From Spirochaetia bacterium (GTDB lineage Bacteria > Spirochaetota > Spirochaetia > UBA9216), in the NCBI GenBank assembly GCA_965140585.1, contig OZ223264.1:236829-300828 (forward strand): 64,000 nt of DNA, read 5' to 3'. Shown piece after piece: positions 1-64,000 of the stretch. A model generated the notes under the pieces. That model made no database searches. It was not told where the DNA came from and saw nothing but the letters and a program-made list of their open reading frames with translations. How positions within the stretch are numbered: the first letter of the stretch is position 1; the number at the start of each line of letters is the position of its first letter. Position numbers and translations under genes: made by a program.

Positions 1-745
1 GGCAATCAGTTCAGGGATAAGTTCTACTGATACACCAGATGATAAAGCCTCAGAGGGTTTTGATAACAGTGCTGGTAATCTGACACTCTCTTTAATAAAT
101 GGGTTTATAACCGGAGATTGGGCACAGCTTATAACATCAGTTAAAGATTTGGTTTTATCAATTGAACCACTTAACATGGTCTTGGACCCGTTGCTGATAA
201 TTGTAAAACAGCTATTAGAAACAATCACACCTTCGATTTCAAATGTCTTAACTCCGCTTATTGGGGTGGTTGCTGCAGTCGGTGAATTACTTGGAACTTT
301 GGTTGTTCCATTGCTTGATATGCTTGTTCCGGTATTAGACGGAGTTGTTCAGGCGTTTTTACTTTTATATAACTACGGTCTTCGGTATCTGTTTGACGGG
401 ATTATCTGGGTGTTTAACTTCCTACATAATGTCGTTGTCTATATTGCAAACAGTATCATTGGATTTATAAATAAAGTATTCAAGACCAATTATAAAACAT
501 ACTCATATAAAGACACATCAACTGCCGATTACCTCCCAAAGATTACAGCTGAGTCAATTACAAGCAGCGGATCATCCTATGTTTCTGATAACTCATCTTC
601 AGGTGGTAATACAGCCACATATACAGGGGTAAGAGACATCTATGTCTATGTGACTTACAACGTTGGAATCTCAGCCCAAGACGATAAAGACATTGCTTTA
701 AAGATTAGAGATTTAATAAAAGAACAGGAGAAGCTTGGTTATTAA
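1..745 (+). CDS. Phage tail tape-measure-like protein, C-terminal part (5' truncated by window edge)
   Basis: Frame 2 is open from nt 2 with no stop, so the ORF 149..745 continues from upstream. Long hydrophobic/helical repeats (LVLSIEPLNMVLDPLLIIVKQLLETITPS...) are typical of tape-measure proteins. It sits directly before the tail-tip gene. Confidence 0.45.
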   Translation, partial: AISSGISSTDTPDDKASEGFDNSAGNLTLSLINGFITGDWAQLITSVKDLVLSIEPLNMVLDPLLIIVKQLLETITPSISNVLTPLIGVVAAVGELLGTLVVPLLDMLVPVLDGVVQAFLLLYNYGLRYLFDGIIWVFNFLHNVVVYIANSIIGFINKVFKTNYKTYSYKDTSTADYLPKITAESITSSGSSYVSDNSSSGGNTATYTGVRDIYVYVTYNVGISAQDDKDIALKIRDLIKEQEKLGY

Positions 746-3700
746 TGTTAGCTTACGTTGATTTTGGTTCAGGTGAATCAAACATTTCAGATTATATAAT
801 ATCTTCCTCATTCAAGCGGACACTTCAGCTATGTAATGAAGAATTGTGCTATGTAGTTAACAAATGCAGTTTTGAAATCAAAGGTTCAACGACTCTGAAA
901 CTTCAGATTATGAACAGCGATGATACAACAATCCGGATAACTGAAGACGATGGAACAGCGTATTTTAAAGGAAAGGTAAGAGGAACATTTGAAACCAAAA
1001 TCAGTTCTCAGGTAGGTAACCTAAAGGTTGAGTTGGTCGATAATCTCGATGACATAACAGCAACTGTTGAGACTGTTGATATATGGTCTGGGTATAAGAT
1101 ATGTGACAGTTCAAATACTTCGGCTTCTATACTGCATCAACTCTTTTATTTGGCTGGTTACTCTTCCTCTGATTTGAGCCTTGTGGATGTCGATGTGACA
1201 ATTCCATATTTCTATTTGGAAGAGGATACTGCAGTCATTGATATTATCAGTGATTTAACTTTTCAATACGGTCAGGTGATTAACTGTGAACTCGATGGAA
1301 CATTTAAGAATTACAGTATCTACTATGATGATTTAACAACTTCTTCTTATCTCAACAATACCAACATCTATGGTGAGCTTGGAATCAAGAAAGTTGAAGA
1401 GAAGTACAAATCGGTCAAGGTAATATGGAATCCTATCGAGTATGCAGCAGACAAGGTTGTCTTTTCAGATATTACAAACGGAACAACTTTATTGCAATGT
1501 AATATTGAATTAGAACCTTCTCAGTATTACCAAGATGATGATGAGATATTTGCCAACTATACCTACAATGATGAAGAGCTTGTCTATGTAGAAAATGCCT
1601 CTTTGGATATCAGCTGTGATGCTGATATTTCCTACTCAATAACTGAGGCTCCTAAGGGGGCTTATCTTTCTATTCAGAATACAAACTCAACAATCAATGA
1701 GAACATTACAAAACTCGATATCACAGGTGATGTATATTATAAAGGTGCACAGCACACTGAATATTCTTCAAACATTAGTGACACCAAAGATATAGAAGAG
1801 ATTGAAGCCTCTTACATTTTTGAAGAGGCTTATGCTCAGAATCTTGCGAGTTATCATGCTGTTTACTACAAGTATTCTGATTTCAAATACACTGCCAAAT
1901 CCAAAGACTATTATCCTATTGGGACACTTGTCCTGATAAACGAAACAGCATTTACCAACCTTGATGTTACTGGATTTGTCTCTCAGATTGTTGATGATGG
2001 AACTGGCTACTATACTTATACAATCTATTCAGTAAGTGAGTTCTCAGCACAGCCTATTACAACCAAAGTAAGTACAATCTCAAAGACCAACACCCAGATT
2101 TCAATTCCTACTATTGTTGAGGAAGTTTCAAATAATATTACCGTTGAAGGTGTTCCGACGTACAATGAGATAAACACAGGAGCTTCGTTGTTAAATGAAG
2201 GTTCTGCAACGACAACAATACCTGATGTGCCGACTGTTGTGGTTGAAGAATATTATAAATCACTCAGGATTGTTTACGATGTTCAAGACAACCTTTCAAA
2301 CTTTAGCCACTATGAGATTCAGGTTTCAGCTGATGAATCAAATTGGTATTCATTGGCTTCAGGTTCAAATTGGAAAGATACTCTTAATGATACTACAGCT
2401 ACTATTTTCTATTATCATACTCATGCAGGCATTCCTAACTCTGGAACAAGCCAAGAACCTACAGGAACAACTCTCTCATATAGAGTAAGACGTGTTACTT
2501 CTGCCAATGTTGAAAGTGATTGGTCAGATGTAGTAACAGGCACAACCAAGATTATCGAGACAGGTGATGTTGCTGCATCTTCAATAACTGCGGACAAGAT
2601 AGAAGCTGGTTCAATCACATCTGATAAGTTATCAACAGACTTATTACAGACACAGATTGCACAGGTCAGCGGAAGTATCACTATTGATAGTTCTTATGGG
2701 TTTGTTGGGGTTGATAATGATACAAAGAGAAGAGTCTACCTCGATACTGATGAAGTGGTCGTCGAACAATATAACGAAACAACTGGTGATAGTGTTGTTC
2801 AATGTAGAATGGGTGGAAAGATAAAAGGTGCACCTTCATCTTATATAATCGGAAATGGTTTAATTAAAAATGAAAATGTAGAGATTCCAACAGCAATCCC
2901 AGACACTACTTATAAATTCACATTTGAAACAGATTTCTCAGATACGACTGCTACTTATTATTTCTCAAATGATACAGAAACAACACCAACTATAGATACA
3001 TCAAAATATGTTTTTGGGACTCACTCCATGAAGCTTGTTTCAACTAATGGAGAATCTTCTGTTTCCGATTGGTTTATACCAACATGGACAGGTGGTAATC
3101 CATTCTTCTTTGCATCATATTTCTACATTCCTACTGGAACTACAGCTCACTTCTCTTTTCAAGTTGGAGCTGTGTATATGGATTGTGTGCATTTAGGTAT
3201 TTCTACACTTTCGGGTTGGGCTGATGGGTATGTTACTAAAGATGGTGTTGATTGTGGTGCAACAGGAACAATTGACATTCCATATGATGAATGGTTTCTC
3301 TGTGCAATAAGTTATGACCCTGTTTTAGATACATTAAGTGTATCAGTGAATGATAATTATATAACTGCAAGTATTGATAATTCAACAGCTTGGGCTGGTT
3401 CAACAGATTATATGATGGGAAACATTATTTATTGGAATGATACCAGTGAAAGTATTTACATGGATGAAACTGTCTTGGATGTTGAAACTTTTATAGATAT
3501 TAGTGAGGCAATTAAACAATACTCAAGAACTGAGACATGGAACATTGGTGAAGATATAAGTGATAACCTTTATTTGATACCAGGAGAAGGCGGTTCTGTA
3601 ATAATTGGTGGTGACATAACATTCTCAAATGCTTTTACGCTTACGGATGCAGAGATAACAACATTAAATACCACAACGTTGAATTCAACAAATATAAATG

Positions 3701-4299
3701 GAACTCAAATATGTGCTGGGTATGACCCGAATGTTGATAACTCTGTTAGTTGTTCAAATTGGTTTCGTTCATCAGGAAATACTGGGTGGTATAACGCTAC
3801 TTATGCTGGTGGACTTTATATGGTGGATACAACATATGTTCGGACTTATAACGGAAAGTATTTTTATGCAAACAGAGTTTATGGTGCTGTTGGTAATGAC
3901 TATGCAGATGCCATAGAAATTGATGAAGAGTTGAATGTTGATTTTGGCTATGTCTATGTTAGAACTGCTGAAGGTAAAACAAGAAAGTCAACCAAATATG
4001 CAGAAAAAGGGATCATCGGAATAACTACAAATACCCAGTCTTTTACTGCTCATTCTTATGATGGAGAAAAAGACAGATTACCAATTTCAGTTTCAGGATT
4101 TGTATTGGCTCATACAGATAGAATTTATAAATCAGGAACACCTCTTACTTCATCAAAAAATGGATTACTTACTAAGGCTAGTCTGATTACTCGTGTCTTT
4201 AAACCTGAAAGAGTTATAGCAACGTTTTATAAAGAGATAAGTCAAAATACTTGGAATGATGTTGATGTAAATAAAAGAAATATAGTGAGAGTTAAATAA
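745..4299 (+). CDS. Phage tail host-specificity / tail-fibre protein (gpJ-like, 1184 aa)
   Basis: ATG overlaps the upstream stop (TAATG). Contains an FN3-like segment (SHYEIQVSADESNWYSL...LSYRVRRVTSANVESDWSDV), the SITADKIEAGSITSDKL motif common in phage tail fibre/host-specificity proteins, and a beta-rich lectin-like C-terminus. Confidence 0.6.
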   Translation: MLAYVDFGSGESNISDYIISSSFKRTLQLCNEELCYVVNKCSFEIKGSTTLKLQIMNSDDTTIRITEDDGTAYFKGKVRGTFETKISSQVGNLKVELVDNLDDITATVETVDIWSGYKICDSSNTSASILHQLFYLAGYSSSDLSLVDVDVTIPYFYLEEDTAVIDIISDLTFQYGQVINCELDGTFKNYSIYYDDLTTSSYLNNTNIYGELGIKKVEEKYKSVKVIWNPIEYAADKVVFSDITNGTTLLQCNIELEPSQYYQDDDEIFANYTYNDEELVYVENASLDISCDADISYSITEAPKGAYLSIQNTNSTINENITKLDITGDVYYKGAQHTEYSSNISDTKDIEEIEASYIFEEAYAQNLASYHAVYYKYSDFKYTAKSKDYYPIGTLVLINETAFTNLDVTGFVSQIVDDGTGYYTYTIYSVSEFSAQPITTKVSTISKTNTQISIPTIVEEVSNNITVEGVPTYNEINTGASLLNEGSATTTIPDVPTVVVEEYYKSLRIVYDVQDNLSNFSHYEIQVSADESNWYSLASGSNWKDTLNDTTATIFYYHTHAGIPNSGTSQEPTGTTLSYRVRRVTSANVESDWSDVVTGTTKIIETGDVAASSITADKIEAGSITSDKLSTDLLQTQIAQVSGSITIDSSYGFVGVDNDTKRRVYLDTDEVVVEQYNETTGDSVVQCRMGGKIKGAPSSYIIGNGLIKNENVEIPTAIPDTTYKFTFETDFSDTTATYYFSNDTETTPTIDTSKYVFGTHSMKLVSTNGESSVSDWFIPTWTGGNPFFFASYFYIPTGTTAHFSFQVGAVYMDCVHLGISTLSGWADGYVTKDGVDCGATGTIDIPYDEWFLCAISYDPVLDTLSVSVNDNYITASIDNSTAWAGSTDYMMGNIIYWNDTSESIYMDETVLDVETFIDISEAIKQYSRTETWNIGEDISDNLYLIPGEGGSVIIGGDITFSNAFTLTDAEITTLNTTTLNSTNINGTQICAGYDPNVDNSVSCSNWFRSSGNTGWYNATYAGGLYMVDTTYVRTYNGKYFYANRVYGAVGNDYADAIEIDEELNVDFGYVYVRTAEGKTRKSTKYAEKGIIGITTNTQSFTAHSYDGEKDRLPISVSGFVLAHTDRIYKSGTPLTSSKNGLLTKASLITRVFKPERVIATFYKEISQNTWNDVDVNKRNIVRVK

Positions 4300-4811
4300 T
4301 GTCAGGTGAAACATTGGTTACTGATTCAAAATTCAGTCATTACTCATCCAGTTCATTTTCTGTTGGATCATCAGCTTATACATACGTACAAAGATTTGGT
4401 AGAGGTAATAGAGGTTATATGAATGGAACACCAAGAAGCAATATCTTCACTGATGATAGCTTTATTATGAGAATCTATTACTACTCAGGAGGATGGGTTC
4501 AATCTGCATCAGCAGTTTGTTCTACTGATGGAACAGCCGTTGGTCTTTATTGTTCTTCAACAGATAGTTATAGAACCAGATGGTATTTTCTTTGGGATGC
4601 AAGGCCGTATGGTGATGGTAAAGCATATTTTGCTGGATATGGCAGAGTGGGGACTGCATACGCAATTAATCACTCATCTTATCCTAGAGGAAAAAATCTT
4701 GCTTTGTATCGAATCACAAACTTTGGTTGTGATACTTCTAACACTTCAGCAACATCCGATAGTTCAACAGCAATAACTACAGCACATTATGTATGTACAA
4801 AATATCAATAG
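4299..4811 (+). CDS. Hypothetical phage protein
   Basis: Translationally coupled (TAATG) to the tail gene. No recognisable motif. Confidence 0.4.
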   Translation: MSGETLVTDSKFSHYSSSSFSVGSSAYTYVQRFGRGNRGYMNGTPRSNIFTDDSFIMRIYYYSGGWVQSASAVCSTDGTAVGLYCSSTDSYRTRWYFLWDARPYGDGKAYFAGYGRVGTAYAINHSSYPRGKNLALYRITNFGCDTSNTSATSDSSTAITTAHYVCTKYQ

Positions 4812-4823
4812 GAGATTTTAAAA

Positions 4824-5261
4824 ATGGCTTTACTCGTAGATTTAAAAGCAGATAGTAATTACTCACAAATAGATTTAACTGATGTCTATGTTCGTATAGA
4901 TAGAGTTCAGATACAACCCAAGTTTGGGATTATGAAAATGACAGTAGAGGGTTATATCAGTCCTGATGTCTCGTCTGTTATTAGAGGAATTGAACAAGCA
5001 CAGACAACCTTTGCTTCTAATTTCTTTGAAGAGGTGGGGAGTGATATTATTTCAGGCAGTTTGTATAACTCTGTCCAAGAAGAACGGAGTATGTTAGAAC
5101 CACCTCCATTCACACAAGATTATCCAGTAGCACTATTCAATGATGTATTTACTGTAAGGCTAACTGAAGAGACTGCTTCAACTTCTGTAGATGACCTTTA
5201 TCCCATCTTATATGAAATGCTTAAAACAGAAACAAGATTTCAGAATGTCAGGGATGCTTGA
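4824..5261 (+). CDS. Hypothetical phage protein
   Basis: ORF in the phage operon. RBS-like 'ggagat' upstream. Confidence 0.4.
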   Translation: MALLVDLKADSNYSQIDLTDVYVRIDRVQIQPKFGIMKMTVEGYISPDVSSVIRGIEQAQTTFASNFFEEVGSDIISGSLYNSVQEERSMLEPPPFTQDYPVALFNDVFTVRLTEETASTSVDDLYPILYEMLKTETRFQNVRDA

Positions 5262-5650
5262 TGGAAGAGGAGAGAAGAAAAGACAGAATTGATTTTCAAA
5301 CTTATATGGAGGTTTTGGTGAGCAACGTAAAAGAAACTGTCAAAATAGAACTGACCTCTGTAAAGCAGGAAATCAAGAACTTGGAAGAGAAGGTAATTAC
5401 TCGCATTGACCTTCATGAAAAAGAAAGCGGTAACAAGATAACAAACATTGAAGAAGAGTTGGACTGTCTTAAAACCAAGGTCTCAAGTATTGAAAACAGA
5501 GTTGAAGCTTTGGAGTTGAAACCTATCAAGGATAATTCTGAGACAATAGAAAAGTTTAAATCAACATTCAAAAAGATTCTGTATACCACATTAGCAGGAG
5601 GGATAATCACTTTTATTTTGTATTTAATAAAAATGTTTTTAGGTGTTTAA
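5258..5650 (+). CDS. Coiled-coil protein with C-terminal TM anchor (phage)
   Basis: ATGA overlap with the previous gene. Heptad-rich coiled coil followed by hydrophobic C-terminus TLAGGIITFILYLIKMFLGV. Confidence 0.4.
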   Translation: MMEEERRKDRIDFQTYMEVLVSNVKETVKIELTSVKQEIKNLEEKVITRIDLHEKESGNKITNIEEELDCLKTKVSSIENRVEALELKPIKDNSETIEKFKSTFKKILYTTLAGGIITFILYLIKMFLGV

Positions 5651-6116
5651 AATGTATATATTTCAAAATCACAACGACCTGTATCCAGTTATTCAGGATG
5701 TGGGTTGTTACTTTCGGTCATGCCTTCATATTGCCGAGTTAGAAAGTCACAAGATTCTATCACCAACTCAGATAAATAGATTATGGGATAAGGCAAATAG
5801 TTTAGGACAGATTATTGATTCTAATCTTAAAAAGCCAGGTCCGTTAATTGAACTTGGTTGCAAGGAGCTTGGATTAGATAGGACTGCCTTTGATGTCGCA
5901 ATCTTCAAGTATGGTCAGATTGATTATTATGGTTGGGTTAAATCACATCCTCAATACAAGAATTATAAATACCTGATTCAGAAAGTTCAGACTGTAAATG
6001 ATCATGAACATTATAGGGTTGTAGATGTATTTGGCAATGTAATATTTGACCCATATCATCCATCACCTGAAGTTAGCTTTATTTATAGTTCTATTCTGTT
6101 CTATGTAGGAGCTTGA
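5643..6116 (+). CDS. Putative Cys/His peptidase-type lysin (phage)
   Basis: Overlaps the previous gene. N-terminal QDVGCYFRSCLHIAE with a downstream His/Asp resembles C39-like/CHAP-like peptidases. Sits within a lysis cassette. Confidence 0.3.
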   Translation: MFKMYIFQNHNDLYPVIQDVGCYFRSCLHIAELESHKILSPTQINRLWDKANSLGQIIDSNLKKPGPLIELGCKELGLDRTAFDVAIFKYGQIDYYGWVKSHPQYKNYKYLIQKVQTVNDHEHYRVVDVFGNVIFDPYHPSPEVSFIYSSILFYVGA

Positions 6117-6120
6117 ATGG

Positions 6121-6552
6121 ATGGTAAGAAAGTTATTATCAATATTACTTGCACTCTTGTTGTTTCAGCCTGCCTATACTTGGGCGGATTCTTTACTGCC
6201 AGAAGTATCTATAGTCGAGCAGTTGACGAATGTAATATTTCAATTGCAGAAAGTACAGAACGATATAACCAGTTATCAGAAGCTTATACAAGAATTACAG
6301 AAATCAATTCAGACTTACAAGGCAGACTCGATTCAAGCATCTTTGAAGCTGAAAGAGCAACAGGCATTATTAAATCAATATCAGAAGGACTTGGAAGCAC
6401 ATCAGGAGACATACAATCAATTATTGAATGCCTACAACGAATTGTTGAACAGATTAGAGAATATGAAGGTTGTGAATAATATCTTAATCGGGACAACTGT
6501 CTCATTTGGCTTATTTGTAATCATTAAAGGTTTTATCATATGGAAAAGTTAA
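6121..6552 (+). CDS. Signal-peptide / coiled-coil / C-terminal TM protein (spanin-like?)
   Basis: MVRKLLSILLALLLFQPAYTWA signal-like N-terminus, long coiled coil, TM at C-terminus. An alternative overlapping ORF 6117..6479 in another frame is also coiled-coil; only one is likely real. Confidence 0.35.
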   Translation: MVRKLLSILLALLLFQPAYTWADSLLPEVSIVEQLTNVIFQLQKVQNDITSYQKLIQELQKSIQTYKADSIQASLKLKEQQALLNQYQKDLEAHQETYNQLLNAYNELLNRLENMKVVNNILIGTTVSFGLFVIIKGFIIWKS

Positions 6553-6713
6553 AAAGCAGAAAATTTATTACATGGATTGTAACAACTCTACTTTGCATAA
6601 TCTCAGTTTTTATAACTAAGACTATATCTCCAGAATTGATAAACTGCTATACAGTGATAACAGTTTTATATATTGGAGGGAATACAGTTTCTAAGTATTT
6701 TGAGAAACGATAA
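6540..6713 (+). CDS. Holin-like small membrane protein (57 aa, two TM), unannotated in ORF track
   Basis: ATG at 6540 overlaps the end of the previous ORF. MEKLKSRKFITWIVTTLLCIISVFITKTISPELINCYTVITVLYIGGNTVSKYFEKR* has two TM helices and a basic C-terminus. Stop TAA at 6711-6713. Confidence 0.4.
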   Translation: MEKLKSRKFITWIVTTLLCIISVFITKTISPELINCYTVITVLYIGGNTVSKYFEKR

Positions 6714-6716
6714 TGT

Positions 6717-7160
6717 TTAGGGTATCTCGATTGATGTTGAAGAACTTTTTATCCAATTGTCAAGTTGCTCGATTACTGATTTAATTTCAGAGGGTTTTTT
6801 CTTCTTGATTGCACATTCCCATATTATTGCTATCCGCCAGCCTTTACTTTTTAAATTCCGAATATTTGTACTATCTCTTTCTACATTCTCTTGTAATTTT
6901 TTTTGCCAAAATTCTGTTCTGGTTTTTGGTAGTACAAAAAGAGGGCAGTTGTGCATATGCCAAAAGCAACCGTGAACAAAAATGACTACTTTATGTTTGG
7001 TTAATACAATATCAGGTTTACCGGGTAATTTTTTTGAATGTAGAGAATATCGATATCCAGAAGCAAATAAACCTTTTCGAATTACAAGTTCAGGTTTTGT
7101 ATTTTTAGCTTTAATACCACTCATCATTTTTGAACGAGTGGCAGGCGATACAATATCCAT
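6717..7160 (-). CDS. vsr: Very short patch repair endonuclease Vsr
   Basis: Classic Vsr motifs: TRSKMMSGIKAKNTKPE, LPGKPDIV, IFVHGCFWHMHNC, FWQKKLQENVERD, GWRIAIIWECA. Confidence 0.9.
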   Translation of the reverse strand: MDIVSPATRSKMMSGIKAKNTKPELVIRKGLFASGYRYSLHSKKLPGKPDIVLTKHKVVIFVHGCFWHMHNCPLFVLPKTRTEFWQKKLQENVERDSTNIRNLKSKGWRIAIIWECAIKKKKPSEIKSVIEQLDNWIKSSSTSIEIP

Positions 7161-8407
7161 TATTTTACAAGCACTAAATCTTCATGCTTTTTCATTGCAT
7201 TGATAACAATCGGTTTAATAACTTTAGCAACTTCAGAAAAAACAGGGACAACTACACTATTACCAAATTGCTTATATGCTCTAGTGTCGGAAACCGGAAT
7301 GTCGAAACTGTCATCAAACCCCATTAATCTGGCACATTCTCTGGGCGTTAGCCGTCTTGGGTTTTTGTTTTTTTGGTGAACTAAAATTTCTGAACCATCT
7401 TTATAATATCTGGCAGATAGAGTTCTGGAAACGTCGTTTTCTTTAACAAGGCCAAATCCAAATCCATTTCCTTTTGCTCTATGTTTCTCGGCATAGTTTT
7501 GTAAATAAGCCCAAAGTTTATCTGTTAAAGTATATTTGTCATGTACCTTGTTATTTTTATGGTCAAAATATTTATCCTTATCATGTTCAAGGAAAAGTTC
7601 AGAACCATCTGTTTTGTGAAGGATGCTACCAATCTTAACTTGCCCTTTTGGTGGATAGTTTAACATATCCCAGTCAAACTCAGCTTCATTTTTGAATCCA
7701 ACAATAATTATTCTTTCTCTATGTTGTGGTACCCAATGTTGTCCATCTATTATGTGGGGATAGACATTGTATTCTAATTCTTCTCGAAGTGTTCGCATAA
7801 TTACTTTAAAGGTGTTCCCTTTATCATGTGATTTTAGATTCTTCACATTTTCAAGAACGAAAGCTTCTGGTCTTTTAGCATCGATTATTCGAGCTACATC
7901 GAAGAAAAGAGTTCCTTGTGTTTCATCTTCGAAACCATGCAATCTTCCAAGAGATATTTTTTTTGACACTCCAGCTATTGAGAATGGCTGGCAAGGGAAT
8001 CCTGCCAATAATACATTGTGGTCTGGAATCTCTGACACCTCAACTTTTGTTATGTCTCCGTTTAAGAGTTCACCATCTCTATAATTTGCAGCATAGGTTT
8101 TCTGAGCATATGAATCCCATTCAGAAGTAAAGACACATTCACCACCAGCTTTTTCAAAGGCATTTCTAATCCCGCCAATTCCTGCAAATAAATCTATAAA
8201 TTTGAATTCACCATTAGTCTTTTTACCGATAGTTTGTGCTGAAATCAATTTCTGTAATCTATCAACAACATAATCTTTTGGTTCAGATTCATTTTTTAAC
8301 CAACGTGTGACTGTACTTACATTTACATCAAGTTCGTCAGCAATCTCTCGTTTAGTATAATAATTTAATGCATTAGACAGATAATCGATAGTTTTGACTG
8401 TGCTCAT
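7160..8407 (-). CDS. dcm: DNA (cytosine-5)-methyltransferase, Dcm-like, with N-terminal XRE-type HTH
   Basis: Motif I FIDLFAGIGGIRNAF, motif IV GFPCQPFSIAG, ENVKNL. N-terminal REIADELDVNVSTVTRWL helix-turn-helix. Overlaps vsr as in E. coli dcm-vsr. Confidence 0.9.
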   Translation of the reverse strand: MSTVKTIDYLSNALNYYTKREIADELDVNVSTVTRWLKNESEPKDYVVDRLQKLISAQTIGKKTNGEFKFIDLFAGIGGIRNAFEKAGGECVFTSEWDSYAQKTYAANYRDGELLNGDITKVEVSEIPDHNVLLAGFPCQPFSIAGVSKKISLGRLHGFEDETQGTLFFDVARIIDAKRPEAFVLENVKNLKSHDKGNTFKVIMRTLREELEYNVYPHIIDGQHWVPQHRERIIIVGFKNEAEFDWDMLNYPPKGQVKIGSILHKTDGSELFLEHDKDKYFDHKNNKVHDKYTLTDKLWAYLQNYAEKHRAKGNGFGFGLVKENDVSRTLSARYYKDGSEILVHQKNKNPRRLTPRECARLMGFDDSFDIPVSDTRAYKQFGNSVVVPVFSEVAKVIKPIVINAMKKHEDLVLVK

Positions 8408-8419
8408 GAAATCCCCTCC

Positions 8420-8458
8420 CTGGGAACATATATTGCATTATGCACTATTTATTCCCAG
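8420..8458. promoter_or_regulatory. Inverted repeat CTGGGAA-N25-TTCCCAG containing a CCTGG site in the MTase upstream region (putative operator)
   Basis: Read directly: CTGGGAA at 8420-8426 and TTCCCAG at 8452-8458, in the 120-bp gap between the R and M genes. Confidence 0.3.
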
Positions 8459-8527
8459 ATGAACAGGTTTATTTTGAGTTAATTCCTCAGAAATGTCAAT
8501 TATTATAAAGATTATATATGAATGGAC

Positions 8528-9718
8528 TTATTTCTGCTTTCTATCCCTTAATCTTTCTGTTCTTGAATATAGTTGAATGAGTTTTTCTTCTTTAACCCTA
8601 AAGCAGGTTCCATGATTTCGTTTAGTATGCATCCTAATTTCCATCATAACATCTCCTGATTCAATAAGCTGGATAAACTCCTTTATTGAGGGGCCTGAAT
8701 AATAGGTTAGCTCTACATAATGAAATTCTTCATTCTTATCTTTACCTCTATTTTCGGCACCGATATACGCACTTTCTGTAAGCTTTTCATTTAGTCTAAA
8801 TTGAATGGTCGTAAAATCATATTTTCCTATAGGAGTGTTATTAAAACATAGATATACGTTTTCAGTTTCATTATCTACAGAAAGACTTAGATTGTGGGTA
8901 TTAATGTTAATGGTCGGTGTTGAATACAACGCTTGACGTTGGTTTTCAGCATCAAAATAACCATACCTCTCAAGTCTCTCATTTTGATTTTTGGAGCCAT
9001 CAATCCATTCCGGTTCTTTGAGAAATAAATTCATTTTTTCTTTAGATTGATTTTGTTTTAACCTGAAGCATTTCAGCTCAATACCCTTGAAGTCTGGTCC
9101 TGAAGAATTATTCTCTTCTATACCCATTAAAGATTCAAATGTGTATCCTACTCCTGTACTTCCAGAACGAAGTGTTTTGACATAACCCATTTCTTTAATT
9201 TTATCAAATTCCTCTAACAGTATATCGATGCCATTATTTCGCTGTACTGGTTGAATTGATAAGTGCCAATCTAAATCTAAAAAGAAAGAACCTTGTAAAT
9301 TTGATAAATTTAGTTCAGAAAGTAATTCGGAATAGTAGATATGGTCAGGCTCAAGAATATGGATTTCATAAGTTCTTTTATAATCTTTTCTTCTTCCTAC
9401 AATTATAAGAGTATGTTCAGGTACAGAATTGACTGATGTCTTTAGGCGCGTTATTCGTCTCTCAGGATACCGATGGTAATGTTTATAATTACCATCCTTA
9501 ACTTCAATTGTTCCTGTGTCATTCCAAAGATAGCTAATTTGTTCTGTATAATTTATTGATACATTCGGGATAAAGTTGGTAATTGCAGGAAAAAGTCTAT
9601 ATGCTTCAACCGGGATAAGAACGCCATGTCTACCAGAATCATCATTTTTAGTTAATATCTTACAGAGGATACCATCTACATTTTCATAATTGATAAGAAT
9701 TTTTGATAATACAGACAT
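8528..9718 (-). CDS. Type II restriction endonuclease, EcoRII-like (N-terminal B3-like effector domain)
   Basis: 396 aa (EcoRII is 404 aa). N-terminal LTKNDDSGRHGVLIPVEAYRLFP resembles the EcoRII N-domain L-S/T-x-N-D-x-G...P...LFP motif. Lies directly upstream of dcm-vsr, which is CCWGG context. Confidence 0.55.
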   Translation of the reverse strand: MSVLSKILINYENVDGILCKILTKNDDSGRHGVLIPVEAYRLFPAITNFIPNVSINYTEQISYLWNDTGTIEVKDGNYKHYHRYPERRITRLKTSVNSVPEHTLIIVGRRKDYKRTYEIHILEPDHIYYSELLSELNLSNLQGSFFLDLDWHLSIQPVQRNNGIDILLEEFDKIKEMGYVKTLRSGSTGVGYTFESLMGIEENNSSGPDFKGIELKCFRLKQNQSKEKMNLFLKEPEWIDGSKNQNERLERYGYFDAENQRQALYSTPTININTHNLSLSVDNETENVYLCFNNTPIGKYDFTTIQFRLNEKLTESAYIGAENRGKDKNEEFHYVELTYYSGPSIKEFIQLIESGDVMMEIRMHTKRNHGTCFRVKEEKLIQLYSRTERLRDRKQK

Positions 9719-9793
9719 AATAAGTCAGTTTAGATGCAATCTGATTCCATGTCATGCAAAAAAATCAATTTTGTTAACTCTTCAGAACTGTCT

Positions 9794-9813
9794 ATTGAGC
9801 CAATTGGCTCAAT
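9794..9813. repeat. 20-bp perfect palindrome ATTGAGCCAATTGGCTCAAT
   Basis: Self-complementary. Shares the 14-bp core GAGCCAATTGGCTC with the palindrome at 10466-10485. Confidence 0.8.
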
Positions 9814-9911
9814 ATATCTATAAAAGCGCTCCCCGGTATAAAAAGGGCCGTGTACATCCCAAATTCCACCCAGTACTATGCTTCCAAGATTAACTCAAGG
9901 AGGTACAAACT

Positions 9912-10241
9912 ATCGAAGATTGGGAAGTTGTCTTCTCATATTCAAGAGAAGATGCAAAGCGTGATGGGGTATTAAAAGACGTAACTTACATTGCTAAAGA
10001 GTGTGGGTTCAAGCTTGATACTGTCATTACAGAGACCTTGTGGCACCTCATAGAAGGTGAAGAAGGTGTAAGGCCATTACTTTTTGATTTGTTGCTGAGA
10101 ATCAAGATGGCAAAGAAAGACAGTTCTATTCTTGTTTATGATTACAAGTGTAGAAAAGGCATGATTAAGGTCAGGTCAGAAGTCGGACCTGGCGATGATG
10201 CGTATCCGGTTCTAACAATCGGAACAATTTATGATTTCTAA
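9912..10241 (+). CDS. Hypothetical protein, open frame 9894-10241 with strong SD but no canonical start (track calls TTG at 10038)
   Basis: AAGGAGG at 9897-9903. Frame is open from 9894, but the first ATG/GTG/TTG is at 10038. Weak resemblance to a serine-recombinase catalytic domain (EEGVRPLLFDLLLRIKMAKKDSSILVYDYKCRKG). Confidence 0.25.
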   Translation: MEDWEVVFSYSREDAKRDGVLKDVTYIAKECGFKLDTVITETLWHLIEGEEGVRPLLFDLLLRIKMAKKDSSILVYDYKCRKGMIKVRSEVGPGDDAYPVLTIGTIYDF

Positions 10242-10249
10242 GGAGTGAA

Positions 10250-10462
10250 ATGATGAGTGTAATGACTAAATTGATTGAAGTAGAAGCAATGGAAGAAAAC
10301 GATGTTTATTCTCAGTTTAAGACTGGTAAGAATAATGTAAAGAAGGTGCTAAAAGTCCTGCTATTTGATGAGTTGAAAGATGAAATGGAGAAAGAAGATA
10401 AGCCAATTAGGCAACGTAAGCCTCAAAAGAAAGAAAAGCCGGTTGAGCCGGAAAGAACTTAA
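10250..10462 (+). CDS. Small lysine/glutamate-rich hypothetical protein
   Basis: ORF with SD 'aaggagtg' upstream, followed immediately by a terminator. Confidence 0.35.
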   Translation: MMSVMTKLIEVEAMEENDVYSQFKTGKNNVKKVLKVLLFDELKDEMEKEDKPIRQRKPQKKEKPVEPERT

Positions 10463-10465
10463 ATT

Positions 10466-10490
10466 AAGGAGCCAATTGGCTCCTTTTTTT
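10466..10490 (+). terminator. Rho-independent terminator (20-bp perfect palindrome AAGGAGCCAATTGGCTCCTT plus T7)
   Basis: Perfect stem followed by TTTTTTT. Confidence 0.75.
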
Positions 10491-10557
10491 TAGGAAAATT
10501 TATTGGTCAGTGGCTTTTAGAGGGTGTAATATAGAATAAACTAAAAAAGGATAAAAG

Positions 10558-11178
10558 ATGAAAAAGTCGATTTTTATTACAATTACGATTCTTACAATAA
10601 TACAGTTAATTTTCTCCTGTGATAATTTGGCAGGAGTTAACCCTGAAGATATAACTTCAGATGGATCAGATTCTACTTCAGACGATGGAAGTGATAGTTC
10701 AGAAAGTGAAGTAATTGCAAAGAGCATGAAAGCATATGATGCAAACGGTTCTTTTTTAGGTTATTGTACTTATGCTTCAGGTTACTTTTTATTTATGTAT
10801 TCTCAGAATGGATATTTTTACAGTATAAATTGGGATGGTTCGTTCACAGACGGAGGATTGTATTACACAGGGCAAAATCTAACAGGCACTGCTTTTTATG
10901 CGTACTTAGATTCTTATGCCATTAAAGCAAAAACTGTTTTTTCTGTTAATAATGTTTTGTATACCTATGTAGATTCAAATAGTGATAGTTTGGCAGATAT
11001 AAATGCTTCAATCACACAGTATCAAAGTGTTTACAGTGGTGGAACTACAACTAACTATGAAACACCTTATGAATTAAGCACATTTGGCTATTCTGCCTTT
11101 TCTGTGCAAACAATAACCAAATCCACAGCAGGAATACCGAGTAGCATTACTACTCCTATTTCCTTAGTAAGTGAGTAG
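10558..11178 (+). CDS. Acidic Ser/Asp-rich lipoprotein
   Basis: Signal peptide MKKSIFITITILTIIQLIFSC with a lipobox-like IFSC. Low-complexity DGSDSTSDDGSDSSESE region. Confidence 0.5.
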   Translation: MKKSIFITITILTIIQLIFSCDNLAGVNPEDITSDGSDSTSDDGSDSSESEVIAKSMKAYDANGSFLGYCTYASGYFLFMYSQNGYFYSINWDGSFTDGGLYYTGQNLTGTAFYAYLDSYAIKAKTVFSVNNVLYTYVDSNSDSLADINASITQYQSVYSGGTTTNYETPYELSTFGYSAFSVQTITKSTAGIPSSITTPISLVSE

Positions 11179-11192
11179 AGCTTTAATAGATA

Positions 11193-11702
11193 ATGGAGCA
11201 GGAAATTGAGAATAATGAATTAGTAGAATATTTTAATAGTAAACTTATAAGGGGTCAGTATTCTAAATTATTTTTAGAACAGATAATAAAAATTGATTCA
11301 AACGAACCATTAGTTTTAGGAGCAACTGATTTCTCTGAGTTCCGGCTTTTTAATATTACTGAAACAATATTAGAGTTAGAAGGTGTGAACAGAACATCAA
11401 CAAAGAAAGAAAAACAAATGAGAGGGATATTGTCTCAATATTATCATAAGCATATTGAATATTGGTATTCGATAGATGAAATATTTAATAAGACTATTGC
11501 TAATGAAAACCTGATAAATGAAGCAATTAAGAAGGCGATTAAATATAAGAAAGATAATAATCGAAAAGAAGAAGTTGTGCAATTGTTACCACATTTTTTA
11601 GTAACTGATAGAATTTCTGAAGTATACAAAAATAGAAAAGTAACAGGGGAGTGGTTGGTGTACTATAAACATGAATTAGGTAATATATATATCTTACTTT
11701 AG
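11193..11702 (+). CDS. Hypothetical protein
   Basis: ORF only. AT-rich. Confidence 0.35.
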   Translation: MEQEIENNELVEYFNSKLIRGQYSKLFLEQIIKIDSNEPLVLGATDFSEFRLFNITETILELEGVNRTSTKKEKQMRGILSQYYHKHIEYWYSIDEIFNKTIANENLINEAIKKAIKYKKDNNRKEEVVQLLPHFLVTDRISEVYKNRKVTGEWLVYYKHELGNIYILL

Positions 11703-11741
11703 CTTCACATGCGGAAGATTATAAAGAAATATTAAAAAGAA

Positions 11742-12074
11742 TTAATAGTTGTGCCATAGAAATGGAAATGATTTCAACTTTTTAAAGAACTCAGTCCATG
11801 CATCCTTAACATTGTTTGACTCATCGTCGGGTATATTACTGTGAAAGAGTTCAATAGTCTGGTCACGAACAGAGTATACTACAATTGAAGGCTGGTCCCA
11901 TTCTTTAACATTGAAAGCTGAGACTAAAGTTTTGCCAGGTCTTTCAGTTATTGCTTTGATTGTAATGCTGAGAGGAAAGTTCTTTTTTACAAACTTGTCA
12001 TCAGTAAGATTTGCATATAGCTCTTTCATGTTGCTTTTAGGGAATTTACCGATTACTTTGATGGTTTTAGCCAT
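11742..12074 (-). CDS. Hypothetical protein (possible immunity-type small protein)
   Basis: ORF only. Confidence 0.35.
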   Translation of the reverse strand: MAKTIKVIGKFPKSNMKELYANLTDDKFVKKNFPLSITIKAITERPGKTLVSAFNVKEWDQPSIVVYSVRDQTIELFHSNIPDDESNNVKDAWTEFFKKLKSFPFLWHNY

Positions 12075-12202
12075 AAGAGATACTCCGAATTATTGTTTGT
12101 TTATTAGTATAACACGGTAGGAAAACACTGTTAAGACGAAAAAAGTAGTGTGGATGTCTAAATAAGTGTAATATAGTTATATCCGATGGAGCTGTATTTA
12201 AA

Positions 12203-13023
12203 ATGAAAAAAATTCCGATAAACGATCAAATTGCGTATTCTATTTCGAACTTAGTTGATGACTCTCAAGTAGGACGTAGAGACCCAAGCCATTATGAAAT
12301 AGAAACGTTGATTAACGAGTGCGCATTATCAAAATATGATCCAAACCAAATCGGGAAAGGCCCTGTTGGGAAGATGAAACGTATTCGTCATGTACTAATA
12401 GGTTCATTAGAAGAAGAAACAGAAAAAGCCGAGGCTTTTGCTTATGGAATTATAAGCTTAATACGTTCTTCTGGTGGATTCCGAGAATTATCTCCCAATT
12501 TTATTGGATGGGAGAATATCCATAATTTGCAAACGGTTTTAAAAGATGAAGGTATTTTGTTGGGTGATGATGGTACCTTAAGTTATAAGATTTTAGATGA
12601 TTTATCAAATTCAGAGAAGACCGATGTTTTATATTCATATATTAAAAGAGCCAGGAAAGGTAGTGAAGATGCTGCTCTGATTGTGGGAACTAGTAAAGAT
12701 TTGATTGAAGCAGTATCAGCTCATGTGATTTTTTAAAATGTGGAACATATCCTACAACTGCAAATTTCCCAACATTACTGGGACAGGCATTTGTTATGTT
12801 GGGCATGGCTACCTCTTATGATGAGGAAAAGAAAGATGAACATCCAAGAAAAACGATTGAACGAAACATGTATGATTTAGCTTGTTCTATTAATAAATTA
12901 CGGAATAAACAAGGAACTGGTCACGGTAGACCTTTTCTTCCAGATTTGTCAAAGACAGAGGCTATTGAAGCTGTACAAGTTATGGGGATTATTGCAGAGA
13001 AGATGTTAAATTGTTTGAGTTGA
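12203..13023 (+). pseudogene. Abortive-infection protein with Abi_C domain, interrupted by -1 frame break at T6A4 tract
   Basis: Downstream piece carries the Abi_C signature LRNKQGTGHG. Upstream ORF ends at a TAA inside GATTTTTTAAAATG (12727-12740). The second frame is open from 12709. A single extra T would fuse the two parts into one roughly 270-aa ORF. Confidence 0.55.
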
Positions 13024-13064
13024 GAAGATTGTGATATTGAACTAAGTGCTTATTTATTGGGGGT

Positions 13065-13547
13065 ATGTTGAAAAAACAAAAGTTTTCAAAAGCTGAAATT
13101 TCTGAACTTGTTATGTATAAGCTCACAGAAGGGGCAGATTTTATTGTTGAGAAGTTATTAGAAATTAATGAGAAATACCAAATTAGTGAAGATGATAATC
13201 AAACTCTTTCAGCTGTGCTGGCTTTTGTTTTTTTCTGTTATGATTTTTCCTTCTTCTCGGTCTATCAAGATTCTCAAGAATCAATAGATATTAGAGCTCA
13301 AATCAAAGAAAATATGCTCAAATTTCCCATGATTTCTCAAGAAAAATTAGAGTGGTATGTTAGAAATCATGGACACCTTTTAAGGAAACATAAAAATCAT
13401 ACAAATAGCGATTGGATAGTTGAATTAGTTTCTGTAACTTTTAATTGGCGGGACGATAATGTTTCAGGACTTTTTCTTTTAGTTTTCTTGCAGACCTATG
13501 AATTCGTTGAAGAAATATCAAAAAAAATTAAAATAGTTCTAAGATAA
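13065..13547 (+). CDS. Hypothetical protein
   Basis: ORF only. Confidence 0.35.
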   Translation: MLKKQKFSKAEISELVMYKLTEGADFIVEKLLEINEKYQISEDDNQTLSAVLAFVFFCYDFSFFSVYQDSQESIDIRAQIKENMLKFPMISQEKLEWYVRNHGHLLRKHKNHTNSDWIVELVSVTFNWRDDNVSGLFLLVFLQTYEFVEEISKKIKIVLR

Positions 13548-13678
13548 TATACCTGATGCCGAGGTAAAGTAGTGACGTGAGTGGATTGGGCCAAGAGGCT
13601 CAGTTAAGAAATGTATGATTATTTATATTGTACTATAAAAATTGCCGTCATAATGACGGCTAGAATATCTATTTCTAT

Positions 13679-14773
13679 TTATTGCAAAGACATTAATTCC
13701 TCAAGAATTATTTTACTAAAATCTGGTGGAAGTCTACTTGAATGTATCATGTATTCTGTAAATAGAAATGCAAATTTTGTTGCTTGTCTATTAGTTTTTG
13801 TAAATAACTTTAAACACTTTCTTTCTTTATCATTTGATAGAATTGACCAAGCTAATTCACGGAGTATTAATGGCGAGCTATTAATTTCAAATGGAGCCTC
13901 TAATGCATGTCTGATTAATTCGATGAATTTCCCCCAATGTGGCAATGATAATTGTTCACCTAAATCAGAACTTGGTCTTGCATTTTTTAATGCCTCTTCG
14001 TAAAGATTATTCTTATATTCATAGGTTTCCCGTCCGCCATATAGTAACATTAACAATGCATCAGAAAGATCTTCTTTTTTGTCTGGATGAAGATAAAGAG
14101 AAAAAATTTTATTAACAATCTCTGCTATAGAAATGAGAAATAAACTAGAATAATCTAATACCAAAGAGAGATGCTCTTCTTTTTTAGGATCTAATTCTGG
14201 TGCGTTTTTTCTTAATAGAATGAGAGATTTACGACATGATTCCCCAGCATCTTTTATCATCCAAAAACTCGAACGAGAGAAACTAATTAATTCGGATAAT
14301 GTTGGATATTTTTTTCCAATATCAAAATATTTTTCCCATAAATCAATTTTACCTAAATTTGCGTCTGTCAAGGTTAAAGCTTTTTGTGAAGTCGCATCAC
14401 AGAATACCTTAAAATCATGCTCGGTCAATAAAGTAACACCTATTTGACCAGCTGAGATGCGATGATCTTTCTCGATGTTGTCTTTTCGCAAGATGCAAAT
14501 GCCCATCTCGGCAGACATGTATTTCATTATTCCATTTAACCATAAAGCTCTGTTAATTGGACTTTGCCCCTTTAAAGTTTTGCAATCAATTATAATTTTT
14601 TTATAGCTGATGAAATCACATGGAATATATGCTAGAACGTCCAAGTCGGTAATTTTAATATTTTTATTCTGTATGTCTAGGGGACTACAGACATCTACCT
14701 CAAGTTGGGGGACCCAACCTTTTGATACAGCATACTTCAATGCTCTTTGTTTTTGTTCACGGTCTTGCATCAT
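13679..14773 (-). CDS. Unknown 364-aa protein with a PD-(D/E)xK nuclease-like motif, second gene of the operon
   Basis: ITDLDVLAYIPCDF...KKIIIDCKT matches the D...(D/E)xK arrangement. C-terminal part is helical. Confidence 0.45.
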   Translation of the reverse strand: MMQDREQKQRALKYAVSKGWVPQLEVDVCSPLDIQNKNIKITDLDVLAYIPCDFISYKKIIIDCKTLKGQSPINRALWLNGIMKYMSAEMGICILRKDNIEKDHRISAGQIGVTLLTEHDFKVFCDATSQKALTLTDANLGKIDLWEKYFDIGKKYPTLSELISFSRSSFWMIKDAGESCRKSLILLRKNAPELDPKKEEHLSLVLDYSSLFLISIAEIVNKIFSLYLHPDKKEDLSDALLMLLYGGRETYEYKNNLYEEALKNARPSSDLGEQLSLPHWGKFIELIRHALEAPFEINSSPLILRELAWSILSNDKERKCLKLFTKTNRQATKFAFLFTEYMIHSSRLPPDFSKIILEELMSLQ

Positions 14774-16065
14774 AGTTTAGCTCCGTACATGATTGAATCT
14801 AGTTCATATTGCTTTTCTTCAGACAATGGGATTTCTCCTCTTTTCCTTAGGTTTGTTGCGCTTATTGTTGACTCTACATATTCCTTGCTCTGTTCAAACA
14901 TTTTACATGCCTCTGGGTTAATTTCTAATCCTGAGACAGCCTCGTTAGAAACAAGTGATAATGCAATGCCCAATGCTTCCATATTTTCTTCTGTGTCTAT
15001 GATGTGAAGTTGAGAATACCCGTGAGGAAGTGGCTCTAAATAGCCAACTCGGCATTGCACTAGGTTTTTATATTGTTGAGTAGCCTCAGTTGTGCTACTT
15101 ATTGTCTTTCTATCTCGTAAAGCTCTAATAATCGCTGCCGGTTGTCTTATCCTATGTGCCTTCGGTAAGAATTGCCCTTGTCGAACAGAAGAAACAATTG
15201 CCATTGCTCGTTCATATATTTCACGTTTTGTTGGCGGTAGGTGTTTTGATGAAGGCGCTGGGGTAAACAGGAAGTAGTTTTTACCACTATGATCAGTTTC
15301 AATAGAGGGTGGTTTCACTATGCCAAATTGTGATAGGTTTAATAATAATTTGAGTTCATCATCTGTGATGTGGTGTCCGTTTATTTCTTTAGTTTCTTCG
15401 ACTATTGATAAAGGTATACCCTGAACTGTTTTAATTAGACTTAAAATATTGCTGACAGATTTAGAGCCACTACTAGCAACTGCATCTGTAAATATATCAA
15501 TGTTCTCAGAGAAATAGTGTGGACTGAGTAATATATCTTTTCCTCGGGCTCGGCGATTAATTATAAAGTTTCCTTTTGTCCCAATATCTACTGCTCTATC
15601 AAAGAGAACTTTTTCAGGGCTAAGCTTCTGAAATAGAGAATCACGATTTTCTGGAGATTGAGCAAGGCGTTTCACCATCTCAATACATAACTGTTCTGAT
15701 TCGTTAAATGACCCTTCAGACATAGAATAATCACCGATTACATGGTATAGATCTTCATAATAAGGAACATTAGGTAAAATCCCCTTAATAGTTCTTCCTT
15801 CTTGCCTGATCTTTACAAATTCAATATCACCTAAAATTTCTACTATCCCCTTAATCGATGTTGTTGGTATTGATAAATAGTGATTTGATACCATTTTCAG
15901 AATTTCAAAGTCAATAAAAGGAAGACCTCTGATATGTAATGCTAATCGTACTGCCATGCCTATTTCAACTAAAAATCCGAACTCTGGAACATCAATTGCT
16001 CCTAAATTTAATTGAATTTCATGGCATCTTGCAGCTATTTCAGATGATTCACCTTTTGAACTCAT
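14770..16065 (-). CDS. Unknown 431-aa protein, first gene of a two-gene operon
   Basis: Long ORF with no family recognisable by eye and no Walker motifs. Its stop overlaps the start of the downstream gene. Confidence 0.5.
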   Translation of the reverse strand: MSSKGESSEIAARCHEIQLNLGAIDVPEFGFLVEIGMAVRLALHIRGLPFIDFEILKMVSNHYLSIPTTSIKGIVEILGDIEFVKIRQEGRTIKGILPNVPYYEDLYHVIGDYSMSEGSFNESEQLCIEMVKRLAQSPENRDSLFQKLSPEKVLFDRAVDIGTKGNFIINRRARGKDILLSPHYFSENIDIFTDAVASSGSKSVSNILSLIKTVQGIPLSIVEETKEINGHHITDDELKLLLNLSQFGIVKPPSIETDHSGKNYFLFTPAPSSKHLPPTKREIYERAMAIVSSVRQGQFLPKAHRIRQPAAIIRALRDRKTISSTTEATQQYKNLVQCRVGYLEPLPHGYSQLHIIDTEENMEALGIALSLVSNEAVSGLEINPEACKMFEQSKEYVESTISATNLRKRGEIPLSEEKQYELDSIMYGAKL

Positions 16066-16195
16066 TTTTAAATCCTCCTATAAGGACCAATGTATAAATC
16101 TAAGAGTTATATGATAATGCTTCTAGACTAAGTATTCAAATATAAATTTTATTCTTTGAAAAAGAATTAAACTTCATTCAAAAAAAGTATAATGT

Positions 16196-16287
16196 ATTAA
16201 ACCTTAGGTAACCCGGAATAACGTGAATTGGGACAGGTGACTCAGTTGAAAATGTTGATGTGCAGTAATCGAGTTTGTGATATTGTT
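16196..16287. repeat. 92-bp direct repeat, copy 1
   Basis: Identical over the 3' 60 bp (TTGGGACAGGTGACTCAGTTGAAAATGTTGATGTGCAGTAATCGAGTTTGTGATATTGTT) to copy 2. About 6 mismatches in the first 32 bp. Confidence 0.9.
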
Positions 16288-16293
16288 TTCGTT

Positions 16294-16689
16294 ATGCAAA
16301 AAGTGTTAAAGAGGTTAATCCCTTTACTTATAATGCTAATCTTCTTATTTGTTGGATGTGAAAAAGTTGAACATTTTGAAATTTCTGATGTGATTATCTT
16401 AACGACATCTGATAATGCACCAATAATGTTTAATTATATAATAGATTATAAAGTTTATGGGTATAACGAGCGTGAGAGAATTAATAAGCTTGAATGGAAA
16501 ATTGAATCACTAATTATTCCCGAATTTGTTGATTTTATAAATGAGCAAGTATCGGGATTTTCTAAATCTGAAATGATTACTAGTAATAAGATCCTGAATG
16601 GCATGAATACAAAAGTTGAAAGTCATTTAAATAAAATAGCGTCTGAATATCATTTCAGGGTTAAAAAAGTTACTATAACTGTAAAGTAA
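16294..16689 (+). CDS. Lipoprotein
   Basis: MQKVLKRLIPLLIMLIFLFVGC lipobox (FVGC). ATG lies immediately after repeat copy 1. The track ORF 16228 begins at a TTG inside the repeat. Confidence 0.5.
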   Translation: MQKVLKRLIPLLIMLIFLFVGCEKVEHFEISDVIILTTSDNAPIMFNYIIDYKVYGYNERERINKLEWKIESLIIPEFVDFINEQVSGFSKSEMITSNKILNGMNTKVESHLNKIASEYHFRVKKVTITVK

Positions 16690-16766
16690 AAAATTTATTG
16701 AATTCTGTTTTAATTTGATATAGGGAAACAATTTATACGTGCTCATAAATTTCGTCCCCTAACCGG

Positions 16767-16858
16767 ATTAAACCTTAGGCAACCTGGAACTGTGTGAATT
16801 GGGACAGGTGACTCAGTTGAAAATGTTGATGTGCAGTAATCGAGTTTGTGATATTGTT
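16767..16858. repeat. 92-bp direct repeat, copy 2 (third partial copy at 18262-18286)
   Basis: Followed by a degenerate copy of the lipoprotein start (VLKRGFVFLICYY versus MQKVLKRLIPLLIM). Confidence 0.9.
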
Positions 16859-17037
16859 GATTGATAGAGGATTGAAAGTGTTAAAAAGAGGTTTCGTATT
16901 TTTAATCTGTTATTATATTAATAAACTCCATAATTTTGTTTTTAGGATTAATGGAGATGAATTAGAAGTAATATCCCCAACTATGATAATGTTACGATTT
17001 AAAAATTTAAGAATGATAGAAAGTGAAGAGGACGTAG

Positions 17038-17799
17038 ATGCAACTGAGTCAATCTCAAGGGCAATATTACTACAATGCCAGATGGTATGACCCAAGCATA
17101 GGCCGAATCACCACCGAAGACCCCATGCGTGACGGCCTAAACTGGTACGCTTATGCTAATAATAATCCGTTGAAGTTTGTTGACCCGAGCGGGTTGGCTA
17201 ACTTGACATCATATACACCTGATAATCCCTATTACTATTATAGCTCCTCAAAAGTGACTGATACGGTTATTAAATCATTATCGCTTATTCCTTATATAGG
17301 TGTAGGTGCAGGAATTGCAGAGTCCATCTCAAACAAATTTGGTTTATTTGAGATTATTGATTTAAATAAACAAAGCCAAATTGATAAAGCCTCTGGAGGA
17401 TTATCGTCTGCTGGAACTGTAGCAGGAATTATGAATAAATTGGGGGAAGGTTTTTTTAGTAATGGTTTTTCAAAAGTTTTAGGCGTTTTATCCACAATCG
17501 GAACAATAGTGGGACTTGCAGATTATGCTAATAGTTTCTTATCAGAACCCTCATTAGAAACGGAGAAAGCAGTAGATGCCTCAGGGGTCGTTCAGGGGAA
17601 ACATTTAGACACATTAATCCCATTTGCAAAAGAAGTAGAAGAATTAATGTCTGGATATTTAGATAGTGGCGATGTTGAAATAATTGAACGAGATGATGGT
17701 ACTGACACATTGCAATGGAATTCGCAGGCATCTAAAGATGCATTCAATTCAGTTGTAGAAGATTATCAACGAAATGAAGTGGAAAGAACCGATGAATAA
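17038..17799 (+). CDS. Orphan Rhs/YD-repeat C-terminal toxin fragment (core-end DPxGL plus Gly-zipper membrane-type toxin domain)
   Basis: YYYNARWYDPSIGRITTEDPMRDGLNWYAYANNNPLKFVDPSGL is the canonical end of the Rhs core. Only 12 residues precede it. The C-terminal domain is rich in GxxxG/AxxxG segments (IPYIGVGAGIAESI, GGLSSAGTVAGIMNKLGEG, VLGVLSTIGTIVGLA). Confidence 0.7.
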   Translation: MQLSQSQGQYYYNARWYDPSIGRITTEDPMRDGLNWYAYANNNPLKFVDPSGLANLTSYTPDNPYYYYSSSKVTDTVIKSLSLIPYIGVGAGIAESISNKFGLFEIIDLNKQSQIDKASGGLSSAGTVAGIMNKLGEGFFSNGFSKVLGVLSTIGTIVGLADYANSFLSEPSLETEKAVDASGVVQGKHLDTLIPFAKEVEELMSGYLDSGDVEIIERDDGTDTLQWNSQASKDAFNSVVEDYQRNEVERTDE

Positions 17800-17965
17800 T
17801 ATAATTATTCTATTTACAGTATTAGCTGTATTATTCTCTAATTTTAGTATTTGGTTATATTCGAAACAAGCAAAATTTTCGAAGATTATTAAGATTATTT
17901 TGTTTATAGTAGCAGATGGTATTTGGGCTACTTTGTTTGTAATAAAGATAATAGAAATTTTATAA
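17774..17965 (+). CDS. Small two-TM membrane protein, candidate immunity protein
   Basis: 63 aa. Overlaps the 3' end of the toxin ORF. Two hydrophobic helices. Confidence 0.4.
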   Translation: MKWKEPMNNIIILFTVLAVLFSNFSIWLYSKQAKFSKIIKIILFIVADGIWATLFVIKIIEIL

Positions 17966-18000
17966 TTCTATATAAAGACGTTTTAAACAATTATATATGA

Positions 18001-18240
18001 TTCCATTGGAAGTAGTCCCGGAGAACCCGGACTACTCAACAGAGTCTATTCCGATAAATAGAGTTTGTTCGAAATTTCGGAAATGATTCATCGTCCTACC
18101 AATTTCGTCTAACGCGCGTTAGACGAACCCTTTAGGGCGGTGAGGGGAACTGCAGAAGCTCCGCTTCCGTCGGCAGATTTTGTAACAACGGGCTGTTGTA
18201 CGAAGTCTGCCGGTTAACTATATAAACCACCTTACAGTTT
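18001..18240. other. GC-rich non-coding stretch with three strong hairpins
   Basis: Includes the hairpin 18012-18035, the 24-bp perfect palindrome TTCGTCTAACGCGCGTTAGACGAA (18104-18127) and an inverted repeat CGGCAGATT...AAGTCTGCCGG (18171-18213). No ORF. Confidence 0.5.
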
Positions 18241-18341
18241 TAAGAATATTACACAATCCATTCCCCTCTAACGGATTAAACTTCAGACAAACAATAGTGT
18301 ACTGAAATACCCATATATAATATTATGAAATAAGAGTTCCA

Positions 18342-18770
18342 ATTAATGTATTAATTGAGGGAAACCTGGTCAGAGATCCGGTTTTAAATGAAACCCCAAA
18401 GGGGACTAAAATATGCAATTTCACAATTGCAACCAACAGATACTTTAAGCAGGATGAGGAATATCAAAAAGAAGTTTCCTTCATCGATGTGGAAGCCTGG
18501 TCCAGACTTGGGGTTGTTTGTGATAATGGACTTCAAAAGGGACAGGGGGCCAGAGTTGTAGGTCGTCTGAAACAGGACAGGTGGAATGATAAGGAGGGCG
18601 CTTTTAAATCAAGACTGAAGATTGTTGCTGAACATGTGGAATTTAAGCCTGTATTCTCGAAGGAAGAGGCCCAGGCTCGTCAGGAGGCTGAGCAGGTAGA
18701 TCTATCCCAGGAGGCCGTTGCGAATGTCGTAACGCCGGAACTGGACCCTGTCGCGGATTCAGTGATTTAA
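18342..18770 (+). CDS. ssb: Single-stranded DNA-binding protein
   Basis: INVLIEGNLVRDPVLNETPKGTKICNFTIATNRY...VEAWSRLG...VVGRLKQDRWNDKEG aligns to the SSB OB-fold. There is no in-frame ATG/GTG/TTG before 18489; ATT at 18342 after AAGAG is the best candidate start. Confidence 0.7.
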   Translation: MNVLIEGNLVRDPVLNETPKGTKICNFTIATNRYFKQDEEYQKEVSFIDVEAWSRLGVVCDNGLQKGQGARVVGRLKQDRWNDKEGAFKSRLKIVAEHVEFKPVFSKEEAQARQEAEQVDLSQEAVANVVTPELDPVADSVI

Positions 18771-18790
18771 ATATTTTAATATGTGATGCG

Positions 18791-18832
18791 GCGGAAGCCC
18801 GGAATATCCCGGCTTCCGCTTACCCTTTTTTT
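18791..18832 (+). terminator. Rho-independent terminator after ssb
   Basis: GCGGAAGCCCGG-AATAT-CCCGGCTTCCGC followed by a T-run. Confidence 0.6.
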
Positions 18833-18879
18833 CAAAAATACCGGTGGAAATATAGGCTTCAGCAGGGCATAATCAGTTT

Positions 18880-19824
18880 ATGATGCGTGAAGATTTGCAG
18901 GAAATAATGAATAAAGTTGATCTGTTTTATAAAAACGGCAGGAGCCGTGATGCTGAACCGCTTCTGCAAAAAAGTGCAGAGGATTTTGAACAAAAGTATG
19001 GCAGGAATGAAGGCTATGCTGCTATAGTGAGCGAACTTGGAGCCCTGTACAGGGAATTAAGTGATTACAGCAGGGCGGAATACTGTTTTTCAGAGGCCGG
19101 AGAAACGTTGAAAAGCTGTGCGGGTGAAAATAATCTGGAATATGCCACTATTATTAATAATACTGCCGGGCTTTACCGGCTCATGGGGAGACATGATGAA
19201 GCTGAAGATCTTTTCCGGCAGACTATCAGTCTGTATGAGAAAACAATAGGCCGGGATCATTACCTGTATGCCAGCAGTCTTAATAATCTTGGCCTTCTGT
19301 ACCAAGATATGAAACGTTTTGATGAGGCTGTGATTCTGCATGAGGAAGCTCTTGAGATAATCAGGAGGCATGAGGAACACAGAATTGCGTATGCAACAAG
19401 TCTTAACAACCTGTCCGGTGTGTACAGGCAGCTGAACAGACTTAAAGAGGCTGAAACTTCTGTTGTCGAAGCATTGCAGTGCTGCCGCAGTATTCTTGGT
19501 CCGGAACATCCGCTATATGCTGCAGGTCTTAATACTTATGCCGCCCTTTATTTTGAATTAAATAATTTTAAAAAGGCGGAAGAGTGCTACATAGAGGCTG
19601 CAGGAATCTGCCGCAGACATTACGGAAAAGAGCAGTATGAATATCTTTCAGTTGTAGAAAACCTGTGCAGGCTGTATGAGAGAACCGGAGATGATGAGAA
19701 AGCTCTGCCTTTGCTGCAGGAGCTTGTTTCCGGGTATGGAAAGATATTAGGTGGGGAACACAGGAAAACCCGGGCTGCTGCTGCAGCTCTGGCAGCGCTT
19801 GAAAAAGAGTCTGAAACAAAATAA
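18880..19824 (+). CDS. Tetratricopeptide (TPR) repeat protein
   Basis: Repeated LNNLGLLYQDMKRFDEA-type TPR units. Confidence 0.8.
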   Translation: MMREDLQEIMNKVDLFYKNGRSRDAEPLLQKSAEDFEQKYGRNEGYAAIVSELGALYRELSDYSRAEYCFSEAGETLKSCAGENNLEYATIINNTAGLYRLMGRHDEAEDLFRQTISLYEKTIGRDHYLYASSLNNLGLLYQDMKRFDEAVILHEEALEIIRRHEEHRIAYATSLNNLSGVYRQLNRLKEAETSVVEALQCCRSILGPEHPLYAAGLNTYAALYFELNNFKKAEECYIEAAGICRRHYGKEQYEYLSVVENLCRLYERTGDDEKALPLLQELVSGYGKILGGEHRKTRAAAAALAALEKESETK

Positions 19825-20044
19825 TCCTGCGGGGAAAAACTCCCCGAAAAACTACAGCGGGGAAATTTTCCCCATGTTTGAACTCCAGCTTTATAAAATT
19901 GTTATCAAATCTCATGAAATTAAGGTGTTTTAGAGCAAAAATTCCCTTTTTTTGCTGAAATCATTTAATTAAACAGTCTATATAATTTTTTTCTTGGCAC
20001 GCTAATAGCTTTAATGCATATAACCAAGATTAAAGGAGTATGCT

Positions 20045-20644
20045 ATGAAAAAGGCATTAGTGGTTTTAATTATGTTAAGTGTGGCTGCAGGTGTTTTTGC
20101 AACCGGAGCACAGGAGGCTGATGAGGATGGAATTGTCAGACTCGACCCCAGGGATGTCGCCAGAAACAGTGTGCTGGACGACTATGAAAAAGTTTCAGTA
20201 AAGGGCACAATAAAGTTTGAGAGTGTGGTGCCTGAACTGTCTGCCGGGGGAAAGGAATATGCTCTTACCGCACCCGGAGCGAATATGCTTGCATCTTATC
20301 TTACAGAAGGTCAGAAGGTAACAGTCAACGGTTATATTGTTGATGAAGATTCCTTTTACGGTCCGCGCGGGATGGGGCCTGGAATGATGAATTTTTTAAA
20401 CCCGGAAGCTTTGAACAACGACATAACACTGTTGGTTGAGTCTGTCGAGATTGATGGACAGCTTTACATGCTGCCATGGGTTGAAGATGGTTTCGGAACA
20501 ATGATGCAGGGAAGAAACTTTTCAGATGATTCCAGATTTGGAAATATGCGCGGCGGAACCAGTTCCAGAGGCGGTTTCTCAAGAAACAACAGCGGTTCAT
20601 ATAACCGACCGTACATGAACTCTGATTTCTGCCCCGTTTACTGA
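20045..20644 (+). CDS. Secreted hypothetical protein
   Basis: Signal peptide MKKALVVLIMLSVAAGVFATGAQEA. RBS AAAGGAG upstream. Confidence 0.5.
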   Translation: MKKALVVLIMLSVAAGVFATGAQEADEDGIVRLDPRDVARNSVLDDYEKVSVKGTIKFESVVPELSAGGKEYALTAPGANMLASYLTEGQKVTVNGYIVDEDSFYGPRGMGPGMMNFLNPEALNNDITLLVESVEIDGQLYMLPWVEDGFGTMMQGRNFSDDSRFGNMRGGTSSRGGFSRNNSGSYNRPYMNSDFCPVY

Positions 20645-20662
20645 TTAAATAGGAAAATCTGA

Positions 20663-20698
20663 AGAAAGCCGGCAATTAGAATTGCTGGCTTTCTTTTA
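20663..20698 (+). terminator. Rho-independent terminator
   Basis: AAAGCCGGCAATT...AATTGCTGGCTTT stem followed by a T-run. Confidence 0.6.
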
Positions 20699-20712
20699 TC
20701 CTTTATAGTATT

Positions 20713-22068
20713 GTGATAATAATGATGAACCGAAAGGGTCTAATTGCCATACCTTTTACCGCGCTTATCCTGCTTTTTACTGTTCTTATATTTCTTCTTA
20801 TCGATCAGAAACAGAACAGTAATGCTATTATGCTCGAGTACCGGGCCTCAAGAACAATAAACCTGCTGATTGATTTATATTTTCAGGAAGATATGCCCAG
20901 TCCGGATGAGATCGACAGTGATATCATCGGTTTTGGATTATATGGAATTGATGGAAAGCTGCTCTACCATTATGGAACCGCGCCTCAGGATTTTACAGAT
21001 CTGAACCGGCATGCCGATGTCTACCTCAAAGATTATCTTCCGGCACCCCAGCTTAGAAATATTGATCTTCAGGGCGGTAGGGTTCTGTTTAATGGCAATG
21101 AAAGTATTGCTGTGATCAGACCCCTGATTGGAGATCAGACAAACATGCCTATGGGTTCGATGATGCAGCAGATGCCTCCAGCCATAACTGAGCGTGCCCG
21201 TGAGTTTCGCCGTCAGGGCGGTGGCATGCCTCAAATGGGAATGAATTCCCAGTTCAGAACTGCGGGTGCGGGAGTGTATCTCGAATACCGTAACGGAGCC
21301 TATTTAAAGCAGCGGAATCTTAATATAGCAATTGTCTCGTTGTCTCTTGCTGTTTTTGCAGTATCGGTGCTTTTAATTATTTCGTTATACCTTAAAAATA
21401 GAAAACTGGAACTTAAATCGGAAAAGGACCGGCAGCTCATTCAGCTTGGTGAGGCTGCCAGAGTTCTTGCTCATGAAATCAGGAATCCGCTGGGAGTACT
21501 GAAGATACAGCGGGATCTGCTTGTAAAAAAGCTGGGTGAGGGCTACTCGGGAAATCTCGATGTGATAGACCGTGAACTGAAGCGGCTTAACACTCTGGTG
21601 GAGAAAGTCGGTGACTTTCTGAGAAATCCTGCAGGTACAGGGGCTGATATTGATGTTGGAAGCTATCTGAACGGTTTATACGGTGACAGGGACAGCATCA
21701 ATCTGAATGGAATAAACCCCGGAGAATGTTTTATAAGTTTCGATCCTGAACGCTTAAGAACGGTGTTTGACAATGTAATTAACAACGCTGTAGAAAGCGG
21801 GGGAACAGCTGAACTTGATATTTTTTCTTCCGCCGATTCCGTTGCTGTTGAAATAAAAGATTACGGACGCGGATTTTCTTCTGATAATCTGTCGATGGTT
21901 TTTGAACCTTTTTTTACAACCAAGACCAGCGGAATGGGGCTTGGACTTTCTGTTGTTAAGAAGTTTATGGAAGCTTCAGGAGGCCGGGTTATGATTGGTA
22001 ATCATGAAGCAGGCGGATATGTGCGGCTTGAATTCCGCAGGGGACATGGTCCGGGGAGTACAGGATGA
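20713..22068 (+). CDS. Sensor histidine kinase (NtrB/AtoS-like, two TM)
   Basis: H-box LAHEIRNPLGVL. G boxes DYGRGF and GMGLGLSVVKKF. Confidence 0.85.
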   Translation: MIIMMNRKGLIAIPFTALILLFTVLIFLLIDQKQNSNAIMLEYRASRTINLLIDLYFQEDMPSPDEIDSDIIGFGLYGIDGKLLYHYGTAPQDFTDLNRHADVYLKDYLPAPQLRNIDLQGGRVLFNGNESIAVIRPLIGDQTNMPMGSMMQQMPPAITERAREFRRQGGGMPQMGMNSQFRTAGAGVYLEYRNGAYLKQRNLNIAIVSLSLAVFAVSVLLIISLYLKNRKLELKSEKDRQLIQLGEAARVLAHEIRNPLGVLKIQRDLLVKKLGEGYSGNLDVIDRELKRLNTLVEKVGDFLRNPAGTGADIDVGSYLNGLYGDRDSINLNGINPGECFISFDPERLRTVFDNVINNAVESGGTAELDIFSSADSVAVEIKDYGRGFSSDNLSMVFEPFFTTKTSGMGLGLSVVKKFMEASGGRVMIGNHEAGGYVRLEFRRGHGPGSTG

Positions 22069-23378
22069 GGGTTCTTGTTGCTGATGATGAAAAGGGGTTC
22101 AGGGAATCCATTGCCGAATACCTTGAACTTGAAGATATTGAGGTGGATGTAGCTGAAAACGGACTCTCTGCAATCAGACGGCTTGAAGATGAAGAATTCG
22201 ATACTGTTGTTCTTGACTTGAAGATGCCCGGAGCAGATGGGCTGGAAGTCCTGAAATGGATGAAGGAGAATACTCCTGGTATACCGGCGCTGATGATATC
22301 AGCATTCGGTGAGGTTTCCGATGCTGTAGCCGCAATCAAGCTTGGTGCTGAAGACTATCTGGTAAAGCCCTTTGAAACTGAAGAACTGCTACTCAAAATA
22401 CGAAAAGCCGGTGAAAAACGCAAGCTTCAGAGAGAAGTAGAATATCTGAGGAGTACCGGTGCCGTAAGGTTTAATCTGAAAAGCGGGAGTCCGGCTATGA
22501 AGCCGGTAATGGAGCTTGTTCATAAGGCGGCACCCTCTCCGGCAAATATCCTTATTACCGGTGAAAGCGGTACAGGAAAAGAGGTTTTTGCCAGATACAT
22601 ACACAGCCTTTCCGGCCGGTCTTCTCAGCCCTTTGTTGCTGTTAATGTGGGAGGTGTTCCCGAAAGTCTTCTTGAGAGTGAGCTTTTCGGTTATGAGAAA
22701 GGAGCTTTTACCGGCGCGGACAGGATGAAAAGCGGACTATTTGAGACAGCATCAGGCGGAACTCTTTTTCTTGATGAAATAGGCGATATGCCCCTCCATT
22801 TGCAGGTAAAGCTGCTTCGGGCCATTCAGGAAAGAAAGATCCAGAGGCTGGGTGCTGTAAGGCAGATAAATCTTGATGTGCGTATAATTGCAGCTACAAA
22901 TCGGGATCTTGAAAAATCTGTACAGGAAGGCCTTTTCCGTGAAGATCTTTTTTACAGGCTGAATGTTGTGCGTGTTCATCTGCCGCCTTTGAGAGAAAGA
23001 AAAGAGGATATTCCTGTTTTATGCGCCGGGTTTCTTAAGAATATCAATCATAAGATGGGCCGCAGTATTGAAGGACTTTCATCGGAGGCTATTGAGCTTT
23101 TAAATTCCTACCGTTTTCCGGGTAATATCAGGGAGCTTGAGAATATGCTGGAAAGGGCGGTTATTCTTGCCGGCGGAACTGAACTGACACCGGAGGACTT
23201 CAGTATTGCACCTTCGTCTGTGAAACATAAAGCTCAGGGGACTTTGAAAGATATAGAACGTCTGGCAATAATTGATTCACTTGCCAGATGGGAAGGCAGA
23301 AAAACCAGAGTCGCAGAAGAACTTGGTATCGATCGAAAGACTCTTTTCAATAAGATAAAAGAATACGGTCTGGAATAA
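22065..23378 (+). CDS. Sigma-54-dependent response regulator (NtrC family)
   Basis: REC domain (VLVADDE...D...K), AAA+ domain (GESGTGKEVFARYIH), GAFTGA motif, C-terminal Fis-type HTH. ATGA overlap with the kinase gene. Confidence 0.9.
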   Translation: MRVLVADDEKGFRESIAEYLELEDIEVDVAENGLSAIRRLEDEEFDTVVLDLKMPGADGLEVLKWMKENTPGIPALMISAFGEVSDAVAAIKLGAEDYLVKPFETEELLLKIRKAGEKRKLQREVEYLRSTGAVRFNLKSGSPAMKPVMELVHKAAPSPANILITGESGTGKEVFARYIHSLSGRSSQPFVAVNVGGVPESLLESELFGYEKGAFTGADRMKSGLFETASGGTLFLDEIGDMPLHLQVKLLRAIQERKIQRLGAVRQINLDVRIIAATNRDLEKSVQEGLFREDLFYRLNVVRVHLPPLRERKEDIPVLCAGFLKNINHKMGRSIEGLSSEAIELLNSYRFPGNIRELENMLERAVILAGGTELTPEDFSIAPSSVKHKAQGTLKDIERLAIIDSLARWEGRKTRVAEELGIDRKTLFNKIKEYGLE

Positions 23379-23445
23379 AAACAAAATTTGGATTACAGCC
23401 TCAGCTTTATTATTATATAATCATACATATATAGGAGATTCGTAA

Positions 23446-24789
23446 ATGAAGTATGTAATAATCGGTGGTGATGCTGCAGGTATGAGTGCCGCATCAAGAC
23501 TTAAAAGAAGAGAACCTGAATCCGAGGTTATTGTTTTCGAAAAGACGATGGATGTTTCGTACAGTGCCTGCGGAATGCCGTATAATATAGCAAAACCGGA
23601 AGCTGCAATTGAAAGGCTGGTTGTGAGATCTGCTGAGGCTTTCAGAGACTCGCAGGGAATAGATCTCAGAACCGGTCATGAAGTTACGGCTATCAACCGG
23701 AAAGATAAGATTGTATCGGGGAAAAACCATGAATCAGGAGATTTTGAATGCAGCTATGACAAACTGCTGATTGCAACCGGAGCAAGGGCTGCAATGCTTC
23801 CTGTTGAAGGTATAGATCTTGAAGGAGTCTTCAAACTTAAAACCCTTCAGGATGCAAGGGATATTAAATCTTATCTTGCGGACGTTGAGGTTAAGACAGC
23901 CGTTCTTATAGGAATGGGGTATATAGCTCTTGAGATGGCAGAAGCTCTGCATGCACGAGGTATAAAGGTTGTTATGGTTAAACGCCGCGAGGGCCTGCTT
24001 CCCTGGATGCTCCCTGAACTTTCGGATGTATTAAGAAAATCGCTTACAGAAAAGGGCGTCGAGCTTAATGACGGATATCCTGTTGAAAAAATAAGCGGGG
24101 AGCGCGGCCGTCTGACAGTTCATGCAGGGGGAAAGTCTTTCAGCGGTGAGATGGTTCTTGTCGCGATCGGAGTGGTTCCTGAGGCCGAACTTGCGAAGGC
24201 TGCCGGTTTGGAACTTGGAGCAGAAGGTGCTGTTTCAATCAATAAGAATATGCAGACCTCGGATCCTGATATTTATTCTGCCGGAGACTGTGCAGACTGT
24301 CTCAGCATTGTAACAGGAAAGAAGATCTGGCTTCCTCTTGCACTTACTGCAAACAGGGGTGGACGTCTTGCTGCCGACAATATAATGGGAGAGGATGCTC
24401 CTTTTAACGGAATTGCAGGCACTGCGGTTTTTAAGGTCTTTGACTACGAGGTGGCAAAAACCGGAATTACTGTGGAGCAGGCGAAGGCTGCCGGTTATGA
24501 TCCGGTTTATAAAGCAATTGTAGCAAAATCAAAGGCTCATGTTTTTGAAGGTGCGGCTGCGATTCATGTGGCTGTGATTGCCGATAAAGCCAGCGGTAAG
24601 ATGCTTGGGGCTCAGATGACCGGAACTGATGGTGTAGCCAGACGTATAAACGCTGCTGCTGTTGCGGTGCAGGCGGGCCTTTCGGTCGCTGAATTTTATG
24701 AATCAGACCTTGCCTATGCTCCCCCTTTCAGCCCGGTATGGGATCCGCTGCTTACCGCAGCAAGTATGCTGCTCAAGAAAAAAGGTTAA
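23446..24789 (+). CDS. FAD-dependent NADH oxidase / CoA-disulfide reductase family protein
   Basis: IIGGDAAGMSAA FAD-binding fold. Redox-active SYSACGMPY motif. Confidence 0.8.
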   Translation: MKYVIIGGDAAGMSAASRLKRREPESEVIVFEKTMDVSYSACGMPYNIAKPEAAIERLVVRSAEAFRDSQGIDLRTGHEVTAINRKDKIVSGKNHESGDFECSYDKLLIATGARAAMLPVEGIDLEGVFKLKTLQDARDIKSYLADVEVKTAVLIGMGYIALEMAEALHARGIKVVMVKRREGLLPWMLPELSDVLRKSLTEKGVELNDGYPVEKISGERGRLTVHAGGKSFSGEMVLVAIGVVPEAELAKAAGLELGAEGAVSINKNMQTSDPDIYSAGDCADCLSIVTGKKIWLPLALTANRGGRLAADNIMGEDAPFNGIAGTAVFKVFDYEVAKTGITVEQAKAAGYDPVYKAIVAKSKAHVFEGAAAIHVAVIADKASGKMLGAQMTGTDGVARRINAAAVAVQAGLSVAEFYESDLAYAPPFSPVWDPLLTAASMLLKKKG

Positions 24790-24795
24790 AAACTA

Positions 24796-26301
24796 TTAAA
24801 TGTTGAAGAACAGCGTTACCGATGTTTCATCCAGGAACAGCTGTCCCTGGAGCTGGTCGGTTAATGCTGTAATGATAATGCCGGATTGATCATCCTCGAT
24901 GATCTTCCGGCAGTGATTGAGAATGTTTCTTGACGTGCGGATTTTCAACTGGGCAATATTATCATTAAGTAAAAATGTTGTGGATACCGGGCTTGTTTCG
25001 CAGCTTAGTTCGTTCTGAATCTTGAGAATTATGGTCAGCAGTTCATTTATCAGCATCGAAACGGCAATGGCCACATCTGTATCGAGGTATATATAATCAC
25101 AGTGTACCTCTATCTTTTGTGCCCAGGGATTTGCTGAATAAGAACTTGTTAAGTGTTTGATAATATCATCCAGATATGTCTGCATCTTTATCTTGTTTTT
25201 ACTGTCGATTTTAACCATATTCTGATAAACCAGTGACAGTGTGTAGATCTGAATCTGTATTTCATTCATTACAGAGGCAGCCGTTGCATCCTCTGTTGAT
25301 CCCTGTTTGAGCGAAATAAGACTTGAGAGCATCTGCAGCTTGTTGTTTATCAGATGCTGTACTTCCTGATGTGCCAGAGCCTTCTCTTCTTCTATGTTGT
25401 CTCCTGATGGTTCAAGGCAGTTCTCTTTATTCTTTACAGTGTTTCTTTCTCTGATTATCCCCGCTGATCCCAGATTCTCAAATCCCGAGTCATTATTCTC
25501 CCATGAATGTCCGACTGCCGCCAGTTCGCCGTAGGAGGTAAGAGATACCTCAATACCACCCCCAATAGGAGCCTTCCTTTTCAGTCTTATTTGAAGGTCC
25601 TTTGTCATCCTGGGGCCGGTTCTTCTTTCATCAAACAGCTTGGGGGCTCTGTCATGGCCGGTAACCCGTCCTCTGAGAATAGGGAGGACCATATCTCTTG
25701 ATACTTTTGAGACGTCATCAACAAAAAGGATTTCGGAGAAGTGCTTTCCTATCAGTTCCTGAGGCTCCCAGCCAAGGATCCTTACGGCATTATTTATGAA
25801 AGTAAAATTTCCTTCAGAATTAAGCACATATATAATATCGGGAAGGGCCTGTACTAGATGCATGTACTGCTTTTCGGTATTCTGAAGAAAGTAATTCTGC
25901 CGTTCAAGGCTTTCCCTGATGTTCAGTACCTTTTTAACCATGCTCATCAGGTAGCTGGTAAAGCCCGGTGATCCGTTTCTAAGTATGAAGGTACTCGATT
26001 CATCTGTTATAACGTCATCAACAGGAAACAGATCTTCGGAATCGATCATGAGGATAAATGGTGTCGGCCACAGGGTGAGCCAGTCTACGAGGCTTCCGTT
26101 CTGATAACTGTAATCAGTTATAATAAGGGCAATCGGATATGTTGTGGTCAGTTCATCGAGTTCTTTCAGGCTCCTGGGGGTGAAAATGCGGTAGGGGAGA
26201 TGGTTCTTCTCGATATATTCCCGTACTTCGTCCTGTTCTTTTTCAATTGAAGTGGCTAGTATCAGGTTCCTTTTCTGTTTTGTATCATCTATTTCAAGCA
26301 T
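24796..26301 (-). CDS. PAS-domain signalling protein with HisKA_2-like kinase core
   Basis: PAS segment (LVQALPDIIYVLNSEGNFTFINNAV). HQEVQHLINNKLQMLSSL resembles the HisKA_2 H-x-x-K-N-N-L-Q motif. Confidence 0.55.
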   Translation of the reverse strand: MLEIDDTKQKRNLILATSIEKEQDEVREYIEKNHLPYRIFTPRSLKELDELTTTYPIALIITDYSYQNGSLVDWLTLWPTPFILMIDSEDLFPVDDVITDESSTFILRNGSPGFTSYLMSMVKKVLNIRESLERQNYFLQNTEKQYMHLVQALPDIIYVLNSEGNFTFINNAVRILGWEPQELIGKHFSEILFVDDVSKVSRDMVLPILRGRVTGHDRAPKLFDERRTGPRMTKDLQIRLKRKAPIGGGIEVSLTSYGELAAVGHSWENNDSGFENLGSAGIIRERNTVKNKENCLEPSGDNIEEEKALAHQEVQHLINNKLQMLSSLISLKQGSTEDATAASVMNEIQIQIYTLSLVYQNMVKIDSKNKIKMQTYLDDIIKHLTSSYSANPWAQKIEVHCDYIYLDTDVAIAVSMLINELLTIILKIQNELSCETSPVSTTFLLNDNIAQLKIRTSRNILNHCRKIIEDDQSGIIITALTDQLQGQLFLDETSVTLFFNI

Positions 26302-26348
26302 TCTGCTTAAATTATCTACAATCAGGAACCCGATATCAATTTATTCAA

Positions 26349-27554
26349 TCAATAAATATAACTAATTCCTGTACTTACTGCGATTCTGCTGTATGTTTCG
26401 CCGGCTTCTGCAGTGAGCGCCCTGTCCCTTTCCCAGCTGAAGGTATCATCTCCGTCACCGGCGTTACTCAACAGGTAGGCGAAGAGGGTAAATCCTTCAA
26501 AAACATTCCATCCGACTCCTGCTGTTATTTCTGCTGAGAGGTCTGCAGGGGAGAATACTGATCTGGCTGATATGCTTAGAGTATCGCTTGGTGCATACAC
26601 GATTTCCGGGTAGAGATAGACACCGTAAGCAGGTGCATCAGAGCCTGTTTCCCAGGGGGTCTCTTCAAAGTCACCAAAGGGAGAGTAGAGTCCTTCAAGC
26701 CGGAAAGTTACAGTACTTATTGAGTTTATCTGCTGCATGTAGAAGATTCCGCCGCTCAAACTGAGGTTGTCTTTAAAGCTTTCGGTAAGTTCATCGCCTT
26801 CAACATCGGAAGATACTGCACTTCCGGCCGTCAGGTACCAGTCGGTGAACAGATTTCCCTGAAAGGAGACGTAAAACCGGTGTGCAGCATCTGTACTGCT
26901 TCCGCTGTAAAGATACCCGGCTTCAGTTTTGATATCCAGTACCTTCGTGTATATTCTGCCTCCGGCGGAAGCTGCCGCAATATCGCCGTAACTTATTCCG
27001 GCAACCGCTCCGGACACAGGATTTGTTATGAGGGAAGTTTCCGGCGTCAGGGCGACAGCTTCAATGAACGAGAAGCGGCCCAGCGGGACATTGACTGCTG
27101 TAAGCCAGGTTGTTTCAGTTCTGAGTTCATCGGCAGTCAAATCGACCGAAGTTCCGGTACTGCCGAACAGAAGATCTCCGGAATTGAACATGAAACCCTC
27201 ACCCCAGCTGAGCCGGGTTTTCCCGGCTGTTATTCTGAACAGGGGGAAGCGTGCCTTCACGTAAGCTTTGTCGAGTGTAACAATCGGAAGGCTGTAGCCG
27301 AGGGTTGCCGCAAGCTCAGGGTAGTTGAAACTGAACTGCAGTTCAGACTTAACGTTGCGGTTGCCTTCCGATTCAAATGAAAAGCCTCCGGCTCCGCTTG
27401 TCATCCAGGCCCAGTAATAATCATCCTCTGCTGCCGTGTCAGGAGTTCTGAATATGAGGTTGTTCACAGCCATATCCAGTGTAAGGCTGCCCTCGGCGAA
27501 GATTGCCGCGGGCAGTACTAATATCAGAATAATGAAAACTGTTTTTTTTACCAT
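26349..27554 (-). CDS. Putative outer-membrane beta-barrel protein
   Basis: Signal peptide, alternating beta-strand pattern, C-terminal aromatic (YIY). Last gene of the ABC/LolA-like operon. Confidence 0.5.
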   Translation of the reverse strand: MVKKTVFIILILVLPAAIFAEGSLTLDMAVNNLIFRTPDTAAEDDYYWAWMTSGAGGFSFESEGNRNVKSELQFSFNYPELAATLGYSLPIVTLDKAYVKARFPLFRITAGKTRLSWGEGFMFNSGDLLFGSTGTSVDLTADELRTETTWLTAVNVPLGRFSFIEAVALTPETSLITNPVSGAVAGISYGDIAAASAGGRIYTKVLDIKTEAGYLYSGSSTDAAHRFYVSFQGNLFTDWYLTAGSAVSSDVEGDELTESFKDNLSLSGGIFYMQQINSISTVTFRLEGLYSPFGDFEETPWETGSDAPAYGVYLYPEIVYAPSDTLSISARSVFSPADLSAEITAGVGWNVFEGFTLFAYLLSNAGDGDDTFSWERDRALTAEAGETYSRIAVSTGISYIY

Positions 27555-28291
27555 GAAAGTTCATCCAGTGAAAAAAGAGCCTGGTCGATATCAACATTAA
27601 TTCTTATATCGCTTATGCTCATTATCGTTTCTGAATCGCTTTTCATCTTGTCCGAGATTCTTGAGCTGGATACTATTTCGCGGCCGCCGACAATTATTGT
27701 TTCAAGCACTTCCATTTCCTTGAGCAGACGGCCTGATTTTGTTGAATATTCTCCCTTTCTGACAATATAATTTGACTTGTCAATCCATATCTTTTCTTTG
27801 GGGTAGGGGACTGTCCGGGTTTTCGCCTCAAGGCTTAGAATCCAGCATTTGTGTCCGTTCAGGGTCTCTTCGCCGATAATAGAGGTTTCGTACTGGGACA
27901 GCCGGTCGTTTCCGCCTGTCATATCCTCATAGGAGATGTCAGAACCCATCATCGACTGTCTGAGTGCGGACCCCTGCATTCTGATTATTTCCTCAGCATC
28001 CGGGTAATAGAGATATATTGAATCTTCGGTCTTCAGAATCTTCTGTCCCCGCTCTGCTGTGCTTGTAAACTCAAGAAGGGTTTCATCTGCACCGTTGGAC
28101 CAGGCGTTAAAGGTGCTGACCTTTGTTCCGAAGCGGTCCCTTACCTGAATTTCGCCGGACGATACTGAACTTTCAAATACCTGCCTCCGGTCGGATTCCG
28201 CCAGTATTTCATCAGCAGTCTGTGCATAGAGGGCTGAAGAACTTAAGATTATGAATATCAATATAAAAGGTTTAATAATATTTCTCATCAT
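27548..28291 (-). CDS. LolA-like outer-membrane lipoprotein-sorting family protein
   Basis: Signal peptide, about 247 aa. Typical position downstream of FtsX-type permeases in such operons. Confidence 0.55.
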   Translation of the reverse strand: MMRNIIKPFILIFIILSSSALYAQTADEILAESDRRQVFESSVSSGEIQVRDRFGTKVSTFNAWSNGADETLLEFTSTAERGQKILKTEDSIYLYYPDAEEIIRMQGSALRQSMMGSDISYEDMTGGNDRLSQYETSIIGEETLNGHKCWILSLEAKTRTVPYPKEKIWIDKSNYIVRKGEYSTKSGRLLKEMEVLETIIVGGREIVSSSRISDKMKSDSETIMSISDIRINVDIDQALFSLDELSW

Positions 28292-28312
28292 TTCCTCCTG
28301 TAAATAGAGTAT

Positions 28313-29539
28313 TTAAATATACCTGAGTGCTTCCACAGGTTCGATTCTTGCTGCCTTTCTTGATGGAATAAAAGTGGCAAGGGCCGCGATTACTACAGCA
28401 TAGAAATATACGAATATAGTTTTAGGTATGCTGAGGACCGGATACAGTACCGAGGATATTTCGAAATCCATTCCGGACATTGCATCGGTAAAATCAATAC
28501 CGACCTTCTTGAGGTACAGAGTGACGACTACACCCAGCAGCACACCGACTGCAGACCCTATTGCACTTATGAATGTCCCCTCAAGAAAGAATAGCCTGAT
28601 AAGTTCATTGCCATGCATGCCCATTGCCGACATAGTTCCGATCTCACGCATCCTTTCAAATATAACCATCATTGTAGTGTTTATTATTACGGTGCTTCCG
28701 AGTAGAAAGAATATGAATGCCATGATGTTGTACACATTCTCAGCCAGCTTAAGAAATCCGTACATATCATTCATTTCCAGAAGCGGGCTTATCTCAAAGT
28801 CCATTCCGTTCGATTTGTATTGCTGTATAAGTTCTGCCGTTTTTTTCTTCGGGTCAATTCCGTCTTTGAGTTTTATGATGATATCAAGGCTGTTATGGGG
28901 CATCCTAAGAAAATACTGGGCGCGGTCAAGCGGCATCCAGAAATACTTGGCATTCATAGTTGCTACAGGGAAGGTCGCAATTCCTGTAACTTTCAGTGTA
29001 ATTGCGTTTGTTCCCCGTGCGGCGGTTGTTGTCATAAGGGTGACCTTGTCGCCGATTTTCAGTTTCATATCGCGGGCAAGGACCGCGCCTATTATCATTT
29101 CATTTTTACCGTATTCCGGAAGGCGTCCCTCATGAACAATAGAGTTGATGTTAAGGTAGTCTTTTTCACGTTCGAGATCTACGCCTACACCGACTGCTCC
29201 GAAGTTTGAGCCGTTGAATGCTGCCGGAAAAGTTGTCCGGGGAGTCCATGCCTGAATATCGGAATCAGCATTGAGGATATCCTTTACGTCATCTACGTTA
29301 ACTGTAAGGTGAATCGGATTGTAGCGTTCAAATTCCGCAAAGTCCTTATTTCTGATTCTGATGTCGCCGGTGTAGAAGGATCTGAGGTTTTCAGACATGT
29401 CCGCACTCATTCCGCCTATGAAGGCGAATAATATGACTATACTCATTGCAGCGACAGCAATTGCTGTTCCTGACAGTATTGAGCGCCGTTTGTTTCTGCT
29501 TATATTCCGGAAGGCTGTTTTTGCAAGTTTCTGATTCAT
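28313..29539 (-). CDS. ABC transporter permease, FtsX/MacB-like
   Basis: N-terminal TM, large periplasmic domain, C-terminal 3-TM FtsX core. Confidence 0.8.
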   Translation of the reverse strand: MNQKLAKTAFRNISRNKRRSILSGTAIAVAAMSIVILFAFIGGMSADMSENLRSFYTGDIRIRNKDFAEFERYNPIHLTVNVDDVKDILNADSDIQAWTPRTTFPAAFNGSNFGAVGVGVDLEREKDYLNINSIVHEGRLPEYGKNEMIIGAVLARDMKLKIGDKVTLMTTTAARGTNAITLKVTGIATFPVATMNAKYFWMPLDRAQYFLRMPHNSLDIIIKLKDGIDPKKKTAELIQQYKSNGMDFEISPLLEMNDMYGFLKLAENVYNIMAFIFFLLGSTVIINTTMMVIFERMREIGTMSAMGMHGNELIRLFFLEGTFISAIGSAVGVLLGVVVTLYLKKVGIDFTDAMSGMDFEISSVLYPVLSIPKTIFVYFYAVVIAALATFIPSRKAARIEPVEALRYI

Positions 29540-29551
29540 TTCTTCCTCCTT

Positions 29552-30799
29552 CTACTGATGTCTCAGACATGCGGGGATGTCCATCGACAGGGCCTTTCCG
29601 GTGGGAAAGAAGGCAACCAGTGTTGAGATGATTGTGCCTGCAAAGAAGGCTCCAACCATAGTCAGCGGATTCCAGACCCCCCTCATTACACTCTGAATAC
29701 GGTAGCCGATATCCATGTCTCTGAGCAGAAATCCAAAGTCAAACCCTATTTCAACAACGTAGATATTCACCAGGATTCCCAGGATAATTCCGATTACAGA
29801 GCCGATAAGACCAATTCCTGCAGCCTCTGTCATGAATGTCATCCGTATTGCCTTGTCGCTCATGCCAAGAGCCCTCATCATTCCAAGCTCCCTGATGCGC
29901 TCAAAGATTGCCATCAGCATTGTGTTTGATATTCCAACAGCCGCTATTATAAATATCAGAAACAGAATCATTCCTGTTCCCCCTCGTTTGGCTTCGGCAA
30001 TGGCAAGAAAATCAGCCGCCATCACTTCCCAGTTAAGGGCTGTGTTCCCGCTTCCGGCAATAAGCTGCTGAATATCCTTTGTTGCCTGCGCAGTATCGGC
30101 ATTATCAGGCAGTTTTATGTTGATCTCGGTCACGGCCCCTTCCATCTCAAGATAGTAGTCGGCGGTGGTAATGGGCATCATGATGAGCGTGCGGTTTACA
30201 TTGGGGTTGGGGCAGTTTAAAATTCCGACTATCTCAAGATCTATTGCCTCGTAGAAGCCGCCGTTTCCCCTTGTTACGATGGTAACCCAGCTGCCCACCT
30301 TTGCGTTGATATCTTCGGCAAACCAGGACCCCATAAGTATTGCATCCTCTCCCGGTTCAAGAAAGCGGCCCTCTACAAGGGTGTCGCTGTAATGAAAGAC
30401 GTCGTAGTCGTGTTCCGGGTCAATTGCGGTAACCGTTGCCGGCATATTGCCGTCCTCTCCGAAATCCTGGGCATTTAAAATCAGATCTCCTGAGAACACG
30501 GTCCTTGGTGATGCTGTATAACCTGCTTCATCAAGCTTTTGAAGTATTTCATCAGGGTCTTCTATACTTATATCGAGCGGAAGCTGGAACCTGTCTTCCC
30601 AGTAATCTTCATCATAGATTCTTACAGAGGAAGTTTCATACCATTTCAGGTTTCGCACCGATTCATATTCCGCGCCTTTGAGCATTGAATCTACCATTAT
30701 GAACATCATGATTCCGAATGCTATGGCGCCCGCTGTTATGAGTGTCCTTCTCTTGTATCTTGTAAGGTTTTTAAATGCGAGTGTTACTATAAAACGCAT
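29552..30799 (-). CDS. ABC transporter permease, FtsX/MacB-like
   Basis: Same architecture as 28313..29539. Confidence 0.8.
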   Translation of the reverse strand: MRFIVTLAFKNLTRYKRRTLITAGAIAFGIMMFIMVDSMLKGAEYESVRNLKWYETSSVRIYDEDYWEDRFQLPLDISIEDPDEILQKLDEAGYTASPRTVFSGDLILNAQDFGEDGNMPATVTAIDPEHDYDVFHYSDTLVEGRFLEPGEDAILMGSWFAEDINAKVGSWVTIVTRGNGGFYEAIDLEIVGILNCPNPNVNRTLIMMPITTADYYLEMEGAVTEINIKLPDNADTAQATKDIQQLIAGSGNTALNWEVMAADFLAIAEAKRGGTGMILFLIFIIAAVGISNTMLMAIFERIRELGMMRALGMSDKAIRMTFMTEAAGIGLIGSVIGIILGILVNIYVVEIGFDFGFLLRDMDIGYRIQSVMRGVWNPLTMVGAFFAGTIISTLVAFFPTGKALSMDIPACLRHQ

Positions 30800-30802
30800 T
30801 TT

Positions 30803-31480
30803 TTACCTCCTTTCGTCGTTCTGAATCTGTCCGTCGTGCAGCAGTACAAGTCTTTTGGCATAATCCATAACCATTCTGTCGTGGGTGGAAAAAATAAAGG
30901 TTGTATTATATTTCTGATTCATTTCCTGCATCAGTTTAAGAATGTCTTCACCTGTTTCTGAGTCCAGGTTTGCTGTTGGCTCGTCGGCTAGAATGATTTC
31001 AGGGTGTTTGACCAGGGCTCTGGCGATGGCGACACGCTGCTGCTGTCCGCCTGACAGCCGGTCGGGTCTGCGGTTTTCCATTCCCTTCAGGCCTACTTCT
31101 TTGAGAATCCCCATGCTGCGGGATCTAACCTCCTCTTCTTTCAGATCAAGAAGAGAGAGGGCAAAGGCTACATTTTCATAGGCTGTCAGGACGGGTATCA
31201 GGTTATAGGTTTGAAAGATGAATCCAAGGTTTTTTCGCCGGAATTCGGTCTTTTCCTTCTTGCTCATCCTGGATACAGGAACTCCCTTAATTGAGATTTC
31301 ACCTGAATCGAGGGCGTCTATGCAGCCGATCAGGTTGAGAAGGGTTGTCTTTCCCGAGCCTGACGGGCCTGCTATTGATATAAATTCACCTGAGTCAATG
31401 TTCAGAGAAACGCCCTTAAGCGCCTGAACTTCTGTTTCTCCGGCTTTGTAGGTTCTTACGACTGAATCAATCTTTATCAT
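30803..31480 (-). CDS. ABC transporter ATP-binding protein (LolD/MacB-type)
   Basis: Walker [10 protein letters not shown], signature [15 protein letters not shown], Walker B ILADEPT. Confidence 0.9.
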
Positions 31481-32534
31481 TTAATTTCTCCTTACTAAGC
31501 GCTGCAGTGCCCATTACGGTTCCGAGGTTCATGCTGTCCAAAACCGATGACGGCATCAGCATCATTGAGCTGTTCTTTCTTAATCCCTCATAAACGATAT
31601 TCATAGCCCTAAGCTGCAGGGCTTCCGGATTTTCCCTGTATTTTTCAGCAGCCTTCTCGTATCGTTCGGCTACTTCGACCTCGGCTTCGGCCAGTATTAC
31701 CCTTGATTTACGTTCCCTTTCAGCCTGTGCCTGCTTGCTGAGTGAGTCCTCAAGCTCTTTGGGTATGATTATGTCGGTAATCTCAATGGATAAAATAGTT
31801 ACACCCCATGGGTTGGTCTTGTTGTCCAGGATTTTCTGTATTTCCTTTCCAAGCTCATCCCGTTCAGAGAGCAGTGTTGCAAGATCGTATTTACCTATTG
31901 AGTCACGAAGAGCTGTCTGGGCTGACAGAATAACAGCTTCCAGGTAATTTTCCACTTCAAGGATGGCCTGTTTGGCATCCCAGATCATCCAGAAAGCCAG
32001 TGCATCAACGTGGACCGGCACAGTGTCTCTGGTGAGTGTTTTTTCCGCACTGAAGTCGGTGGCTCTGATTCTTGTATCAACAAAAGCTGCGGTCCGATCA
32101 AGCAGCGGCAGAAGCAGGAATAAGCCCGGTCCATGTACCTTCTGGAACCGTCCCATGCGCAGGATAACAACCTTATCCCACTGATATACAAGTTCTACGG
32201 ATGCAGAAAGAAGCAGCCCTATGGAAGCTGCGGCGGCTATGGGGTAGAAGCTAATATCGTAAAATGCAATGAGTCCGATCCAATCTGCGCAAATTACAAC
32301 TATCACCATTATCCACAGTGGTATAACGGCAATAACTACACCGCTTAAGAGTGCCGCGGATGCGATAAATACAATATCCTGCATCAGGGCATCCGGAACT
32401 ACTTTCAGCTGTATAAGCAGTCCCGCCGTAATTATTATGCCCAGTACCAGAAATGATACAGCACTGTAGCTGAAGTCTCTTGATATTACGGTTTTACTGA
32501 AGTTTTTAATTCGATCAAATTTGGGTTCAAACAT
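31467..32534 (-). CDS. SPFH/band-7 (stomatin-like) membrane protein
   Basis: SPFH core (VVILRMGRF...AEAEVEVAERYEKAAEKY) after N-terminal TM helices. Start moved to M18 to avoid overlap with GntR. Confidence 0.75.
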   Translation of the reverse strand: MFEPKFDRIKNFSKTVISRDFSYSAVSFLVLGIIITAGLLIQLKVVPDALMQDIVFIASAALLSGVVIAVIPLWIMVIVVICADWIGLIAFYDISFYPIAAAASIGLLLSASVELVYQWDKVVILRMGRFQKVHGPGLFLLLPLLDRTAAFVDTRIRATDFSAEKTLTRDTVPVHVDALAFWMIWDAKQAILEVENYLEAVILSAQTALRDSIGKYDLATLLSERDELGKEIQKILDNKTNPWGVTILSIEITDIIIPKELEDSLSKQAQAERERKSRVILAEAEVEVAERYEKAAEKYRENPEALQLRAMNIVYEGLRKNSSMMLMPSSVLDSMNLGTVMGTAALSKEKLNDKD

Positions 32535-32949
32535 GCTCACCCTCCTTCTCCTTGTTTCCAGCTTCATGAAGCTGAAGGTATTCAATTATTTCGTTTAATG
32601 TGAAGCCATAAGACCCGGCTTTGGATATGAATGATTTGACTATTGATGAAAGGACTTTTTCTCTTCTGATTTCGTCAAGCTCAACCTTTTTTCCGCTAAT
32701 GAATGTTCCGGTTCCCTGCTGGGTAGTTACTATTCCCCTTATTTCAAGTTCATTATATGCCCTTGCAACTGTGTTGGGATTGATACGGAGCTCTACTGCA
32801 AGACTGCGTACTGTCGGAAGCTGTTCTCCGGTAACCAGCCTGCCGTCGGCTATTGCCATCTCGATCTGCAGGATTACCTGTTTGTAGAACGGAACACCGC
32901 TTTTAGGATCAAGGCTGAATTTTATTTTATTAAAACCGCTATCTGCCAC
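32527..32949 (-). CDS. GntR-family (YtrA-like) transcriptional regulator
   Basis: HTH YKQVILQIEMAIADGRL...LPTVRSLAVELRINPNTVARAY. Confidence 0.85.
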   Translation of the reverse strand: MADSGFNKIKFSLDPKSGVPFYKQVILQIEMAIADGRLVTGEQLPTVRSLAVELRINPNTVARAYNELEIRGIVTTQQGTGTFISGKKVELDEIRREKVLSSIVKSFISKAGSYGFTLNEIIEYLQLHEAGNKEKEGEHV

Positions 32950-33078
32950 CTTTATTCCCCGTTAGTAAAAATTGTATTAAAACCTTAGTACAATAAAACT
33001 ATAGTTCTTTCAAACATGTCTGTCAACAAATTTCAACGATATTTTGATTATCAGCAGTAAATAGGCTATAATTCAGCC

Positions 33079-33420
33079 ATGTTATATACATTATTGGTTC
33101 CGATTGCGGGAATTTCCCTACTTGTTTTGATGGTTCTGACTGTCCTGTTCGGTCTGAGAGTTATCAAGGTTAAAATGAAGGTTCACCGGGCCACCGGCTA
33201 TGCGGTGCTGGTTCTTGCGGCCTTTCATGGAGTTTTTGGATGGCTGACATTTTTTCCCTACTTCCTTCCTAACATTATTTCAGGTACGGTTCTGTTTTTA
33301 CTTATACTCACAAATATCCTTTTATGGAGAGCAAAAAAGATCAAGTTCAAGACTCACCGTCTTCTTGGTATTATTTCAATGGTAATTGCTCTGCTGCATG
33401 GATTATTCGGAATCCTGTAG
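33079..33420 (+). CDS. Small four-TM membrane protein
   Basis: Hydrophobic segments only. Confidence 0.4.
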   Translation: MLYTLLVPIAGISLLVLMVLTVLFGLRVIKVKMKVHRATGYAVLVLAAFHGVFGWLTFFPYFLPNIISGTVLFLLILTNILLWRAKKIKFKTHRLLGIISMVIALLHGLFGIL

Positions 33421-33470
33421 ATTTTTAGGCAGAAATTTAATAGCATAAACATATTTATTCAGGAGATTAT

Positions 33471-33956
33471 ATGAGCGGATGTCCCTGCGGAAGCGGAAAA
33501 AGCTACACAGCATGCTGTGAACCGTATATAAAAGGAAAGTCTTCAGCCCCTACGGCGGAAGCGCTGATGAGAGCAAGATATACTGCCTATGTTAAACAGG
33601 AAATTGATTTTATAGAGGCTACTCACAGCCAGGAGCGCCGAAACCGGCTTGATATTAAAGAAACTGAAAAATGGGCCCGTGAGTCTGAATGGCTGGGGCT
33701 TGAGATTCTAAAAACTGAGCAGGGGCAGCCCGGTGATGAGACCGGTATTGTTGAGTTTATTGCTAAATTCAGACAGGACGGCACTGACTACGATCATCAT
33801 GAAGTGAGTACTTTTAACAGTGTTGACGGAAAATGGTTTTTCAATGACGGATATACCCCCTCTGCAACTGTTGTACGGGATTCTCCCAAAGTAGGCAGAA
33901 ACGATCCCTGTCCCTGCGGCAGCGGAAAGAAATACAAGAAGTGCTGCGGCGCCTGA
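33471..33956 (+). CDS. YchJ-like protein with two SEC-C motifs
   Basis: [13 protein letters not shown] at the N-terminus and [14 protein letters not shown] at the C-terminus. Confidence 0.75.
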
Positions 33957-34001
33957 GCCCGGAATAAACACGGGTATGCCGGGCTGAATATTACTCTTTA
34001 T

Positions 34002-34316
34002 TTATAAGAAATTGAGCAGCATCATGTAAACTGCTGTTCCTCCGAAGATACTTACCAGCGGATGCCTGAACAGCAGGTGTAAAACGGTTACGGCCGCCGC
34101 ACCGGCCCAGGGCGTCCAGCTGCCGCCTGACAGCATTCCGCTATTAATAGGGAGACTTGTCAGTACAAGAACAGTCATTACGGCTCCCGGAATCAGTCTT
34201 GCTCCGGAAAGCAGCCACTGCGGAGGCTTCCGTTTTGAGAACAGAAGGAAGGGGAAGGCTCTTGTGAACTGGGTTGCCGCAGTCATCACAACAATTGCAA
34301 TAATTATTCTATACAT
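34002..34316 (-). CDS. azlD: AzlD-family branched-chain amino-acid transport protein
   Basis: About 100-aa polytopic membrane protein overlapping the azlC-like gene. Confidence 0.6.
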   Translation of the reverse strand: MYRIIIAIVVMTAATQFTRAFPFLLFSKRKPPQWLLSGARLIPGAVMTVLVLTSLPINSGMLSGGSWTPWAGAAAVTVLHLLFRHPLVSIFGGTAVYMMLLNFL

Positions 34317-35013
34317 CTGCGGCCTCTCTGCTTTTTTCAGGCTTTTTTTTCATAAAAAAGCATCCGACTGAGCTTGTGATAATTCCAAAAAGAAGTGCCT
34401 GATCCCTGAATCCCAGAACTATCAGCAGAATCACTGCAGCCCCTGCAAGGATAAATGGCTCCGGCCGCCTCAGTGTTTTTATCTGCTCTATCATCAGTAC
34501 AATGAAAAGAGCGGTTAATGCAAAATCAAGTCCCGGAGCATTCCAGCTTATTACAGACCCGAAAGCCGCTCCCAGCAGTCCTCCGAGTGTCCAGTAGCCC
34601 TGGTTAAGCGCTGTTATATAGAAATCAAATCTCTCAGGATCGGTGCCTGCGGGCGGGGTTATTGTTGTGAACAGTGCGTATGTTTCATCGGTGAGACCGA
34701 AAATAAGATACTTTTTAAATTTTTTAAAAGGGGCAAACCTTTCCAGCAGTGAGAAGCCGTACACCATATGCCGTGCATTCAGCAGGAATATTGCAAGGCC
34801 CATTTCAAAAAGTCCCGCTCCGCTTGTTATAAGGCTGATGGCCATGAACTGGGCGGCACCGGCGAAGATCGTAAGGCTCATGATAGGTGCCCAATACCAC
34901 TGCAGCCCCGATTTTACAAGAAGAAAGCCGTATGCAAAGCCGATTGAAATGTATCCGAAGAATACAGGTGCCGAGGCTTTCAGTGCATGAGGAAAAGTTT
35001 TTAACGACTTCAT
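34309..35013 (-). CDS. azlC: AzlC-family branched-chain amino-acid permease
   Basis: About 230-aa multi-TM protein of AzlC type, directly upstream of azlD. Confidence 0.7.
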   Translation of the reverse strand: MKSLKTFPHALKASAPVFFGYISIGFAYGFLLVKSGLQWYWAPIMSLTIFAGAAQFMAISLITSGAGLFEMGLAIFLLNARHMVYGFSLLERFAPFKKFKKYLIFGLTDETYALFTTITPPAGTDPERFDFYITALNQGYWTLGGLLGAAFGSVISWNAPGLDFALTALFIVLMIEQIKTLRRPEPFILAGAAVILLIVLGFRDQALLFGIITSSVGCFFMKKKPEKSREAADV

Positions 35014-35068
35014 TATTTACCGATAATACCCGAATTGGAATTGCGGGTAAAGGAGGGAATCCTTCGTT

Positions 35069-36295
35069 CTATTCTATTCTTCTGAGTTCTTCCGCTTCGC
35101 CGGCAGCAAGGTTACTGCATTTTACTGAAGTAAACATATTTCTACCGTTTTCCTTGGAGTAGTAAAGAGCAGTGTCTGCCAGACTGATAATATTCTCAAT
35201 CGCTGAGAAGTCCGCGGATGTATGCGGGTGTGCTGTAAATACTCCGCCTGAAATGGTAACATTAATGTTTTTGCCACCGGCATTAAAGGGTATCTCCGAT
35301 ATTTTTTCTCTTATCCGCTTTACGAAGTCTTTGATAAACTCCTCCCGGGTATGACGAAGAATCAGCATGAACTCCTCTCCTCCCCAGCGTATCAGAATGT
35401 CATTCGACCTGATAATAGAAACTAATCTTTTGCTGAATTCCTGAAGAACAAGGTCTCCAATTTCATGACCGTAGGTATCGTTAACTTTCTTAAAGTGGTC
35501 GAGATCCAGAAGTAAAACTGCATAGCAGTCGTTTGCACAGCTGTCTGCAGTTCGCTGGACAGGCTCTGATCCTGCAGGACCTGTGAATTTAATAAAATCA
35601 ATAATCTCCGGCTTGATTATACTGTCAAAGAAAAGCCTGTTTTTAAGACCTGTAAGATGATCGGTCAATGATAATTCCTCAACCTTTTTATGACTCAGAA
35701 AGGTTTTTCTATTGGCTTCCTGAATTATGGCTGTTGCCAGGATGCCGATTAACAGCATTGTGACCAGATAGATTATTTTGACAAGACTTCGGATCGGATC
35801 GTCAACAACGAAGACACTGTCCACAATTATTGCAGAGATTACAACAATCAAACCGGTTATTGTTGCCGGTTTGATAGGGATTTTTCCTGTTCCAAAAAAG
35901 AAAATAAGGATTTGAGTTATCCCGTAAAAGTAAAGTCCTGCATACTCGCTTTCCCGCGCTATGTATTCCATTGCAATGACAGCCCCGGATGAAATCAGAA
36001 CTAATATTATAATCAGTAAAAGTGGATGATTCTTAAAATACACTATATAGGTTAGTAAATAGGCTGCCAGACAATAAGGAAGGAATATTCCAAGGCGGAT
36101 AATCAGAAATGATTTAAATAGATTTCCGAATAGCAGAAAATCCAGCGGCAGATATACTGTGAACAGAGCCGCTCCAATTATTATTATCATCCGTAACTGT
36201 TCCGGACTATTGAGCGAACGCCTGAATTCTGTTTCAGTTTTAATATCCTTGAAATGCAGTCCGGTTTTAAATTGTTCGCTGAATATTTTCATCAT
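35069..36295 (-). CDS. Membrane-anchored diguanylate cyclase (GGDEF)
   Basis: N-terminal 6-TM region. GGDEF domain with RWGGEEFMLIL. Confidence 0.8.
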   Translation of the reverse strand: MMKIFSEQFKTGLHFKDIKTETEFRRSLNSPEQLRMIIIIGAALFTVYLPLDFLLFGNLFKSFLIIRLGIFLPYCLAAYLLTYIVYFKNHPLLLIIILVLISSGAVIAMEYIARESEYAGLYFYGITQILIFFFGTGKIPIKPATITGLIVVISAIIVDSVFVVDDPIRSLVKIIYLVTMLLIGILATAIIQEANRKTFLSHKKVEELSLTDHLTGLKNRLFFDSIIKPEIIDFIKFTGPAGSEPVQRTADSCANDCYAVLLLDLDHFKKVNDTYGHEIGDLVLQEFSKRLVSIIRSNDILIRWGGEEFMLILRHTREEFIKDFVKRIREKISEIPFNAGGKNINVTISGGVFTAHPHTSADFSAIENIISLADTALYYSKENGRNMFTSVKCSNLAAGEAEELRRIE

Positions 36296-36408
36296 TTAAG
36301 TATATATTAATTGTTCAGACTTTCAACGAAATCAAAATTTTCCATGACTAAAAATCCCTTAGGAGTTATAATCAATAAAGAAATATCAGTATTGCAGCAG
36401 GTAAAGTA

Positions 36409-36972
36409 ATGGGAAAAGAACAACCGGAGCGGATCTTAGGCGCAAATATCCGCAAATTAAGGAAAAAACGCGGGATTTCGCTTCAGGATATTGCGGCCAA
36501 TACCGGAGTATCAAAAAGTTTCATCTCCCAGGTTGAAAACGGAAAGACCCAGCCTTCACTCTCCACCTTGATAAGTATAGCTGAATATCTGGATACAAGT
36601 ATAAATACACTTCTTGATGATCACAGCCCTGAACCCGGCCCCATGGTTAAGGAAGATGAACAGAAAACAGTAATATACGCCGACGGCATAGTCATGAATA
36701 TGCTCACAAAATCAGAAACCTATAAGCAGATTCAGCCTATCCTGTATGAACTTGAGGCCGGGGCGAGCTCCGGAAAAAAACAGTATCAGCATTTCGGTCA
36801 GGAGTTTGTTTATATTATCGAAGGATGTCTTGAGATTGAACTCGGCGGTGAGATTTATAATCTGGAAAAAGGCGACAGCCTGTACTTCAATTCAACAGTT
36901 CCGCATAGTTTCAGAAACAAGTCCTGTGAACTTACCAAAGCTCTCTGGATAGATACCCCGGCAACCCTGTAG
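36409..36972 (+). CDS. XRE-family transcriptional regulator with C-terminal cupin domain
   Basis: HTH LRKKRGISLQDIAANTGVSKSFISQVENGK. Cupin fold in the C-terminus. Confidence 0.8.
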   Translation: MGKEQPERILGANIRKLRKKRGISLQDIAANTGVSKSFISQVENGKTQPSLSTLISIAEYLDTSINTLLDDHSPEPGPMVKEDEQKTVIYADGIVMNMLTKSETYKQIQPILYELEAGASSGKKQYQHFGQEFVYIIEGCLEIELGGEIYNLEKGDSLYFNSTVPHSFRNKSCELTKALWIDTPATL

Positions 36973-36974
36973 TC

Positions 36975-37511
36975 TCAGGATTTAAGCGGTACCTCAGCGA
37001 TAGGAATATAATTCAGTTTACCATCAACCTTTCGGCTTTCCATGAGATAAAGGGAAGTTATATTTTCGGAGGGCAGATCAAATCTTGTTTTCTTTAAAAT
37101 TTTAAGAGTGCTGTAGCTGATCCGGCATCTTCGTATAAGTGTGATGTGCGGCTTCATTGGTTTAAAATCACCGACTGAACAGTTTTTCCGGATAAAATCG
37201 GATATGGATGTAAGCGAGTCTCGTCCGCTTTTAACTTTTACATAGATGAGATCCTCTTTTCCCTGCCTGAAAGAGCCGAATGAACTCAGGCGGATTGAAA
37301 AAGAAGGAAATATAAGGGCTGCTTTTTCAAGAACAGCTTTGAACTCCGGAATCTGCCCGGGTTCCGCCTCTCCTATGAAATGAAGGGTCAGATGCAGGTT
37401 TTCTATATCTGTGTATTTGCCCTGTGCTCGGTGCTCCCGAAGGCTGTTCTGGAGATCTGCGAGCTGGATGCCTATCACCGGACCCGGGTTAACCGCAAAG
37501 AAGAGTCTCAA
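36975..37511 (-). CDS. thpR: RNA 2',3'-cyclic phosphodiesterase / 2'-5' RNA ligase (2H family)
   Basis: Two H-x-T/S-x motifs (HLTLHF and HITLIR). Confidence 0.75.
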   Translation of the reverse strand: MRLFFAVNPGPVIGIQLADLQNSLREHRAQGKYTDIENLHLTLHFIGEAEPGQIPEFKAVLEKAALIFPSFSIRLSSFGSFRQGKEDLIYVKVKSGRDSLTSISDFIRKNCSVGDFKPMKPHITLIRRCRISYSTLKILKKTRFDLPSENITSLYLMESRKVDGKLNYIPIAEVPLKS

Positions 37512-37957
37512 ACCTCAGCCTCCGATAGTGACTGAATAAGTTTTAAGAGGGTTTGTTTCATTGATGCTATCTCTTCAAGCTGTATGTCTTCACTTCCAAT
37601 ATCGCCAACCAGTTTGGATGGAATATCAGCTGCTTTCTCGCGCAGAATTCTACCCTTTTCAGTGAGGCTTACAATGACTTTTCGTTCATCTTCCGCTGAG
37701 CGCTTTCTTATCAAGAGTTCATTCTGCTCCATGCGTTTCAGCAGCGGGGTGATCGTATTAGTATTCAGAATTAGTTTTTCCGCAATATAGTTTACCGGAA
37801 GTCCGTCTGTTTCCCAGAGCACCATCATCACCAGATACTGTGGATAGGTAATTCCAAGAGCATCCAGATGCGGCTGGTATGCTCTTGTTATTAGTCTTGA
37901 AGCTGCATAAACCGGGAAGCAGATCTGGTTTTCAAGTTTTAGTTGTTCGAATGCCAT
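37508..37957 (-). CDS. MarR-family regulator, OhrR-like
   Basis: Winged HTH. N-terminal conserved Cys in QICFPVYAASR, as in OhrR. Confidence 0.8.
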   Translation of the reverse strand: MAFEQLKLENQICFPVYAASRLITRAYQPHLDALGITYPQYLVMMVLWETDGLPVNYIAEKLILNTNTITPLLKRMEQNELLIRKRSAEDERKVIVSLTEKGRILREKAADIPSKLVGDIGSEDIQLEEIASMKQTLLKLIQSLSEAEV

Positions 37958-37996
37958 TAGACCAAAAATACTTTATTTTGAGCCGGCCTGCAATAC

Positions 37997-38488
37997 TCAG
38001 GCTGACTCGGCCAGAAGCGACTCTACTTTTCCCGCAAGTTTAAGAGGATCTGTAGTCGGAGAAAATCTTTTAACGGGATTGCCGTTACGGTCTATCAGAA
38101 ATTTGGTAAAATTCCATTTAACGCTGTCTCCGATAGCTCCCGGAAGCTGTTTTCGCAGATACTTGAAAACCGGATGGGCTTCCGCGCCATTCACATTTAC
38201 CTTACTGAAAAGCGGAAAGTTAACGCCGAAATTCAGACTGCAGAACTGTTTGATGTCGTTATCATCTCCGGGTTCCTGATGTGCAAACTGATCACAGGGA
38301 AAGCCGAGGATTTCCAGTCCGGAATCCTTGTACTTGTCGTAGAGTTCCTGCAGTGATTTGTACTGCGGTGTAAATCCGCATTTGCTTGCAGTGTTTACTA
38401 CAAGGACTACCTTGCCCCTGTATTCTTCAAGTACTTTTTCTTTTCCGTCTATGCTCTTTGCTTTAAGGCTGTAAAAATCGTTATTCAT
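37997..38488 (-). CDS. Glutathione peroxidase
   Basis: VVLVVNTASKCGFTPQY, LEILGFPCDQFAHQEPG, WNFTKFL. Confidence 0.9.
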   Translation of the reverse strand: MNNDFYSLKAKSIDGKEKVLEEYRGKVVLVVNTASKCGFTPQYKSLQELYDKYKDSGLEILGFPCDQFAHQEPGDDNDIKQFCSLNFGVNFPLFSKVNVNGAEAHPVFKYLRKQLPGAIGDSVKWNFTKFLIDRNGNPVKRFSPTTDPLKLAGKVESLLAESA

Positions 38489-38625
38489 AGTTTACTCCAG
38501 AAATATTGTATCTACTATGAATATATCGTGTGCGATATAAAAAGTCAAGTATGAACAGAAAAATTATCAATATTTCCAATCTTGACATCATAAAACAATG
38601 AAAGCATAGTTAACCGGGGGTATTA

Positions 38626-39255
38626 ATGAACAGAGAAAGGCTTGTTCTTGCACAGAATATTTTTTATTCAAGGTATCCTGAAGGATTTGATGATCAGAAA
38701 ATGCAGGTCATTATGAAAAAGCATAACATTGAGAAAATGCAGGCCCGGGCTGCCGCTCTGCTGTCGGCTGAAGCCTTTGGTGATCGAAATAATGTTTTTG
38801 AATCTGTTAAAAAGATAATAATGCAGTCTTCTCTTGTTTCAGTCTTCGAAAAAATGCGGCTTAGAGATCTTCTTAAAGATATAAATGTGCACGAGGCCGC
38901 AGAACTCATTGACGGTATGTTTGAATATCTGCATGGAAAGCAGGATTCCGGGTTCAGGATTTTAAGCGGATTTCTGGAACGTTTCGGGCTGGCAAAATGG
39001 CCTATTGTGACGGTCTGCGGTCTTTACCATAATCCTGAGCGGGATGTTCTGATAAAACCGACAACTGTTAAGAGGGTTATCTCCTATTATAAGCTGGAGG
39101 AGCTGAAGTATGTCACTAAACCGGATTGGAATTTTTACGACAGTTACCGAAGCCGGTTCATCCAGATGAAATCTTTGGTTTCTGCCGGGCTGCAAGTTGA
39201 TAATGCCGTATTCAGCGGTTTTTTAATGATTGGCATGGAAACTCCGGATGAATAA
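38626..39255 (+). CDS. Hypothetical protein
   Basis: ORF only. Confidence 0.45.
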   Translation: MNRERLVLAQNIFYSRYPEGFDDQKMQVIMKKHNIEKMQARAAALLSAEAFGDRNNVFESVKKIIMQSSLVSVFEKMRLRDLLKDINVHEAAELIDGMFEYLHGKQDSGFRILSGFLERFGLAKWPIVTVCGLYHNPERDVLIKPTTVKRVISYYKLEELKYVTKPDWNFYDSYRSRFIQMKSLVSAGLQVDNAVFSGFLMIGMETPDE

Positions 39256-39295
39256 GAATAAACTTATAGAAAGGAAAGGTTATAGGAGGATTGTA

Positions 39296-39682
39296 ATGAA
39301 CATGAAAAAGCTGTCTCTGCTGCTGGCCCTGTCAGCTGTATTATTTTCATCCTGTACTACTTTCAGGTTCTCGGGCGCACAGGTTTCAAAAAATCTGCCC
39401 AGGTTTGATGTTCTTGGTGAATTTGAGGTTGAGGTCAAAGTTCTAGAACTTCTTGGCGCACCGGGAGGTGCGAATTTCGGAAACCTGTCGGCAACCAAAA
39501 TGGATGATGCCATATATGATGCTGTTCTGGAGGAAATTGCATCCAGGAATGGAGATGCCGCTATTGATCTGTCCATAGAATATAAGGCTCAGCCGGCAGA
39601 CATTCTGCTGGCGACAATAACGGGGAATATCATTTCTCCTGCTACTGCTTTTGTGTCGGGAACTGTTATATCTTTCAAATAA
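39296..39682 (+). CDS. Lipoprotein
   Basis: MNMKKLSLLLALSAVLFSSC (lipobox FSSC). RBS TAGGAGGA at 39283-39290. Track start 39230 is probably too far upstream. Confidence 0.5.
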   Translation: MNMKKLSLLLALSAVLFSSCTTFRFSGAQVSKNLPRFDVLGEFEVEVKVLELLGAPGGANFGNLSATKMDDAIYDAVLEEIASRNGDAAIDLSIEYKAQPADILLATITGNIISPATAFVSGTVISFK

Positions 39683-39884
39683 AAAGTTGATTATCAAAGG
39701 CTTATGTCCGATACTCTAACAATCAGGGAATTTCACTTTTTGCACTGAAAAAATGGATTTTCGAAACTTAATACGTTATGATATTTATTATCAAAATGGT
39801 TCTTTTCTAATTAAATTTAAGTTTATTTGTTGACACTTTTTGCAATATGATTAACTTTGTAGATATTATTTTATGTGGACATTT

Positions 39885-40361
39885 ATGAATAAAAGAGTAT
39901 TTTTGTTTCTTCTGCTTATGATAACAACTGTCAGCGTATACTCCTACGATTATAAGGAACGGGATCTCCTCGGCCTGGGGTGGACTTATACCTTTGCTCA
40001 CAGTGAAGATCCAGGTATGTTCGGGCTCAGCCTTCTTTATGCTCCCATGGACTTTTTTACAGGCTTTTCAGCTCTTGTTCAGAGCGACTTCAAAACAACC
40101 GCAGAATTCGGACTTGGACTTGAAAGATATCTTATTCTTATTCCAAGTTCCGTTATAAATCAGAGGCTCTTTCACCTTTCGGTGGGAGCTCTCGGTACAT
40201 ATACTATTAATCAGGGCTTTGGGTATGACGTGTATTTGACCAGCGGAGTATCGTTCCCGCCTCTTCACGGGTTGGCGGTGACTCTGCTTTACAATCACAT
40301 AGAATCCTTTGCATTACGTTTGGAATATTCGGGGGGCGTGTTCCTCGAAAAAAATAGATAG
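39885..40361 (+). CDS. Secreted hypothetical protein (beta-rich)
   Basis: Signal peptide MNKRVFLFLLLMITTVSVYS. Confidence 0.4.
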   Translation: MNKRVFLFLLLMITTVSVYSYDYKERDLLGLGWTYTFAHSEDPGMFGLSLLYAPMDFFTGFSALVQSDFKTTAEFGLGLERYLILIPSSVINQRLFHLSVGALGTYTINQGFGYDVYLTSGVSFPPLHGLAVTLLYNHIESFALRLEYSGGVFLEKNR

Positions 40362-40371
40362 GAGGATCTTA

Positions 40372-40728
40372 ATGAAAAAGATCGCATTAGTAGTACTTGC
40401 AGTTCTGGCAATCGTTATGATTTCAGGCTGTGCAACAACTTTCACAACAACAAACGGAAAACTCGCTTACGGTGACGTAAAGGGTACAGAAGTAGGAGAA
40501 GTTTCAGCTGAAGCTAGAATGGTTTACATTATCCACCCTTCACTTCTTTCACTCAAGGCTCCTAACGAAGAGCTCGACACAATCGTTGAACCTGCAATGG
40601 CCGAAGTTGGCGCAACTGCAGTAAAAGATGTAACAATCACAATGGAAAATGACATCATGGCTTTCCTTGCAAGCTACATCGGTTTCGGTTACCCGCTTGT
40701 AAAAGTTGATGGTATTGGCGTTAAATAA
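40372..40728 (+). CDS. Small lipoprotein
   Basis: MKKIALVVLAVLAIVMISGC lipobox. RBS TAGGAGGA upstream. Confidence 0.5.
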   Translation: MKKIALVVLAVLAIVMISGCATTFTTTNGKLAYGDVKGTEVGEVSAEARMVYIIHPSLLSLKAPNEELDTIVEPAMAEVGATAVKDVTITMENDIMAFLASYIGFGYPLVKVDGIGVK

Positions 40729-40826
40729 GAATTAATTTCTTTTTAACTGAAGGGGTGCCGGCTGTATGGACGGTGCCCTTTTTTTTTCCTATAGTTTATA
40801 TAAACCTTTATAGAATGGAGAAAACT

Positions 40827-41111
40827 ATGAAAATTTTATTAAAAGCTGTTGTTTTACTTTTGCTCGTCGGTGCACTTTTTTCCTGTGCAAGTCTTAATAT
40901 GCCTGTAGGTGCAACTTCAAACGAAATCGGACCCCTTGTCGGTCAGTCTTCAGGAACAATCTGGTTTGGAATGTTCGGAAATGTTGATGCAGGTGTAAGA
41001 GCCGCTGCACAGGACGGTAGAATTGTTAATATATCCACCGTTGATTTCGAAGCAAAATCTGTTCTTTTTGGTCTTGGAACCAAATTTACCTGTACTGTTA
41101 CCGGAAAATAA
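40827..41111 (+). CDS. Small lipoprotein (related to 40372..40728)
   Basis: MKILLKAVVLLLLVGALFSC lipobox. Confidence 0.5.
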   Translation: MKILLKAVVLLLLVGALFSCASLNMPVGATSNEIGPLVGQSSGTIWFGMFGNVDAGVRAAAQDGRIVNISTVDFEAKSVLFGLGTKFTCTVTGK

Positions 41112-41119
41112 ACAACAAA

Positions 41120-41665
41120 ATGCTCCGAAATAGACTTCTTGTCCTTGCTGTACTACCGTTAATTCTAATTTCTTGTGTTTCTGCGCCTAAGGACGATGTT
41201 GAAGTCTTTTTTCTGGGAAAAAATTCAGTACAGTACTTTTTTCCTGAAAGAGAATGGGGCTGTACTGAAGATTATTTAAAAATAGATGCTGACTGGCTTT
41301 ACCGGAATTTTGCGCTGGATGACGAACCCGGAAAACCAAGGACAATACTGAACTTTTCTCTATTTTACACATCAGGTTTATTCAGAACTGTTCCACGGCA
41401 GATAGCATTAACGGCCGGTTCAGAAAAAATAATTATTCCTTCGGAACAAATCGAAATAATATACCGCGACAGGGGTAAAACCCGTTATACTGCCTGGCTT
41501 ACTTCTCCGGAGGCTGAAAGCTTTATTAAGGGAGCTTCTGTAAATCAACCGAAACTGTCTCTTGAATATGATAAGGCCTACGATTTTTATCCGGACGAAA
41601 CCTTTAATCAGCATATCGATTATTTTCTCGAGGTTATTCTGGGACTTCCTGCATCTGAAGACTGA
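41120..41665 (+). CDS. Lipoprotein, hypothetical
   Basis: LILISCVSAP lipobox-like. Confidence 0.45.
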   Translation: MLRNRLLVLAVLPLILISCVSAPKDDVEVFFLGKNSVQYFFPEREWGCTEDYLKIDADWLYRNFALDDEPGKPRTILNFSLFYTSGLFRTVPRQIALTAGSEKIIIPSEQIEIIYRDRGKTRYTAWLTSPEAESFIKGASVNQPKLSLEYDKAYDFYPDETFNQHIDYFLEVILGLPASED

Positions 41666-41666
41666 G

Positions 41667-42551
41667 CTATGCCGGTGATGAAAAAAGAATATTCAGAAAA
41701 ACAGCGCTGAGGCTGCTGAGATGCTCCTTATTCCATGCAACCAGAAATCGTGCCTGTTTAATCTCCGGCACCCTGATGAATTTAAAATTCGGATTATTCC
41801 AGATAGTGCTACCGTCATCAAGTGCAGATATTCCCATGCCTGCTTCAACCCAGAGTGCGGCCATTCTTAATGTGGGCGCCAGTCTGACTTTCGGTAAAAA
41901 ACCCGCCTTTTTGCAGGAACTGTTAAGCAGATCAAGAATGTCATAACTCTCATCTTTTGAAATAGTTATGAAGGTTTCTTCTGCAAAATCTGCAAGGCTG
42001 AGCTTCTTTTCTTCCGCCTTTTTGTGATTTCCCGGAATTGCAAGATAGATTTGAATATTCTTCAATGTCTTGAAGCCTATCCGATTATGCCGGCTGATAT
42101 CAAAATCCAGGGTGAATCCGATATCAAGCTGCCGGTTTTCCAGTTTTGTGAGCAGTTCTTTAAGGCCATAATACTCAAGACGTACATCAATATTAGGATA
42201 TCTTCTGCTTATTTCAGATACTGCAGCTGCAGTTTCAGGACTTACAGTACGCTCCTCGAGATAACCGATCTTTAAAGTACCGGAAATACTCCGTTCCATC
42301 ATTTTTGCTCTGTCGACAAGTTCTGTGTGGCTGCGTAATATCGATCTTAATCCCTCAAGATATAGTTTTCCCGGATCAGAGAGGTATATACGTTTTTTTA
42401 TCCGCAAAAAAAGCTGAAAGCCAAGTTCTTCTTCCATGGCGGCTATCTGCCTGCTCAATGCCGATTGCGAAAGATTAAGGGCTTCGGCTGCTTCGGTGAA
42501 ATTGAGCCGATCTGCCGCTTCAAGAAAGCAGTCTATCTGGGAATCTTTCAT
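41667..42551 (-). CDS. LysR-family transcriptional regulator
   Basis: HTH LNFTEAAEALNLSQSALSRQIAAMEEELGFQLF. Confidence 0.85.
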   Translation of the reverse strand: MKDSQIDCFLEAADRLNFTEAAEALNLSQSALSRQIAAMEEELGFQLFLRIKKRIYLSDPGKLYLEGLRSILRSHTELVDRAKMMERSISGTLKIGYLEERTVSPETAAAVSEISRRYPNIDVRLEYYGLKELLTKLENRQLDIGFTLDFDISRHNRIGFKTLKNIQIYLAIPGNHKKAEEKKLSLADFAEETFITISKDESYDILDLLNSSCKKAGFLPKVRLAPTLRMAALWVEAGMGISALDDGSTIWNNPNFKFIRVPEIKQARFLVAWNKEHLSSLSAVFLNILFSSPA

Positions 42552-42701
42552 GTGCTTATTGTCCTTTTGTTTTCAGATTAAGTCAAGATTAGTTATGCAA
42601 AAAATGCATGACCTTATCTGAAATCAATATTTCACAAGATTATCATGTGATGTTAAAATTCGCTGATTAAATTATATCTAAATTAAAAGAGGATCTGAAA
42701 T

Positions 42702-43460
42702 ATGCGATTGAAAGATAAAGTAGCTATAATAACCGGCGGTAATTCCGGAATCGGTAAAGTGACAGCGGAAATTTTCGCCAGGGAGGGTGCACTCCTTGTT
42801 CTTGCCGCAAGAAGAGAAAAAGAGCTTCAGGAGGTTGTTGATTCAATAAATGCTGCTGGAGGAAAGGCTGTGGGGGTGACAGGTGATGTAAGTCTGTATA
42901 CCGATTGTTCAAAGATAGTGAAGGCTGCAGTTGATAATTACGGAAAGATTGACATTCTGGTAAATAACGCAGGTGTCGCGGATAAACACCGACCTATAAC
43001 AAGAACTGATGCTGACTGGTGGGACCGTATTATAAAAATTAATCAGGATTCGGTTTTTTACATGTGCAAGGAAGTTCTTGAGTACATGGAACCTGCCGGA
43101 AGCGGCTCTATTATCAATATATCTTCTGTAGGTGCCGTGCGCAGCAACAGCGGAGTCTCATATACCGCTTCAAAAACTGCAGTCCTGGGAATGACAAAGA
43201 ATATTGCAATTCAATTTGCCGGAAAAGGAATCAGGTGCAATGCCGTATGTCCCGGACCCACTCCGACTCCGCTTAATACGCCTGAGCAGATTGCCACATT
43301 TGACGGTGAATTTGCCGACCAGTGCAACCGTCATATGGATCTGTCTACTCCTTTTGTAACAGCAGAAGACCAGGCCATGGCTATCCTTTTCTTTGCTTCG
43401 GACGAGTCAAAAGGAATTAATGGTCAGGTCCTTACAGTTGATAACGGAATGAGTGTATAA
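42702..43460 (+). CDS. SDR-family oxidoreductase
   Basis: TGGNSGIGK Rossmann motif, catalytic YTASK (YxxxK), NNAG. Confidence 0.85.
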   Translation: MRLKDKVAIITGGNSGIGKVTAEIFAREGALLVLAARREKELQEVVDSINAAGGKAVGVTGDVSLYTDCSKIVKAAVDNYGKIDILVNNAGVADKHRPITRTDADWWDRIIKINQDSVFYMCKEVLEYMEPAGSGSIINISSVGAVRSNSGVSYTASKTAVLGMTKNIAIQFAGKGIRCNAVCPGPTPTPLNTPEQIATFDGEFADQCNRHMDLSTPFVTAEDQAMAILFFASDESKGINGQVLTVDNGMSV

Positions 43461-43468
43461 TACCATTC

Positions 43469-44038
43469 ATGGATACCGTATTTTCGAAATATCAGTCAAT
43501 TGTAGAAAATACGGCAACGATCTGCGATAAACTTTTTGAAAAATACAAAGAAGAAATAACCTGTTTTGCCGGCTGCGGATACTGCTGCAGCCGGCTGCAT
43601 CTGCGGCCGGTTGAATTATGGGCGATAAAACGCAGGATGAAGCTTGATGGTTTTACCATACCGGATATGAATGATTCAAAGGAATGTCCCTTCATGTCTG
43701 ATGATTACAGCTGCGGGATCTACATGTACCGGCCTCTTATCTGCCGGATTCACGGTATCCCGATTAAATACATGGTGATCGAATATGATATTGATGGAAA
43801 CCGTGTAATCCATGATCCTCCCGAAATTGAAATTTATTACTGTGAACGAAACTTTGCTGAACGAACCGAGAACGATGATTCATTTTTTTCGGTGGAAGGG
43901 AACTGTTTTGACATGGAGGCCCTGCAGGACGAGCTTGGCCAGCTGAATGAAGAATTTGTAAAAACCGCGGAAGGTTCCGAGTTCAGAAATCTCAATGACT
44001 GGGATCGTATTCTTCTTTCCGACTTTTTCAGGCCCTGA
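43469..44038 (+). CDS. YkgJ-family Cys-cluster (Fe-S/zinc-chelating) protein
   Basis: CAGCGYCCS ... CPFMSDDYSCGIYMYRPLICRIHG. Confidence 0.7.
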   Translation: MDTVFSKYQSIVENTATICDKLFEKYKEEITCFAGCGYCCSRLHLRPVELWAIKRRMKLDGFTIPDMNDSKECPFMSDDYSCGIYMYRPLICRIHGIPIKYMVIEYDIDGNRVIHDPPEIEIYYCERNFAERTENDDSFFSVEGNCFDMEALQDELGQLNEEFVKTAEGSEFRNLNDWDRILLSDFFRP

Positions 44039-44140
44039 AAATACAAAAAACAGCAATATTACACTATCGATCCTGAAACTGCATGACTATAATTTAAATA
44101 GATAAAAAAAGGCTTTGAAAAAAAGGTAGATATAGATATA

Positions 44141-44947
44141 TTGCTATATATGAAATATTACAATAAATTGACAATTCGGGACAGTGCGAGTAGCTCTATC
44201 TGGACAATATCAGGATACCTTCTTGTCCCGGTTGTCTGGATGGTTATATCCTTTTATAACAGAGAGTTTGCCGGAAAGCCTTTTCCCTATCCATGGGAGG
44301 CCGTCTTTGCAATATTCCATACCGATAAATCGGGAATCAATCTTTTTATTCATACCGGTGCCAGTCTTTTAAGGTGGGGCGCCGGTTTTGCACTTGCCGC
44401 ACTCTCGGGTATCTTTTTGGGAATTCTTACTGCATATAACAGAAGATTTGATATTCTTCTTTCGCCGCTTGTTACCGTGATTCAGCTGATTCCCGGGCTT
44501 GCCTGGATTCCTATAGCACTCATCCTTTTCGGCCTTGGGAACTTTTCAACTATTTTCATGATTGCCGTAACCTCCCTTACCCCGGTGCTGATAAATACTA
44601 GAGGCGGGATAACACAGATTGATCCTGTGATAATTAAAGCTATACGGATGATGGAACTGAAGAAAACGGATGTATTTCGTAAAATTATCATACCGGGAGC
44701 TGCGCCTTCGGTGCTCAGCGGATTAAGAGTGGGCGCTGCAAATGGATTCAGGGTTCTTATTTCGGCTGAGATGATAGTAGGCAGCGGTCTCGGGCTGGGG
44801 TTCAGTCTCTATCAATCGCGCTGGAGTCTTGATTATAATCTGTCTTTTGGGGCCCTTATTCTAATGGCAGCCATCGGTCTGATTCTTGAGAGGGCTGTAT
44901 TTAGCCCGATTGAAAGGCGTGTAAAACGATCACGGGGGCTTGAATAA
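44141..44947 (+). CDS. ABC transporter permease (NitT/TauT, SsuC-like)
   Basis: EAA-type loop IRMMELKKTDVFRKIIIPGAAPSVLSGLRVGAANGF. Start uncertain (TTG 44141 or ATG 44150). Confidence 0.8.
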   Translation: MLYMKYYNKLTIRDSASSSIWTISGYLLVPVVWMVISFYNREFAGKPFPYPWEAVFAIFHTDKSGINLFIHTGASLLRWGAGFALAALSGIFLGILTAYNRRFDILLSPLVTVIQLIPGLAWIPIALILFGLGNFSTIFMIAVTSLTPVLINTRGGITQIDPVIIKAIRMMELKKTDVFRKIIIPGAAPSVLSGLRVGAANGFRVLISAEMIVGSGLGLGFSLYQSRWSLDYNLSFGALILMAAIGLILERAVFSPIERRVKRSRGLE

Positions 44948-45741
44948 TGCTTCAATTCAGAAATATCAGTCACCGGTACAGCGGTAAAAATAATGTGGTT
45001 GAAGCACTGGATTGCGTAAATCTAAAAATTAATCAGGGGGAATTTGTTTGTATTCTGGGTCCCTCAGGTTGTGGAAAGACATCACTTTTAAATATGGCGG
45101 CAGGCTTTATAAAACCTTCAGAGGGAATGGTTATGTTCAAAGGAGATGAGGTTAAGGCGCCCGGACGTGACAGGGCGGTTATGTTTCAGGAATCAGCGCT
45201 TGTTCCATGGCTCACAGTCGGGCAGAATATCGAGATAGCCCTTGATGCTGAAAATGCTGTTGAGTCCGGTGAATCAAAAACAAGGCTGGTTAATGCAGCA
45301 CTCGAGACTGTCGGATTGAGAGGTTTCAACCGTGCGATGCCGCATGAACTTTCAGGCGGGATGAAGCAGAAAGCTGCAATTGCAAGAACCCTAGTCATAG
45401 GATCCGAGTTCCTACTGATGGATGAACCTTTTTCAAGTCTTGATGAACAGACAAGGCTCAGGTTGAATCGGGAACTTGTTGACATCTGGAGAAGCCGGGG
45501 TAAAACCGTATTATTTATCACACATTCTATTCAGGAGGCAGTTGTCATGTCGACAAGGATTGTTTTATTAAGTGCACGACCCGGTAGAATAACCGGAGAA
45601 TGGGTTCCTGGAGATGACGGACTCAGCGGAAAGGACCGACAGAAAGCAAGGCTTGATTCGGAAAACTTTAATCGAATGGCATCCGATATCAGAGGATCGA
45701 TGGATCTGTGCTGTCCTCCGGAAGGAGAGTGCCGATGCTGA
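44947..45741 (+). CDS. ABC transporter ATP-binding protein (SsuB/TauB-like)
   Basis: GPSGCGKTSLLN, LSGGMKQKAAIARTL, LLMDEPFSSLD. Confidence 0.9.
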   Translation: MLQFRNISHRYSGKNNVVEALDCVNLKINQGEFVCILGPSGCGKTSLLNMAAGFIKPSEGMVMFKGDEVKAPGRDRAVMFQESALVPWLTVGQNIEIALDAENAVESGESKTRLVNAALETVGLRGFNRAMPHELSGGMKQKAAIARTLVIGSEFLLMDEPFSSLDEQTRLRLNRELVDIWRSRGKTVLFITHSIQEAVVMSTRIVLLSARPGRITGEWVPGDDGLSGKDRQKARLDSENFNRMASDIRGSMDLCCPPEGECRC

Positions 45742-46673
45742 ACCGGAATAAAAAAATTCTATATTCGGCAATTCTGCTGGTTTTTGCCGCTATTCCGGTC
45801 CTGGCATCAGGACAGAGTGATCTCCCTGTTTTTGCCTTCCAGGATCGTGTGGGTGATGCTTCGGCTATTCTGGCAGCTTCAGAGCTTGAGGCTGCCGGGG
45901 TTTTTAAAACTATTAGGTTTTCATCAGGAAACCTTTGTGCTGAAGCCCTCATTACCGCAAATGCGGATGCCGCCACCATGGGTGATGCGGTTGCGGTTAA
46001 TCTTGCTTCAAGATATCCGAATATGGTTGTTATTCTTGGTGTGCACGGCGAAGGCTCGTCAAGGCACCGGCTTGTAAGCCATAATACCAATCCGGAAAAG
46101 ATTGGCGTGAAATTCGGGACGAGTACCCATGCAGCTCTTCTTGCCTGGCTTGAAATAAAAGGGCTATCCGGCTCATCGCCTGATTACCCTGTCCTGATTG
46201 ATATGTCTCCGTCTATTCAGATTTCTGCGCTTGAGTCGGGTGAAATTGAAGCCCTTGCAGCAAGTGAACCTACGCCCAGCATTGCCGAAGATAAACTCTC
46301 GGAACCCGGAGGTCTTTCAGGATATTCCGCAGAGCCTCTGCAGTTGGAAGGGCGCCGCTTTCCGCTTGTTCTGGTTACTACAAGAAAATCCCTGCAAAGA
46401 TATCCGGAACAGTTGGCAGAGCTTGAATCTGCGCTATTTTCAAATGGAAATCTTCTTAGCAGGAATTTGAATGGGATTTCTTCTGCTCAGGTGGATATAC
46501 TTCTATCGGTTACCGGGCTCAGCCGATCTCTTCTTGAAAAAACCCTTTCTTTCCATCAATTCGGTTTTTCCGAATTTTCCGGATACCAGCAGGAAATGTC
46601 TGCTCTGGCAGATTTCATGATGTCCGGTGGCAGTATCTCTACAGTACCTGACTGGACAAGGGTATCTGAATAA
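45708..46673 (+). CDS. ABC substrate-binding protein (NMT1/SsuA-like)
   Basis: Signal peptide. Position in the permease-ATPase-SBP operon. Confidence 0.7.
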   Translation: MLSSGRRVPMLNRNKKILYSAILLVFAAIPVLASGQSDLPVFAFQDRVGDASAILAASELEAAGVFKTIRFSSGNLCAEALITANADAATMGDAVAVNLASRYPNMVVILGVHGEGSSRHRLVSHNTNPEKIGVKFGTSTHAALLAWLEIKGLSGSSPDYPVLIDMSPSIQISALESGEIEALAASEPTPSIAEDKLSEPGGLSGYSAEPLQLEGRRFPLVLVTTRKSLQRYPEQLAELESALFSNGNLLSRNLNGISSAQVDILLSVTGLSRSLLEKTLSFHQFGFSEFSGYQQEMSALADFMMSGGSISTVPDWTRVSE

Positions 46674-46688
46674 TTCGATAATTGAATC

Positions 46689-47636
46689 ATGGAAAAAATT
46701 AAAATAGGAATAAGCAGCTGTCTTCTTGGAAATAAAGTCCGTTTTGACGGACAGCATAAACTGGACAGATTCATAACCGGTACGCTTGGTAAATGGTGTG
46801 AATTCATCCCGGTCTGTCCCGAGGTTGAGTGCGGAATGTCAATTCCCAGAGAGAGTTTGAGGCTGGTTGGAGATCCTGAAGATCCGCGGCTTCTAACAGG
46901 GAAGACCGGAGTTGATTTTACCCAACAAATGAAGACCTGGGCAGATGAAAGGCTGAAGAAGCTTGAATCTGAAGATCTTGTAGCCTTTATATTCAAGGCT
47001 AAAAGTCCTTCAAGCGGTCTCAGGGCTGTGAAGGTTTACGGAGAATCAGGTAATCCGGTCAGTTACCATGGGCAGGGTCTTTTTGCTGCCGCTTTTGTCG
47101 GGTATTTTCCCGATGTTCCTGTTGAAGATGAAGGGCGGCTTCATGACCCTGGCATCAGGGAGAACTTCATAGAAACTATCTTTATTCTGCAGCGGTGGCG
47201 TGAGCTTGTTGCAGGGGAAGGGCCTTCTGCCCTGGTTGATTTTCACAGCAGGCATAAATATATATTTATGGCCCACAGTCCGCAGAAACAGAAGGAAATG
47301 GGTAAGATTGTCGCCAGAGCGGGGAGCGGAAATCGTTCCGATATCCTTGATGAGTACAGGGCTGTACTTCTGAAAGCTCTTGAGATACAGAAAAACAGGA
47401 AGAAAAACTACAATGTCCTGCTGCACATGGCCGGGTATTTCCGAAAGCTCATCAGTGATGATGAACGTGCTGAGCTGCTTGAAGCTTCAGAACAGTATTA
47501 TAACGAACTTGTTCCATTAATCGTTCCGCTGACATTATTCCGTCACTATGTACGAAAATACCGGGAGCCCTATCTTGAACTGCAGTACTATCTTTATCCG
47601 CATCCGTTTGAAATGGGCCTCCTGAATCATGTCTGA
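46689..47636 (+). CDS. DUF523/DUF1722 (YbgA/TudS-like) protein
   Basis: IGISSCLLGNKVRFDGQHK matches the DUF523 N-terminal motif. Confidence 0.65.
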   Translation: MEKIKIGISSCLLGNKVRFDGQHKLDRFITGTLGKWCEFIPVCPEVECGMSIPRESLRLVGDPEDPRLLTGKTGVDFTQQMKTWADERLKKLESEDLVAFIFKAKSPSSGLRAVKVYGESGNPVSYHGQGLFAAAFVGYFPDVPVEDEGRLHDPGIRENFIETIFILQRWRELVAGEGPSALVDFHSRHKYIFMAHSPQKQKEMGKIVARAGSGNRSDILDEYRAVLLKALEIQKNRKKNYNVLLHMAGYFRKLISDDERAELLEASEQYYNELVPLIVPLTLFRHYVRKYREPYLELQYYLYPHPFEMGLLNHV

Positions 47637-47752
47637 AAAATAATATTTCCAGGGGTCATTCTGAAGCATTTATACTGTTTAAGAAATATAAAATTCTTAA
47701 ATCGGTAATCAGGGTTTATACTGCATTAACCGAAAGCTGCAGAGGAGCGGAG

Positions 47753-48514
47753 ATGACCGGAAATATTAAACAGTACAAAAGCAGAATCCCGAGGAAGCAG
47801 AAGGTCAGGCGGACGATTCTCTTGATCTCCTTTATGCTGTTTCCAGTTACAGTGTTTTACTTTTCACCATATCTGATTATCATGGGTGCGGCTGAGGGGG
47901 CAGTTTCTTTCAGTTTTCTTCTGTTCACCGGGATGTTTGTCTTCTCGATGCTTTTGGGCAGGGGCTTCTGCGGATGGGTATGTCCTGCCGGCGGACTTCA
48001 GGATTGTGCTTCCGCCGGGATAGATAAGCCTGCAAGAGGCGGGAAGGCAAATTTAATCAAGTTTATTCTATGGGTTCCATGGCTTGCGGTTATTGTTCTT
48101 TTTTTTGTTAAAGCAGGCGGAATTAAAACACTTGATCCTTTCATAGGAACCGATTTCGGAATGTCTGTTACCAGACCGCAGGCTTACATCATCTACATTC
48201 CTGTTCTGCTTCTCATACTGATTCCGGCACTGACTGCCGGGAAAAGAAGTTTCTGTCATTATATATGCTGGATGGCTCCTTTTATGATTCTGGGAAGGCG
48301 GCTGGGGCGGTTTATACGGATACCCTCTATTGGGCTGAAGTCTGATAAAGACTGCTGTGTCAAATGCGGACTTTGTTCCAGGGCCTGTCCTATGTCACTT
48401 GATGTTCTGGCCATGGTTCAGTCGCAGAATATGTTCAACGATGAATGTATACTCTGTGGTGAATGTACCGATGTCTGCAATAAGGGAGCTCTCCGGTTTA
48501 TTTTTAAACGGTAG
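47753..48514 (+). CDS. Membrane polyferredoxin (NapH/MauN-like, 4Fe-4S)
   Basis: CGWVCPAG, CVKCGLCSRACP, CILCGECTDVC clusters. TM helices. Confidence 0.75.
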   Translation: MTGNIKQYKSRIPRKQKVRRTILLISFMLFPVTVFYFSPYLIIMGAAEGAVSFSFLLFTGMFVFSMLLGRGFCGWVCPAGGLQDCASAGIDKPARGGKANLIKFILWVPWLAVIVLFFVKAGGIKTLDPFIGTDFGMSVTRPQAYIIYIPVLLLILIPALTAGKRSFCHYICWMAPFMILGRRLGRFIRIPSIGLKSDKDCCVKCGLCSRACPMSLDVLAMVQSQNMFNDECILCGECTDVCNKGALRFIFKR

Positions 48515-48569
48515 CCGCTCATATTATTGTATTTAAACATATTCCTTTCATAATTCATTTACATTTCCG

Positions 48570-48809
48570 CTGTAATAATTCTAATTTCAATTTGCAGCAG
48601 GAATAGCAGGCAGAGATTCCATATCAATGATTGTGCTTTTTACCGCAGCCCTGATCGGAGGAGTCTTTTTCTGCGGCCGGCTTTGGTCAGCCGGTGTGAA
48701 AATTGCGGTACATAAGAATGTCCGGAATTTTCAGTGCATCAACTGTTTTAATTGTATAGAAGCATGCCCTGTGAAAGGCGCTTTAACATATGGTCCTGTT
48801 TTAATATGA
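48570..48809 (+). CDS. Ferredoxin-like mini-paralogue / gene fragment of upstream polyferredoxin
   Basis: FFCGRLWSAG resembles FCGWVCPAG. CINCFNCIEACPVKGAL resembles CILCGECTDVCNKGAL. Confidence 0.3.
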
Positions 48810-49018
48810 AGGAGCAAAAAATGAAGAGTAAATTTTACGTTAGGGTCTTGGTTATTGGAATTGTAATGATGAGTCTTGTATCAACAAGTGTGTTTGCGTT
48901 CAGATCTAAAAACAATTACACCATTCCGGACAGGCTTTTTAGCGTAAATTCTCAAAAAAATATACATATATTAGATGATTATATTGTAGATAGCTATCTA
49001 ATATAATATATTATTATC

Positions 49019-50242
49019 ATGAAAAATACAAATATGCTTATGTTTATCTACTCGTTAAACCAGGGAATTCACTGGTTTGCAGTCGGTATTGTTGCCCCGG
49101 TAATGATTCTGGTGCTACTGGATATGGGTTTTAATATTGCCCAGGTTGGAACAATAATGGCAGTAATGGGAACAACTGTAATGGTTCTGGAGCTTCCCAC
49201 AGGTGGAGTAGCTGATTCAATCGGCAGAAAACGCATATACATGCTTGCTGTAGCGTTTTACATGACCGGATATGCAGTGATTCTATTTGCGGAAAGTTTT
49301 TATCTGCTTTTTATTTCTGTCTTTCTGCTCGGGGCCGGGCGTGCACTGTCTTCCGGTTCAATGGAAGCCTGGTTTGTTGACGGATGTAAGCAGGAAGGCA
49401 TGGATGATTCCTCACTTCAGAAGGCTCTTGCAAAAGCCGGTGTTGTTATACCTGCCGCACTAGGGGCCGGAACTCTTGCAGGTGGGTTTATTCCGGATCT
49501 TACCGGTTCATACCGCTCGAATATTGCTGTTCTTGTTGGAATTTACGCCTTTCAGATTATACTTACAGGTATTCTGGTGAAGGAAGACCGTTCACAATTT
49601 TCCGGCCGTGTTCTTGACGGTTTCAGAGCTTTTCCGCATGTTATCAGTTCAGCTGTTCAGTATGGTTTTAAAAGCAGGAACACTCTTATTATTTTAATCG
49701 CGACTTTCGGGCTTGGAATAGGCCTTTCCGGACTTGAACAGCTGTGGCAGCCGAAAATAAGGGCCCTGTCGCCTGAGTCTGGAAGTTGGCTGCTTGGTGT
49801 TGTTTCATCAGGATATTTTGTCTGCGCTGCAGGCGGAAGCGCACTTTCGGTATATATTGTAAAACTGTTTAAAAACAGGTACGCTCTTGTCTTGTTTGTT
49901 TCAAGACTGATCATGTCGGTTATGTATATAGCGCTCTCTTTCATGTTCAGTATTGAAGGTTTCATACCCCTGTATTTACTGATCATGCTTGCAAACGGAG
50001 TAAACGGATCTCCGGAAATGACAGTCTTTAACCGGGATATTCCTTCAGAGCGGCGTTCAACCCTGCTGTCCCTCAATTCGCTTTTTCTTCAGTCGGGAGG
50101 AGCGTTGGGTTCACTTTTAGCCGGTTTTCTTGCTTATAGATCCGGAATAGGAACATCCTGGCTGGTTGCCGGTTTTGCGCTTGCAGTTCTTTCATTTATT
50201 TATCTGTTTCTAAAGGAGAAGCCTGTTGAAGATAGAGTATAA
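49019..50242 (+). CDS. MFS transporter
   Basis: 12-TM profile. GxxADxxGRK-like motif (GGVADSIGRKR). Confidence 0.8.
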   Translation: MKNTNMLMFIYSLNQGIHWFAVGIVAPVMILVLLDMGFNIAQVGTIMAVMGTTVMVLELPTGGVADSIGRKRIYMLAVAFYMTGYAVILFAESFYLLFISVFLLGAGRALSSGSMEAWFVDGCKQEGMDDSSLQKALAKAGVVIPAALGAGTLAGGFIPDLTGSYRSNIAVLVGIYAFQIILTGILVKEDRSQFSGRVLDGFRAFPHVISSAVQYGFKSRNTLIILIATFGLGIGLSGLEQLWQPKIRALSPESGSWLLGVVSSGYFVCAAGGSALSVYIVKLFKNRYALVLFVSRLIMSVMYIALSFMFSIEGFIPLYLLIMLANGVNGSPEMTVFNRDIPSERRSTLLSLNSLFLQSGGALGSLLAGFLAYRSGIGTSWLVAGFALAVLSFIYLFLKEKPVEDRV

Positions 50243-51233
50243 CTCCGCTGTAGATCTCTGCTGTGCTATGCTTCAGTTTGTTCACTGGGATGAGATAAAA
50301 GGTTTTGTCCCGGGATATACCTACAGTCCGGAACTTGATGCCTGGTACGAGGAAGTGAATAACGGACTTTCAGGGGTTATTAAGGCGGATCTGAATTATC
50401 TGATTCATGATTTTATCGGTCTGATTTTTCTTCCGGTTGATCTTGCTCTTAACGAGAATATTGTCGAGCCGAAACAATTGATTCAGAGGCTTGAATCTGC
50501 AGATCCTCAGCTGCTCACAGAAAGACTTTTTAATACCTATCTTACCGGAAGGGGCTTTGCTGAGGTAGCGGGAGATGACGATAAAATTCTCAGCGCTATC
50601 CGGCTGGCTGACGGAACAACCAAAAAAAATGAAGCTGAAAAGTTTCTTGATTACACCCGGTCTCCGGACGCCTACCGCAGCCGGCTTGCAGATACTATGC
50701 GGAAATTTCTTGAGGTTGCGTTTGAACCTTTTTCAGAGATTGTTCAGAATGAAATATTCAGACAGATAGAAGCTGATCAAATGCTGCTGGACTCGGATCC
50801 CGACAGATTTTTCAGCGGGTACTGCAGAACTAAGCCGGAAGACGGTCTGGAAACCAGCCGGCTGCTGATAAGTTTTTTTGATGAGCTGGATATAATCTAC
50901 ATTGATAATCCTTCGACTATAATCTACGGCCGGTGCAGGTTTCTGATGGAGGACAGCGGCAGTATTCCACTTGAGCAGATTTACAGCCTGCTTGCAGACG
51001 AAAGCCGTAGAACAATTCTGCAGATGCTCTGCAGGAAGCCCTGGTTTATCAGGGAGATAGCAGATGAACTGAATATAACCTCTGCTACAGTTTCGTACCA
51101 TATGAGTAAATTATCAGCCCTCGATCTTGTTAGTTATGAACAGGGTGAACGTAAGCGTATATACTATCGTGCCAACAGGGCAAATGTAGATAAGATGCTT
51201 GAGATGCTTAAAAAAGATATTACCGGTATATGA
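50226..51233 (+). CDS. Transcriptional regulator with C-terminal ArsR-type HTH
   Basis: ILQMLCRKPWFIREIADELNITSATVSYHMSKL. Confidence 0.6.
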   Translation: MKIEYNSAVDLCCAMLQFVHWDEIKGFVPGYTYSPELDAWYEEVNNGLSGVIKADLNYLIHDFIGLIFLPVDLALNENIVEPKQLIQRLESADPQLLTERLFNTYLTGRGFAEVAGDDDKILSAIRLADGTTKKNEAEKFLDYTRSPDAYRSRLADTMRKFLEVAFEPFSEIVQNEIFRQIEADQMLLDSDPDRFFSGYCRTKPEDGLETSRLLISFFDELDIIYIDNPSTIIYGRCRFLMEDSGSIPLEQIYSLLADESRRTILQMLCRKPWFIREIADELNITSATVSYHMSKLSALDLVSYEQGERKRIYYRANRANVDKMLEMLKKDITGI

Positions 51234-51282
51234 ACAAGCCCATAGTTTAATCTAATCGATAGTATCTGTAGTAAAACTTTCT

Positions 51283-51660
51283 ATGGGTACATCAATTACC
51301 TTGTTATCAGATTTCTCGAACATAGTTTTTATCAGGATTCTGGCCAAGAGTAAAGTCGGCCATCTCTTCTTTCAGAAGCTTTATTTTGTCAGGAATAATA
51401 TCATGGCATATGAGTTTGATTTTTCCTGTTTTTTCGGCCAGTTCAATGGCCTTTCCGACTCCTGCCGCGCCGCCTCCGGTGATTTATATGCCTCTTAAAT
51501 CCGGAAATGCTTTCAGATAACTCATCGTAATCTGAAAGGCTGTTTCAGTTTTATCCTGGTTTTCTTCTACCTGCACTATGTCAAGATCGGCATGAAAATC
51601 TTTGATTTTGTTGATGAGTTTAAAAAGCGGGATATGCATATTTCATGTCTGCGCTGTCAC
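51283..51660 (-). pseudogene. Periplasmic-binding-protein (sugar-binding/LacI-type) gene remnant with in-frame stop
   Basis: Minus-strand reading ...AFPDLRGI*ITGGGAAGVGKAIELAEKTGKIKLICHD.... TAA interrupts a PBP-like domain. Confidence 0.35.
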
Positions 51661-51787
51661 GGAAACCCTGTTCATCCGCAGAAGGTTATGATGGTGTTAT
51701 CAGTATTGAGCATGAAGACTCATATATGTCAGTTGAGGAGGGGCTTAACAAGGCTGTTGCCAACATGAAGCAGACTTCTTATTTTTA
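51645..51787 (+). pseudogene. 3' remnant of a sugar-phosphate isomerase/epimerase (TIM-barrel) gene
   Basis: AEGYDGVISIEHEDSYMSVEEGLNKAV is the typical C-terminus of that family. No upstream body. Confidence 0.35.
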
Positions 51788-52084
51788 AACCTGCATCCAA
51801 GCCGAAGGCTTTTGATATAGATGAGAAGTTTCTGAAGTGAAAAGGAGTTCTTAGACCCAAGAACGTAATTTAAAAAAGTTCCATCTGGCCGGTATCGGAT
51901 TCGCTCCTAATCTTCCGGTTCCGGACGTAGTGTTTTTCATAATTATCTCCGGGTAATGCATCACCCATTACTGTTTTTCCACCCCACTTGTGAGAATTTT
52001 CCCATTCACGTTCAATAACTTTTTCAACATCTGCTGTAGGGGCTGTATGTTGTTCAATCCCATCTGGTAAATCTGTCGAGGTTT

Positions 52085-53155
52085 TTAATTCCCCTGCAGA
52101 CGGACATCATTTCCGGTCTTTGCATGACCGAGCGCTCTTTTTACAACAGAGATGCTGCGGTCGTATATATCCAGCGGAACAGGTGCCGGGTGGCCGTCCC
52201 TTTCCTCCATGTGCAAAGGAGAATCGTGCAGGATCAGAGAACCTTGACGGACCTCCGTAGATGATCTCACTGACCAGTGCCAGAGACTGAACTGTCCGCG
52301 GTCCGACTCCTTCCATCAGAAGCGCTTCGCTGAAGTCAGAGAACTCCCTGGTCCCATGCTGCTGCAAGCGCAGCTCCAAGCCGTTTTGAAATTACATCTT
52401 CGGGCGCGAACTTCATGATGTGAAGGAAGTACTATTCGTCTTGACCGCATAAGAGCATCAAGTTCCCGTTTTTGTCTGTCAGGATGTTCCATCAGGAAGT
52501 CGAGTATCCCCTTCCGGTTCGCATCGGCCCGGGAATCGCTTAGATTCAGAAGTTCCCCCTGGTAGGGTCCGACAAACTGCGGTATGAGGATCACTGAAGA
52601 ACGATTTAATTTCAGATGAATGCCAGTGATATCGTCTGGCTTTTCCTGTGTCTTTGTTCATGCCCTGCTGGACAATGGCCCAGTTGCCGTTTTCAGTGAT
52701 AACAAAATTATGTAGATAGATCTGAAAACCGTCCTGAATAACAGGAATTGTCAATTTTAGCGGTAAGCCTGCTTGTCCGGGTGAGCTGTTCGCCGGACAG
52801 ACCGGTTTTCATTGCATATTCGAGCAGTTCCGCCGGAGTATTTCGCGAATATTTTCCCCGGCCCCCCCAGCACGGCAATACCAAGTTCGGAGCTGCGCGG
52901 ATTCAGTCCACGCTGAATTGCCCTCATCACCGAGGTCGTAATTCCGGTATGAATGCCAGTCCATCCATCCCCAGCACAGCACCGAAGGCCTGGAACCAGA
53001 ACGGATCTGATACCCTTCTTAGGACCCTCGTCGGTTCCTCCGTCTGTTATGATTGCTTCTATTATTGATGTTCCAAGAATCATCATACGGTCTGCAAGCC
53101 ATTTCGGTACCGTTCCGTAATGAAGCGGCAAGTCGGCACTGCCTCCGCGTTTCAT
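52085..53155 (-). pseudogene. Degraded HhH-motif gene split over at least 4 overlapping frames
   Basis: Consecutive minus-strand ORFs 52757-53155, 52479-52754, 52316-52594, 52107-52379, 52085-52270 read as one protein broken by frameshifts. GVGPRTVQSLAL is a helix-hairpin-helix. Confidence 0.4.
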
Positions 53156-54298
53156 TTCCCGTAGGTTCCCTGCTGCCTGCGTTCTCTTTTTGCTATGTAC
53201 ATATTCTGGTCTGCGGCATGAAGGAATTCATGAAAGCTTCGGTGCTTATCGGGAGAATAAATGATGTAGCCGGCACTCAATGAAATATTATATGGTTTTT
53301 TATTTTTAGTGTTAACTTCAGAGATTTTATCGTATATACGCTGGATTACAGCATGAATCTCGGCCGGTGCATTTGTCTCAAGCAGAAGCATAAACTCATC
53401 ACCGCCGAATCTGGCAGCTCTGTCCATCCGTTTTATGGAGCTGTTGAGTAGGGCTGCAGTCTGGACAAGTACGGCATCACCTTCGCTGTGACCGTAATCA
53501 TCATTGATTTCTTTAAAGCCGTCCATATCCATCATTACGAGGGTGAAGGAGCCCTTCCTCTCATAATCCTTAATTCTCAGCTGTATATATTCATCAATCT
53601 GCTGACGGTTAAGAAGTCCGGTAAGGTAATCCCGTATCTCCCTCTGTATTTCAAGGAATATGTAAACAAAGGTCACGGCAAGTGCGACTGAAGGCCATAT
53701 AAGGGTTGTTCCATAAAATCTCATCTGTAAAATAGTGCCGGTCACAGGAAGTATACCGAAAAGGGCAACGCCTCTTATGATATCCTTAGAGACCGACCTT
53801 CTGTTTTGGATTACGAGAAAATATGAATATAACAGTGTCAGCAGCTGAATAAGTGCGACAAGAAAAAACTCCGGGACCTCTCTGATAGTTGTTGTCAGCA
53901 TCAATATAAAATATAAACCCGGAGAATGTGGAATAGATTAAAATTAAGGCGGTAAGTATTAGTGGGTAAAGATAGAAAAGCCTTTTTTTCAGCCTGATCT
54001 TAGAGTGGTTCAGCTGGTAGTCTATATAGCACAGCCATAACACCAGCGGAACCGGGCCGGACAATATCAGAATGAAATTAAACAAAAACAGGAAAGTACG
54101 TGAGCCCTGTCCGGGCAGGCCGTCCATAATCCAGGGTAGTGCATCCAATACCAGCAGTACAATAACGCTCCAGCAGAGAAGCAGGAAAATCCTGGTAGTA
54201 ACTGATTTAAAAGACTGTTTAAGCTGGATAACAGCAATAATCATAAAAAGAATTATGATCATAAAAATATCCAGATCAATTAACTGGTATTTCAGCAT
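53152..54298 (-). CDS. Membrane diguanylate cyclase (GGDEF), apparently split by a frameshift near 53.8-53.9 kb
   Basis: C-terminal ORF has RFGGDEFMLLL. The overlapping upstream ORF 53786-54298 supplies further TM helices in another frame. Confidence 0.65.
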
Positions 54299-54361
54299 TC
54301 ACTGATTTTATAGCCAAAACTAGTATTTTTCAATCAGGGTTTTATCATTGGAAATAATAGT

Positions 54362-56235
54362 TTGACCTCTCAGTATGAGGGGTTTATAATGATGAAAATG
54401 AAAAAAGTACGCAGTATGTTTTCTATCAGATTTATTCTGGTTTTTATGCTAGTACTGCAGTCTGTATTTGTACTGTCGATTGCCGCCTATCTTTTCCGAT
54501 TTAAAATTAATAATTCTGTAGAGAAGATGGCCGGCAATGTTTTCTATACCCTCTCAGAACATATTAATTCACAGCTAACCGCATACTTCATGGTCCCGGA
54601 AGATATAAACAGGCTGAATCTGACACTTTATAAATCCGGTTATCTTAATAAATCTGATTTTTCATTTATGCAGAAGCATTTTTATAAGCAGTCCGAATTC
54701 TTCCCCTTTGTGAGCAGTATCTATTTTGGTTCAGCAGGCGGCGGTTTTGCAGGCGGCGGTGTTGATTTGCACAATGAACTTTACTATATCATGGGCATTG
54801 AAGAAGGCGGTGACGGTAATTTTTATTTAAAAGAAATGGATTATTCAGAGGAGTTCACCGGTCTGGAATGGACTGCTGAGAATATGTAGACGACCCGTCG
54901 GCCATGGTATGCCGGTGCTGTAGAAAACGGCGGAAATTTTTATTCTGAGCCCTATCTGCTACTGAAGATGAATTGGGAATCTCTGTCAGTGTTCCTGTGT
55001 ACGATGAGACCGGTGCTGACCTGGATGGCGTGTTTTGTACGACTCTCTTCCTGTCTGATATATCCGAATTCCTTGAAAAAATTTTTTACGGAAGCGAGCT
55101 TGTTGATGCGGTAAGGACGTTTTCGATTGTTATACCTGTTGACCTTTTTTTTATTCTTCTGACTTTATTCTATATCAGAAAAACACTTCCTCCTATAAAG
55201 AAGATGATCGAAACAATGAATGCTTTTCCCGAAAAATTTGAAACTGGTTTTGAGGGGAGTCTGCTTAGGGAGTTTTGTGATATAGATCTTGCTTTCCGGC
55301 ATATGGCCCAGAGACTACTTAAAACTCTGGGGAGTCTGAGGCATGAGCAGCAGTTTAATGATGTGATGCTCAATTCCTCTCTGGATATATTTGTCGTTTT
55401 TGATTTACTTTCTGGAAAGACGCTGATATGGAACAGGAAATTCTGTGAGCTCTCCGGCTACACTGATGAAGAAATTAAAGAGTATGGTTCTCCGGAAATC
55501 TGGTATGATAAAGAAGACCTGTACAGATGGACAAACATCTCACTTCCCGAGCTGGTGGAAACAGGGACCAATACAACCACCATGCACCTTATTGCAAAGA
55601 GCGGAGAGCGGATTCCGGTAGAGTATAACTGTTCTGTAATCTATTTTAATGATGAAAAAGAAAGGCCCGTACTTGCTGTAGATCGTGATATGCGTGAAAA
55701 ACTGGCTGTCGAACATAAACTTAAAGATTCTGTCAGTGAGAAAGAAGTCCTGCTAAAAGAGCTGTATCACCGTACAAAAAATAATATAAATGTAATTCTT
55801 TCCATGATTAATCTTCAGATGGGGTTTATTCATGATAAGAAATACAATGCTCTTCTGCGGGAGCTTTCGGATAAAATTCAATCCATGTCGCTGGTTCATA
55901 AAAAGCTCTATGAATCTTCGAACTTGTCAAAGATTGATCTCGGTGAGTATCTGGCGGAATTGTCGAGACTTCTGATGTATTCATACCGTAATGATGACAG
56001 ATTCCTGGCGCTCACCGCTGAAGTTGAAAAGATAAATGTATCGATAGATCTGGCTGTTCCCTGTGGACTTCTGCTGAGTGAACTTCTGTCCAATACTTTC
56101 AAGTATGCTTTTGTTGACTCTGCTTCCGGAAATGTTGAGTTTGAAATTGTAGAAACCGGGGGGCTTGGCTGTATAATAAGATTCCCTGTGAGTTCGGGGA
56201 AGGAACGGAATATTGAAAAAAATACTAATCGTTGA
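54362..56235 (+). pseudogene. dCache-PAS-HisKA_2 sensor histidine kinase, disrupted by in-frame TAG and a frameshift
   Basis: TAG at 54887-54889 is followed in the same frame by TTRRPWYAGAVENGGNFYSEPY (Cache RPWY motif). The Cache continuation GISVSVPVYDETGADLDGV is in another frame (ORF 54973). Downstream HRTKNNINVILSMINLQ is a HisKA_2 H-box, and SNTFKYAF is the ATPase N-box. Confidence 0.6.
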
Positions 56236-56415
56236 AGACGAGGCGTTTGCTGTTATGTCGTTAAAATACTACCTTGAGGAGCAGGGCTTCTCATGCACTA
56301 CCGCCGCTACAGAAGCTGAAGCCCTATCCGAATATTCCAGTTTCTGTCCTGACTTTATCCTGATGGATGTTTCGCTTGCTGACGGCAGTGACGGGATTTC
56401 TGCTGCAGAAAAAAT
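56213..56415 (+). pseudogene. Response-regulator receiver (REC) gene truncated after about 68 aa
   Basis: MKKILIVEDEAFAVMSLKYYLEEQGFSCTTAATEAEALSEYSSFCPDFILMDVSLADGSDGISAAEKI, then an abrupt switch to AT-rich DNA. Confidence 0.55.
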
Positions 56416-57419
56416 AATACCTATAGTTTTTTTAGTGATAATTTCACTCTTTACAAATTGCACAACATCTACATTTACTGATAAGTCAAGTGATGAATTT
56501 ATGGCGTATCTGAAAAATGAAATTACAAACAAAAGTGATGGGAATGCCGCATTGATTTTAGTTGAGAACGGTGAGATCTATGATTCATATTATTTTTCAA
56601 AAGGGAGTCCTGTAAATTCAGATACATTATTTCAAATTGCATCTATCAGTAAATTTGTAACAACTGTTGGTATATTAAAACTTGTTGAACAAGGGCATAT
56701 TGATTTAGATTTTCCTGTTTCAGAGTATTTAACAAGTTGGCAGCTTCCCGAAAGCAAATTTGATAATAATAAAGTGACTATAAGACGTCTATTGAGCCAT
56801 ACCGGCGGACTGATTGATGGTTTAGGGTATAAGGGGTTTTATGAAAATGAAGATGTTCAATCATTGGAGGATTCGTTAACTTTCGCAAAGGATAGATTCT
56901 GGACAAAAGGAATCACCAAGGTTGGAATAGAACCCGGAACAAGATTTAAATATTCAGGTGGCGGATTCACGCTCCTGCAGCTCGTAATTGAAGAAGTAAC
57001 AGATAAATCTTTTAACTCCTTCATGAAATCAGAAATTTTTGAACCACTGGATATGGACTCATCAACATTTATAAAAGAAGATGCTGAAAAAATGAATTTG
57101 TCTGAATGTTTTACGAATACAGGTAAAATAGTTGAATATATGAAATTTACATCACTTTCTGCTGCTTCTTTGTTCATTAGCAGTGCTGATATGTATAAAT
57201 TTATAAAACTGTTTTTGAAAAATTGAAATAAAGAACCTTATTACAATAATTTATTCGGAGCTGGATTCCGGAGATAAAATATTCGGACATGACGGCGGGA
57301 ATTATACTGCCGTAAATACTACCGTAAGAATCAACCCTGACAGTAATGACGCTATAATTATTTTTTCAACAGGCGGACACGGCATTGCCAGTGCTCTGGG
57401 AAAAGCTTGGGTTAAATAG
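56416..57419 (+). pseudogene. Class-C beta-lactamase-family serine hydrolase (lipoprotein), frameshifted, on an AT-rich insertion
   Basis: Lipobox IPIVFLVIISLFTNC, SxxK (ASISKF), YSGGGF (YxN-like), LLSHTGGL. The C-terminal GHDGGNYTA...GKAWVK* lies in the +1 frame after the stop at 57224-57226. Fused in-frame to the REC fragment. Confidence 0.55.
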
Positions 57420-57455
57420 CAAAAAGGATAATAGTAGAGCTTCCTGATGTATTTT

Positions 57456-57731
57456 CTATTTCTTACCGGTTAACTTGATAATATGGTATCCGAACTGGGT
57501 TCTTACCACATCGGATATGCTTCCGACACCCATGCGGCTGCATGCTCTTTCAAACTCGGGAACCATCTTTCCGGGGCCGAACCAGCCAAGATCTCCGCCC
57601 TTTGATTTGCTTGGACATGTTGAAAAATCACGTGCTATTGCTTCGAAATTTGCGCCCTGCTTGATCTTTCTCTGAAGTTCCTGGGCCTGACTCTGGCTTT
57701 TAACCAGTATATGACTTGCTTTCCATTCCAT
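57456..57731 (-). CDS. ppiC: Parvulin-type peptidyl-prolyl cis-trans isomerase
   Basis: ASHILVKS...CPSKSKGGDLGWFGPGKMVPEFE...FGYHIIK. Start placed at the internal Met (MEWKASHIL). Confidence 0.8.
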   Translation of the reverse strand: MEWKASHILVKSQSQAQELQRKIKQGANFEAIARDFSTCPSKSKGGDLGWFGPGKMVPEFERACSRMGVGSISDVVRTQFGYHIIKLTGKK

Positions 57732-57777
57732 AATAGTGATATTAAACAAAAAAAATACAATTTTCAAGTTAGGAGAT

Positions 57778-58653
57778 ATGGAAGAAAATTGTTATATTAA
57801 TAGCATGAGCAGGAATTACATCGGAACACATGTCTCTACATACGGAGGGGTTGAAAACGCACCGCTTCATGCCGAACGGATAGGCGCGGAAGGCTTTGCG
57901 TTATTTACCCGCAATCAGCGGAGGTGGGAATCTCCTGCTCTTACAGAGGAAAGTATAAGCCTATTTAAACAGAGAATGAAGGAAGGCGGATTCACTCCGG
58001 ATGTTGTTCTGCCTCACAATTCCTACCTGATAAACCTGGCATCTCCTGATCCCGAAAAGTCAAAAAAGTCTTTTGATTCATATATTGATGAGCTCAACCG
58101 CGTTAATCTGCTTGGCCTTAAATATCTCAACATTCATCCGGGCAGTACTACGGGCCTTATCAGCTTTGAGCAGGGTATTGAAAACATCAGTACAGCGGTA
58201 AACCGGGCCAATAAAATGGTTCCCGATGTAATTACCGTACTTGAGACGACATCAGGACAGAAGAATAAGATCGGCGGACGCTTTGAAGAGATTGCTGCAA
58301 TAATGGACAGGATTAAACAGCCGGATCGCGTTGCTATCTGCATAGATACCTGTCATGTCTACGGCGCCGGCTATGACGTTTCAACTGAAGAGGGCTGTAA
58401 TGATATGCTTGAGCAGTTTGACAGGCTGCTTGGACTCTCCAACCTGAAGGGAATGCATCTAAATGATTCTAAAAGAGGTCTTGGTGAGCATATCGACCGG
58501 CATGAAAACATAGGGAAGGGCTGCATAGGTGAAACCGGATTCAGGTATCTTCTGAACGACAAGCGTTTAAAAGGCCTTCCGATGATTCTTGAAACGCCGA
58601 ATCCGAAGGAGTGGGAGGCTGAAATAGCACTTCTGCATTCATTTCTTGAATGA
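57778..58653 (+). CDS. nfo: Endonuclease IV (AP endonuclease, xylose-isomerase-like TIM barrel)
   Basis: IGTHVSTYGG, LPHNSYLINLASPD, LNIHPGS, VLETTSGQ, ICIDTCHVYGAGYD. Alternative start 57805. Confidence 0.85.
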   Translation: MEENCYINSMSRNYIGTHVSTYGGVENAPLHAERIGAEGFALFTRNQRRWESPALTEESISLFKQRMKEGGFTPDVVLPHNSYLINLASPDPEKSKKSFDSYIDELNRVNLLGLKYLNIHPGSTTGLISFEQGIENISTAVNRANKMVPDVITVLETTSGQKNKIGGRFEEIAAIMDRIKQPDRVAICIDTCHVYGAGYDVSTEEGCNDMLEQFDRLLGLSNLKGMHLNDSKRGLGEHIDRHENIGKGCIGETGFRYLLNDKRLKGLPMILETPNPKEWEAEIALLHSFLE

Positions 58654-58710
58654 CTCGTCCATAAGTGGTAAAATTAGTACAAACTGGGTGGGGAGAATAT
58701 AAAAATCTCA

Positions 58711-60507
58711 ATGGCAAAACAAAAGAAATCCGCATACGATGAAAGCAAGATAAAAACGCTAAGCTCTCTTGAGCACATCCGTCTGCGTACCGGTATGTAT
58801 ATCGGACGACTAGGAGACGGTTCAAACCTTGATGACGGTATATACGTCCTTTTGAAGGAAGTTGTTGACAACAGTATTGATGAGTTCATCATGGGCAACG
58901 GTAAGAAAATAGTAATCAAGGTTGAGGACAACAAGGTTGTAGTTCGTGACTACGGCCGGGGTATTCCGCTTGGAAAGGTTATTGATTGTGTTTCAATTAT
59001 AAATACAGGTGCAAAATACAACGACGACGTATTTCAGTTTTCGGTCGGTCTTAACGGTGTCGGTACCAAGGCGGTAAACGCGCTTTCCATAAACTTCAGA
59101 GTCGTTTCATTCCGTGACGGCAAGTTCTTCGAGGCAATCTTTGAAAGAGGTATCCTGCAGAAGAAACGCGAAGGAAAGAAGGCCGGCGAGCCCGACGGAA
59201 CCTACGTTGAGTTTATTCCGGACAAGGAAATCTTCGGAGAGTACACATTCAACCATGAATACATTGATCAGCGTATCTGGAATTACGCATACCTGAACAG
59301 CGGGTTGACGCTTTATTTTAACAAGAAAAAATATGAATCTCAGAACGGGCTTCTTGATCTTCTCTCGGCTGAAGTAGGAAATACCACCATTTATGATATC
59401 GGCTACTACAAGGGCGAACAGCTTGAGTTCTCCTTTGCTCACACAAATACCTACGGAGAAAACTACTTCTCCTTTGTAAACGGTCAGTACACCAGCGACG
59501 GCGGTACGCATCAGAGCGCTTTCCGCGAGGGCTTTCTAAAGGGGGTCAATGAGTTCTACAAGAAGAACTACAACGGTGTGGATGCCCGTGAAGGGCTTGC
59601 CGGTGCTGTTTCAATAAAGCTGAAAAATCCGGTCTTTGAAAGCCAGACGAAGAATAAGCTTGGTAATACTGAAATCAGGGCCTGGGTTGTAAACGAAGTC
59701 CGGTCCGGTGTTGTTGATTATCTGCACAAAAATAAGGAAGCCGCCGACAAGCTTGAGAACAAGATTGTCAGCAATGAAAAGCTGCGGAAGGAACTTAATG
59801 AAGTAAAGAAGGAAGCCCGTGAGGCAGCCAAAAAAGTTGCGCTTAAGATTCCCAACCTGAAAGACTGTAAATTTCATCTGGGTGACAAGAAGGGTGAAGA
59901 ATCCATGATCTTCATCACCGAGGGTCAGTCTGCATCTGGCTCAATAGTCTCTGCCCGGGATGTCTACAGGCAGGCAGTTTTTTCACTTCGCGGTAAGCCG
60001 TTCAATGTATTCGGAAAGAAGCGGGCGGCAATCTATAAGAATGAAGAGCTTTACAATCTGATGATGGCCCTTGGAGTTGAGAATGAAATTGACAACCTCC
60101 GCTACGGCAAACTGATAATCGCAACTGATGCAGATAATGATGGTTTTCATATTCGGAATCTTCTGCTTACATTCTTTCTCACCTTCTTTGAGGAACTTGC
60201 AACCGCAGGACGTATATATATCCTTGAGACACCGCTTTTCAGAGTAAGAAACAAGAAAGAGACCCACTACTGCTATAATATTGCAGAACGTGACGAGGCT
60301 ATGGCCAAACTCGCGGGCCCCGAGGTTACCAGATTTAAGGGACTTGGTGAGATTTCTCCGAAAGAATTCGGACAGTTCATCGGTGAGGATATGCGGCTGG
60401 TTAAAGTCGATGTGAAAACGATGAAAGATGTTCCGAATACACTTGAGTTTTTTATGGGTAAAAATACACCCCAGAGACGAAGCTTTATTATGGAGAACCT
60501 TATCTGA
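58711..60507 (+). CDS. parE: DNA topoisomerase IV subunit B (short spirochaete-type ParE)
   Basis: GHKL ATPase (EVVDNSIDE, SVGLNGVGTKAVNALS). Toprim (EGQSASGS, IATDADNDGFHI). 598 aa, like Borrelia ParE. Confidence 0.8.
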   Translation: MAKQKKSAYDESKIKTLSSLEHIRLRTGMYIGRLGDGSNLDDGIYVLLKEVVDNSIDEFIMGNGKKIVIKVEDNKVVVRDYGRGIPLGKVIDCVSIINTGAKYNDDVFQFSVGLNGVGTKAVNALSINFRVVSFRDGKFFEAIFERGILQKKREGKKAGEPDGTYVEFIPDKEIFGEYTFNHEYIDQRIWNYAYLNSGLTLYFNKKKYESQNGLLDLLSAEVGNTTIYDIGYYKGEQLEFSFAHTNTYGENYFSFVNGQYTSDGGTHQSAFREGFLKGVNEFYKKNYNGVDAREGLAGAVSIKLKNPVFESQTKNKLGNTEIRAWVVNEVRSGVVDYLHKNKEAADKLENKIVSNEKLRKELNEVKKEAREAAKKVALKIPNLKDCKFHLGDKKGEESMIFITEGQSASGSIVSARDVYRQAVFSLRGKPFNVFGKKRAAIYKNEELYNLMMALGVENEIDNLRYGKLIIATDADNDGFHIRNLLLTFFLTFFEELATAGRIYILETPLFRVRNKKETHYCYNIAERDEAMAKLAGPEVTRFKGLGEISPKEFGQFIGEDMRLVKVDVKTMKDVPNTLEFFMGKNTPQRRSFIMENLI

Positions 60508-62429
60508 TGTCATACGTAAAAAAACTTTTTAACGATAATTTTCTGGAATATGCATCTTACGTAATCAAGGACAGGGCCATTCCCGATCTCCAGGACGGAC
60601 TAAAACCTGTACAGAGGCGAATAATTCATTCGCTGTTTGAAATGGATGACGGTAAATTTCATAAGGTCGCAAATGTTGTAGGCCACTGTATGAAATACCA
60701 TCCCCATGGTGATGCTTCCATTTATTCAGCTCTGGTCGTTCTTGCCAACAAGGAACTGTTTGTAGACAAGCAGGGAAACTTCGGCAATATCCTCACCGGC
60801 GACCCGGCATCTGCTGCCAGGTATATTGAGTGCCGTGCTCTCCCCCTTGCAAAGAGGGTTCTCTATAATCCCGAAATTACAGAGTATACCGATTCCTATG
60901 ATGGAAGAAACAAGGAGCCGATCGCTTTCAGGGCAAAGATTCCGGTAATTTTGATTCACGGTGCTGAAGGAATTGCGGTAGGTATGTCCACTAAGATTCT
61001 GCCGCATAACTATGAAGAAGTTCTTGGCGCTGTAAAAACATGTCTTTTGGGAAAGGCCTTCAAGCTTTATCCTGATTTTCCCACCGGCGGCTATGTTGAT
61101 GTCTCCAACTATGAAGACGGAAACGGAAAGGTTCTTGTCCGCGCCAAGCTTGATACTTCTGATGAGAAGCGCATAGTTATCCGTGAGATTCCATTCGGAA
61201 CAACAACCGAGTCGCTTATGAACTCGATTGAGACCGCCGCCAGACAGAACAAGATTAAGGTTTCAAGTATTACCGACTTCACAACTGAGAAGGCCGAGAT
61301 AGAAATCAAACTTGCCCGCGGAGTTCATACCGAAGAGGTCGTTGATTCACTTTATGCCTTTACCGACTGCGAAGTTTCAATATCTGTAAATCTCCTTGTT
61401 ATCCGCAAGGGGCTTCCTGTAATAATGACTGTCACCGAGATTATCAAGTATTATGCCGCCCAGATTGTTGAAGTCCTCCGTGACGAGCTGAAGCTTGAGG
61501 AGCGCGGTCTTCTTGATAAGATACATGCAAGAACCCTTGAGAGAATCTTTATCGAGGAAAGAATCTACAAGCGGATAGAAACGATGAAAACCAGGGACGG
61601 TGTAATTAAAACCGTTATTACAGGTTTTGAACCGTATATGGATGAAATAAAGCGTGAAGTTACCGAGGATGACGTTGAAAGACTTCTCAAGATTCCTATC
61701 AGAAGGATTTCTCTATACGACATCAATAAGGCCAGAGATGAAATGGCCCAGCTTCAGGCAAGGCTTAAGGAAGTGCGACATCACCTGCGTCACATTACTG
61801 AATACGCTGTGTCTTTTGTCGATGCGCTGCTTCAGGGAGTTGCCGAAGAGCAGAAACGCAAAACTGAGGTTATTTCCTTTGACAAGGTCGATGTCCGGGA
61901 GGTTGCGCAGCGTAACCTGAGTCTGGCCTATGATGACAACACGGGTTACCTCGGCTACGATGTTAAATCGGGCAAAACTCTTTTTAATGTATCAAACTAT
62001 GACCGTATACTGGTTATCAGGGCAAGCGGGGTGTATTCGGTAATTGATGTGCCTGACAAGCTCTTTGTAGACAAAGGTATGCTCTTCTGCGGACTTGCCG
62101 ACAAGGATGAGATGGCTGAAACAATCTTCAGCATCCTTTATAAAAACAATAAAACAGGCTATGCCCACCTCAAGCGCTGTAAGATTGAGAAGTTCATACT
62201 TGATAAATCATACGAACTGATTCCCGAGGGAAACAAGATAATCAAACTGACAACCAAAGAGGATATTGAGGCCGCTGTTACTTATAAAGAAAAGCCGAGA
62301 TTGAAGGTTCTGGATGAAAGTTTCGACGTTTCGGGCTATCTTGTTAAGGGTGTTAAGGCTGCCGGAGTCAGACTTTCCGCGAAAGAAATAAAGAGCGCCA
62401 AGTTTGTGAAAAAAAAGTCAAAAAAATAG
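60507..62429 (+). CDS. parC: DNA topoisomerase IV subunit A (short ParC lacking canonical CTD)
   Basis: RAIPDLQDGLKPVQRR, YHPHGD. Active-site AARYIECRAL. 640 aa, like Borrelia ParC. ATGA-type coupling to parE. Confidence 0.8.
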   Translation: MSYVKKLFNDNFLEYASYVIKDRAIPDLQDGLKPVQRRIIHSLFEMDDGKFHKVANVVGHCMKYHPHGDASIYSALVVLANKELFVDKQGNFGNILTGDPASAARYIECRALPLAKRVLYNPEITEYTDSYDGRNKEPIAFRAKIPVILIHGAEGIAVGMSTKILPHNYEEVLGAVKTCLLGKAFKLYPDFPTGGYVDVSNYEDGNGKVLVRAKLDTSDEKRIVIREIPFGTTTESLMNSIETAARQNKIKVSSITDFTTEKAEIEIKLARGVHTEEVVDSLYAFTDCEVSISVNLLVIRKGLPVIMTVTEIIKYYAAQIVEVLRDELKLEERGLLDKIHARTLERIFIEERIYKRIETMKTRDGVIKTVITGFEPYMDEIKREVTEDDVERLLKIPIRRISLYDINKARDEMAQLQARLKEVRHHLRHITEYAVSFVDALLQGVAEEQKRKTEVISFDKVDVREVAQRNLSLAYDDNTGYLGYDVKSGKTLFNVSNYDRILVIRASGVYSVIDVPDKLFVDKGMLFCGLADKDEMAETIFSILYKNNKTGYAHLKRCKIEKFILDKSYELIPEGNKIIKLTTKEDIEAAVTYKEKPRLKVLDESFDVSGYLVKGVKAAGVRLSAKEIKSAKFVKKKSKK

Positions 62430-62497
62430 TGAATCCGGTAACAGCACAGCCTTTTCATGGTGTTCAATAGATAGACAATGGAAAGGGACGGATTTCA

Positions 62498-62974
62498 TTG
62501 AAGATTGACGTAGAACAATTTTACAGAAAATACGGTCCCATGGTGTTCAGGCGCTGCAAATCGCTTCTAAATGATGAAGATCGCGCTCATGACGCCATGC
62601 AGGAAGTATTTGTGAAGGTACTCAGAAAAGCAGACTCACTTAACGACAGAGCTCCATCAAGCCTTCTGTATACTATAGCAACAAATGTCTGTCTTAATGA
62701 ACTCCGTAAAGTCAACCGTCTTGTAGACAGCGGTAATGAGATAATTGAAACCGTTGCAGGGACTGAAAGTCATGAGAGAATAGTACTGACAAACCATTTT
62801 CTTGAACAGCTTTTCAGTCTTGAAAAAGAATCTACAAGAACAATGGCTGTGCTGCATTATGTTGAGGGTTATACCCTTGAAGAAACAGCACGTGTTATGA
62901 ACATGTCCGTTTCCGGTGTCCGAAAAAGGCTAAGAGGCCTCCGTGAGAGGGGTCTTGCGCTTAAGGAGGAATAA
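62498..62974 (+). CDS. ECF-family RNA polymerase sigma factor
   Basis: Region 2 (DAMQEVFVKVLRK). Region 4 HTH (LEETARVMNMSVSGVRKRL). Confidence 0.85.
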   Translation: MKIDVEQFYRKYGPMVFRRCKSLLNDEDRAHDAMQEVFVKVLRKADSLNDRAPSSLLYTIATNVCLNELRKVNRLVDSGNEIIETVAGTESHERIVLTNHFLEQLFSLEKESTRTMAVLHYVEGYTLEETARVMNMSVSGVRKRLRGLRERGLALKEE

Positions 62975-62977
62975 TCT

Positions 62978-63769
62978 ATGAAACCTGGAAAGCTGTTTCT
63001 TGAGCAATACAAACTGGGCGAACTGACAGATGAAGAAAAAAAGCAGTTCGAAGACAGTTTTGAAGATCCGAATGAACTTGAAAGACTCCTGAGAGAACTG
63101 GATGACTCAGATAAAGATTTCTTTAAAAAATTTCCCGTAGATGAGACAGTCGATTCAATAAAGGAAAGAAGTGAACAAAGCAAAGGCTCAAAGATTCTGA
63201 AGTTTCCGGTTTTCCGGATTTCAGCCCTTGCAGCCGCTGCAGCGGTTGTTATATTCGGCTTCAGCTTCTTTTACTCTCCTGTGAGCACAGGAGGCACAGG
63301 CTCGACTCCGGATGTAAATGCAACTGAAAGAATTAAGGGCATGAAGCCCTCTCTTAAAATATACCGGAGCCTCAGCGGTTCTGCTGAAATCCTTGAAAAC
63401 AGGGATACCGTTGCCGAAAAGGATCTTCTGCAGATTGAATACATTGCCGGCGGCTACAGGTACGGCATGATTTTTTCAATTGACGGACGGGGTACTGTTA
63501 CCATGCACTATCCCTCATACAGCGGAATAAAACCAGAGCTCGATAACAACGGGGCTGTTCTTCTACCGTATGCCTATGAGCTTGATGATGCTCCGGAATT
63601 TGAAAGATTCTTCTTTATAGCCGGAGGAGACTGGTTCAATGCCGATGAAGTTCTTGACGCAGCTTATGAGCTGGCTTCATCAAACAGTTCGGCAAGACGT
63701 AGTTTTCTTGATATCCCTGAAGAATACTACCAGACAACAATCTTATTAAAGAAGGGGGCTGAAAGATGA
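62978..63769 (+). CDS. Putative anti-sigma factor (single TM)
   Basis: Immediately downstream of the ECF sigma gene. TM helix ISALAAAAAVVIFGFSFF. Confidence 0.5.
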   Translation: MKPGKLFLEQYKLGELTDEEKKQFEDSFEDPNELERLLRELDDSDKDFFKKFPVDETVDSIKERSEQSKGSKILKFPVFRISALAAAAAVVIFGFSFFYSPVSTGGTGSTPDVNATERIKGMKPSLKIYRSLSGSAEILENRDTVAEKDLLQIEYIAGGYRYGMIFSIDGRGTVTMHYPSYSGIKPELDNNGAVLLPYAYELDDAPEFERFFFIAGGDWFNADEVLDAAYELASSNSSARRSFLDIPEEYYQTTILLKKGAER

Positions 63770-64000
63770 AAAGCCTTGTAAAAGATGTCCTGAAGAAGAT
63801 GCTTCTTCAGATAAGTATAATCGGATTTATATGCCTGCTTTTTCTTGTATCAGCGGCTGGCGCTTCTGCACAAACCTCAGTTATGAGAAGATACGCAGTT
63901 TATGTAGGCTCCAATTACGGCGGTCACGAAAGAGTAACCCTTTCATACGCTGTAACTGATGCAAGGGCTCTTTCTGATGTTATGCAGCGGCTCGGCGGTG
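63769..64000 (+). CDS. Secreted caspase-like (C14) domain protein, 3' truncated by window edge
   Basis: Signal peptide, then YAVYVGSNYGG...LSYAVTDARALSDVM resembling caspase-domain starts. Confidence 0.35.

What the first reader, a model, noticed from the sequence alone, without database searches (positions are those of the whole stretch)
13679..16065. Unrecognised two-gene operon (431 aa plus 364-aa PD-(D/E)xK-like protein) inside a defence island: candidate novel anti-phage system
Two co-directional minus-strand genes have an overlapping stop/start at 14770-14773. They sit in AT-rich accessory DNA between an Abi_C gene and an orphan Rhs toxin module, a few kb from a prophage-borne R-M system. 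The downstream protein carries a nuclease-like arrangement, ITDLDVLAYIPCDF ... KKIIIDCKT, matching the D...(D/E)xK pattern, followed by a long helical domain. The upstream 431-aa protein has no Walker motifs and no family I can recognise. Gene size, pairing, context and composition are what one expects of a compact sensor/effector defence pair. I cannot match it to the named two-gene systems I know (Gabija, Septu, Thoeris, Hachiman, Kiwa, Lamassu, AbiE).
Basis: partly seen in the sequence, partly recalled or inferred. Interest (0 to 1): 0.8.

Follow-up and report, generated by a model that had tools for sequence, protein, structure and literature searches.

The report
Uncharacterised winged-helix plus nuclease gene pair
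Two overlapping genes, one encoding a chain of four winged-helix domains and one a restriction-enzyme-like nuclease, form a strictly conserved, horizontally mobile cassette found in at least 13 bacterial phyla, often next to or inside restriction-modification loci; it matches no described family and is most likely an untested anti-phage or anti-plasmid defence system.

Summary
A (431 aa, 14770-16065, minus) and B (364 aa, 13679-14773, minus) overlap by ATGA. The unit has an AGGAGG RBS and an intrinsic terminator.

Neither protein hits Pfam, NCBIfam, PHROGs, PADLOC v2 or PDB sequences. This holds when whole families are scanned.

B follows A in every locus that extends past A (52 of 54 genome loci), down to about 21% identity, and their divergence correlates (r = 0.94). 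DNA homology between loci ends at the cassette edges, and no third gene is conserved.

Flanks include type I R-M (7 loci; three have hsdS-A-B-hsdM), type IIG, MADS, Schlafen-like helicases, toxin-antitoxin pairs, integrases and IS elements. The pair is absent from phage genomes and from E. coli.

Verdict: a credible, apparently undescribed nuclease-based defence cassette. Defence function and mechanism are inferred, not shown.

The parts
16111..16139 (-). Candidate sigma-70-like promoter (TTGAAT-17-TATCAT) upstream of gene A
   Evidence: Consensus scan, (9 of 12 matches). Weak evidence: promoter-like sites in this AT-rich stretch are not enriched over shuffles (18 found against 13.7 expected).
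16074..16079 (-). Ribosome-binding site AGGAGG, 8 nt before the ATG of gene A
   Evidence: Read directly from the sequence.
14770..16065 (-). Gene A: 431-aa protein made of about four tandem winged-helix modules, with no enzymatic domain. Proposed recognition/regulatory subunit.
15772..15975 (-). A, winged-helix module 1 (aa 31-98)
   Evidence: Secondary-structure pattern H-H-H-E-E in the AF2 model.
15526..15765 (-). A, winged-helix module 2 (aa 101-180)
   Evidence: Contains the invariant RGRD / SPxYFSEN motifs.
15268..15501 (-). A, winged-helix module 3 (aa 189-266)
   Evidence: Contains the conserved QGxPLS and VKPPS..FLFTPTP motifs.
15001..15234 (-). A, winged-helix module 4 (aa 278-355). 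This is the only basic module (pI 9.7) and the most likely nucleic-acid-binding one.
   Evidence: Contains the conserved KRxIYERAM..RQGQ and TEATQQY motifs.
14781..14784 (-). Internal RBS (GGAG) for gene B, inside the 3' end of A, 7 nt before B's ATG. Implies translational coupling.
   Evidence: The A-B junction is mostly between a 4-nt overlap and a 10-nt gap across 51 loci.
13679..14773 (-). Gene B: 364-aa protein with an N-terminal PD-(D/E)xK nuclease domain and a C-terminal all-helical domain. Proposed effector.
14384..14773 (-). B nuclease domain (aa 1-130) with candidate catalytic residues E25, D43/D45, D63-C64-K65, plus R75, W78 and H104
13685..14347 (-). B C-terminal helical domain (aa 143-363), function unknown (regulatory, oligomerisation or A-binding)
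13634..13660 (-). Intrinsic terminator (GCCGTCA-tta-TGACGGC followed by AATTTTTATA) closing the two-gene unit

Best explanation
A and B form a self-contained, horizontally mobile two-gene nuclease-based immunity (conflict) cassette. B is the effector. It is an active Mrr-like PD-(D/E)xK DNA endonuclease whose C-terminal helical domain mediates regulation or assembly. A is a non-enzymatic array of four winged-helix domains. It is co-translated with B and probably forms a complex with it, supplying target recognition and/or keeping B inactive until an invader-associated nucleic-acid feature or protein is sensed. B then cleaves DNA. Shown here: the operon structure, the folds, conservation of the catalytic residues, obligate pairing, transfer as a unit, and recurrent defence and mobile-element context. 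Inferred: defence function, the A-B complex, which protein senses, and what is cleaved.
For: Operon with ATGA overlap, RBSs and terminator. B has a high-confidence PD-(D/E)xK fold; E25, T42, D43, D45, D63, C64, R75, W78 and H104 are 100% conserved and K65 96% conserved in 52 homologues from at least 10 phyla, which indicates an active enzyme. A is a WH array with no catalytic fold. B lies directly downstream of A in 52 of 54 species-representative loci (the other two are cut by the contig end) and in all 15 metagenome loci. Pairing persists in actinobacterial relatives at about 21-25% identity. Pairwise identities of A and B correlate at r = 0.94. DNA homology between loci with unrelated flanks starts 25-133 bp before A and ends 0-38 bp after B. 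No third gene is conserved: 466 neighbours fall into 419 clusters. Context includes hsdS-A-B-hsdM inside type I R-M operons, type I R-M within 5 genes in 7 loci, PADLOC hits to type I/IIG R-M and MADS, and Pfam hits to integrases, resolvases, SLFN helicases and nSTAND3. Further neighbours are MrcB_N plus SLFN helicases in a satellite-like element, SLFN_AlbA_2, DUF262+DUF3696 and IS elements, TA plus a ThiF/multiubiquitin module, and HD-CE and Uma2. In the window it lies in a strain-specific AT-rich island with R-M, Abi_C and Rhs. It is absent from 50,697 phage genomes and present in only 1 of 2.9 M viral contigs, so it is a cellular gene pair, not a phage one.
Against: There is no experimental evidence of protection. 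Defence-island enrichment was not scored against a genomic background. In some loci the pair sits as a small insert among housekeeping genes with little nearby defence content. A is more conserved than B in 100% of locus pairs, the opposite of what is usual for fast-evolving sensors. A is mildly acidic overall (pI 5.9, family median 6.4), which is atypical for a general DNA binder. K65 is replaced in 2 of 52 homologues. The family is rare (54 of 185,579 species representatives, a pattern-limited lower bound).
Confidence: 0.6

Rival explanations
1. Type IV-like (modification-dependent) restriction enzyme in two pieces. A's winged-helix modules recognise modified or otherwise non-canonical DNA, and B, an Mrr-like nuclease, cuts it. 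No methyltransferase is needed because unmodified self DNA is not a substrate. This is a specific sub-case of the best explanation.
Against: No known modified-base reader fold (SRA, YTH, EVE, Mrr_N at threshold) was detected in A. A is acidic apart from WH4. The host of the window carries a Dcm-type methylase 6 kb away, so at least that m5C mark must be tolerated. Nothing here tests substrate preference.
Confidence: 0.2
2. Toxin-antitoxin or abortive-infection-type addiction module. B is a toxic nuclease, and A is a large antitoxin and autorepressor that neutralises it. The pair mainly stabilises the islands or plasmids that carry it, and any phage defence comes from release of B when A is lost.
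For: The gene order is DNA-binding-fold protein first and nuclease second, with overlapping stop/start and likely stoichiometric co-translation. It is found on plasmids, IS-flanked segments and integrative elements. It is often adjacent to classical TA pairs.
Against: Both proteins are 3-4 times larger than typical type II TA components. A is the more conserved partner and has about four conserved domains with many invariant polar residues, far more than neutralisation would need. No orphan B or orphan A genes were seen. No TA family HMM hit.
Confidence: 0.15
3. Not immunity at all. The pair is a DNA-transaction module of mobile elements (for example homing, recombination, replication initiation or partition-like functions) or a niche DNA-repair pair.
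For: Neighbours in some loci include SSB, UvrD, PDDEXK_1, HU and an integrase, a rolling-circle Rep and a Y-family polymerase. Multi-WH proteins are common replication and transcription scaffolds.
Against: The cassette travels without any particular element type, and no flanking gene is conserved. There are no terminal inverted repeats or target duplications. It is single-copy apart from one large segmental duplication. It is patchy and strain-specific. It lies inside R-M operons in several lineages.
Confidence: 0.05

Closest known systems
Mrr and other type IV restriction endonucleases (Mrr_cat, PF04471)
   Same: PD-(D/E)xK nuclease combined with winged-helix DNA-recognition modules. No cognate methyltransferase. 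Located beside type I R-M genes. B's only weak family signal is Mrr_cat.
   Different: In Mrr the WH and the nuclease are in one polypeptide, with WH N-terminal. Here the nuclease is N-terminal in B, followed by a 220-aa helical domain, and four WH modules sit in a separate, larger protein. No member reaches the Pfam threshold.
Shedu (SduA, DUF4263)
   Different: Shedu is a single-gene system. There is no DUF4263 or PADLOC Shedu hit. B always needs partner A.
Nuclease domains of Can2/Card1 (CRISPR ancillary nucleases), NucS and AF1548
   Different: Those nucleases are coupled to CARF sensors (Can2/Card1) or a mismatch-binding domain (NucS). B has neither, and sequence identity is 7-15%.
Genes embedded in type I R-M operons (e.g. 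PrrC, RloC, Abi genes)
   Same: The same genomic niche: A-B is inserted between hsdS and hsdM and co-oriented with them.
   Different: PrrC and RloC are ATPase-coupled anticodon nucleases regulated by the R-M complex. A-B has no NTPase and mostly occurs without any R-M neighbour.
Multi-winged-helix scaffolds (Pol III RPC62/RPC3, TFIIIC tau138, ESCRT-II, SelB C-terminus)
   Same: Beads-on-a-string arrays of about 4 WH domains. These are the best full-length Foldseek analogues of A (E 1e-4).
   Different: TM-scores are only about 0.2, sequence identity is 10-12%, and the biology is unrelated and eukaryotic or translational. This is an architectural analogy, not homology.
Type II toxin-antitoxin modules
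   Same: A bicistronic, overlapping pair with a DNA-binding-fold protein upstream of a potentially toxic nuclease.
   Different: The components are much larger, A is multi-domain and highly conserved, and no TA family HMM matches.

Membership tests
PD-(D/E)xK nuclease superfamily (protein B) | Alpha-beta-beta-beta-alpha-beta restriction-endonuclease-like core fold | tested here: met
PD-(D/E)xK nuclease superfamily (protein B) | Conserved acidic residue at the start of beta2 and a (D/E)xK in beta3 | tested here: met
   D43/D45 at the start of strand 40-52 and D63-C64-K65 at the end of strand 56-63. D43, D45 and D63 are 100% conserved and K65 96% in 52 homologues.
PD-(D/E)xK nuclease superfamily (protein B) | Metal-dependent nuclease activity | not testable with these tools
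   Needs biochemistry.
Mrr_cat (PF04471) / type IV restriction | Match to the Pfam model above the gathering threshold | tested here: not met
   0 hits for the window protein. Only 3 of 21 family members hit, at E >= 0.013.
Mrr_cat (PF04471) / type IV restriction | No cognate methyltransferase in the unit | tested here: met
   No neighbour is conserved across 50 loci.
Mrr_cat (PF04471) / type IV restriction | Cleavage dependent on DNA modification | not testable with these tools
   Needs in vivo or in vitro assays with modified DNA.
Named defence systems in PADLOC v2.0.0 (Gabija, Septu, Hachiman, Kiwa, Lamassu, AbiE, Shedu, PD-T4/T7/Lambda, PDC and HEC candidates, etc.) | HMM match of either protein to a system component | tested here: not met
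   No hits for the window A or B. Among 28 divergent members there were only two single-member stray hits (Cas8f 1.6e-4, LmuC 0.025).
Defence systems described after 2023 (current DefenseFinder/PADLOC models) | HMM match to newer models | not testable with these tools
   Those libraries are not available here. Full-text searches found no description, and no PDB chain up to 2026 is related by sequence.
Anti-phage defence system (operational definition) | Homologues enriched next to known defence genes | tested here: inconclusive
   Qualitatively yes: type I R-M in 7 loci, and IIG, MADS, SLFN, TA, DUF262/DUF3696 elsewhere. No background-corrected score was computed, and some loci have little nearby defence content.
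Anti-phage defence system (operational definition) | Protects a host from phage when expressed | not testable with these tools
   Needs experiment.
Type II toxin-antitoxin | Small (about 70-150 aa) cognate pair matching a TA family | tested here: not met
   The proteins are 431 and 364 aa, with no Pfam or NCBIfam TA hits.
Type II toxin-antitoxin | Downstream protein is toxic and is neutralised by the upstream protein | not testable with these tools
   Needs expression experiments.
SMC/kleisin-based systems (Wadjet JetA, Lamassu LmuC) as a home for protein A | Co-encoded SMC-family ATPase partner | tested here: not met
   No conserved neighbour besides B. One stray LmuC hit at E 0.025 in 1 of 28 members.
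Winged-helix fold (protein A) | H-H-H-beta-beta modules matching solved WH domains | tested here: met

The most novel reading that the evidence does not exclude
A-B is a new class of innate immune system in which an unusually conserved four-winged-helix protein, more conserved than its nuclease, acts as a guard that reads a universal feature, and licenses a dedicated Mrr-like nuclease without using any NTPase. That feature could be a hypermodified or non-B-form nucleic acid, or the state of a core host machine such as RNA polymerase or the replisome. This would be a sensing logic distinct from R-M, Shedu, Gabija and the NTPase-nuclease systems.
Probability: 0.2. Interest if true: 0.8.

Novelty: new variant of a known kind. 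Interest (0 to 1): 0.65.

Why it matters
If confirmed, this would add a compact, NTPase-free, two-protein defence system found across at least 13 bacterial phyla, including Pseudomonas aeruginosa, Priestia/Bacillus, Burkholderia, cyanobacteria, planctomycetes and actinobacteria. Current annotation labels it 'hypothetical protein' everywhere, and E. coli-centred discovery screens cannot see it because E. coli lacks it. It would define two new protein families: a tandem-WH sensor or scaffold, and a new branch of Mrr-like nucleases. It would also give a tractable model for how a non-enzymatic WH array controls a nuclease. Its repeated insertion between hsdS and hsdM further supports using type I R-M operons as a place to look for new immunity genes.

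Tried and rejected
Profile libraries:
- Pfam, PADLOC v2, NCBIfam and PHROGs were scanned with the window proteins and with whole families including divergent members. Nothing reached significance.
- PDB sequence searches with single proteins and with profiles found nothing.

Rosetta-stone fusions:
- Longer family members carry no informative extra domains. The one DUF2283 N-terminal extension is probably a merged upstream gene.

Third component and self-mobility:
- Neighbour clustering found no conserved third gene.
- No terminal inverted or direct repeats flank the cassette, so self-mobility as a transposon was rejected.

Phage or plasmid origin:
- No INPHARED phage carries it, only 1 of 2.9 M IMG/VR contigs does, and only 10 of 72,556 plasmids do.
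- There is no match in E. coli genomes.

Literature:
- Six completed full-text searches (accession numbers, type I R-M embedding, WH plus nuclease defence systems) found no description.
- END nucleases (PMC12191111) and ZwsA (10.64898/2026.04.06.716636) were opened and are unrelated architectures.

Host identity:
- Cluster look-ups returned no organism names, and looking up the window's own protein A in the contig collection returned nothing.
Full report
**Observation**

Gene A is 14770-16065 (431 aa) and gene B is 13679-14773 (364 aa). The junction reads CTATGATG, so A's TGA stop overlaps B's ATG. A GGAG lies 7 nt upstream of B's start. A is preceded by AGGAGG 8 nt from its ATG. A 7-bp GC-rich hairpin plus T-tract follows 19 nt after B's stop (13660-13644). 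A promoter-like TTGAAT-17-TATCAT lies at 16139-16111, but promoter-like sites are not enriched over shuffles in this AT-rich DNA. The pair is therefore a compact, autonomous, translationally coupled unit.

**Setting in the window**

- The first ~18 kb have 29-37% GC against 39-51% beyond. The jump is sharp, near 18.0 kb.
- This AT-rich block holds prophage tail and lysis genes (149-6552) and a Vsr + Dcm + MvaI/BcnI-type R-M module (6717-9718).
- It also holds an Abi_C gene (12203-13023, apparently frameshifted), the A-B pair, and an orphan Rhs C-terminal tip (17038-17799).
- Housekeeping proteins of the window have identical copies on a 2.62-Mb contig of a sister genome. A, B, the REase and the Rhs tip are singletons, so the island is strain-specific.
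- No tRNA gene lies in the window.
- I could not identify the host organism.

**No known family**

- The window copies of A and B give no hit in Pfam, PADLOC v2.0.0, NCBIfam or PHROGs, and no PDB chain is related by sequence.
- The result holds for 41 A-family and 21 B-family members scanned individually against Pfam. It also holds for 28 divergent members of both families against PADLOC, and for profile searches of the 2026 PDB.
- The only recurrent weak signal is Mrr_cat for B (3 of 21 members, best E 0.013) and NA-iREase1 (2 of 21).
- Every homologue that carries a name is called 'hypothetical protein'.

**Structures**

Protein B:
- It models with high confidence (pLDDT 88.8, pTM 0.89).
- It has an alpha/beta domain (aa 1-130) followed by an all-helical domain (aa 143-363).
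D43/D45 lie at the start of strand 40-52, and D63-C64-K65 at the end of strand 56-63.
- Across 52 non-identical homologues, E25, T42, D43, D45, D63, C64, R75, W78 and H104 are 100% conserved and K65 is 96% conserved.
- Together these features indicate an active nuclease.

Protein A:
- It models moderately well (pLDDT 76; residues 375-414 are disordered).
- It consists of four consecutive H-H-H-beta-beta modules.
- Foldseek's best full-length analogues are multi-WH scaffolds: Pol III RPC62, TFIIIC tau138, ESCRT-II, UFL1/DDRGK1 and MAGE/Nse3. TM-scores are about 0.2.
- It has no NTPase or other catalytic fold.
- It is mildly acidic (pI 5.9; family median 6.4). Only WH4 (aa 269-373) is basic, at pI 9.7.

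**The pair is obligate**

- A has at least 467 homologues in the 90%-clustered database and 404 representatives at 50% identity among 1.84 billion proteins. Length is almost uniformly 420-440 aa.
- A scan of one genome per species returned 54 loci. They come from Acidobacteriota, Verrucomicrobiota, Bacillota, Alpha-, Beta- and Gammaproteobacteria, Chloroflexota, Armatimonadota, Gemmatimonadota, Cyanobacteriota, Planctomycetota, Myxococcota and Desulfobacterota.
- Spirochaetota (Rectinema) and distant Actinomycetota copies add to that range.
- A B-family gene lies directly downstream of A in 52 of the 54 genome loci. The two exceptions are cut by the contig end. The same holds in all 15 metagenome loci.
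- The junction is mostly between a 4-nt overlap and a 10-nt gap.
- Pairing persists in Streptomyces and Mycolicibacterium plasmid copies. There A is 22-25% identical and B about 21% identical (hhalign probability 98.7-99.0%), and the TDLDV...DCKT...R..W motif is intact.
- Pairwise identities of A and B correlate at r = 0.94 over 1,081 locus pairs. A is the more conserved partner in every pair (mean 45% against 35%).
- Long family members carry no informative domain fusions.

**The pair moves as a unit**

- Among Bacillaceae loci with unrelated flanks, DNA homology of 82-93% starts 25-102 bp upstream of A and stops 0-38 bp after B. Pseudomonas sp. FEN and Halopseudomonas behave the same way (-133 to +1).
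- Of 466 flanking ORFs (five on each side in about 50 loci), 419 are singletons after clustering. No third gene is conserved.
- No terminal inverted repeats or target duplications flank the cassette, so it is cargo rather than a self-mobile element.

**Context**

- The only recurrent neighbours are type I R-M subunits: HsdM in 7 loci, HsdR in 5 and HsdS in 4.
- In a gammaproteobacterial MAG (L012-L014, L021), a betaproteobacterium (L025) and an Opitutaceae genome (L026), the order is hsdS-A-B-hsdM on one strand with short gaps.
- The gamma- and betaproteobacterial copies share flanking homology, so these are not all independent insertions.
- The 137 nearest neighbours give PADLOC hits to type I and IIG R-M and to MADS. 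They give Pfam hits to phage integrases, resolvases, SLFN-group-3 helicases, nSTAND3, AAA_16 and HATPase_c_3.

Individual contexts:

| Organism / locus | Neighbouring genes |
|---|---|
| Neobacillus | MrcB_N, two SLFN helicases, MazG-like, DUF3987, HNH, Terminase_4 |
| Priestia | SLFN_AlbA_2 |
| Verrucomicrobiota (small element) | Rolling-circle Rep, AbiEi_4/HTH_17 |
| Burkholderia glumae plasmid | DUF262 + DUF3696, IS elements |
| Mycolicibacterium plasmid | RelE/Phd, ThiF/multiubiquitin/ImmA |
| Streptomyces plasmid | DEAD/DEAH-box helicase, ATP-binding protein |
| Rectinema / Syntrophorhabdus element | SSB, UvrD, PDDEXK_1, HU, integrase |
| Other loci (small inserts among housekeeping genes) | HD-CE or Uma2 |

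- The pair is absent from 50,697 phage genomes.
- It is present in 1 of 2.9 million IMG/VR contigs and on 10 of 72,556 plasmids.
- It is absent from 5,426 complete E. coli genomes.

**Interpretation**

Best supported (confidence 0.6): A-B is a self-contained nuclease-based immunity cassette. B is an active Mrr-like PD-(D/E)xK endonuclease and acts as the effector. A is co-translated with B and co-evolves with it. A is a non-enzymatic WH array that supplies recognition and/or restraint. The folds, catalytic conservation, pairing, modular transfer and context are shown. The A-B complex, the trigger, the substrate and the defence phenotype are inferred.

Points to keep in view: A is unusually well conserved, and most of its surface is acidic. 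This fits recognition of an invariant ligand, such as a chemical DNA feature or a conserved host or invader machine, better than recognition of fast-evolving phage proteins. It leaves three mechanisms open:
- a split type IV-like restriction mechanism (0.2, a sub-case of the best explanation);
- a TA/abortive-infection mechanism in which A restrains a toxic B (0.15);
- a non-immune DNA-transaction role for mobile elements, which is unlikely (0.05).

**Comparison with known systems**

B belongs to the PD-(D/E)xK superfamily by fold and motif. It fails the Mrr_cat, Shedu and all PADLOC model tests. A belongs to no family beyond the WH fold. No known two-gene system pairs a four-WH protein with such a nuclease. 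The nearest functional analogies are Mrr-type type IV enzymes (WH plus PD-(D/E)xK, no methylase, next to hsd genes) and accessory genes embedded in type I R-M operons such as PrrC.

**Novelty**

I rate it a new variant of a known kind: a nuclease-effector defence cassette built from two undescribed protein families. The limits on that claim are as follows.
- The PADLOC models date from 2023.
- Newer DefenseFinder models could not be run.
- Six full-text literature searches found nothing.
- The two candidate papers opened describe unrelated architectures.

**Score**

Interest is 0.65. This is a solid, well-delimited and phylogenetically broad lead with clear experiments. It is not a surprise in kind, because many nuclease-based systems are known and function is still untested.

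Noticed in passing
window 12203-13023 (+): The Abi_C gene is split into two ORFs (12203-12736 and 12796-13023) in different frames. The second frame is open from 12709, and a T6 homopolymer at 12729-12734 sits at the switch. This suggests a -1 frameshift pseudogene or a homopolymer sequencing error; the intact protein would be about 270 aa.
   Followed up: partly
window 16196-16229 and 16767-16800 (+): A 34-nt direct repeat (ATTAAACCTTAGGTAACCCGGAATAACGTGAATT, 82% identical copies) brackets the 153-aa ORF 16228-16689, which has weak Band_7/SPFH similarity. There are two copies in the window against none expected by chance. It could mark the edges of a small inserted gene cassette directly upstream of the A-B operon.
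   Followed up: partly
window 17038-17965 (+): An orphan Rhs C-terminal tip (Rhs_assc_core motif at aa 4-53, then a ~200-aa unassigned toxin-like domain) is overlapped at its end by a 63-aa hydrophobic ORF (17774-17965). The small ORF could be the cognate immunity gene. No upstream Rhs repeat body is present.
   Followed up: no
window ~18320-18770 (+): The SSB-like gene just outside the AT-rich island has no ATG/GTG/TTG start. The in-frame OB-fold N-terminus (INVLIEGNLVRDP...) begins immediately after a stop codon, with AAGAG 6 nt before an ATT codon. This suggests a rare ATT start, or a 5' end remodelled by the island junction. GC content jumps at about 18.0 kb.
   Followed up: partly
window 6717-9718 (-): A type II R-M module with Vsr (6717-7160), a Dcm-type C5 methylase carrying an N-terminal HTH (7160-8407), and an MvaI/BcnI-family REase (8528-9718) that has an extra ~165-aa N-terminal domain of unknown function. 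It sits directly after the prophage lysis genes.
   Followed up: no
L031 and L032 (Jeotgalibacillus proteolyticus NZ_PREZ01000009.1, 51301-72557 and 134362-155618): Two 100% identical copies of a segment longer than 8 kb, including the A-B pair and all five flanking genes on each side, lie about 83 kb apart on one scaffold. This could be a duplicated mobile element or an assembly artefact.
   Followed up: no
L001-L006, L016 (Rectinema / Syntrophorhabdus metagenome contigs): One A-B variant (P0036) is seen on 122 contigs from many samples. It is always preceded by an HU-family gene, inside an element with SSB, SWIM, PDDEXK_1 and UvrD genes, or alternatively an integrase. This appears to be a widely disseminated integrative element in anaerobic digester and peat communities.
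   Followed up: no
L073 8740-12408 (Mycolicibacterium crocinum plasmid): Directly downstream of the distant A-B pair lies a ThiF-family E1-like gene, a multiubiquitin-domain gene and an ImmA/IrrE metallopeptidase gene. This is a ubiquitin-like conjugation conflict module sitting next to the cassette.
   Followed up: no

Follow-up and report, generated by a model that had tools for sequence, protein, structure and literature searches.

A phage moron is reportedly an extra gene, equipped with its own promoter and terminator, that has been added to a prophage. Integron cassettes, for their part, generally carry no promoter of their own. Orphan rhs-CT/rhsI toxin-immunity modules have also been described (Poole et al. 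2011, PMC3150448; Koskiniemi et al. 2014, PMC3967940), and most orphan CT fragments are described as lacking translation initiation signals. In Salmonella, internally expressed Rhs toxins act like type II toxin-antitoxin modules, and they are driven by a promoter that is internal to the rhs reading frame and that many Rhs genes conserve (PMC7043789).

Here we analyze a direct repeat in the cargo of a prophage-like island from a Spirochaetia bacterium. Throughout, the window denotes the whole 64,000-nt (64 kb) stretch of DNA that was analyzed. The reading we prefer, to which we assign a probability of roughly 0.5, is a local segmental duplication, through which ~125 nt, comprising a 5' leader and the first codons behind it, now head two unrelated modules of the island cargo. 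Copy 1 heads a lipoprotein gene, and copy 2 heads a small open reading frame (ORF) that is followed by a stand-alone Rhs-CT/immunity cassette. The features concerned are, in order:

16196..16287, forward strand: copy 1 of the 92-nt repeat, with homology continuing through gaps to 16316 (repeat scan, gapped alignment).
16294..16689, forward strand: small lipoprotein-type ORF of 131 aa (MQKVLKRLIPLLIMLIFLFVGC...), from the ORF list, with signal peptide and lipobox read from the sequence.
16767..16858, forward strand: copy 2 of the 92-nt repeat, with homology continuing through gaps to 16893 (repeat scan, gapped alignment).
16878..17090, forward strand: 70-aa ORF (VLKRGFVFLICYY...ILLQCQMV), preceded by AGAGGA and overlapping the Rhs-CT start out of frame.
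17038..17799, forward strand: stand-alone Rhs-CT gene, whose residues 4-53 are an Rhs core end that includes NPLKFVDPSGL.
17774..17965, forward strand: putative immunity ORF, hydrophobic, 63 aa, overlapping the Rhs-CT stop and assigned from its position only.
18000..18260, forward strand: conserved structured element 3' of the cassette, about 260-280 nt (folding, homology).
18325..18347, no strand: right junction between island and host, in the first codons of ssb (colinearity with the relative L006, GC shift).

The right end of the island was placed by comparison with L006, a related Spirochaetia MAG whose TPR protein is 91% identical. This genome is colinear with window positions 18348-29806 at 88.5% DNA identity, and upstream of the point matching 18348 it carries unrelated DNA with an aminotransferase gene. 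The GC content steps from 0.34 to 0.44 at the same junction (~34% in positions 1-18000 and ~44% in the remainder of the window). L006, the only close relative, lacks the whole island. Everything to the left of ~18347 is therefore island DNA absent from this relative, including the repeats, the Rhs unit, and a third partial copy of the repeat that lies downstream of the cassette.

The island carries phage genes. A tape-measure C-terminus, a large tail protein (1184 aa), and an XhlA-like gene lie at 149-6552, and further genes of the lysis region are encoded in the left part as well. The cargo that follows the lysis genes comprises Vsr, a Dcm-type methyltransferase, a type II restriction enzyme, a split Abi-like gene, and several unannotated small genes. 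Both copies of the repeat, as well as four related junction motifs that we term X1 to X4, fall within the last 2.2 kb of this low-GC island. At the island end, no tRNA, tmRNA, or known RNA was detected with ARAGORN and Rfam. Likewise, no tyrosine recombinase or integron integrase was recognized among the ORFs examined in positions 1-18347, the left part of the island lying outside the window.

A 431-aa gene adjoins X1 and was considered as a recombinase. Its predicted structure consists of tandem winged-helix repeats, with RPC62 giving the best PDB matches, and no recombinase fold matched, which ruled the gene out in this role. The gene showed no relatives in viral contigs, and no related island was found by way of it because its closest homologue is only 58% identical. 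No relative carrying the repeat locus was found. We also considered the prophage of L003, in which an Rhs-CT gene directly follows Mu-like tail and lysis genes; a close relationship between that prophage and the one in the window was not supported.

The two copies of the repeat are identical at 86 of 92 positions (93%) and are spaced 571 nt apart. In a repeat scan of positions 1-20000, this was by far the longest direct repeat. All six mismatches fall within the first 27 nt (clustering P = 4e-4), and the remaining 65 nt are identical (16223-16287 and 16794-16858). The initial annotation had reported both 92-bp copies at these positions and an identical 3' part; the copies are confirmed and the identical block is present, its length being 65 nt and not 60. 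The source is evidently a metagenome-type assembly, with one contig of 946 kb, as would suit an assembly artefact, but the copies differ at six positions and have different flanks, unlike the product of a collapsed or duplicated assembly graph. Chance similarity fares no better, given that a 38-mer of the repeat occurs at just two sites in the 64 kb, with up to three mismatches allowed, where zero matches are expected. We therefore regard chance or artefact as extremely unlikely.

A gapped alignment showed that the homology of the copies extends for ~30 nt beyond the 92 nt, with small indels. This extension takes in the first codons GTGTTAAAGAGG and GTGTTAAAAAGAGG, both of which encode VLKR, behind a spacer of 15 nt in copy 1 and 19 nt in copy 2. 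Within the 571-nt period, the first 121-127 nt alone align, and the proteins encoded by the two units are unrelated. The confinement of the homology to this 5' portion ruled out a simple tandem duplication of whole units. The position of the identical 65-nt core, between flanks that are homologous and diverged, suggests a recent copying event, gene conversion between a pair of paralogous leaders that are themselves older, or functional constraint.

With respect to the gene behind copy 1, the public annotation places the start of the lipoprotein at TTG 16228, inside the repeat, giving a protein of 153 aa, and the leader frame is open from this TTG into the lipoprotein ORF. The lipoprotein has no detectable homologues, its sole match among 5.8 billion proteins being itself in the 153-aa form, and it shows a weak Band_7 match that lies below the cut-off. 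Read from the sequence, its ATG at 16294 is not preceded by a Shine-Dalgarno motif.

The open frame bears on a further reading, in which the repeat is a non-functional relic, the duplicated 5' coding part of the lipoprotein gene from TTG 16228 onward, decaying ahead of the Rhs cassette. In essence, this corresponds to the view of the initial annotation with the mobility removed. In copy 1, the frame runs in phase with the lipoprotein and carries the annotated start. In copy 2, the frame ends immediately 3' of the copy (..CDIVD, then stop), broken just after the block by an indel of net +4 nt and by two stops, and the VLKR codons are present after both copies. Decay, however, predicts scattered changes, and what we observe instead is 65 perfect nucleotides with divergence in both flanks. 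Furthermore, a good ribosome-binding site and start codon (AGAGGA-6 nt-GTG at 16866-16880) come after copy 2 and open the 70-aa ORF, behind which lies a cassette in need of expression signals, and nothing past VLKR resembles the lipoprotein. We consider a decaying relic doubtful.

Returning to the local duplication, we infer that the repeat would most likely function as expression signals in portable form. At its end, the identical block has TTGATG-18 nt-TGnGATATT, a candidate promoter that matches at 8/12 positions and has an extended -10 TG, and that scores below the threshold of the scan tool. Promoter-like sites are no more numerous in this region than in shuffled sequence, and a scan of the region found no intrinsic terminator. 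In copy 1, the candidate promoter would place the transcription start ~3 nt before the lipoprotein ATG; because this ATG lacks a Shine-Dalgarno motif, the lipoprotein mRNA would be leaderless. In copy 2, transcription would start just before the AGAGGA-GTG. With just two identical copies to compare, the promoter stays a candidate, and the block could be coding instead, because the leader frame is open from TTG 16228 and the annotated start lies there. If it acts as proposed, the copied leader would give an Rhs cassette located outside an integron the expression signals that it needs.

Another candidate role of the repeat is to control the two units behind it, either through a cis-regulatory RNA or through a leader peptide encoded by an upstream ORF (MKMLMCSNRVCDIV..). 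A leader peptide would be consistent with the AGGTGA in the identical block, which lies 5 nt ahead of TTG 16246 and 11 nt ahead of ATG 16252, and with the short ORF of copy 2, which stops 1 nt before the next ribosome-binding site. As for a structured RNA, both strands of both copies were folded and none did better than shuffled sequence (z +0.3 to +1.7), which ruled this candidate out, and the repeat has no Rfam match. Taken together, we find control by a regulatory RNA or leader peptide very improbable.

To the 70-aa ORF behind copy 2, the initial annotation had given the role of a degenerate paralogue of the lipoprotein, disrupted by the Rhs cassette. The lipoprotein-type peptides that it quoted after the two copies are as described, as is the out-of-frame overlap of ORF 16848/16878-17090 with ORF 17038-17799. 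The paralogy did not hold up: BLASTP between the 70-aa ORF and the lipoprotein finds nothing past the four residues (VLKR) encoded by the repeated DNA. Nor did the disruption, since three related loci (L001, L002, and L004) show the same arrangement, with a small ORF (MRHSWRKKIE...) upstream of Rhs-CT that overlaps its start and ends in ILLQCQMV. The ORF in the window resembles the upstream ORF of L001 only in this overlapped C-terminus.

Because the upstream ORFs of all three loci overlap Rhs-CT likewise, the overlap in the window is not an insertion scar. It is a property of the cassette family, forced by the conserved core-end DNA. The 70-aa ORF is a putative gene. Of the proposed duplication of a lipoprotein leader and start, the copying of the leader and first codons stands, and the part that made the ORF after copy 2 a paralogue does not. 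The toxin/immunity cassette had also been placed between the two 92-nt copies; it is located downstream of copy 2, with the short third copy on its far side.

The Rhs-CT gene itself is short. Its residues 4-53 match the TIGR03696 Rhs_assc_core model with 57.5 bits (cut-off 32.5), and residues 4-57 align to the shell ends of Rhs/TcC structures in the PDB. The C-terminal domain after DPxGL gave no family match. The gene starts with GAGGA-6 nt-ATG, with an in-frame TAG just upstream, and the same ATG is used in L001, L002, and L004. Its homologues (n=15) cover 14-35% of the query, corresponding to the N-terminal core end, and the domain that follows DPxGL is variable. At the DNA level, positions 17058-17196 are 83-89% identical in five other loci, and the identity ends at ~17196.

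Short Rhs-CT genes with the same N-terminus are present in other Spirochaetia assemblies. A full-length rhs gene was not found in the 64-kb window, where tblastn with the core end returned this one site and no Rhs-sized ORF lies nearby. A DNA pattern derived from the conserved Rhs core end gave 0 matches in viral and metagenome contigs. The 63-aa ORF that follows the Rhs-CT gene had no family match.

Downstream of the cassette, the structured element has folding z-scores of -6.5 and -6.1 and a GC content of 0.45, compared with 0.21-0.29 in its flanks. Its 5' hairpin (18006-18040) is common to L001, L002, L004, and a further locus, L019, and shows covariation, and positions 18092-18217 are 77% identical to L019 positions 5837-5951. 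The element has no Rfam match, and the presence of a conserved structured element of no known family after such a cassette is unusual in its own right. In relatives, the conserved parts of the cassette begin ~50 nt before the Rhs-CT ATG and include the 3' hairpin; the leader is not among them.

In addition to the repeat, the locus carries short related motifs, which flank the Rhs-CT/immunity pair on either side at the module junctions. There are four such motifs, with a common core ATTAAAC(C)TT (at 16161, 16196, 16767, and 18275):

16161..16194, forward strand: X1, a fourth partial copy, with core ATTAAACTTCA and an X4-like right arm; best non-self match to X4 in the window.
Start of copy 1 (16196), forward strand: X2, the core with the 92-nt repeat as its right arm.
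16752..16782, forward strand: X3, with left arm TCGTCCCCTAACCGG and core ATTAAACCTTAGG, overlapping the 5' end of copy 2.
18258..18304, forward strand: X4, the third partial copy of the initial annotation (18262-18286) with its flanks, from alignments to X1 and X3.

To assess X4, positions 18258-18304 were searched against both strands of the whole window, and significance was estimated from 2000 dinucleotide shuffles. The two best non-self matches were X1 (local alignment of 18275-18304 with 16166-16194, score 28) and X3 (18265-18290 with 16756-16782, score 27), and the next best match scored 23. For each of the two, 4/2000 shuffles reached the score, which bears out the earlier claim of a third partial copy. 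X1, the fourth partial copy, is absent from the initial annotation; it contains TATAAT at 16188-16193 and is also listed as a repeat family (D6, D10) in two repeat scans.

The arms of the four motifs form a mosaic. X2 and X3 have the 92-nt repeat as their common right arm, whereas another right arm is common to X1 and X4. X3 and X4 share the left arm TCCCCT(C)TAAC(C)GG, which a fuzzy search found only at X3 and at 18258-18281. Such a mosaic is not predicted by a single simple duplication. Within the local duplication that we favor, the motifs would mark module junctions, either as remnants of the assembly of an array or as further decayed copies of the 5' end of the leader.

The mosaic may also be explained by site-specific recombination. 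In that case, the motifs would be att-like sites, and a two-cassette array would have arisen by successive insertions at the ATTAAAC(C)TT core, with 16196-16766 as a lipoprotein cassette and 16767-18281 as an Rhs-CT/immunity cassette with a structured 3' element. X1 to X4 do show the four arm combinations expected after site-specific insertion, the similarities of X4 to X1 and X3 stand out in the window at the level of the shuffles given above, and the structured element at the cassette 3' end is conserved in L019. The distance between X1 and X2, however, is only 30 nt, a spacing not expected under a simple attB x attP scheme.

A further point in favor of att-like sites is that the homologous Rhs-CT cassettes of L001, L002, and L004 are true integron cassettes. 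In these loci, every intergenic region contains a canonical integron attC site, and the small ORF, the Rhs-CT gene, and the immunity gene together form one cassette that starts at the attC crossover between G and TTATGCGAC. When ten attC sites from the three loci were aligned, the R'' (..TAAC), L'', L', and R' (GTTA..) boxes were all recognizable; 97.7% of the pair cells were paired, compared with 23-43% in slid controls, and six pairs showed compensatory changes. One end of L001 encodes a tyrosine recombinase whose score against the 'recombinase/integron integrase' model lies at the cut-off. The occurrence of Rhs-CT/immunity pairs as integron cassettes in Spirochaetia is itself unusual.

We then examined whether the junction motifs of the window belong to this class. 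By eye, X3 resembles the right-hand half of an attC site (YCTAAC-CGGA..AAC-CTTAGGC versus GTGTAAC-CCTGGAAC-GTTA). In the island, a pattern scan (R'' RYYYAAC, R' GTTRRRY) detected no site of canonical attC form. A covariance model trained on the 10 attC sites of L001, L002, and L004 recovered five further attC sites of L001 outside the training set (E 1e-9 to 1e-3); on the window, with filters off, its best score was 12 bits (E 0.81), and this hit was only the palindrome at 18104-18127. Half-site HMMs gave no match to X1-X4 even at E 2000. Because these three tests were negative, positions 16700-16785 form no significant hairpin, and no recombinase was recognized, we reject membership of the motifs in integron attC.

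The same results weigh against att-like sites in general. The window shows no canonical attC and no significant hairpin at X3, no recombinase was recognized among the island ORFs examined, and the 431-aa neighbor matched no recombinase fold. In addition, the motif was not found at the relatives' cassettes, nor was the leader found anywhere else. On balance, we judge an array of att-like cassettes unlikely. Quite improbable, too, is the more specific proposal that the ATTAAAC(C)TT motifs and the structured 3' element are the sites of an undescribed, non-integron cassette-recombination system. If it were true, small units would be carried into prophage cargo by this system, among them Rhs-CT/immunity pairs of the kind that is also mobile as integron cassettes in related Spirochaetia, and the four sites would be the attB-, attL-, attP-, and attR-like products of two successive insertions.

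Searches beyond the locus returned no further copies. Exact 24-25-mers from both halves of the repeat had 0 matches in IMG/VR, a 25-mer of the repeat had 0 in GTDB representative genomes and 0 in JGI metagenomes, and blastn of positions 16100-18347 against phage and plasmid sets returned only the Rhs core end. The repeat does not recur elsewhere in the 64-kb window, and the junction motif was not found at the relatives' cassettes. A likeness between the leader and the region upstream of the Rhs fragment of L019 was discarded, as its score of 21 lies within a background reaching 30-33. The absence of the repeat elsewhere, which the initial annotation had named as one of two signs of a simple local duplication with no mobility, thus holds in the window, IMG/VR, GTDB representatives, JGI metagenomes, and the phage and plasmid sets, and further copies may exist elsewhere in the source genome. 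Nothing shows the repeat to be a mobile or widespread recombination site, and a role in cassette recombination finds no outside support.

If the local duplication is the correct reading, the locus would provide a small, clear example of prophage accessory genes gaining expression signals by copying the leader of a neighbor. The leader would have come to stand before a toxin/immunity cassette that is found in integrons in related bacteria, where it would depend on the promoter of the integron. It would also link three pools of mobile accessory DNA, namely Rhs toxin modules, integron cassettes, and prophage cargo. This would not surprise a specialist, and it opens no long-standing question. The feature is a further example of known events: a local duplication in prophage cargo and a stand-alone Rhs-CT module.

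Compared with integron cassettes, the window shows small units on the same strand, a repeated motif at each junction, and a structured 3' element. It departs from integron cassettes in that none of its junction motifs passes any of the attC tests, that no integron integrase is present in its island part, and that the two units have ~85-120 nt in common at their 5' ends, which is not normally the case in an integron.

The resemblance to phage morons lies in small accessory genes of unrelated functions, located at a prophage end beyond the tail and lysis genes and deviating in base composition. The accessory genes lie in a prophage outside the virion and lysis modules, as indicated by the phage genes at 149-6552, the absence of the island from L006, and the GC step. 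Each unit also has candidate expression signals. Unlike in morons, two adjacent units have the same leader, and the promoter and terminator are predictions.

As in orphan rhs-CT/rhsI modules, the Rhs ORF of the window keeps only the Rhs core end with DPxGL, after which come a C-terminal domain that varies and, downstream, a small ORF, and the conservation of the core-end DNA between loci (83-89%) is that expected of a handle for homologous recombination. Unlike those modules, it has no full-length rhs gene within the 64 kb, sits in prophage-like cargo, and is preceded by a duplicated foreign leader. It also differs from most orphan CT fragments in that its Rhs-CT gene has its own ATG and ribosome-binding site.

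The internally expressed Rhs toxins of Salmonella (PMC7043789) offer a parallel on this last point, since in both cases an Rhs toxin part appears to have its own expression signals, putative in the window, just upstream of the DPxGL region, together with an immunity gene. The candidate promoter of the window differs from the one in Salmonella in its location, a leader that has been duplicated locally and was not found elsewhere. With start signals of its own, the Rhs-CT gene of the window is closer to these Salmonella units than to the orphan rhs-CT modules.

Directly 3' of the Rhs-CT/immunity pair lies a strongly structured element of ~280 nt (18000-18290). Its GC content is 0.45, compared with 0.21-0.29 in the flanks, and folding gives z-scores of -6.5 (+ strand) and -6.1 (- strand). 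A search of Rfam returned no match to the element. Part of it (18092-18217) is 77% identical to positions 5837-5951 of L019, another Spirochaetia locus, where the related segment likewise sits 3' of an Rhs-CT/immunity pair. The 5' hairpin (18006-18040) is more widely shared, being common to the window, L019, and three further Spirochaetia loci with Rhs-CT relatives, L001, L002 (twice), and L004. Compensatory changes affect 5 of its 16 pairs, and the tops of the hairpins are paired differently among the loci. G-U pairs favor an RNA from the + strand.

In other Spirochaetia assemblies, a small upstream ORF, a short Rhs-CT gene, and an immunity gene together make up an integron gene cassette. This was seen at L001 1-20636, L002 4331-4483 and 9613-9770, and L004 11949-12123.

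L001 carries at least 14 attC sites (cassette recombination sites) within 17 kb, all on the same strand, and the series adjoins a tyrosine recombinase. PIN/Phd pairs, MazEF pairs, acetyltransferases, GmrSD, and Mrr-like genes are also among the cassettes of this locus. At L001 9456-9769, an attC is split by a repeat of ~300 nt, which is found again next to an IS3-family element.

In the 18325-18770 region, the junction of the island falls within the first codons of ssb. In L006, a related genome lacking the island, ssb is equipped with a ribosome-binding site, GAGGAG, and with an ATG at position 9455. In the window, no in-frame ATG, GTG, or TTG is present upstream of 18489; this copy therefore either uses a rare start codon (ATA or ATT), is driven from the island, or is crippled.

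The accessory genes of the island also include a restriction-modification unit:

6717-9718, - strand: Vsr endonuclease, Dcm-type cytosine methyltransferase, and type II restriction enzyme

The same pairing of Vsr and methylase adjoins Rhs-CT in L002. Two copies of the palindrome GAGCCAATTGGCTC (9797-9825 and 10469-10497), both of which look like terminator-type hairpins, flank two small ORFs (10038-10462). Further along, a frame change seems to have divided a single Abi-type abortive-infection gene into the ORFs at 12203-12736 and 12796-13023, of which the latter matches Abi_C (E 1e-11).

Two neighboring unannotated genes follow, which may represent an uncharacterized defense or regulatory pair:

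13679-16065, - strand: genes for proteins of 364 aa and 431 aa

For the 431-aa protein, Pfam, NCBIfam, PADLOC, and PHROGs give no match, and its more than 460 homologues, at ~50% identity, are spread over distant phyla (Bacillus, Verrucomicrobiota, Rectinema). In its AlphaFold model (pLDDT 76), winged-helix repeats are arranged in tandem, and RPC62/RPC3 match it best in the PDB.

Follow-up and report, generated by a model that had tools for sequence, protein, structure and literature searches.

Orphan toxin-immunity cassettes are thought to drive the diversification of bacterial contact weapons, and to our knowledge Rhs biology is unstudied in the spirochaete phylum. Among the closest described systems, orphan Rhs tips of Salmonella Typhimurium recombine with the main rhs gene (PMC3967940), and Salmonella Rhs toxin-immunity pairs expressed from internal promoters are type II toxin-antitoxin (TA) modules (PMC7043789). 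Tse5-CT is a depolarising Rhs toxin without predicted enzymatic activity, and its immunity protein, Tsi5, has two predicted transmembrane (TM) segments (PMC9637101). CDI ionophores are paired with small hydrophobic CdiI proteins (PMC11630599).

The locus described here lies in a 64-kb stretch of DNA from a Spirochaetia bacterium, the whole of which we refer to as the window. It has the layout of an orphan Rhs-CT/immunity module, that is, a 5'-truncated tip with core homology and a putative immunity gene directly downstream. Modules of this kind are already known; what is genuinely new is the toxin family and the phage-borne architecture with two handles in Spirochaetia. We propose, with a probability of about 0.6, that the locus is a self-contained orphan Rhs toxin/immunity cassette carried as prophage cargo, in which a membrane toxin would serve as a reserve warhead and its partner as standing protection. 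The original prediction of an orphan Rhs tip with a membrane immunity gene was thus right in kind, though some of its particulars need revision, as set out below.

The stand-alone tip and its Rhs core end

The tip ORF, consisting of a core end and a toxin domain, occupies positions 17038–17799 (+ strand) and encodes 253 aa from an ATG start, with a Shine-Dalgarno (SD)-like GAGGA at 17028–17032, 5 nt 5' of the ATG. Residues 4–53 correspond to positions 25–76 of the 76-position model TIGR03696 (Rhs_assc_core, NCBIfam), with an E value of 1.4e-15 and a score of 57.5 bits against a model cut-off of 32.5 bits. The same residues align with the terminal ~50 residues of solved Rhs/TcC shells, and the alignment stops at the shell terminus; the shells aligned were those of YenC2 (641–690 of 690), TccC3, RhsA (7q97) and Tse5 (8cp6_B, 1071–1121 of 1121). 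Together, the model match and the structural alignment bear out the claim that the ORF starts within the Rhs core terminus. The start was originally placed 12 codons ahead of the core motif, and it does lie close to it, although the count is trivially off, as RWYDP is found at residue 15, 14 codons in.

The DNA of the core end forms a block of 138 nt (17059–17196, + strand), which encodes ...YYYNARWYDP...NNNPLKFVDPSGL and has a predicted autoproteolysis site after L53. We take the DPxGL self-cleavage site known in the Rhs/TcC families to be the shell-toxin boundary of the tip ORF, and on the basis of the alignment of residues 4–53 with the solved shell ends, this boundary is placed after L53. 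As in Rhs proteins, the core terminus (...DPxGL) stands directly before a variable toxin domain.

The upstream frame and scans of the whole window reveal neither a YD/RHS-repeat shell nor an N-terminal delivery domain in the tip protein. In-frame YD repeats were sought upstream of the tip, and in their place the same reading frame was found to be closed by many stops, in agreement with the expectation that no Rhs repeat body precedes it. A six-frame motif scan of the 64-kb window found no YD repeats and no second Rhs core end, and tblastn with two full-length Rhs proteins against the window matched only positions 17023–17760, so that the cassette has no rhs gene in the 17 kb before it or the 46 kb after it. 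A search with the 53-aa core end gave zero matches, and only three deposited phage records have any core-end-like match. The tip is unlikely to be a decaying pseudogene, given that its frame is open for 253 codons and that the conserved residues of its family are intact. Taking into account that ~7% of random codons would be stops at 34% GC (an estimate from base composition), an open frame of this length is not a chance occurrence.

The toxin domain and its two-TM partner

Beyond the core end, the original prediction had a C-terminal domain of approximately 200 aa, and this corresponds to residues 54–253 (17197–17796, + strand; 200 aa), which belong to a rare, unannotated family. These residues match no Pfam, NCBIfam or PHROG family, and profile and structure searches of the PDB return no match, including at the level of the fold. 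In a word-index search of 5.8 billion proteins the toxin domain recovered itself only. An HMMER scan of 1.84 billion cluster representatives returned ten matches: the query, two repeat artefacts (P0003 and P0010) and seven relatives (P0004–P0009 and P0011), which align across the whole toxin domain at 25–30% identity. A profile built from the toxin family recovered three members only. Judged by these searches, the predicted toxin domain is a new, extremely rare and uncharacterised Rhs family.

In the relative P0008, the domain forms the C-terminus of an Rhs protein of 1615 aa that begins with a DUF4280 (PAAR-like) domain and whose gene comes directly after two Phage_GPD (VgrG-like) genes. The other six are short tip-only proteins whose starts fall within the Rhs core end or close to it; some belong to multi-tip arrays, in the company of other tips, an IS110 transposase or a lipase-type tip. 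P0008 and its short relatives together argue that the domain is a true warhead of Rhs proteins, one that at least one lineage can deliver and that occurs mostly as an orphan.

Eight positions are invariant in the eight family members: L56, Y67, P85, L109, A178, V179, E201 and M204. As the Glu is the one polar residue among them and the rest are hydrophobic or structural, there is no sign of a catalytic constellation. The toxin domain has hydrophobic helices rich in G, A and S at about residues 73–98 and 143–165, of which only the first is hydrophobic, moderately so, in the whole family. Hydropathy is borderline for TM helices, with a KD19 maximum of 1.53, and one relative has no segment that reaches 1.2. 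In the predicted structure, an alpha/beta subdomain at about residues 173–248 is confident (pLDDT 81–88), and the hydrophobic parts are of low confidence. The domain contains 4 GxxxG and 19 small-xxx-small motifs. The glycine-zipper character first ascribed to it does not hold up, however: the tip protein has two (G/A/S/T)xxxGxxx(G/A/S/T) motifs against 1.98 expected from shuffles (P = 0.58), which is the count expected from a composition rich in G, A and S, and none of the eight family members shows glycine-zipper enrichment over composition (P 0.32–0.90).

The toxin gene is overlapped at its 3' end by an ORF of 63 aa (17774–17965, + strand), as the original prediction stated, with two predicted TM helices and a basic loop (..SKQAKFSK..) in its product. 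The two strong hydrophobic stretches span ~20–22 residues each, with KD19 values of 2.37 and 2.25. An internal ATG at 17792 gives a protein of 57 aa (MNNIIILF...), which is a better fit to the MN- start of the relatives, and from the sequence this start is more likely than the one at 17774. From 17792, the ORF overlaps the toxin stop codon by 8 nt, an overlap that suggests translational coupling.

That this small protein is the partner of the toxin was proposed from the window, and the relatives back it. The toxin gene is followed within 0–220 nt by a small ORF of 53–67 aa in all seven of them, where the one of 53 aa is cut by a contig end and that of L001 is counted as 59 aa from an internal MNIKE- start (76 aa as listed). 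The small ORF overlaps the 3' end of the toxin gene in two of these loci, as it does in the window. Two predicted TM segments are present in each of the six complete small ORFs whose sequences were read, the neighbour of P0004 being counted by its length (57 aa), and five of the six have an S-[KR]-[KR] loop, with SEKK in its place in L001. Pairwise identity among the small ORFs is merely 18–32%. Cognate immunity proteins normally show this combination of conserved synteny and high divergence, and the presence of a small ORF after every relative found, with two predicted TM segments in the six complete ones read, indicates that toxin and immunity gene are a real pair. The immunity proteins have only about 15 residues outside the predicted helices, so neutralisation would have to be intramembrane, and the toxin would by extension act in the bilayer.

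We also considered a class II phage holin for the 63-aa ORF and rejected it. The protein has no charged tail (it ends ...KIIEIL), its gene is 11 kb from the lysis genes, and members of the same toxin family in Rhs loci that are not part of a phage are also followed by equivalent small ORFs.

Cassette flanks and prophage context

Positions 1–18.3 kb of the window have a GC content of 31–37%, against ~44% in the remainder, which is host DNA, and the low-GC region stops ~50 nt ahead of the ssb gene. The low-GC part encodes the C-terminus of a tape-measure protein (phrog_36688, E 1.8e-7), a 1184-aa protein with a tail-fibre segment common to deposited phages (up to 67% identity), an XhlA-like lysis-associated protein, a type II restriction-modification (R-M) system with Vsr and an Abi_C fragment, after which come several unmatched genes, a lipoprotein gene and, last, the tip. 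By this gene content and a GC content of 33–35% against 44% in the host, the cassette is cargo at the right end of a low-GC prophage. No tRNA or tmRNA was found at the island border, the window has no Rfam match and it contains no integrase gene.

Repeats mark the surroundings of the cassette. A 92-nt direct repeat has its first copy at 16196–16287, ahead of the neighbouring lipoprotein gene, and its second copy, 93% identical, at 16767–16858 (+ strand), ahead of the cassette and beginning with the motif GGATTAAACCTTAGGCAA. The motif GGATTAAACYTYAGRYAA occurs only three times in the window, at 16194, at 16765 and at 18273, the third copy (18273–18290, + strand) being ~50 nt before ssb; none of 100 shuffles reached three. 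The three copies bracket the lipoprotein and tip cassettes, and the last two bracket the tip cassette; the copy at 18273 is a possible island or cassette boundary. An integron attC reading of the repeats seems doubtful: core-like heptamers, GTCTAAC/GTTAGAC, do occur at 18108–18125, but with a spacing of only 4 nt they make up a simple hairpin.

The nearest core-end sequences all come from Spirochaetia metagenome-assembled genomes (GTDB representatives), and three of these loci are informative about the flanks. L007 is a full-length Rhs of 3345 aa with a signal peptide. L008 (Spirochaetaceae JB007) contains a myovirus-like prophage, recognisable by genes for tape measure, baseplate hub, baseplate wedge and tail fibre, in which a stand-alone tip ORF of 215 aa (MESSFSGLYYYNARWYDP...) starts 57 nt after the lysis-region genes. 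The prophages of L008 and the window also share an odd pair of ORFs that overlap in two frames, with weak similarity in both frames, although this pair and the tip of the window are 10.5 kb apart, with defence cargo between them. L009 is an island with the defence genes GmrSD and Mrr and a tyrosine integrase; a stand-alone tip of 211 aa and a gene for a TM protein close its far end, the integrase being 7 kb to the left of the tip.

Comparison of the four loci separates conserved from variable parts. In the window, an AT-rich leader of ~125 nt (16916–17037, + strand), which includes the SD-like GAGGA, precedes the tip, and together with the SD and ATG it is homologous to the leader of the L009 tip (96/144 with gaps, score 44 against 22.7 +/- 2.9 for shuffles). 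The core-end block follows, with DNA homology among the window, L007, L008 and L009 that has a sharp onset at TATTACTACAATGC and a sharp end at GACCCG..GGGTT, over 131–138 nt and at 85–87% identity; the best match is that to the full-length Rhs of L007, at 87%. The GC3 of the core end is 0.59 in the window against 0.22 in the adjoining toxin DNA, and it is 0.52–0.59 in four of four genomes, against 0.17–0.40 in the rhs body, toxin, immunity and host genes. This contrast indicates that the core-end block moves together with the variable tips as DNA, or else is homogenised at that level. Between the flanks, the toxin and immunity sequences of the window, L007, L008 and L009 are unrelated.

The 3' flank is conserved as well. 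A hairpin block at 18006–18064 (+ strand; GTAGTCCCGG-AGAA-CCCGGACTAC...) resembles the region 3' of the L009 cassette (50/69, score 55 against 21.4 +/- 2.3 for shuffles). Beyond this block lies a non-coding element (18101–18243, + strand) that is GC-rich, structured into two long hairpins and 82% identical to the sequence just 3' of the rhs-immunity pair of L007, including one block of 63/64 bases. The 3' region folds into long hairpins with an RNA z-score of -6.8; the hairpin stems are invariant between the window and L007, and one loop and the linker differ. The element has no Rfam match. Neither the 3' element nor the core-end DNA had an exact-pattern match in viral and metagenome contigs, a protein scan of viral contigs was likewise empty, and a promoter and terminator scan of 16.0–18.5 kb performed no better than on shuffles, with zero terminators called.

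On these alignments, the cassette is a modular unit made up of a leader that includes the SD and start codon, a GC-rich core end of 138 nt, a variable toxin/immunity section and structured 3' hairpins. Its place in prophage-end cargo and the leader, core end and 3' hairpins that it shares with other loci argue that it is a modular cassette on a mobile element rather than debris left beside a parent gene. The description of a displaced toxin tip is therefore not supported as it stands: no rhs gene is nearby, the cassette sits in prophage-end cargo, and its flanks are common to other Spirochaetia cassettes.

Proposed function and comparison with known systems

Since it has neither a shell nor a delivery domain, the tip is presumably undeliverable alone, and the cassette therefore probably has two uses. 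The immunity gene would give the lysogen standing protection against neighbours armed with the same toxin. The toxin would be a reserve warhead that could be moved onto a full-length rhs gene through homologous recombination, with the 138-nt core-end block as the 5' handle and the conserved structured element as the 3' handle. The two-flank layout is that which would be expected for the exchange of warhead-immunity units by homologous recombination, and such exchange would extend what has been documented for orphan Rhs tips and the main gene (PMC3967940).

One observation that counts against a reserve warhead is that the leader, SD and ATG are common to L009, which hints that the tip may be translated independently; a reserve that is purely silent would have no need of this. 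It could be, then, that the pair is an autonomous TA or abortive-infection module, in which the tip is translated in the lysogen and restrained by the two-TM protein until loss of the prophage or phage attack releases the toxin; the tip would then have been domesticated for prophage addiction or defence. We regard this as unlikely, although several points speak for it. GAGGA stands 5 nt ahead of the ATG, the leader and start region are conserved with L009 despite unrelated toxins, and the stand-alone tips of L008, L009 and L014 all start 7–9 codons before YYYNARWY. The setting is one of defence genes (the type II R-M system with Vsr and the Abi_C fragment), internally expressed Rhs pairs of Salmonella act as type II TA modules (PMC7043789), and Tse5-CT is toxic from the cytoplasm (PMC9637101). 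Against this, the scan of the repeated leader yielded zero promoter-like sites, it is not obvious what the 50 shell residues that are kept would do in a TA toxin, and the toxin family is also found on a full-length, delivery-competent Rhs (P0008) and, in other members, in multi-tip orphan arrays, which fits interbacterial use.

With regard to the mode of action, a membrane-inserting or pore-forming toxin is plausible from the sequence. By analogy with Tse5-CT, we favour, at somewhat better than even odds, a non-enzymatic toxin that would depolarise the cytoplasmic membrane of the target as a pore or ionophore, with the immunity protein neutralising it within the bilayer. Membrane attack is suggested mainly by the near-wholly intramembrane immunity protein and the lack of conserved catalytic residues. 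The main alternative to a depolarising toxin is an envelope-directed enzyme or binder, which would act on a membrane-associated or periplasmic molecule (a cell-wall precursor, a lipid or a transporter) and be sequestered by the two-TM protein. The most conserved part of the toxin is its well-modelled alpha/beta subdomain, which holds the invariant Ala-Val, Glu201 and Met204, and this, together with the weak hydrophobic segments and the unenriched glycine zippers, is what such an activity might look like. However, there is a single invariant polar residue, the domain matches no enzyme family or fold, and ~15 extramembrane residues of the immunity protein offer little surface with which to block a soluble active site. 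Taking both sides into account, we consider an enzyme or binder quite improbable.

It is more doubtful still that the core end of a host rhs gene was the insertion site of the prophage, in which case everything from the tip to the 3' element, immunity gene included, would be the severed 3' end of that gene at attR, with the Rhs body beyond the left edge of the window and possibly fused to a phage-supplied tip; the cassette does lie at the prophage-host boundary, its 3' element has a host-like GC content (48%) and matches the region downstream of the intact L007 rhs locus, and the core-end block is the sole sequence in common with full-length rhs genes, but the 125 nt upstream of the core end are the leader common to L009, whose non-phage island has no flanking Rhs body, the direct-repeat motif at 16765 and 18273 brackets the cassette with its latter copy past the right end of the 3' element, and the GC3 of the toxin and immunity genes is island-like (0.19–0.22), though that of L007 is likewise.

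A reserve warhead with standing protection, carried as prophage cargo, is thus the reading that we retain. The new toxin domain and its conserved two-TM partner make a candidate for a new membrane-acting toxin fold. As tips in the same modular scaffold are found in two different spirochaete prophages and one integrase island, phages may be vehicles of warhead exchange, and the conserved DNA handles on both sides make the recombination model concretely testable. More speculatively, temperate Spirochaetia phages and integrative islands in general might carry standardised plug-in Rhs warheads of the layout described above that re-arm the host Rhs, or else self-translated, membrane-depolarising addiction or abortive-infection modules. 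In the former case, a giant secreted host Rhs would be re-armed via a double crossover or core-end integration, and this would, if true, amount to lysogenic conversion of an interbacterial weapon.

The closest parallel to the cassette is the orphan rhs-CT/rhsI pairs of Enterobacteria (PMC3967940), which share with it the 5' truncation to core-end homology, the intact toxin and the immunity gene directly downstream. In both, the core homology could be used as a recombination handle onto a full-length rhs gene. Classical orphans directly follow the main rhs gene, whereas the cassette of the window is on a prophage with no rhs gene in the 17 kb on its upstream side and the 46 kb on its downstream side, and it differs further in keeping only ~138 nt of the core, in having its own SD and ATG, and in having a second conserved flank at its 3' end. 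The Salmonella Rhs TA pairs (PMC7043789) resemble it in that a C-terminal domain and an immunity gene may be expressible without the delivery part; those pairs, however, belong to a chromosomal rhs locus with internal promoters, and the module of the window is in a prophage.

At the level of the toxin, the Tse5 (RhsP1)/Tsi5 pair of Pseudomonas aeruginosa has, like the window, an Rhs-linked C-terminal domain with hydrophobic or amphipathic helices and no predicted enzyme. Tsi5 and the immunity protein of the window are both small proteins of the cytoplasmic membrane with two predicted TM segments. The toxins themselves have no similarity of sequence or fold that profile or structure searches of the PDB could detect; the T6SS delivers Tse5 as a full-length, PAAR-like protein, in contrast to the tip alone in the window, and depolarisation, demonstrated for Tse5, is the probable action of the window toxin. 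In the CdiA-CT/CdiI pairs of the EC93 family, the tip dissipates the membrane potential, as the toxin of the window probably does, and CdiI and the immunity protein are alike small, hydrophobic, highly divergent integral-membrane partners specific to their own toxin. The delivery scaffolds differ, as CdiA has a VENN motif and the window an Rhs with DPxGL, and the two systems have no sequence similarity. The order of parts differs as well: the CdiA-CT ionophore is a C-terminal five-helix bundle that comes after an entry domain, whereas in the window the hydrophobic part precedes the alpha/beta subdomain.

Repeats around the tip cassette and the island edge

The lipoprotein gene and the stand-alone Rhs tip cassette that directly follows it, at the right end of the low-GC prophage, are each preceded by a copy of a 92-nt direct repeat (16196–16287 and 16767–16858, 93% identical). 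The opening 18 nt of this repeat, GGATTAAACYTYAGRYAA, are found at 16194 and 16765 and again at 18273, where the third copy adjoins the ssb gene; three copies were reached in 0 of 100 shuffles. Past the second copy of the 92-nt repeat lies a remnant resembling the signal peptide of the lipoprotein (VLKRGFVFLIC). Together, the repeats and this remnant may reflect accretion of cassettes, either att-like or mediated by duplication.

The ssb gene itself (18339–18770, plus strand), the first gene past the island, was assigned to the SSB family by a match to PF00436. Its frame is open from about 18339 (..INVLIEGNLVRDPVLNETPKG..), with no ATG, GTG or TTG start before 18489. As the low-GC island stops at the 5' end of ssb, the original start codon may have been removed or replaced by the insertion.

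Also in this region is a non-coding element, rich in GC and containing two long hairpins (18101–18243, plus strand), which is conserved with positions 11266–11396 of L007, a Spirochaetia MAG locus encoding a full-length Rhs protein, and includes a block in which 63 of 64 bases are identical. In both loci the element lies downstream of an Rhs toxin-immunity unit. No Rfam family corresponds to the window element, which could act as a terminator or a site of recombination, or be an RNA.

Lysis-region and defence-related genes of the prophage

Directly after the lysis-associated genes, two different frames stay open side by side over a long stretch (ORFs 6117–6479 and 6121–6552, plus strand). One product combines a coiled coil with a TM segment at the N-terminus; the other also has a coiled coil, together with a signal peptide and a TM segment at the C-terminus. 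The myovirus-like prophage of Spirochaetaceae JB007 (L008), though otherwise unlike that of the window, has an equivalent pair (9452–9844 and 9447–9926), weakly similar in both frames (E-values of 8e-4 and 2e-3). These ORFs may represent fully overlapping genes of a spanin-like pair.

The prophage cargo includes a complete type II restriction-modification system (6717–9718, minus strand), comprising a Vsr nicking endonuclease, a C5-cytosine methyltransferase and a restriction enzyme. An Abi gene that seems to be split or frameshifted occupies 12203–13023 (plus strand): the match to Abi_C, the abortive infection C-terminus, is confined to a separate 75-aa ORF (12796–13023, E-value 1e-11), and the 177-aa ORF upstream of it has no family match. 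A candidate for an uncharacterised defence system, likewise in the cargo region, is the operon of two genes (364 and 431 aa) at 13679–16065 (minus strand), whose stop and start overlap and for which Pfam, NCBIfam and PADLOC gave no match.

Full-length Rhs proteins in other loci

At L001, a short toxin-domain fragment (10649–10741; ..EFKTDYETQKALELTHTVYWKPSK), downstream of the 1615-aa Rhs protein P0008 and its immunity gene, duplicates part of the P0008 toxin domain, and is left over from an earlier tip belonging to this toxin family. The 3345-aa Rhs protein of L007 (689–10726) carries no PAAR domain at its N-terminus but instead a signal peptide of the Sec type and a non-Rhs region of great length, which suggests that Rhs delivery in this lineage does not proceed by the T6SS.

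What the first reader, a model, noticed from the sequence alone, without database searches (positions are those of the whole stretch)
54362..56235. Sensor kinase inactivated by a stop codon placed precisely inside the Cache RPWY motif plus a downstream frameshift
The first ORF ends ...EWTAENM-TAG. The same frame continues TTRRPWYAGAVENGGNFYSEPYLLLK, the hallmark dCache motif. The next conserved Cache stretch (GISVSVPVYDETGADLDGVFCTTLF) is in a different frame, the ORF beginning 54973. Two lesions within about 90 nt therefore inactivate a dCache-PAS-HisKA_2 kinase. Its cognate REC gene directly downstream is also destroyed (separate finding), so an entire signalling module has been pseudogenised.
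Basis: seen in the sequence. Interest (0 to 1): 0.5.

Follow-up and report, generated by a model that had tools for sequence, protein, structure and literature searches.

The report
Broken sensor kinase gene, decayed block
This is an ordinary dead gene: a membrane sensor kinase of a spirochaete that carries four separate disabling mutations and sits in a 6-kb stretch where seven neighbouring genes look damaged.

Summary
ORF 54362..54889 ends at TAG (54887-54889). The same frame continues TTRRPWYAGAVENGG. The rest of the protein is in another frame (ORF 54973..56235).

A related Spirochaetia MAG encodes the intact orthologue as one 736-aa protein, P0001 (dCache_1, PAS, HisKA_2, HATPase_c). It has the same neighbours on both sides.

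DNA alignment shows four lesions in the window, not two:
- CAG to TAG at codon 166.
- A 4-bp deletion between 54959 and 54960.
- A 207-bp in-frame deletion at 55083/55084, which removes 69 aa of the Cache domain.
- A 156-bp in-frame deletion at 56136/56137, which removes the ATP-binding G1 and G2 boxes.

The partner receiver gene keeps only 68 of 119 codons. It is fused to a decayed serine-hydrolase fragment. The GGDEF, DUF763 and AP_endonuc_2 genes upstream also appear broken.

dN/dS is low in every kinase domain (0.06-0.19), so the inactivation is recent compared with the split from the relative.

One caveat remains. The DUF763 gene carries about 11 single-base insertions yet has dN/dS 0.037. 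That looks more like a local consensus error than real decay, so the small lesions need read-level confirmation.

Verdict: a real-looking, ordinary pseudogene in a variable region. Interest is low.

The parts
54389..54886 (+). Kinase pseudogene, segment 1: start codon, TM1 and the first part of the extracytoplasmic dCache_1 domain (orthologue codons 1-165)
   Evidence: Alignment to P0001; tblastn frame 2
54887..54889 (+). Lesion 1: TAG where the orthologue has CAG (Gln166). It lies four codons before R-P-W-Y.
54890..54959 (+). Segment 2, same frame as segment 1: TTRRPWYAGAVENGGNFYSEPYL (orthologue codons 167-189)
54959..54960 (+). Lesion 2: 4-bp deletion (orthologue CTGC[TGAT]TACTG). It shifts the reading frame and is not in a homopolymer.
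54960..55083 (+). Segment 3, shifted frame: TEDELGISVSVPVYDETGADLDGVFCTTLFLSDISEFL, the end of the membrane-distal Cache module
   Evidence: dCache_1 / MCP-like_PDC_1 partial matches
55083..55084 (+). Lesion 3: 207-bp in-frame deletion. It removes orthologue residues about 230-298 (69 aa), the part of the sensor domain just before TM2.
   Evidence: The dCache_1 score falls from 48.8 bits in the orthologue to 27.5 bits (cut-off 45).
55084..56136 (+). Segment 4: TM2, linker, PAS, HisKA_2 (with the His of ELYHRTKNN) and the N-box of the ATPase domain
   Evidence: Pfam PAS_9 27.9 bits, HisKA_2 70.6 bits; alignment
56136..56137 (+). Lesion 4: 156-bp in-frame deletion. It removes orthologue residues about 652-703 (52 aa), including DDGVG (G1) and GLGL (G2).
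   Evidence: No HATPase_c match in the window copy, against 32.8 bits in the orthologue. Twelve distant homologues read directly all keep this segment.
56137..56235 (+). Segment 5: C-terminal end of the kinase and its TGA stop. It overlaps the receiver gene start.
56213..56416 (+). Remnant of the partner single-domain response regulator: 68 of 119 codons. Asp52 is kept, and the C-terminal half is lost.
   Evidence: Response_reg profile 1-64 of 111, against 1-110 in the orthologue. DNA homology to L001/L002 ends at 56416.
56417..57452 (+). Fragment of a beta-lactamase-family serine hydrolase gene fused in frame to the receiver remnant. It is itself a pseudogene. It replaces the receiver 3' half and a 4HBT thioesterase gene present in the relative.
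   Evidence: Pfam Beta-lactamase 16-232 of 329. Best homologue P0069 at 54% identity; about 9 N-terminal residues missing; frame change and 26-aa gap near 57226. No homology to L002.
53152..54298 (-). GGDEF diguanylate cyclase gene split in two by one extra A in an A-run at 53863
   Evidence: The orthologue is a single 381-aa ORF.
51873..53155 (-). DUF763 gene broken by about 10 single-base insertions and a TCCA duplication. The rest of the sequence is highly conserved.
   Evidence: The orthologue is a 423-aa ORF.
51580..51837 (+). Two short remnants of an AP_endonuc_2 (xylose isomerase-like TIM barrel) gene with about 590 bp deleted between them. Similarity to the relative ends on the left at about 51580-51607.

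Best explanation
The window holds the dead copy of a membrane sensor histidine kinase.

Intact form, seen in the related genome: TM1, an extracytoplasmic double-Cache ligand-binding domain, TM2, a linker, PAS, a HisKA_2 dimerisation and phospho-acceptor domain, and an ATP-binding HATPase_c domain. By inference from these families, it autophosphorylates on His530 and passes the phosphate to the 119-aa single-domain receiver encoded right after it. The two genes overlap by 23 nt.

The window copy has four independent lesions:
- A nonsense codon at residue 166.
- A 4-bp frameshifting deletion 70 nt further on.
- A 69-codon deletion of the membrane-proximal part of the sensor.
- A 52-codon deletion of the G1 and G2 ATP-binding boxes.

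Either the nonsense codon or the frameshift alone would stop a full-length protein from being made. The G1/G2 deletion would abolish autophosphorylation (inferred). The receiver partner is cut after codon 68.

The module lies in a variable region just upstream of the conserved parE-parC genes. In this lineage that region has been rearranged at both ends, and every gene in it looks damaged. The likeliest history is that the module became dispensable and decayed under relaxed selection, recently compared with the split from the sister genome.

Shown: the lesions, the orthology and the domain losses. Inferred: the loss of function, the order of events and the cause, namely relaxed selection.
For: - Intact single-ORF orthologue with conserved synteny on both sides (DUF763 and GGDEF to the left; REC, PpiC, nfo, parE, parC and the ECF sigma gene to the right).
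- Exact lesions from the DNA alignment.
- Frame changes confirmed by tblastn.
- Domain loss: dCache_1 falls from 48.8 to 27.5 bits (cut-off 45) and HATPase_c from 32.8 bits to no match.
- The twelve distant HisKA_2 kinases read directly all carry the segment deleted here, so the deletion is derived in the window lineage.
- The lesions are not typical consensus errors: a transition, a 4-bp deletion outside any homopolymer, and deletions of 207 and 156 bp.
- The adjacent 6.5 kb (57452-64000) aligns with the relative with no frameshift, only one 3-bp in-frame gap.
- TAG is an ordinary stop in 7 of 34 long ORFs of the window.
- The receiver, the hydrolase fragment, the GGDEF gene and the AP_endonuc_2 gene are damaged too.
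- More distant relatives (ParE 84% identical) have other genes at this position, so the region is variable.
Against: - dN/dS between the window copy and the orthologue is low in every domain (0.06-0.19; 0.11 overall), including downstream of the stop.
- A relative-rate test against distant homologues shows no significant speed-up in the window lineage (13 against 6 informative sites).
- So the substitution pattern carries no signature of decay. Either the inactivation is recent or some lesions are not real.
- DUF763, two genes upstream, carries about 11 single-base insertions and no deletion, yet has 96.9% aa identity and dN/dS 0.037. That is hard to explain by natural decay and suggests the consensus may be unreliable nearby.
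- Only one assembly of this genome exists in the collections searched, so no lesion is independently confirmed.
Confidence: 0.8

Rival explanations
1. Assembly or consensus artefact. Some or all of the lesions, above all the single-base stop and the 4-bp deletion, are errors of a long-read metagenome assembly, for example a stretch covered by one noisy read or polished with reads from a related strain. The real gene would then be less damaged or intact.
For: - The DUF763 gene 1.3-2.6 kb upstream has about 11 single-base insertions plus a 4-bp duplication, no deletions and no nonsense codon once the insertions are removed, with dN/dS 0.037. This pattern fits errors better than decay.
- Small-indel density is far higher there than in the neighbouring genes (12 in 1.27 kb, against 1 in 1.15 kb and 1 in 2.2 kb). 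My own binomial estimate is P about 1e-5.
- The kinase itself shows purifying-selection statistics throughout.
- There is no second assembly of this genome to compare with.
Against: - The kinase lesions are of other kinds than the DUF763 insertions. No single-base insertion occurs in the 1.86 kb of the kinase.
- Deletions of 207 and 156 bp with clean junctions, and the replacement of the receiver 3' end by 1 kb of unrelated DNA, are not consensus noise.
- The 6.5-kb right flank has no frameshift.
- Even if the stop and the 4-bp deletion were errors, the loss of G1/G2 and of half the receiver would still disable the module.
Confidence: 0.13
2. The pieces are functional as they stand. The 175-aa N-terminal ORF and the 420-aa PAS-HisKA_2 ORF would be expressed as separate proteins, for instance a kinase-dead phosphatase or scaffold. 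In that case the split is an adaptation, not decay.
For: - Both large deletions are multiples of three (207 and 156 bp), which would be compatible with a translated product. Chance alone gives this 1 time in 9.
- dN/dS is low downstream of the frameshift.
- The 420-aa ORF was called as a protein in public annotation (P0002).
Against: - The 420-aa ORF starts at a TTG inside the Cache domain with no obvious ribosome-binding site.
- It lacks the ATP-binding boxes, and its only evident partner, the receiver, is truncated and fused to a broken hydrolase gene.
- The sole orthologue is a single ORF.
- The low dN/dS is explained equally well by recent inactivation.
Confidence: 0.04
3. Programmed recoding. 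The TAG is read through or decoded as an amino acid, and the frame change is a programmed ribosomal frameshift, giving a full-length protein.
For: Only that the stop and the frameshift are close together (70 nt) and the sequence between them is conserved.
Against: - TAG ends 7 of 34 long ORFs in the window and 5 of 18 genes in the relative.
- The orthologue has CAG and no frameshift at these sites, so the features are not conserved.
- No slippery heptamer is visible at 54950-54975.
- A recoded product would still lack the ATP-binding boxes.
Confidence: 0.01

Closest known systems
dCache_1-containing sensor histidine kinases of the HisKA_2/HWE type, as represented by the intact orthologue P0001 in Spirochaetia MAG CAXXYH010000004.1
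   Same: Same gene by synteny, with 85% aa identity over aligned columns. The domain order is the same: TM, dCache_1, TM, PAS, HisKA_2, HATPase_c. A single-domain receiver follows and overlaps the kinase stop.
   Different: The window copy has a nonsense codon and a frameshift. It has also lost 69 aa of the sensor and 52 aa of the ATPase domain, so it no longer meets the Pfam thresholds for dCache_1 or HATPase_c.
Pseudogenised two-component systems in bacteria whose niche has narrowed (general knowledge, e.g. Mycobacterium leprae, Yersinia pestis, insect symbionts; recalled from memory, not checked here)
   Same: Accessory signalling genes are inactivated by a mix of nonsense mutations, small indels and larger deletions. 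The damage comes in clusters of neighbouring genes, and sequence conservation stays high when the loss is recent.
   Different: Pseudogenes are not shown to be common across this genome. Outside the 51.5-57.5 kb block most of the window looks intact. This is a local decayed block in a variable region, not evidence of genome-wide reduction.

Membership tests
Bacterial pseudogene (working definition: reading frame disrupted relative to an intact orthologue) | An intact orthologue exists at the syntenic position | tested here: met
   P0001, 736 aa, single ORF, same neighbours on both sides
Bacterial pseudogene (working definition: reading frame disrupted relative to an intact orthologue) | Premature stop, frameshift or loss of a large part of the coding sequence | tested here: met
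   TAG at codon 166, a 4-bp deletion, and 207-bp and 156-bp deletions; 367 of 2211 bp lost
Bacterial pseudogene (working definition: reading frame disrupted relative to an intact orthologue) | Substitution pattern of relaxed selection (dN/dS rising towards 1, faster evolution than the orthologue) | tested here: not met
   dN/dS 0.11 overall and 0.06-0.19 by domain. Relative-rate test 13 against 6, not significant. This is compatible only with recent inactivation.
Bacterial pseudogene (working definition: reading frame disrupted relative to an intact orthologue) | Lesions confirmed in reads or in a second assembly | not testable with these tools
   No reads are available. Only one assembly carries this sequence, and the genome is not indexed for contig look-up.
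dCache_1 sensor domain (Pfam PF02743) | Match at or above the Pfam gathering score (45 bits) covering both modules | tested here: not met
   The repaired window protein scores 27.5 bits, profile 98-162 of 240 only. The orthologue scores 48.8 bits. The 69-aa deletion lies just before TM2.
HisKA_2 histidine kinase (Pfam PF07568) | Full-length HisKA_2 match with the conserved His in the H-R-x-K-N-N motif | tested here: met
   70.6 bits, profile 1-76 of 76. ELYHRTKNN is present and identical to the orthologue.
HATPase_c ATP-binding domain (Pfam PF02518) | N, G1 (DxGxG) and G2 (GxGxG-like) boxes present | tested here: not met
   No Pfam match in the window copy. The N-box is kept, but DDGVG and GLGL lie in the 52-aa deletion. 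The orthologue scores 32.8 bits.
Response regulator receiver (Pfam PF00072), partner gene | Complete receiver fold (profile about 1-111) | tested here: not met
   Profile 1-64 of 111 only, then fused to unrelated sequence. The orthologue covers 1-110.
Programmed recoding site | The stop or shift is conserved in relatives and comes with a recoding signal | tested here: not met
   The orthologue has CAG and no shift. TAG is used as a normal stop.

The most novel reading that the evidence does not exclude
The damage in this block may not be ordinary decay. DUF763 carries about 11 single-base insertions with no deletions and almost no amino-acid change. Next to it sit a kinase with two clean in-frame deletions and a receiver fused in frame to a foreign gene. 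If the reads confirm these changes, the pattern would point to a real, very recent, locally concentrated and insertion-biased mutational process of unknown cause. Such a process would run against the usual deletion bias of bacterial genomes.
Probability: 0.07. Interest if true: 0.55.

Novelty: new member of a known kind. Interest (0 to 1): 0.15.

Why it matters
It matters little beyond annotation. The two ORFs should be annotated as one pseudogene, and public collections already list the 420-aa piece as a protein (P0002). The receiver-hydrolase fusion ORF (P0068) should not be read as a new domain architecture.

The block is a small, clean example of recent loss of an accessory signalling module in a variable region next to parE-parC. 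The DUF763 insertion cluster is a warning about local consensus quality in this assembly.

Tried and rejected
- Looked for more relatives. The genome-contig scan gave one locus. The metagenome-contig scan gave only distant kinases at 35-41% identity. A ParE search showed that only two genomes form this clade.
- The next relatives (ParE 84% identical) have different genes upstream of parE, so they could not show the ancestral state of the lesions.
- Tried to find the source record of the window through four of its proteins. None is indexed. The cluster look-up gave no names or accessions.
- A literature search for the relative's accessions found nothing.
- A relative-rate test with distant homologues had little power (13 against 6).
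- A repeat search around the block found no insertion sequence or long repeat that could explain the rearrangements.
- Checked other closely spaced same-strand ORF pairs in the window for hidden frameshifts. Those with Pfam matches are mostly separate intact genes (AzlC/AzlD, GntR/Band_7, YchJ, TRL). Four pairs at 38.6-41.7 kb gave no or uninformative matches and were not resolved.
- Rejected an alternative genetic code, because TAG is a common stop here.
- Rejected a separately encoded Cache gene, because the orthologue is one ORF.

Full report
**Observation.** ORF 54362..54889 ends ...EWTAENM followed by TAG at 54887-54889. The same frame continues TTRRPWYAGAVENGGNFYSEPYLLLK. The stretch GISVSVPVYDETGADLDGVFCTTLF is in another frame, in the ORF listed from TTG 54973 to the stop at 56235. 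A protein stitched together from the pieces matches HisKA_2 (70.6 bits) and PAS_9 (27.9 bits). It matches dCache_1 only in part (27.5 bits, profile 98-162 of 240, below the 45-bit cut-off) and has no HATPase_c match at all.

**Orthologue.** A search of the large protein collection found one close full-length relative, P0001. It is 736 aa with dCache_1, HisKA_2 and HATPase_c, and it sits on a 2.62-Mb contig. The same search returned the window's own 420-aa ORF as P0002, on a 946-kb contig. The genome scan placed P0001 in a Spirochaetia MAG (CAXXYH010000004.1, locus L001), and L002 gives its called genes.
- Gene order there is AP_endonuc_2, DUF763 (minus strand), GGDEF (minus strand), kinase, 119-aa receiver, 4HBT thioesterase, PpiC (minus strand), nfo, parE, parC, ECF sigma.
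- The window matches this order from about 51.6 kb to its end, so the two kinase genes are orthologues.
- P0001 passes the Pfam cut-offs for dCache_1 (48.8 bits), HisKA_2 (72.3) and HATPase_c (32.8).

**Lesions.** Protein and DNA alignments show four differences that disable the window copy.
1. Codon 166 is TAG where the relative has CAG. This is four codons before R-P-W-Y.
2. Four bases are missing between 54959 and 54960 (relative CTGC[TGAT]TACTG), which shifts the frame.
3. 207 bp are missing at 55083/55084. These are 69 codons, relative residues about 230-298, which lie between the matched part of the Cache domain and TM2.
4. 156 bp are missing at 56136/56137. These are 52 codons, relative residues about 652-703, which hold DDGVG and GLGL, the G1 and G2 ATP-binding boxes.

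The twelve distant HisKA_2 kinases whose sequences I read keep the segment removed by lesion 4. The deletion is therefore derived in the window lineage. tblastn of the relative's proteins on the window reproduces the frame changes. The likely start codon is the ATG at 54389 or 54392, not the TTG at 54362.

**Neighbours.**
- **Receiver gene.** It starts at 56213, overlapping the kinase stop as in the relative. It is homologous only up to 56416, so 68 of 119 codons remain (Response_reg profile 1-64 of 111).
- **Hydrolase fragment.** From 56417 to 57452 the window has 1036 bp unrelated to the relative. They encode a fragment of a beta-lactamase-family serine hydrolase fused in frame to the receiver stump. 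Its best homologue (P0069, 54% identity) shows that about nine N-terminal residues are missing and that there is a frame change with a 26-residue gap near 57226. The receiver 3' half and the thioesterase gene of the relative are absent.
- **GGDEF gene.** It is split by one extra A at 53863.
- **DUF763 gene.** It is broken by about ten single-base insertions and a TCCA duplication.
- **AP_endonuc_2 gene.** Only two short pieces remain, and similarity to the relative stops at about 51.58-51.61 kb.
- **Rest of the window.** From 57452 to 64000 the window aligns to the relative at 94% identity, with a single 3-bp in-frame gap and no frameshift. Elsewhere most of the window looks intact by ORF structure, coding potential and Pfam checks of suspicious ORF pairs, although four pairs at 38.6-41.7 kb could not be resolved.

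The damage is therefore a local block of about 5.9 kb. It is not evidence of genome-wide decay.

**Selection signals.** I computed Nei-Gojobori estimates between the window and the relative, dropping inserted bases.
- Kinase: dN/dS 0.11 (dS 0.72), ranging from 0.06 to 0.19 across its domains, including those downstream of the stop.
- Other genes of the block: DUF763 0.037, GGDEF 0.044, receiver stump 0.034.
- Intact flank genes: 0.004 to 0.2.
- Relative-rate count against 65 distant kinases: 13 window-derived against 6 relative-derived changes, after removing six misaligned junction sites. This is not significant.

Most of the divergence therefore accumulated while the genes were under constraint. 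If the lesions are real, they are recent compared with the split.

**The DUF763 problem.** The small indels in DUF763 are all insertions. No nonsense codon appears once they are removed, and the repaired protein is 96.9% identical to the orthologue. The insertion density is 12 events in 1.27 kb. GGDEF has 1 in 1.15 kb, the kinase has 1 in 2.2 kb, and the right flank has none in 6.5 kb. My own binomial estimate gives about 1e-5 for such clustering. Natural decay would bring many more amino-acid changes and, from general knowledge of bacterial genomes, more deletions than insertions. The simplest reading is a local consensus fault, such as a stretch supported by one noisy long read or polished with mixed strains. 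I could not test this. It weakens confidence in nearby single-base calls. The kinase lesions are of other kinds, and there is no single-base insertion anywhere in the kinase.

**Rivals.**
- **Alternative genetic code or programmed recoding.** This is rejected. TAG ends 7 of 34 long ORFs in the window, the relative has neither the stop nor the shift, and any recoded product would still lack the ATP-binding boxes.
- **A naturally split Cache gene.** This is rejected because the orthologue is a single ORF.
- **Functional fragments.** This is unlikely. The 420-aa ORF begins at a TTG inside the sensor domain, cannot bind ATP, and has lost its partner.
- **Assembly error.** This remains possible for the two small lesions (about 0.13). 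It would not rescue the module, because the two large deletions and the receiver truncation would remain.

**Context.** ParE of the window and of the relative fall in one 90% cluster with only two members. The next relatives carry ParE proteins 84% identical to the window's. They have the same genes downstream (parC, ECF sigma, a 263-aa protein, Peptidase_C14) but different genes upstream and no such kinase module. The module therefore lies in a variable region beside a conserved core, which fits an accessory function that can be lost.

**Mechanism.**
- Shown: the orthology, the four lesions and the domain losses.
- Inferred from the families involved: the intact protein senses an extracytoplasmic ligand through its double-Cache domain, autophosphorylates on the His of ELYHRTKNN using ATP bound by the N, G1 and G2 boxes, and transfers the phosphate to Asp52 of the single-domain receiver.
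- In the window no full-length protein can be made. Any product would lack ATP binding, and the receiver lacks its C-terminal half. The signalling pair is dead.

**Verdict.** Novelty is low. The one odd item is the DUF763 insertion cluster, which most likely reflects assembly quality.

Noticed in passing
window 51776-53025 (DUF763, minus strand) and 53863 (GGDEF): There are 12 single-base insertions plus one TCCA duplication relative to the sister genome, no deletions, and no nonsense codon once they are removed. DUF763 is 96.9% identical at protein level with dN/dS 0.037. That is too many frameshifts for so little amino-acid change. It is either a local consensus error or an unusual insertion-biased process.
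   Followed up: partly
window 56213-57226: The 337-aa ORF that looks like a receiver-beta-lactamase fusion protein is listed as a protein in public collections (P0068). It is a junction between a truncated receiver gene and a 5'-truncated, frameshifted serine hydrolase gene. It is not a real domain architecture.
   Followed up: yes
window 56417-57452: The serine hydrolase fragment has no counterpart in the sister genome. Its best homologue, P0069, is only 54% identical. The named homologues further down the list are from marine Flavobacteriia and Alphaproteobacteria. It is probably a foreign insertion that later decayed.
   Followed up: partly
window 51310-51483 (minus strand): A 58-aa ORF matches only positions 192-240 of the 258-position Peripla_BP_4 profile. 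It looks like a remnant of a periplasmic binding protein gene at the left edge of the decayed block, where synteny with the relative breaks.
   Followed up: no
window 51.6-64 kb against L002: Synonymous divergence from the sister genome varies more than tenfold along 12 kb. dS is 0.07-0.09 for the ECF sigma gene and the 263-aa gene, 0.23-0.26 for PpiC, nfo and parE, 0.51 for parC, and 0.4-1.1 in the decayed block. This suggests a recombination mosaic.
   Followed up: no
window 12149-13023: Two overlapping same-strand ORFs (195 aa and 104 aa) lie in different frames, and the second carries a complete Abi_C domain. This may be another frameshifted gene. A DUF6573 match at 9894-10238 covers only positions 6-54 of the 138-position profile.
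   Followed up: no
L006 642-1406, L007 642-1406 and L008 7442-8233: More distant relatives carry a short (254-263 aa) HisKA_2-only protein a few kb upstream of parE, next to an Fe-ADH gene. No HATPase_c hit is recorded for it. It was not compared with the kinase studied here.
   Followed up: no
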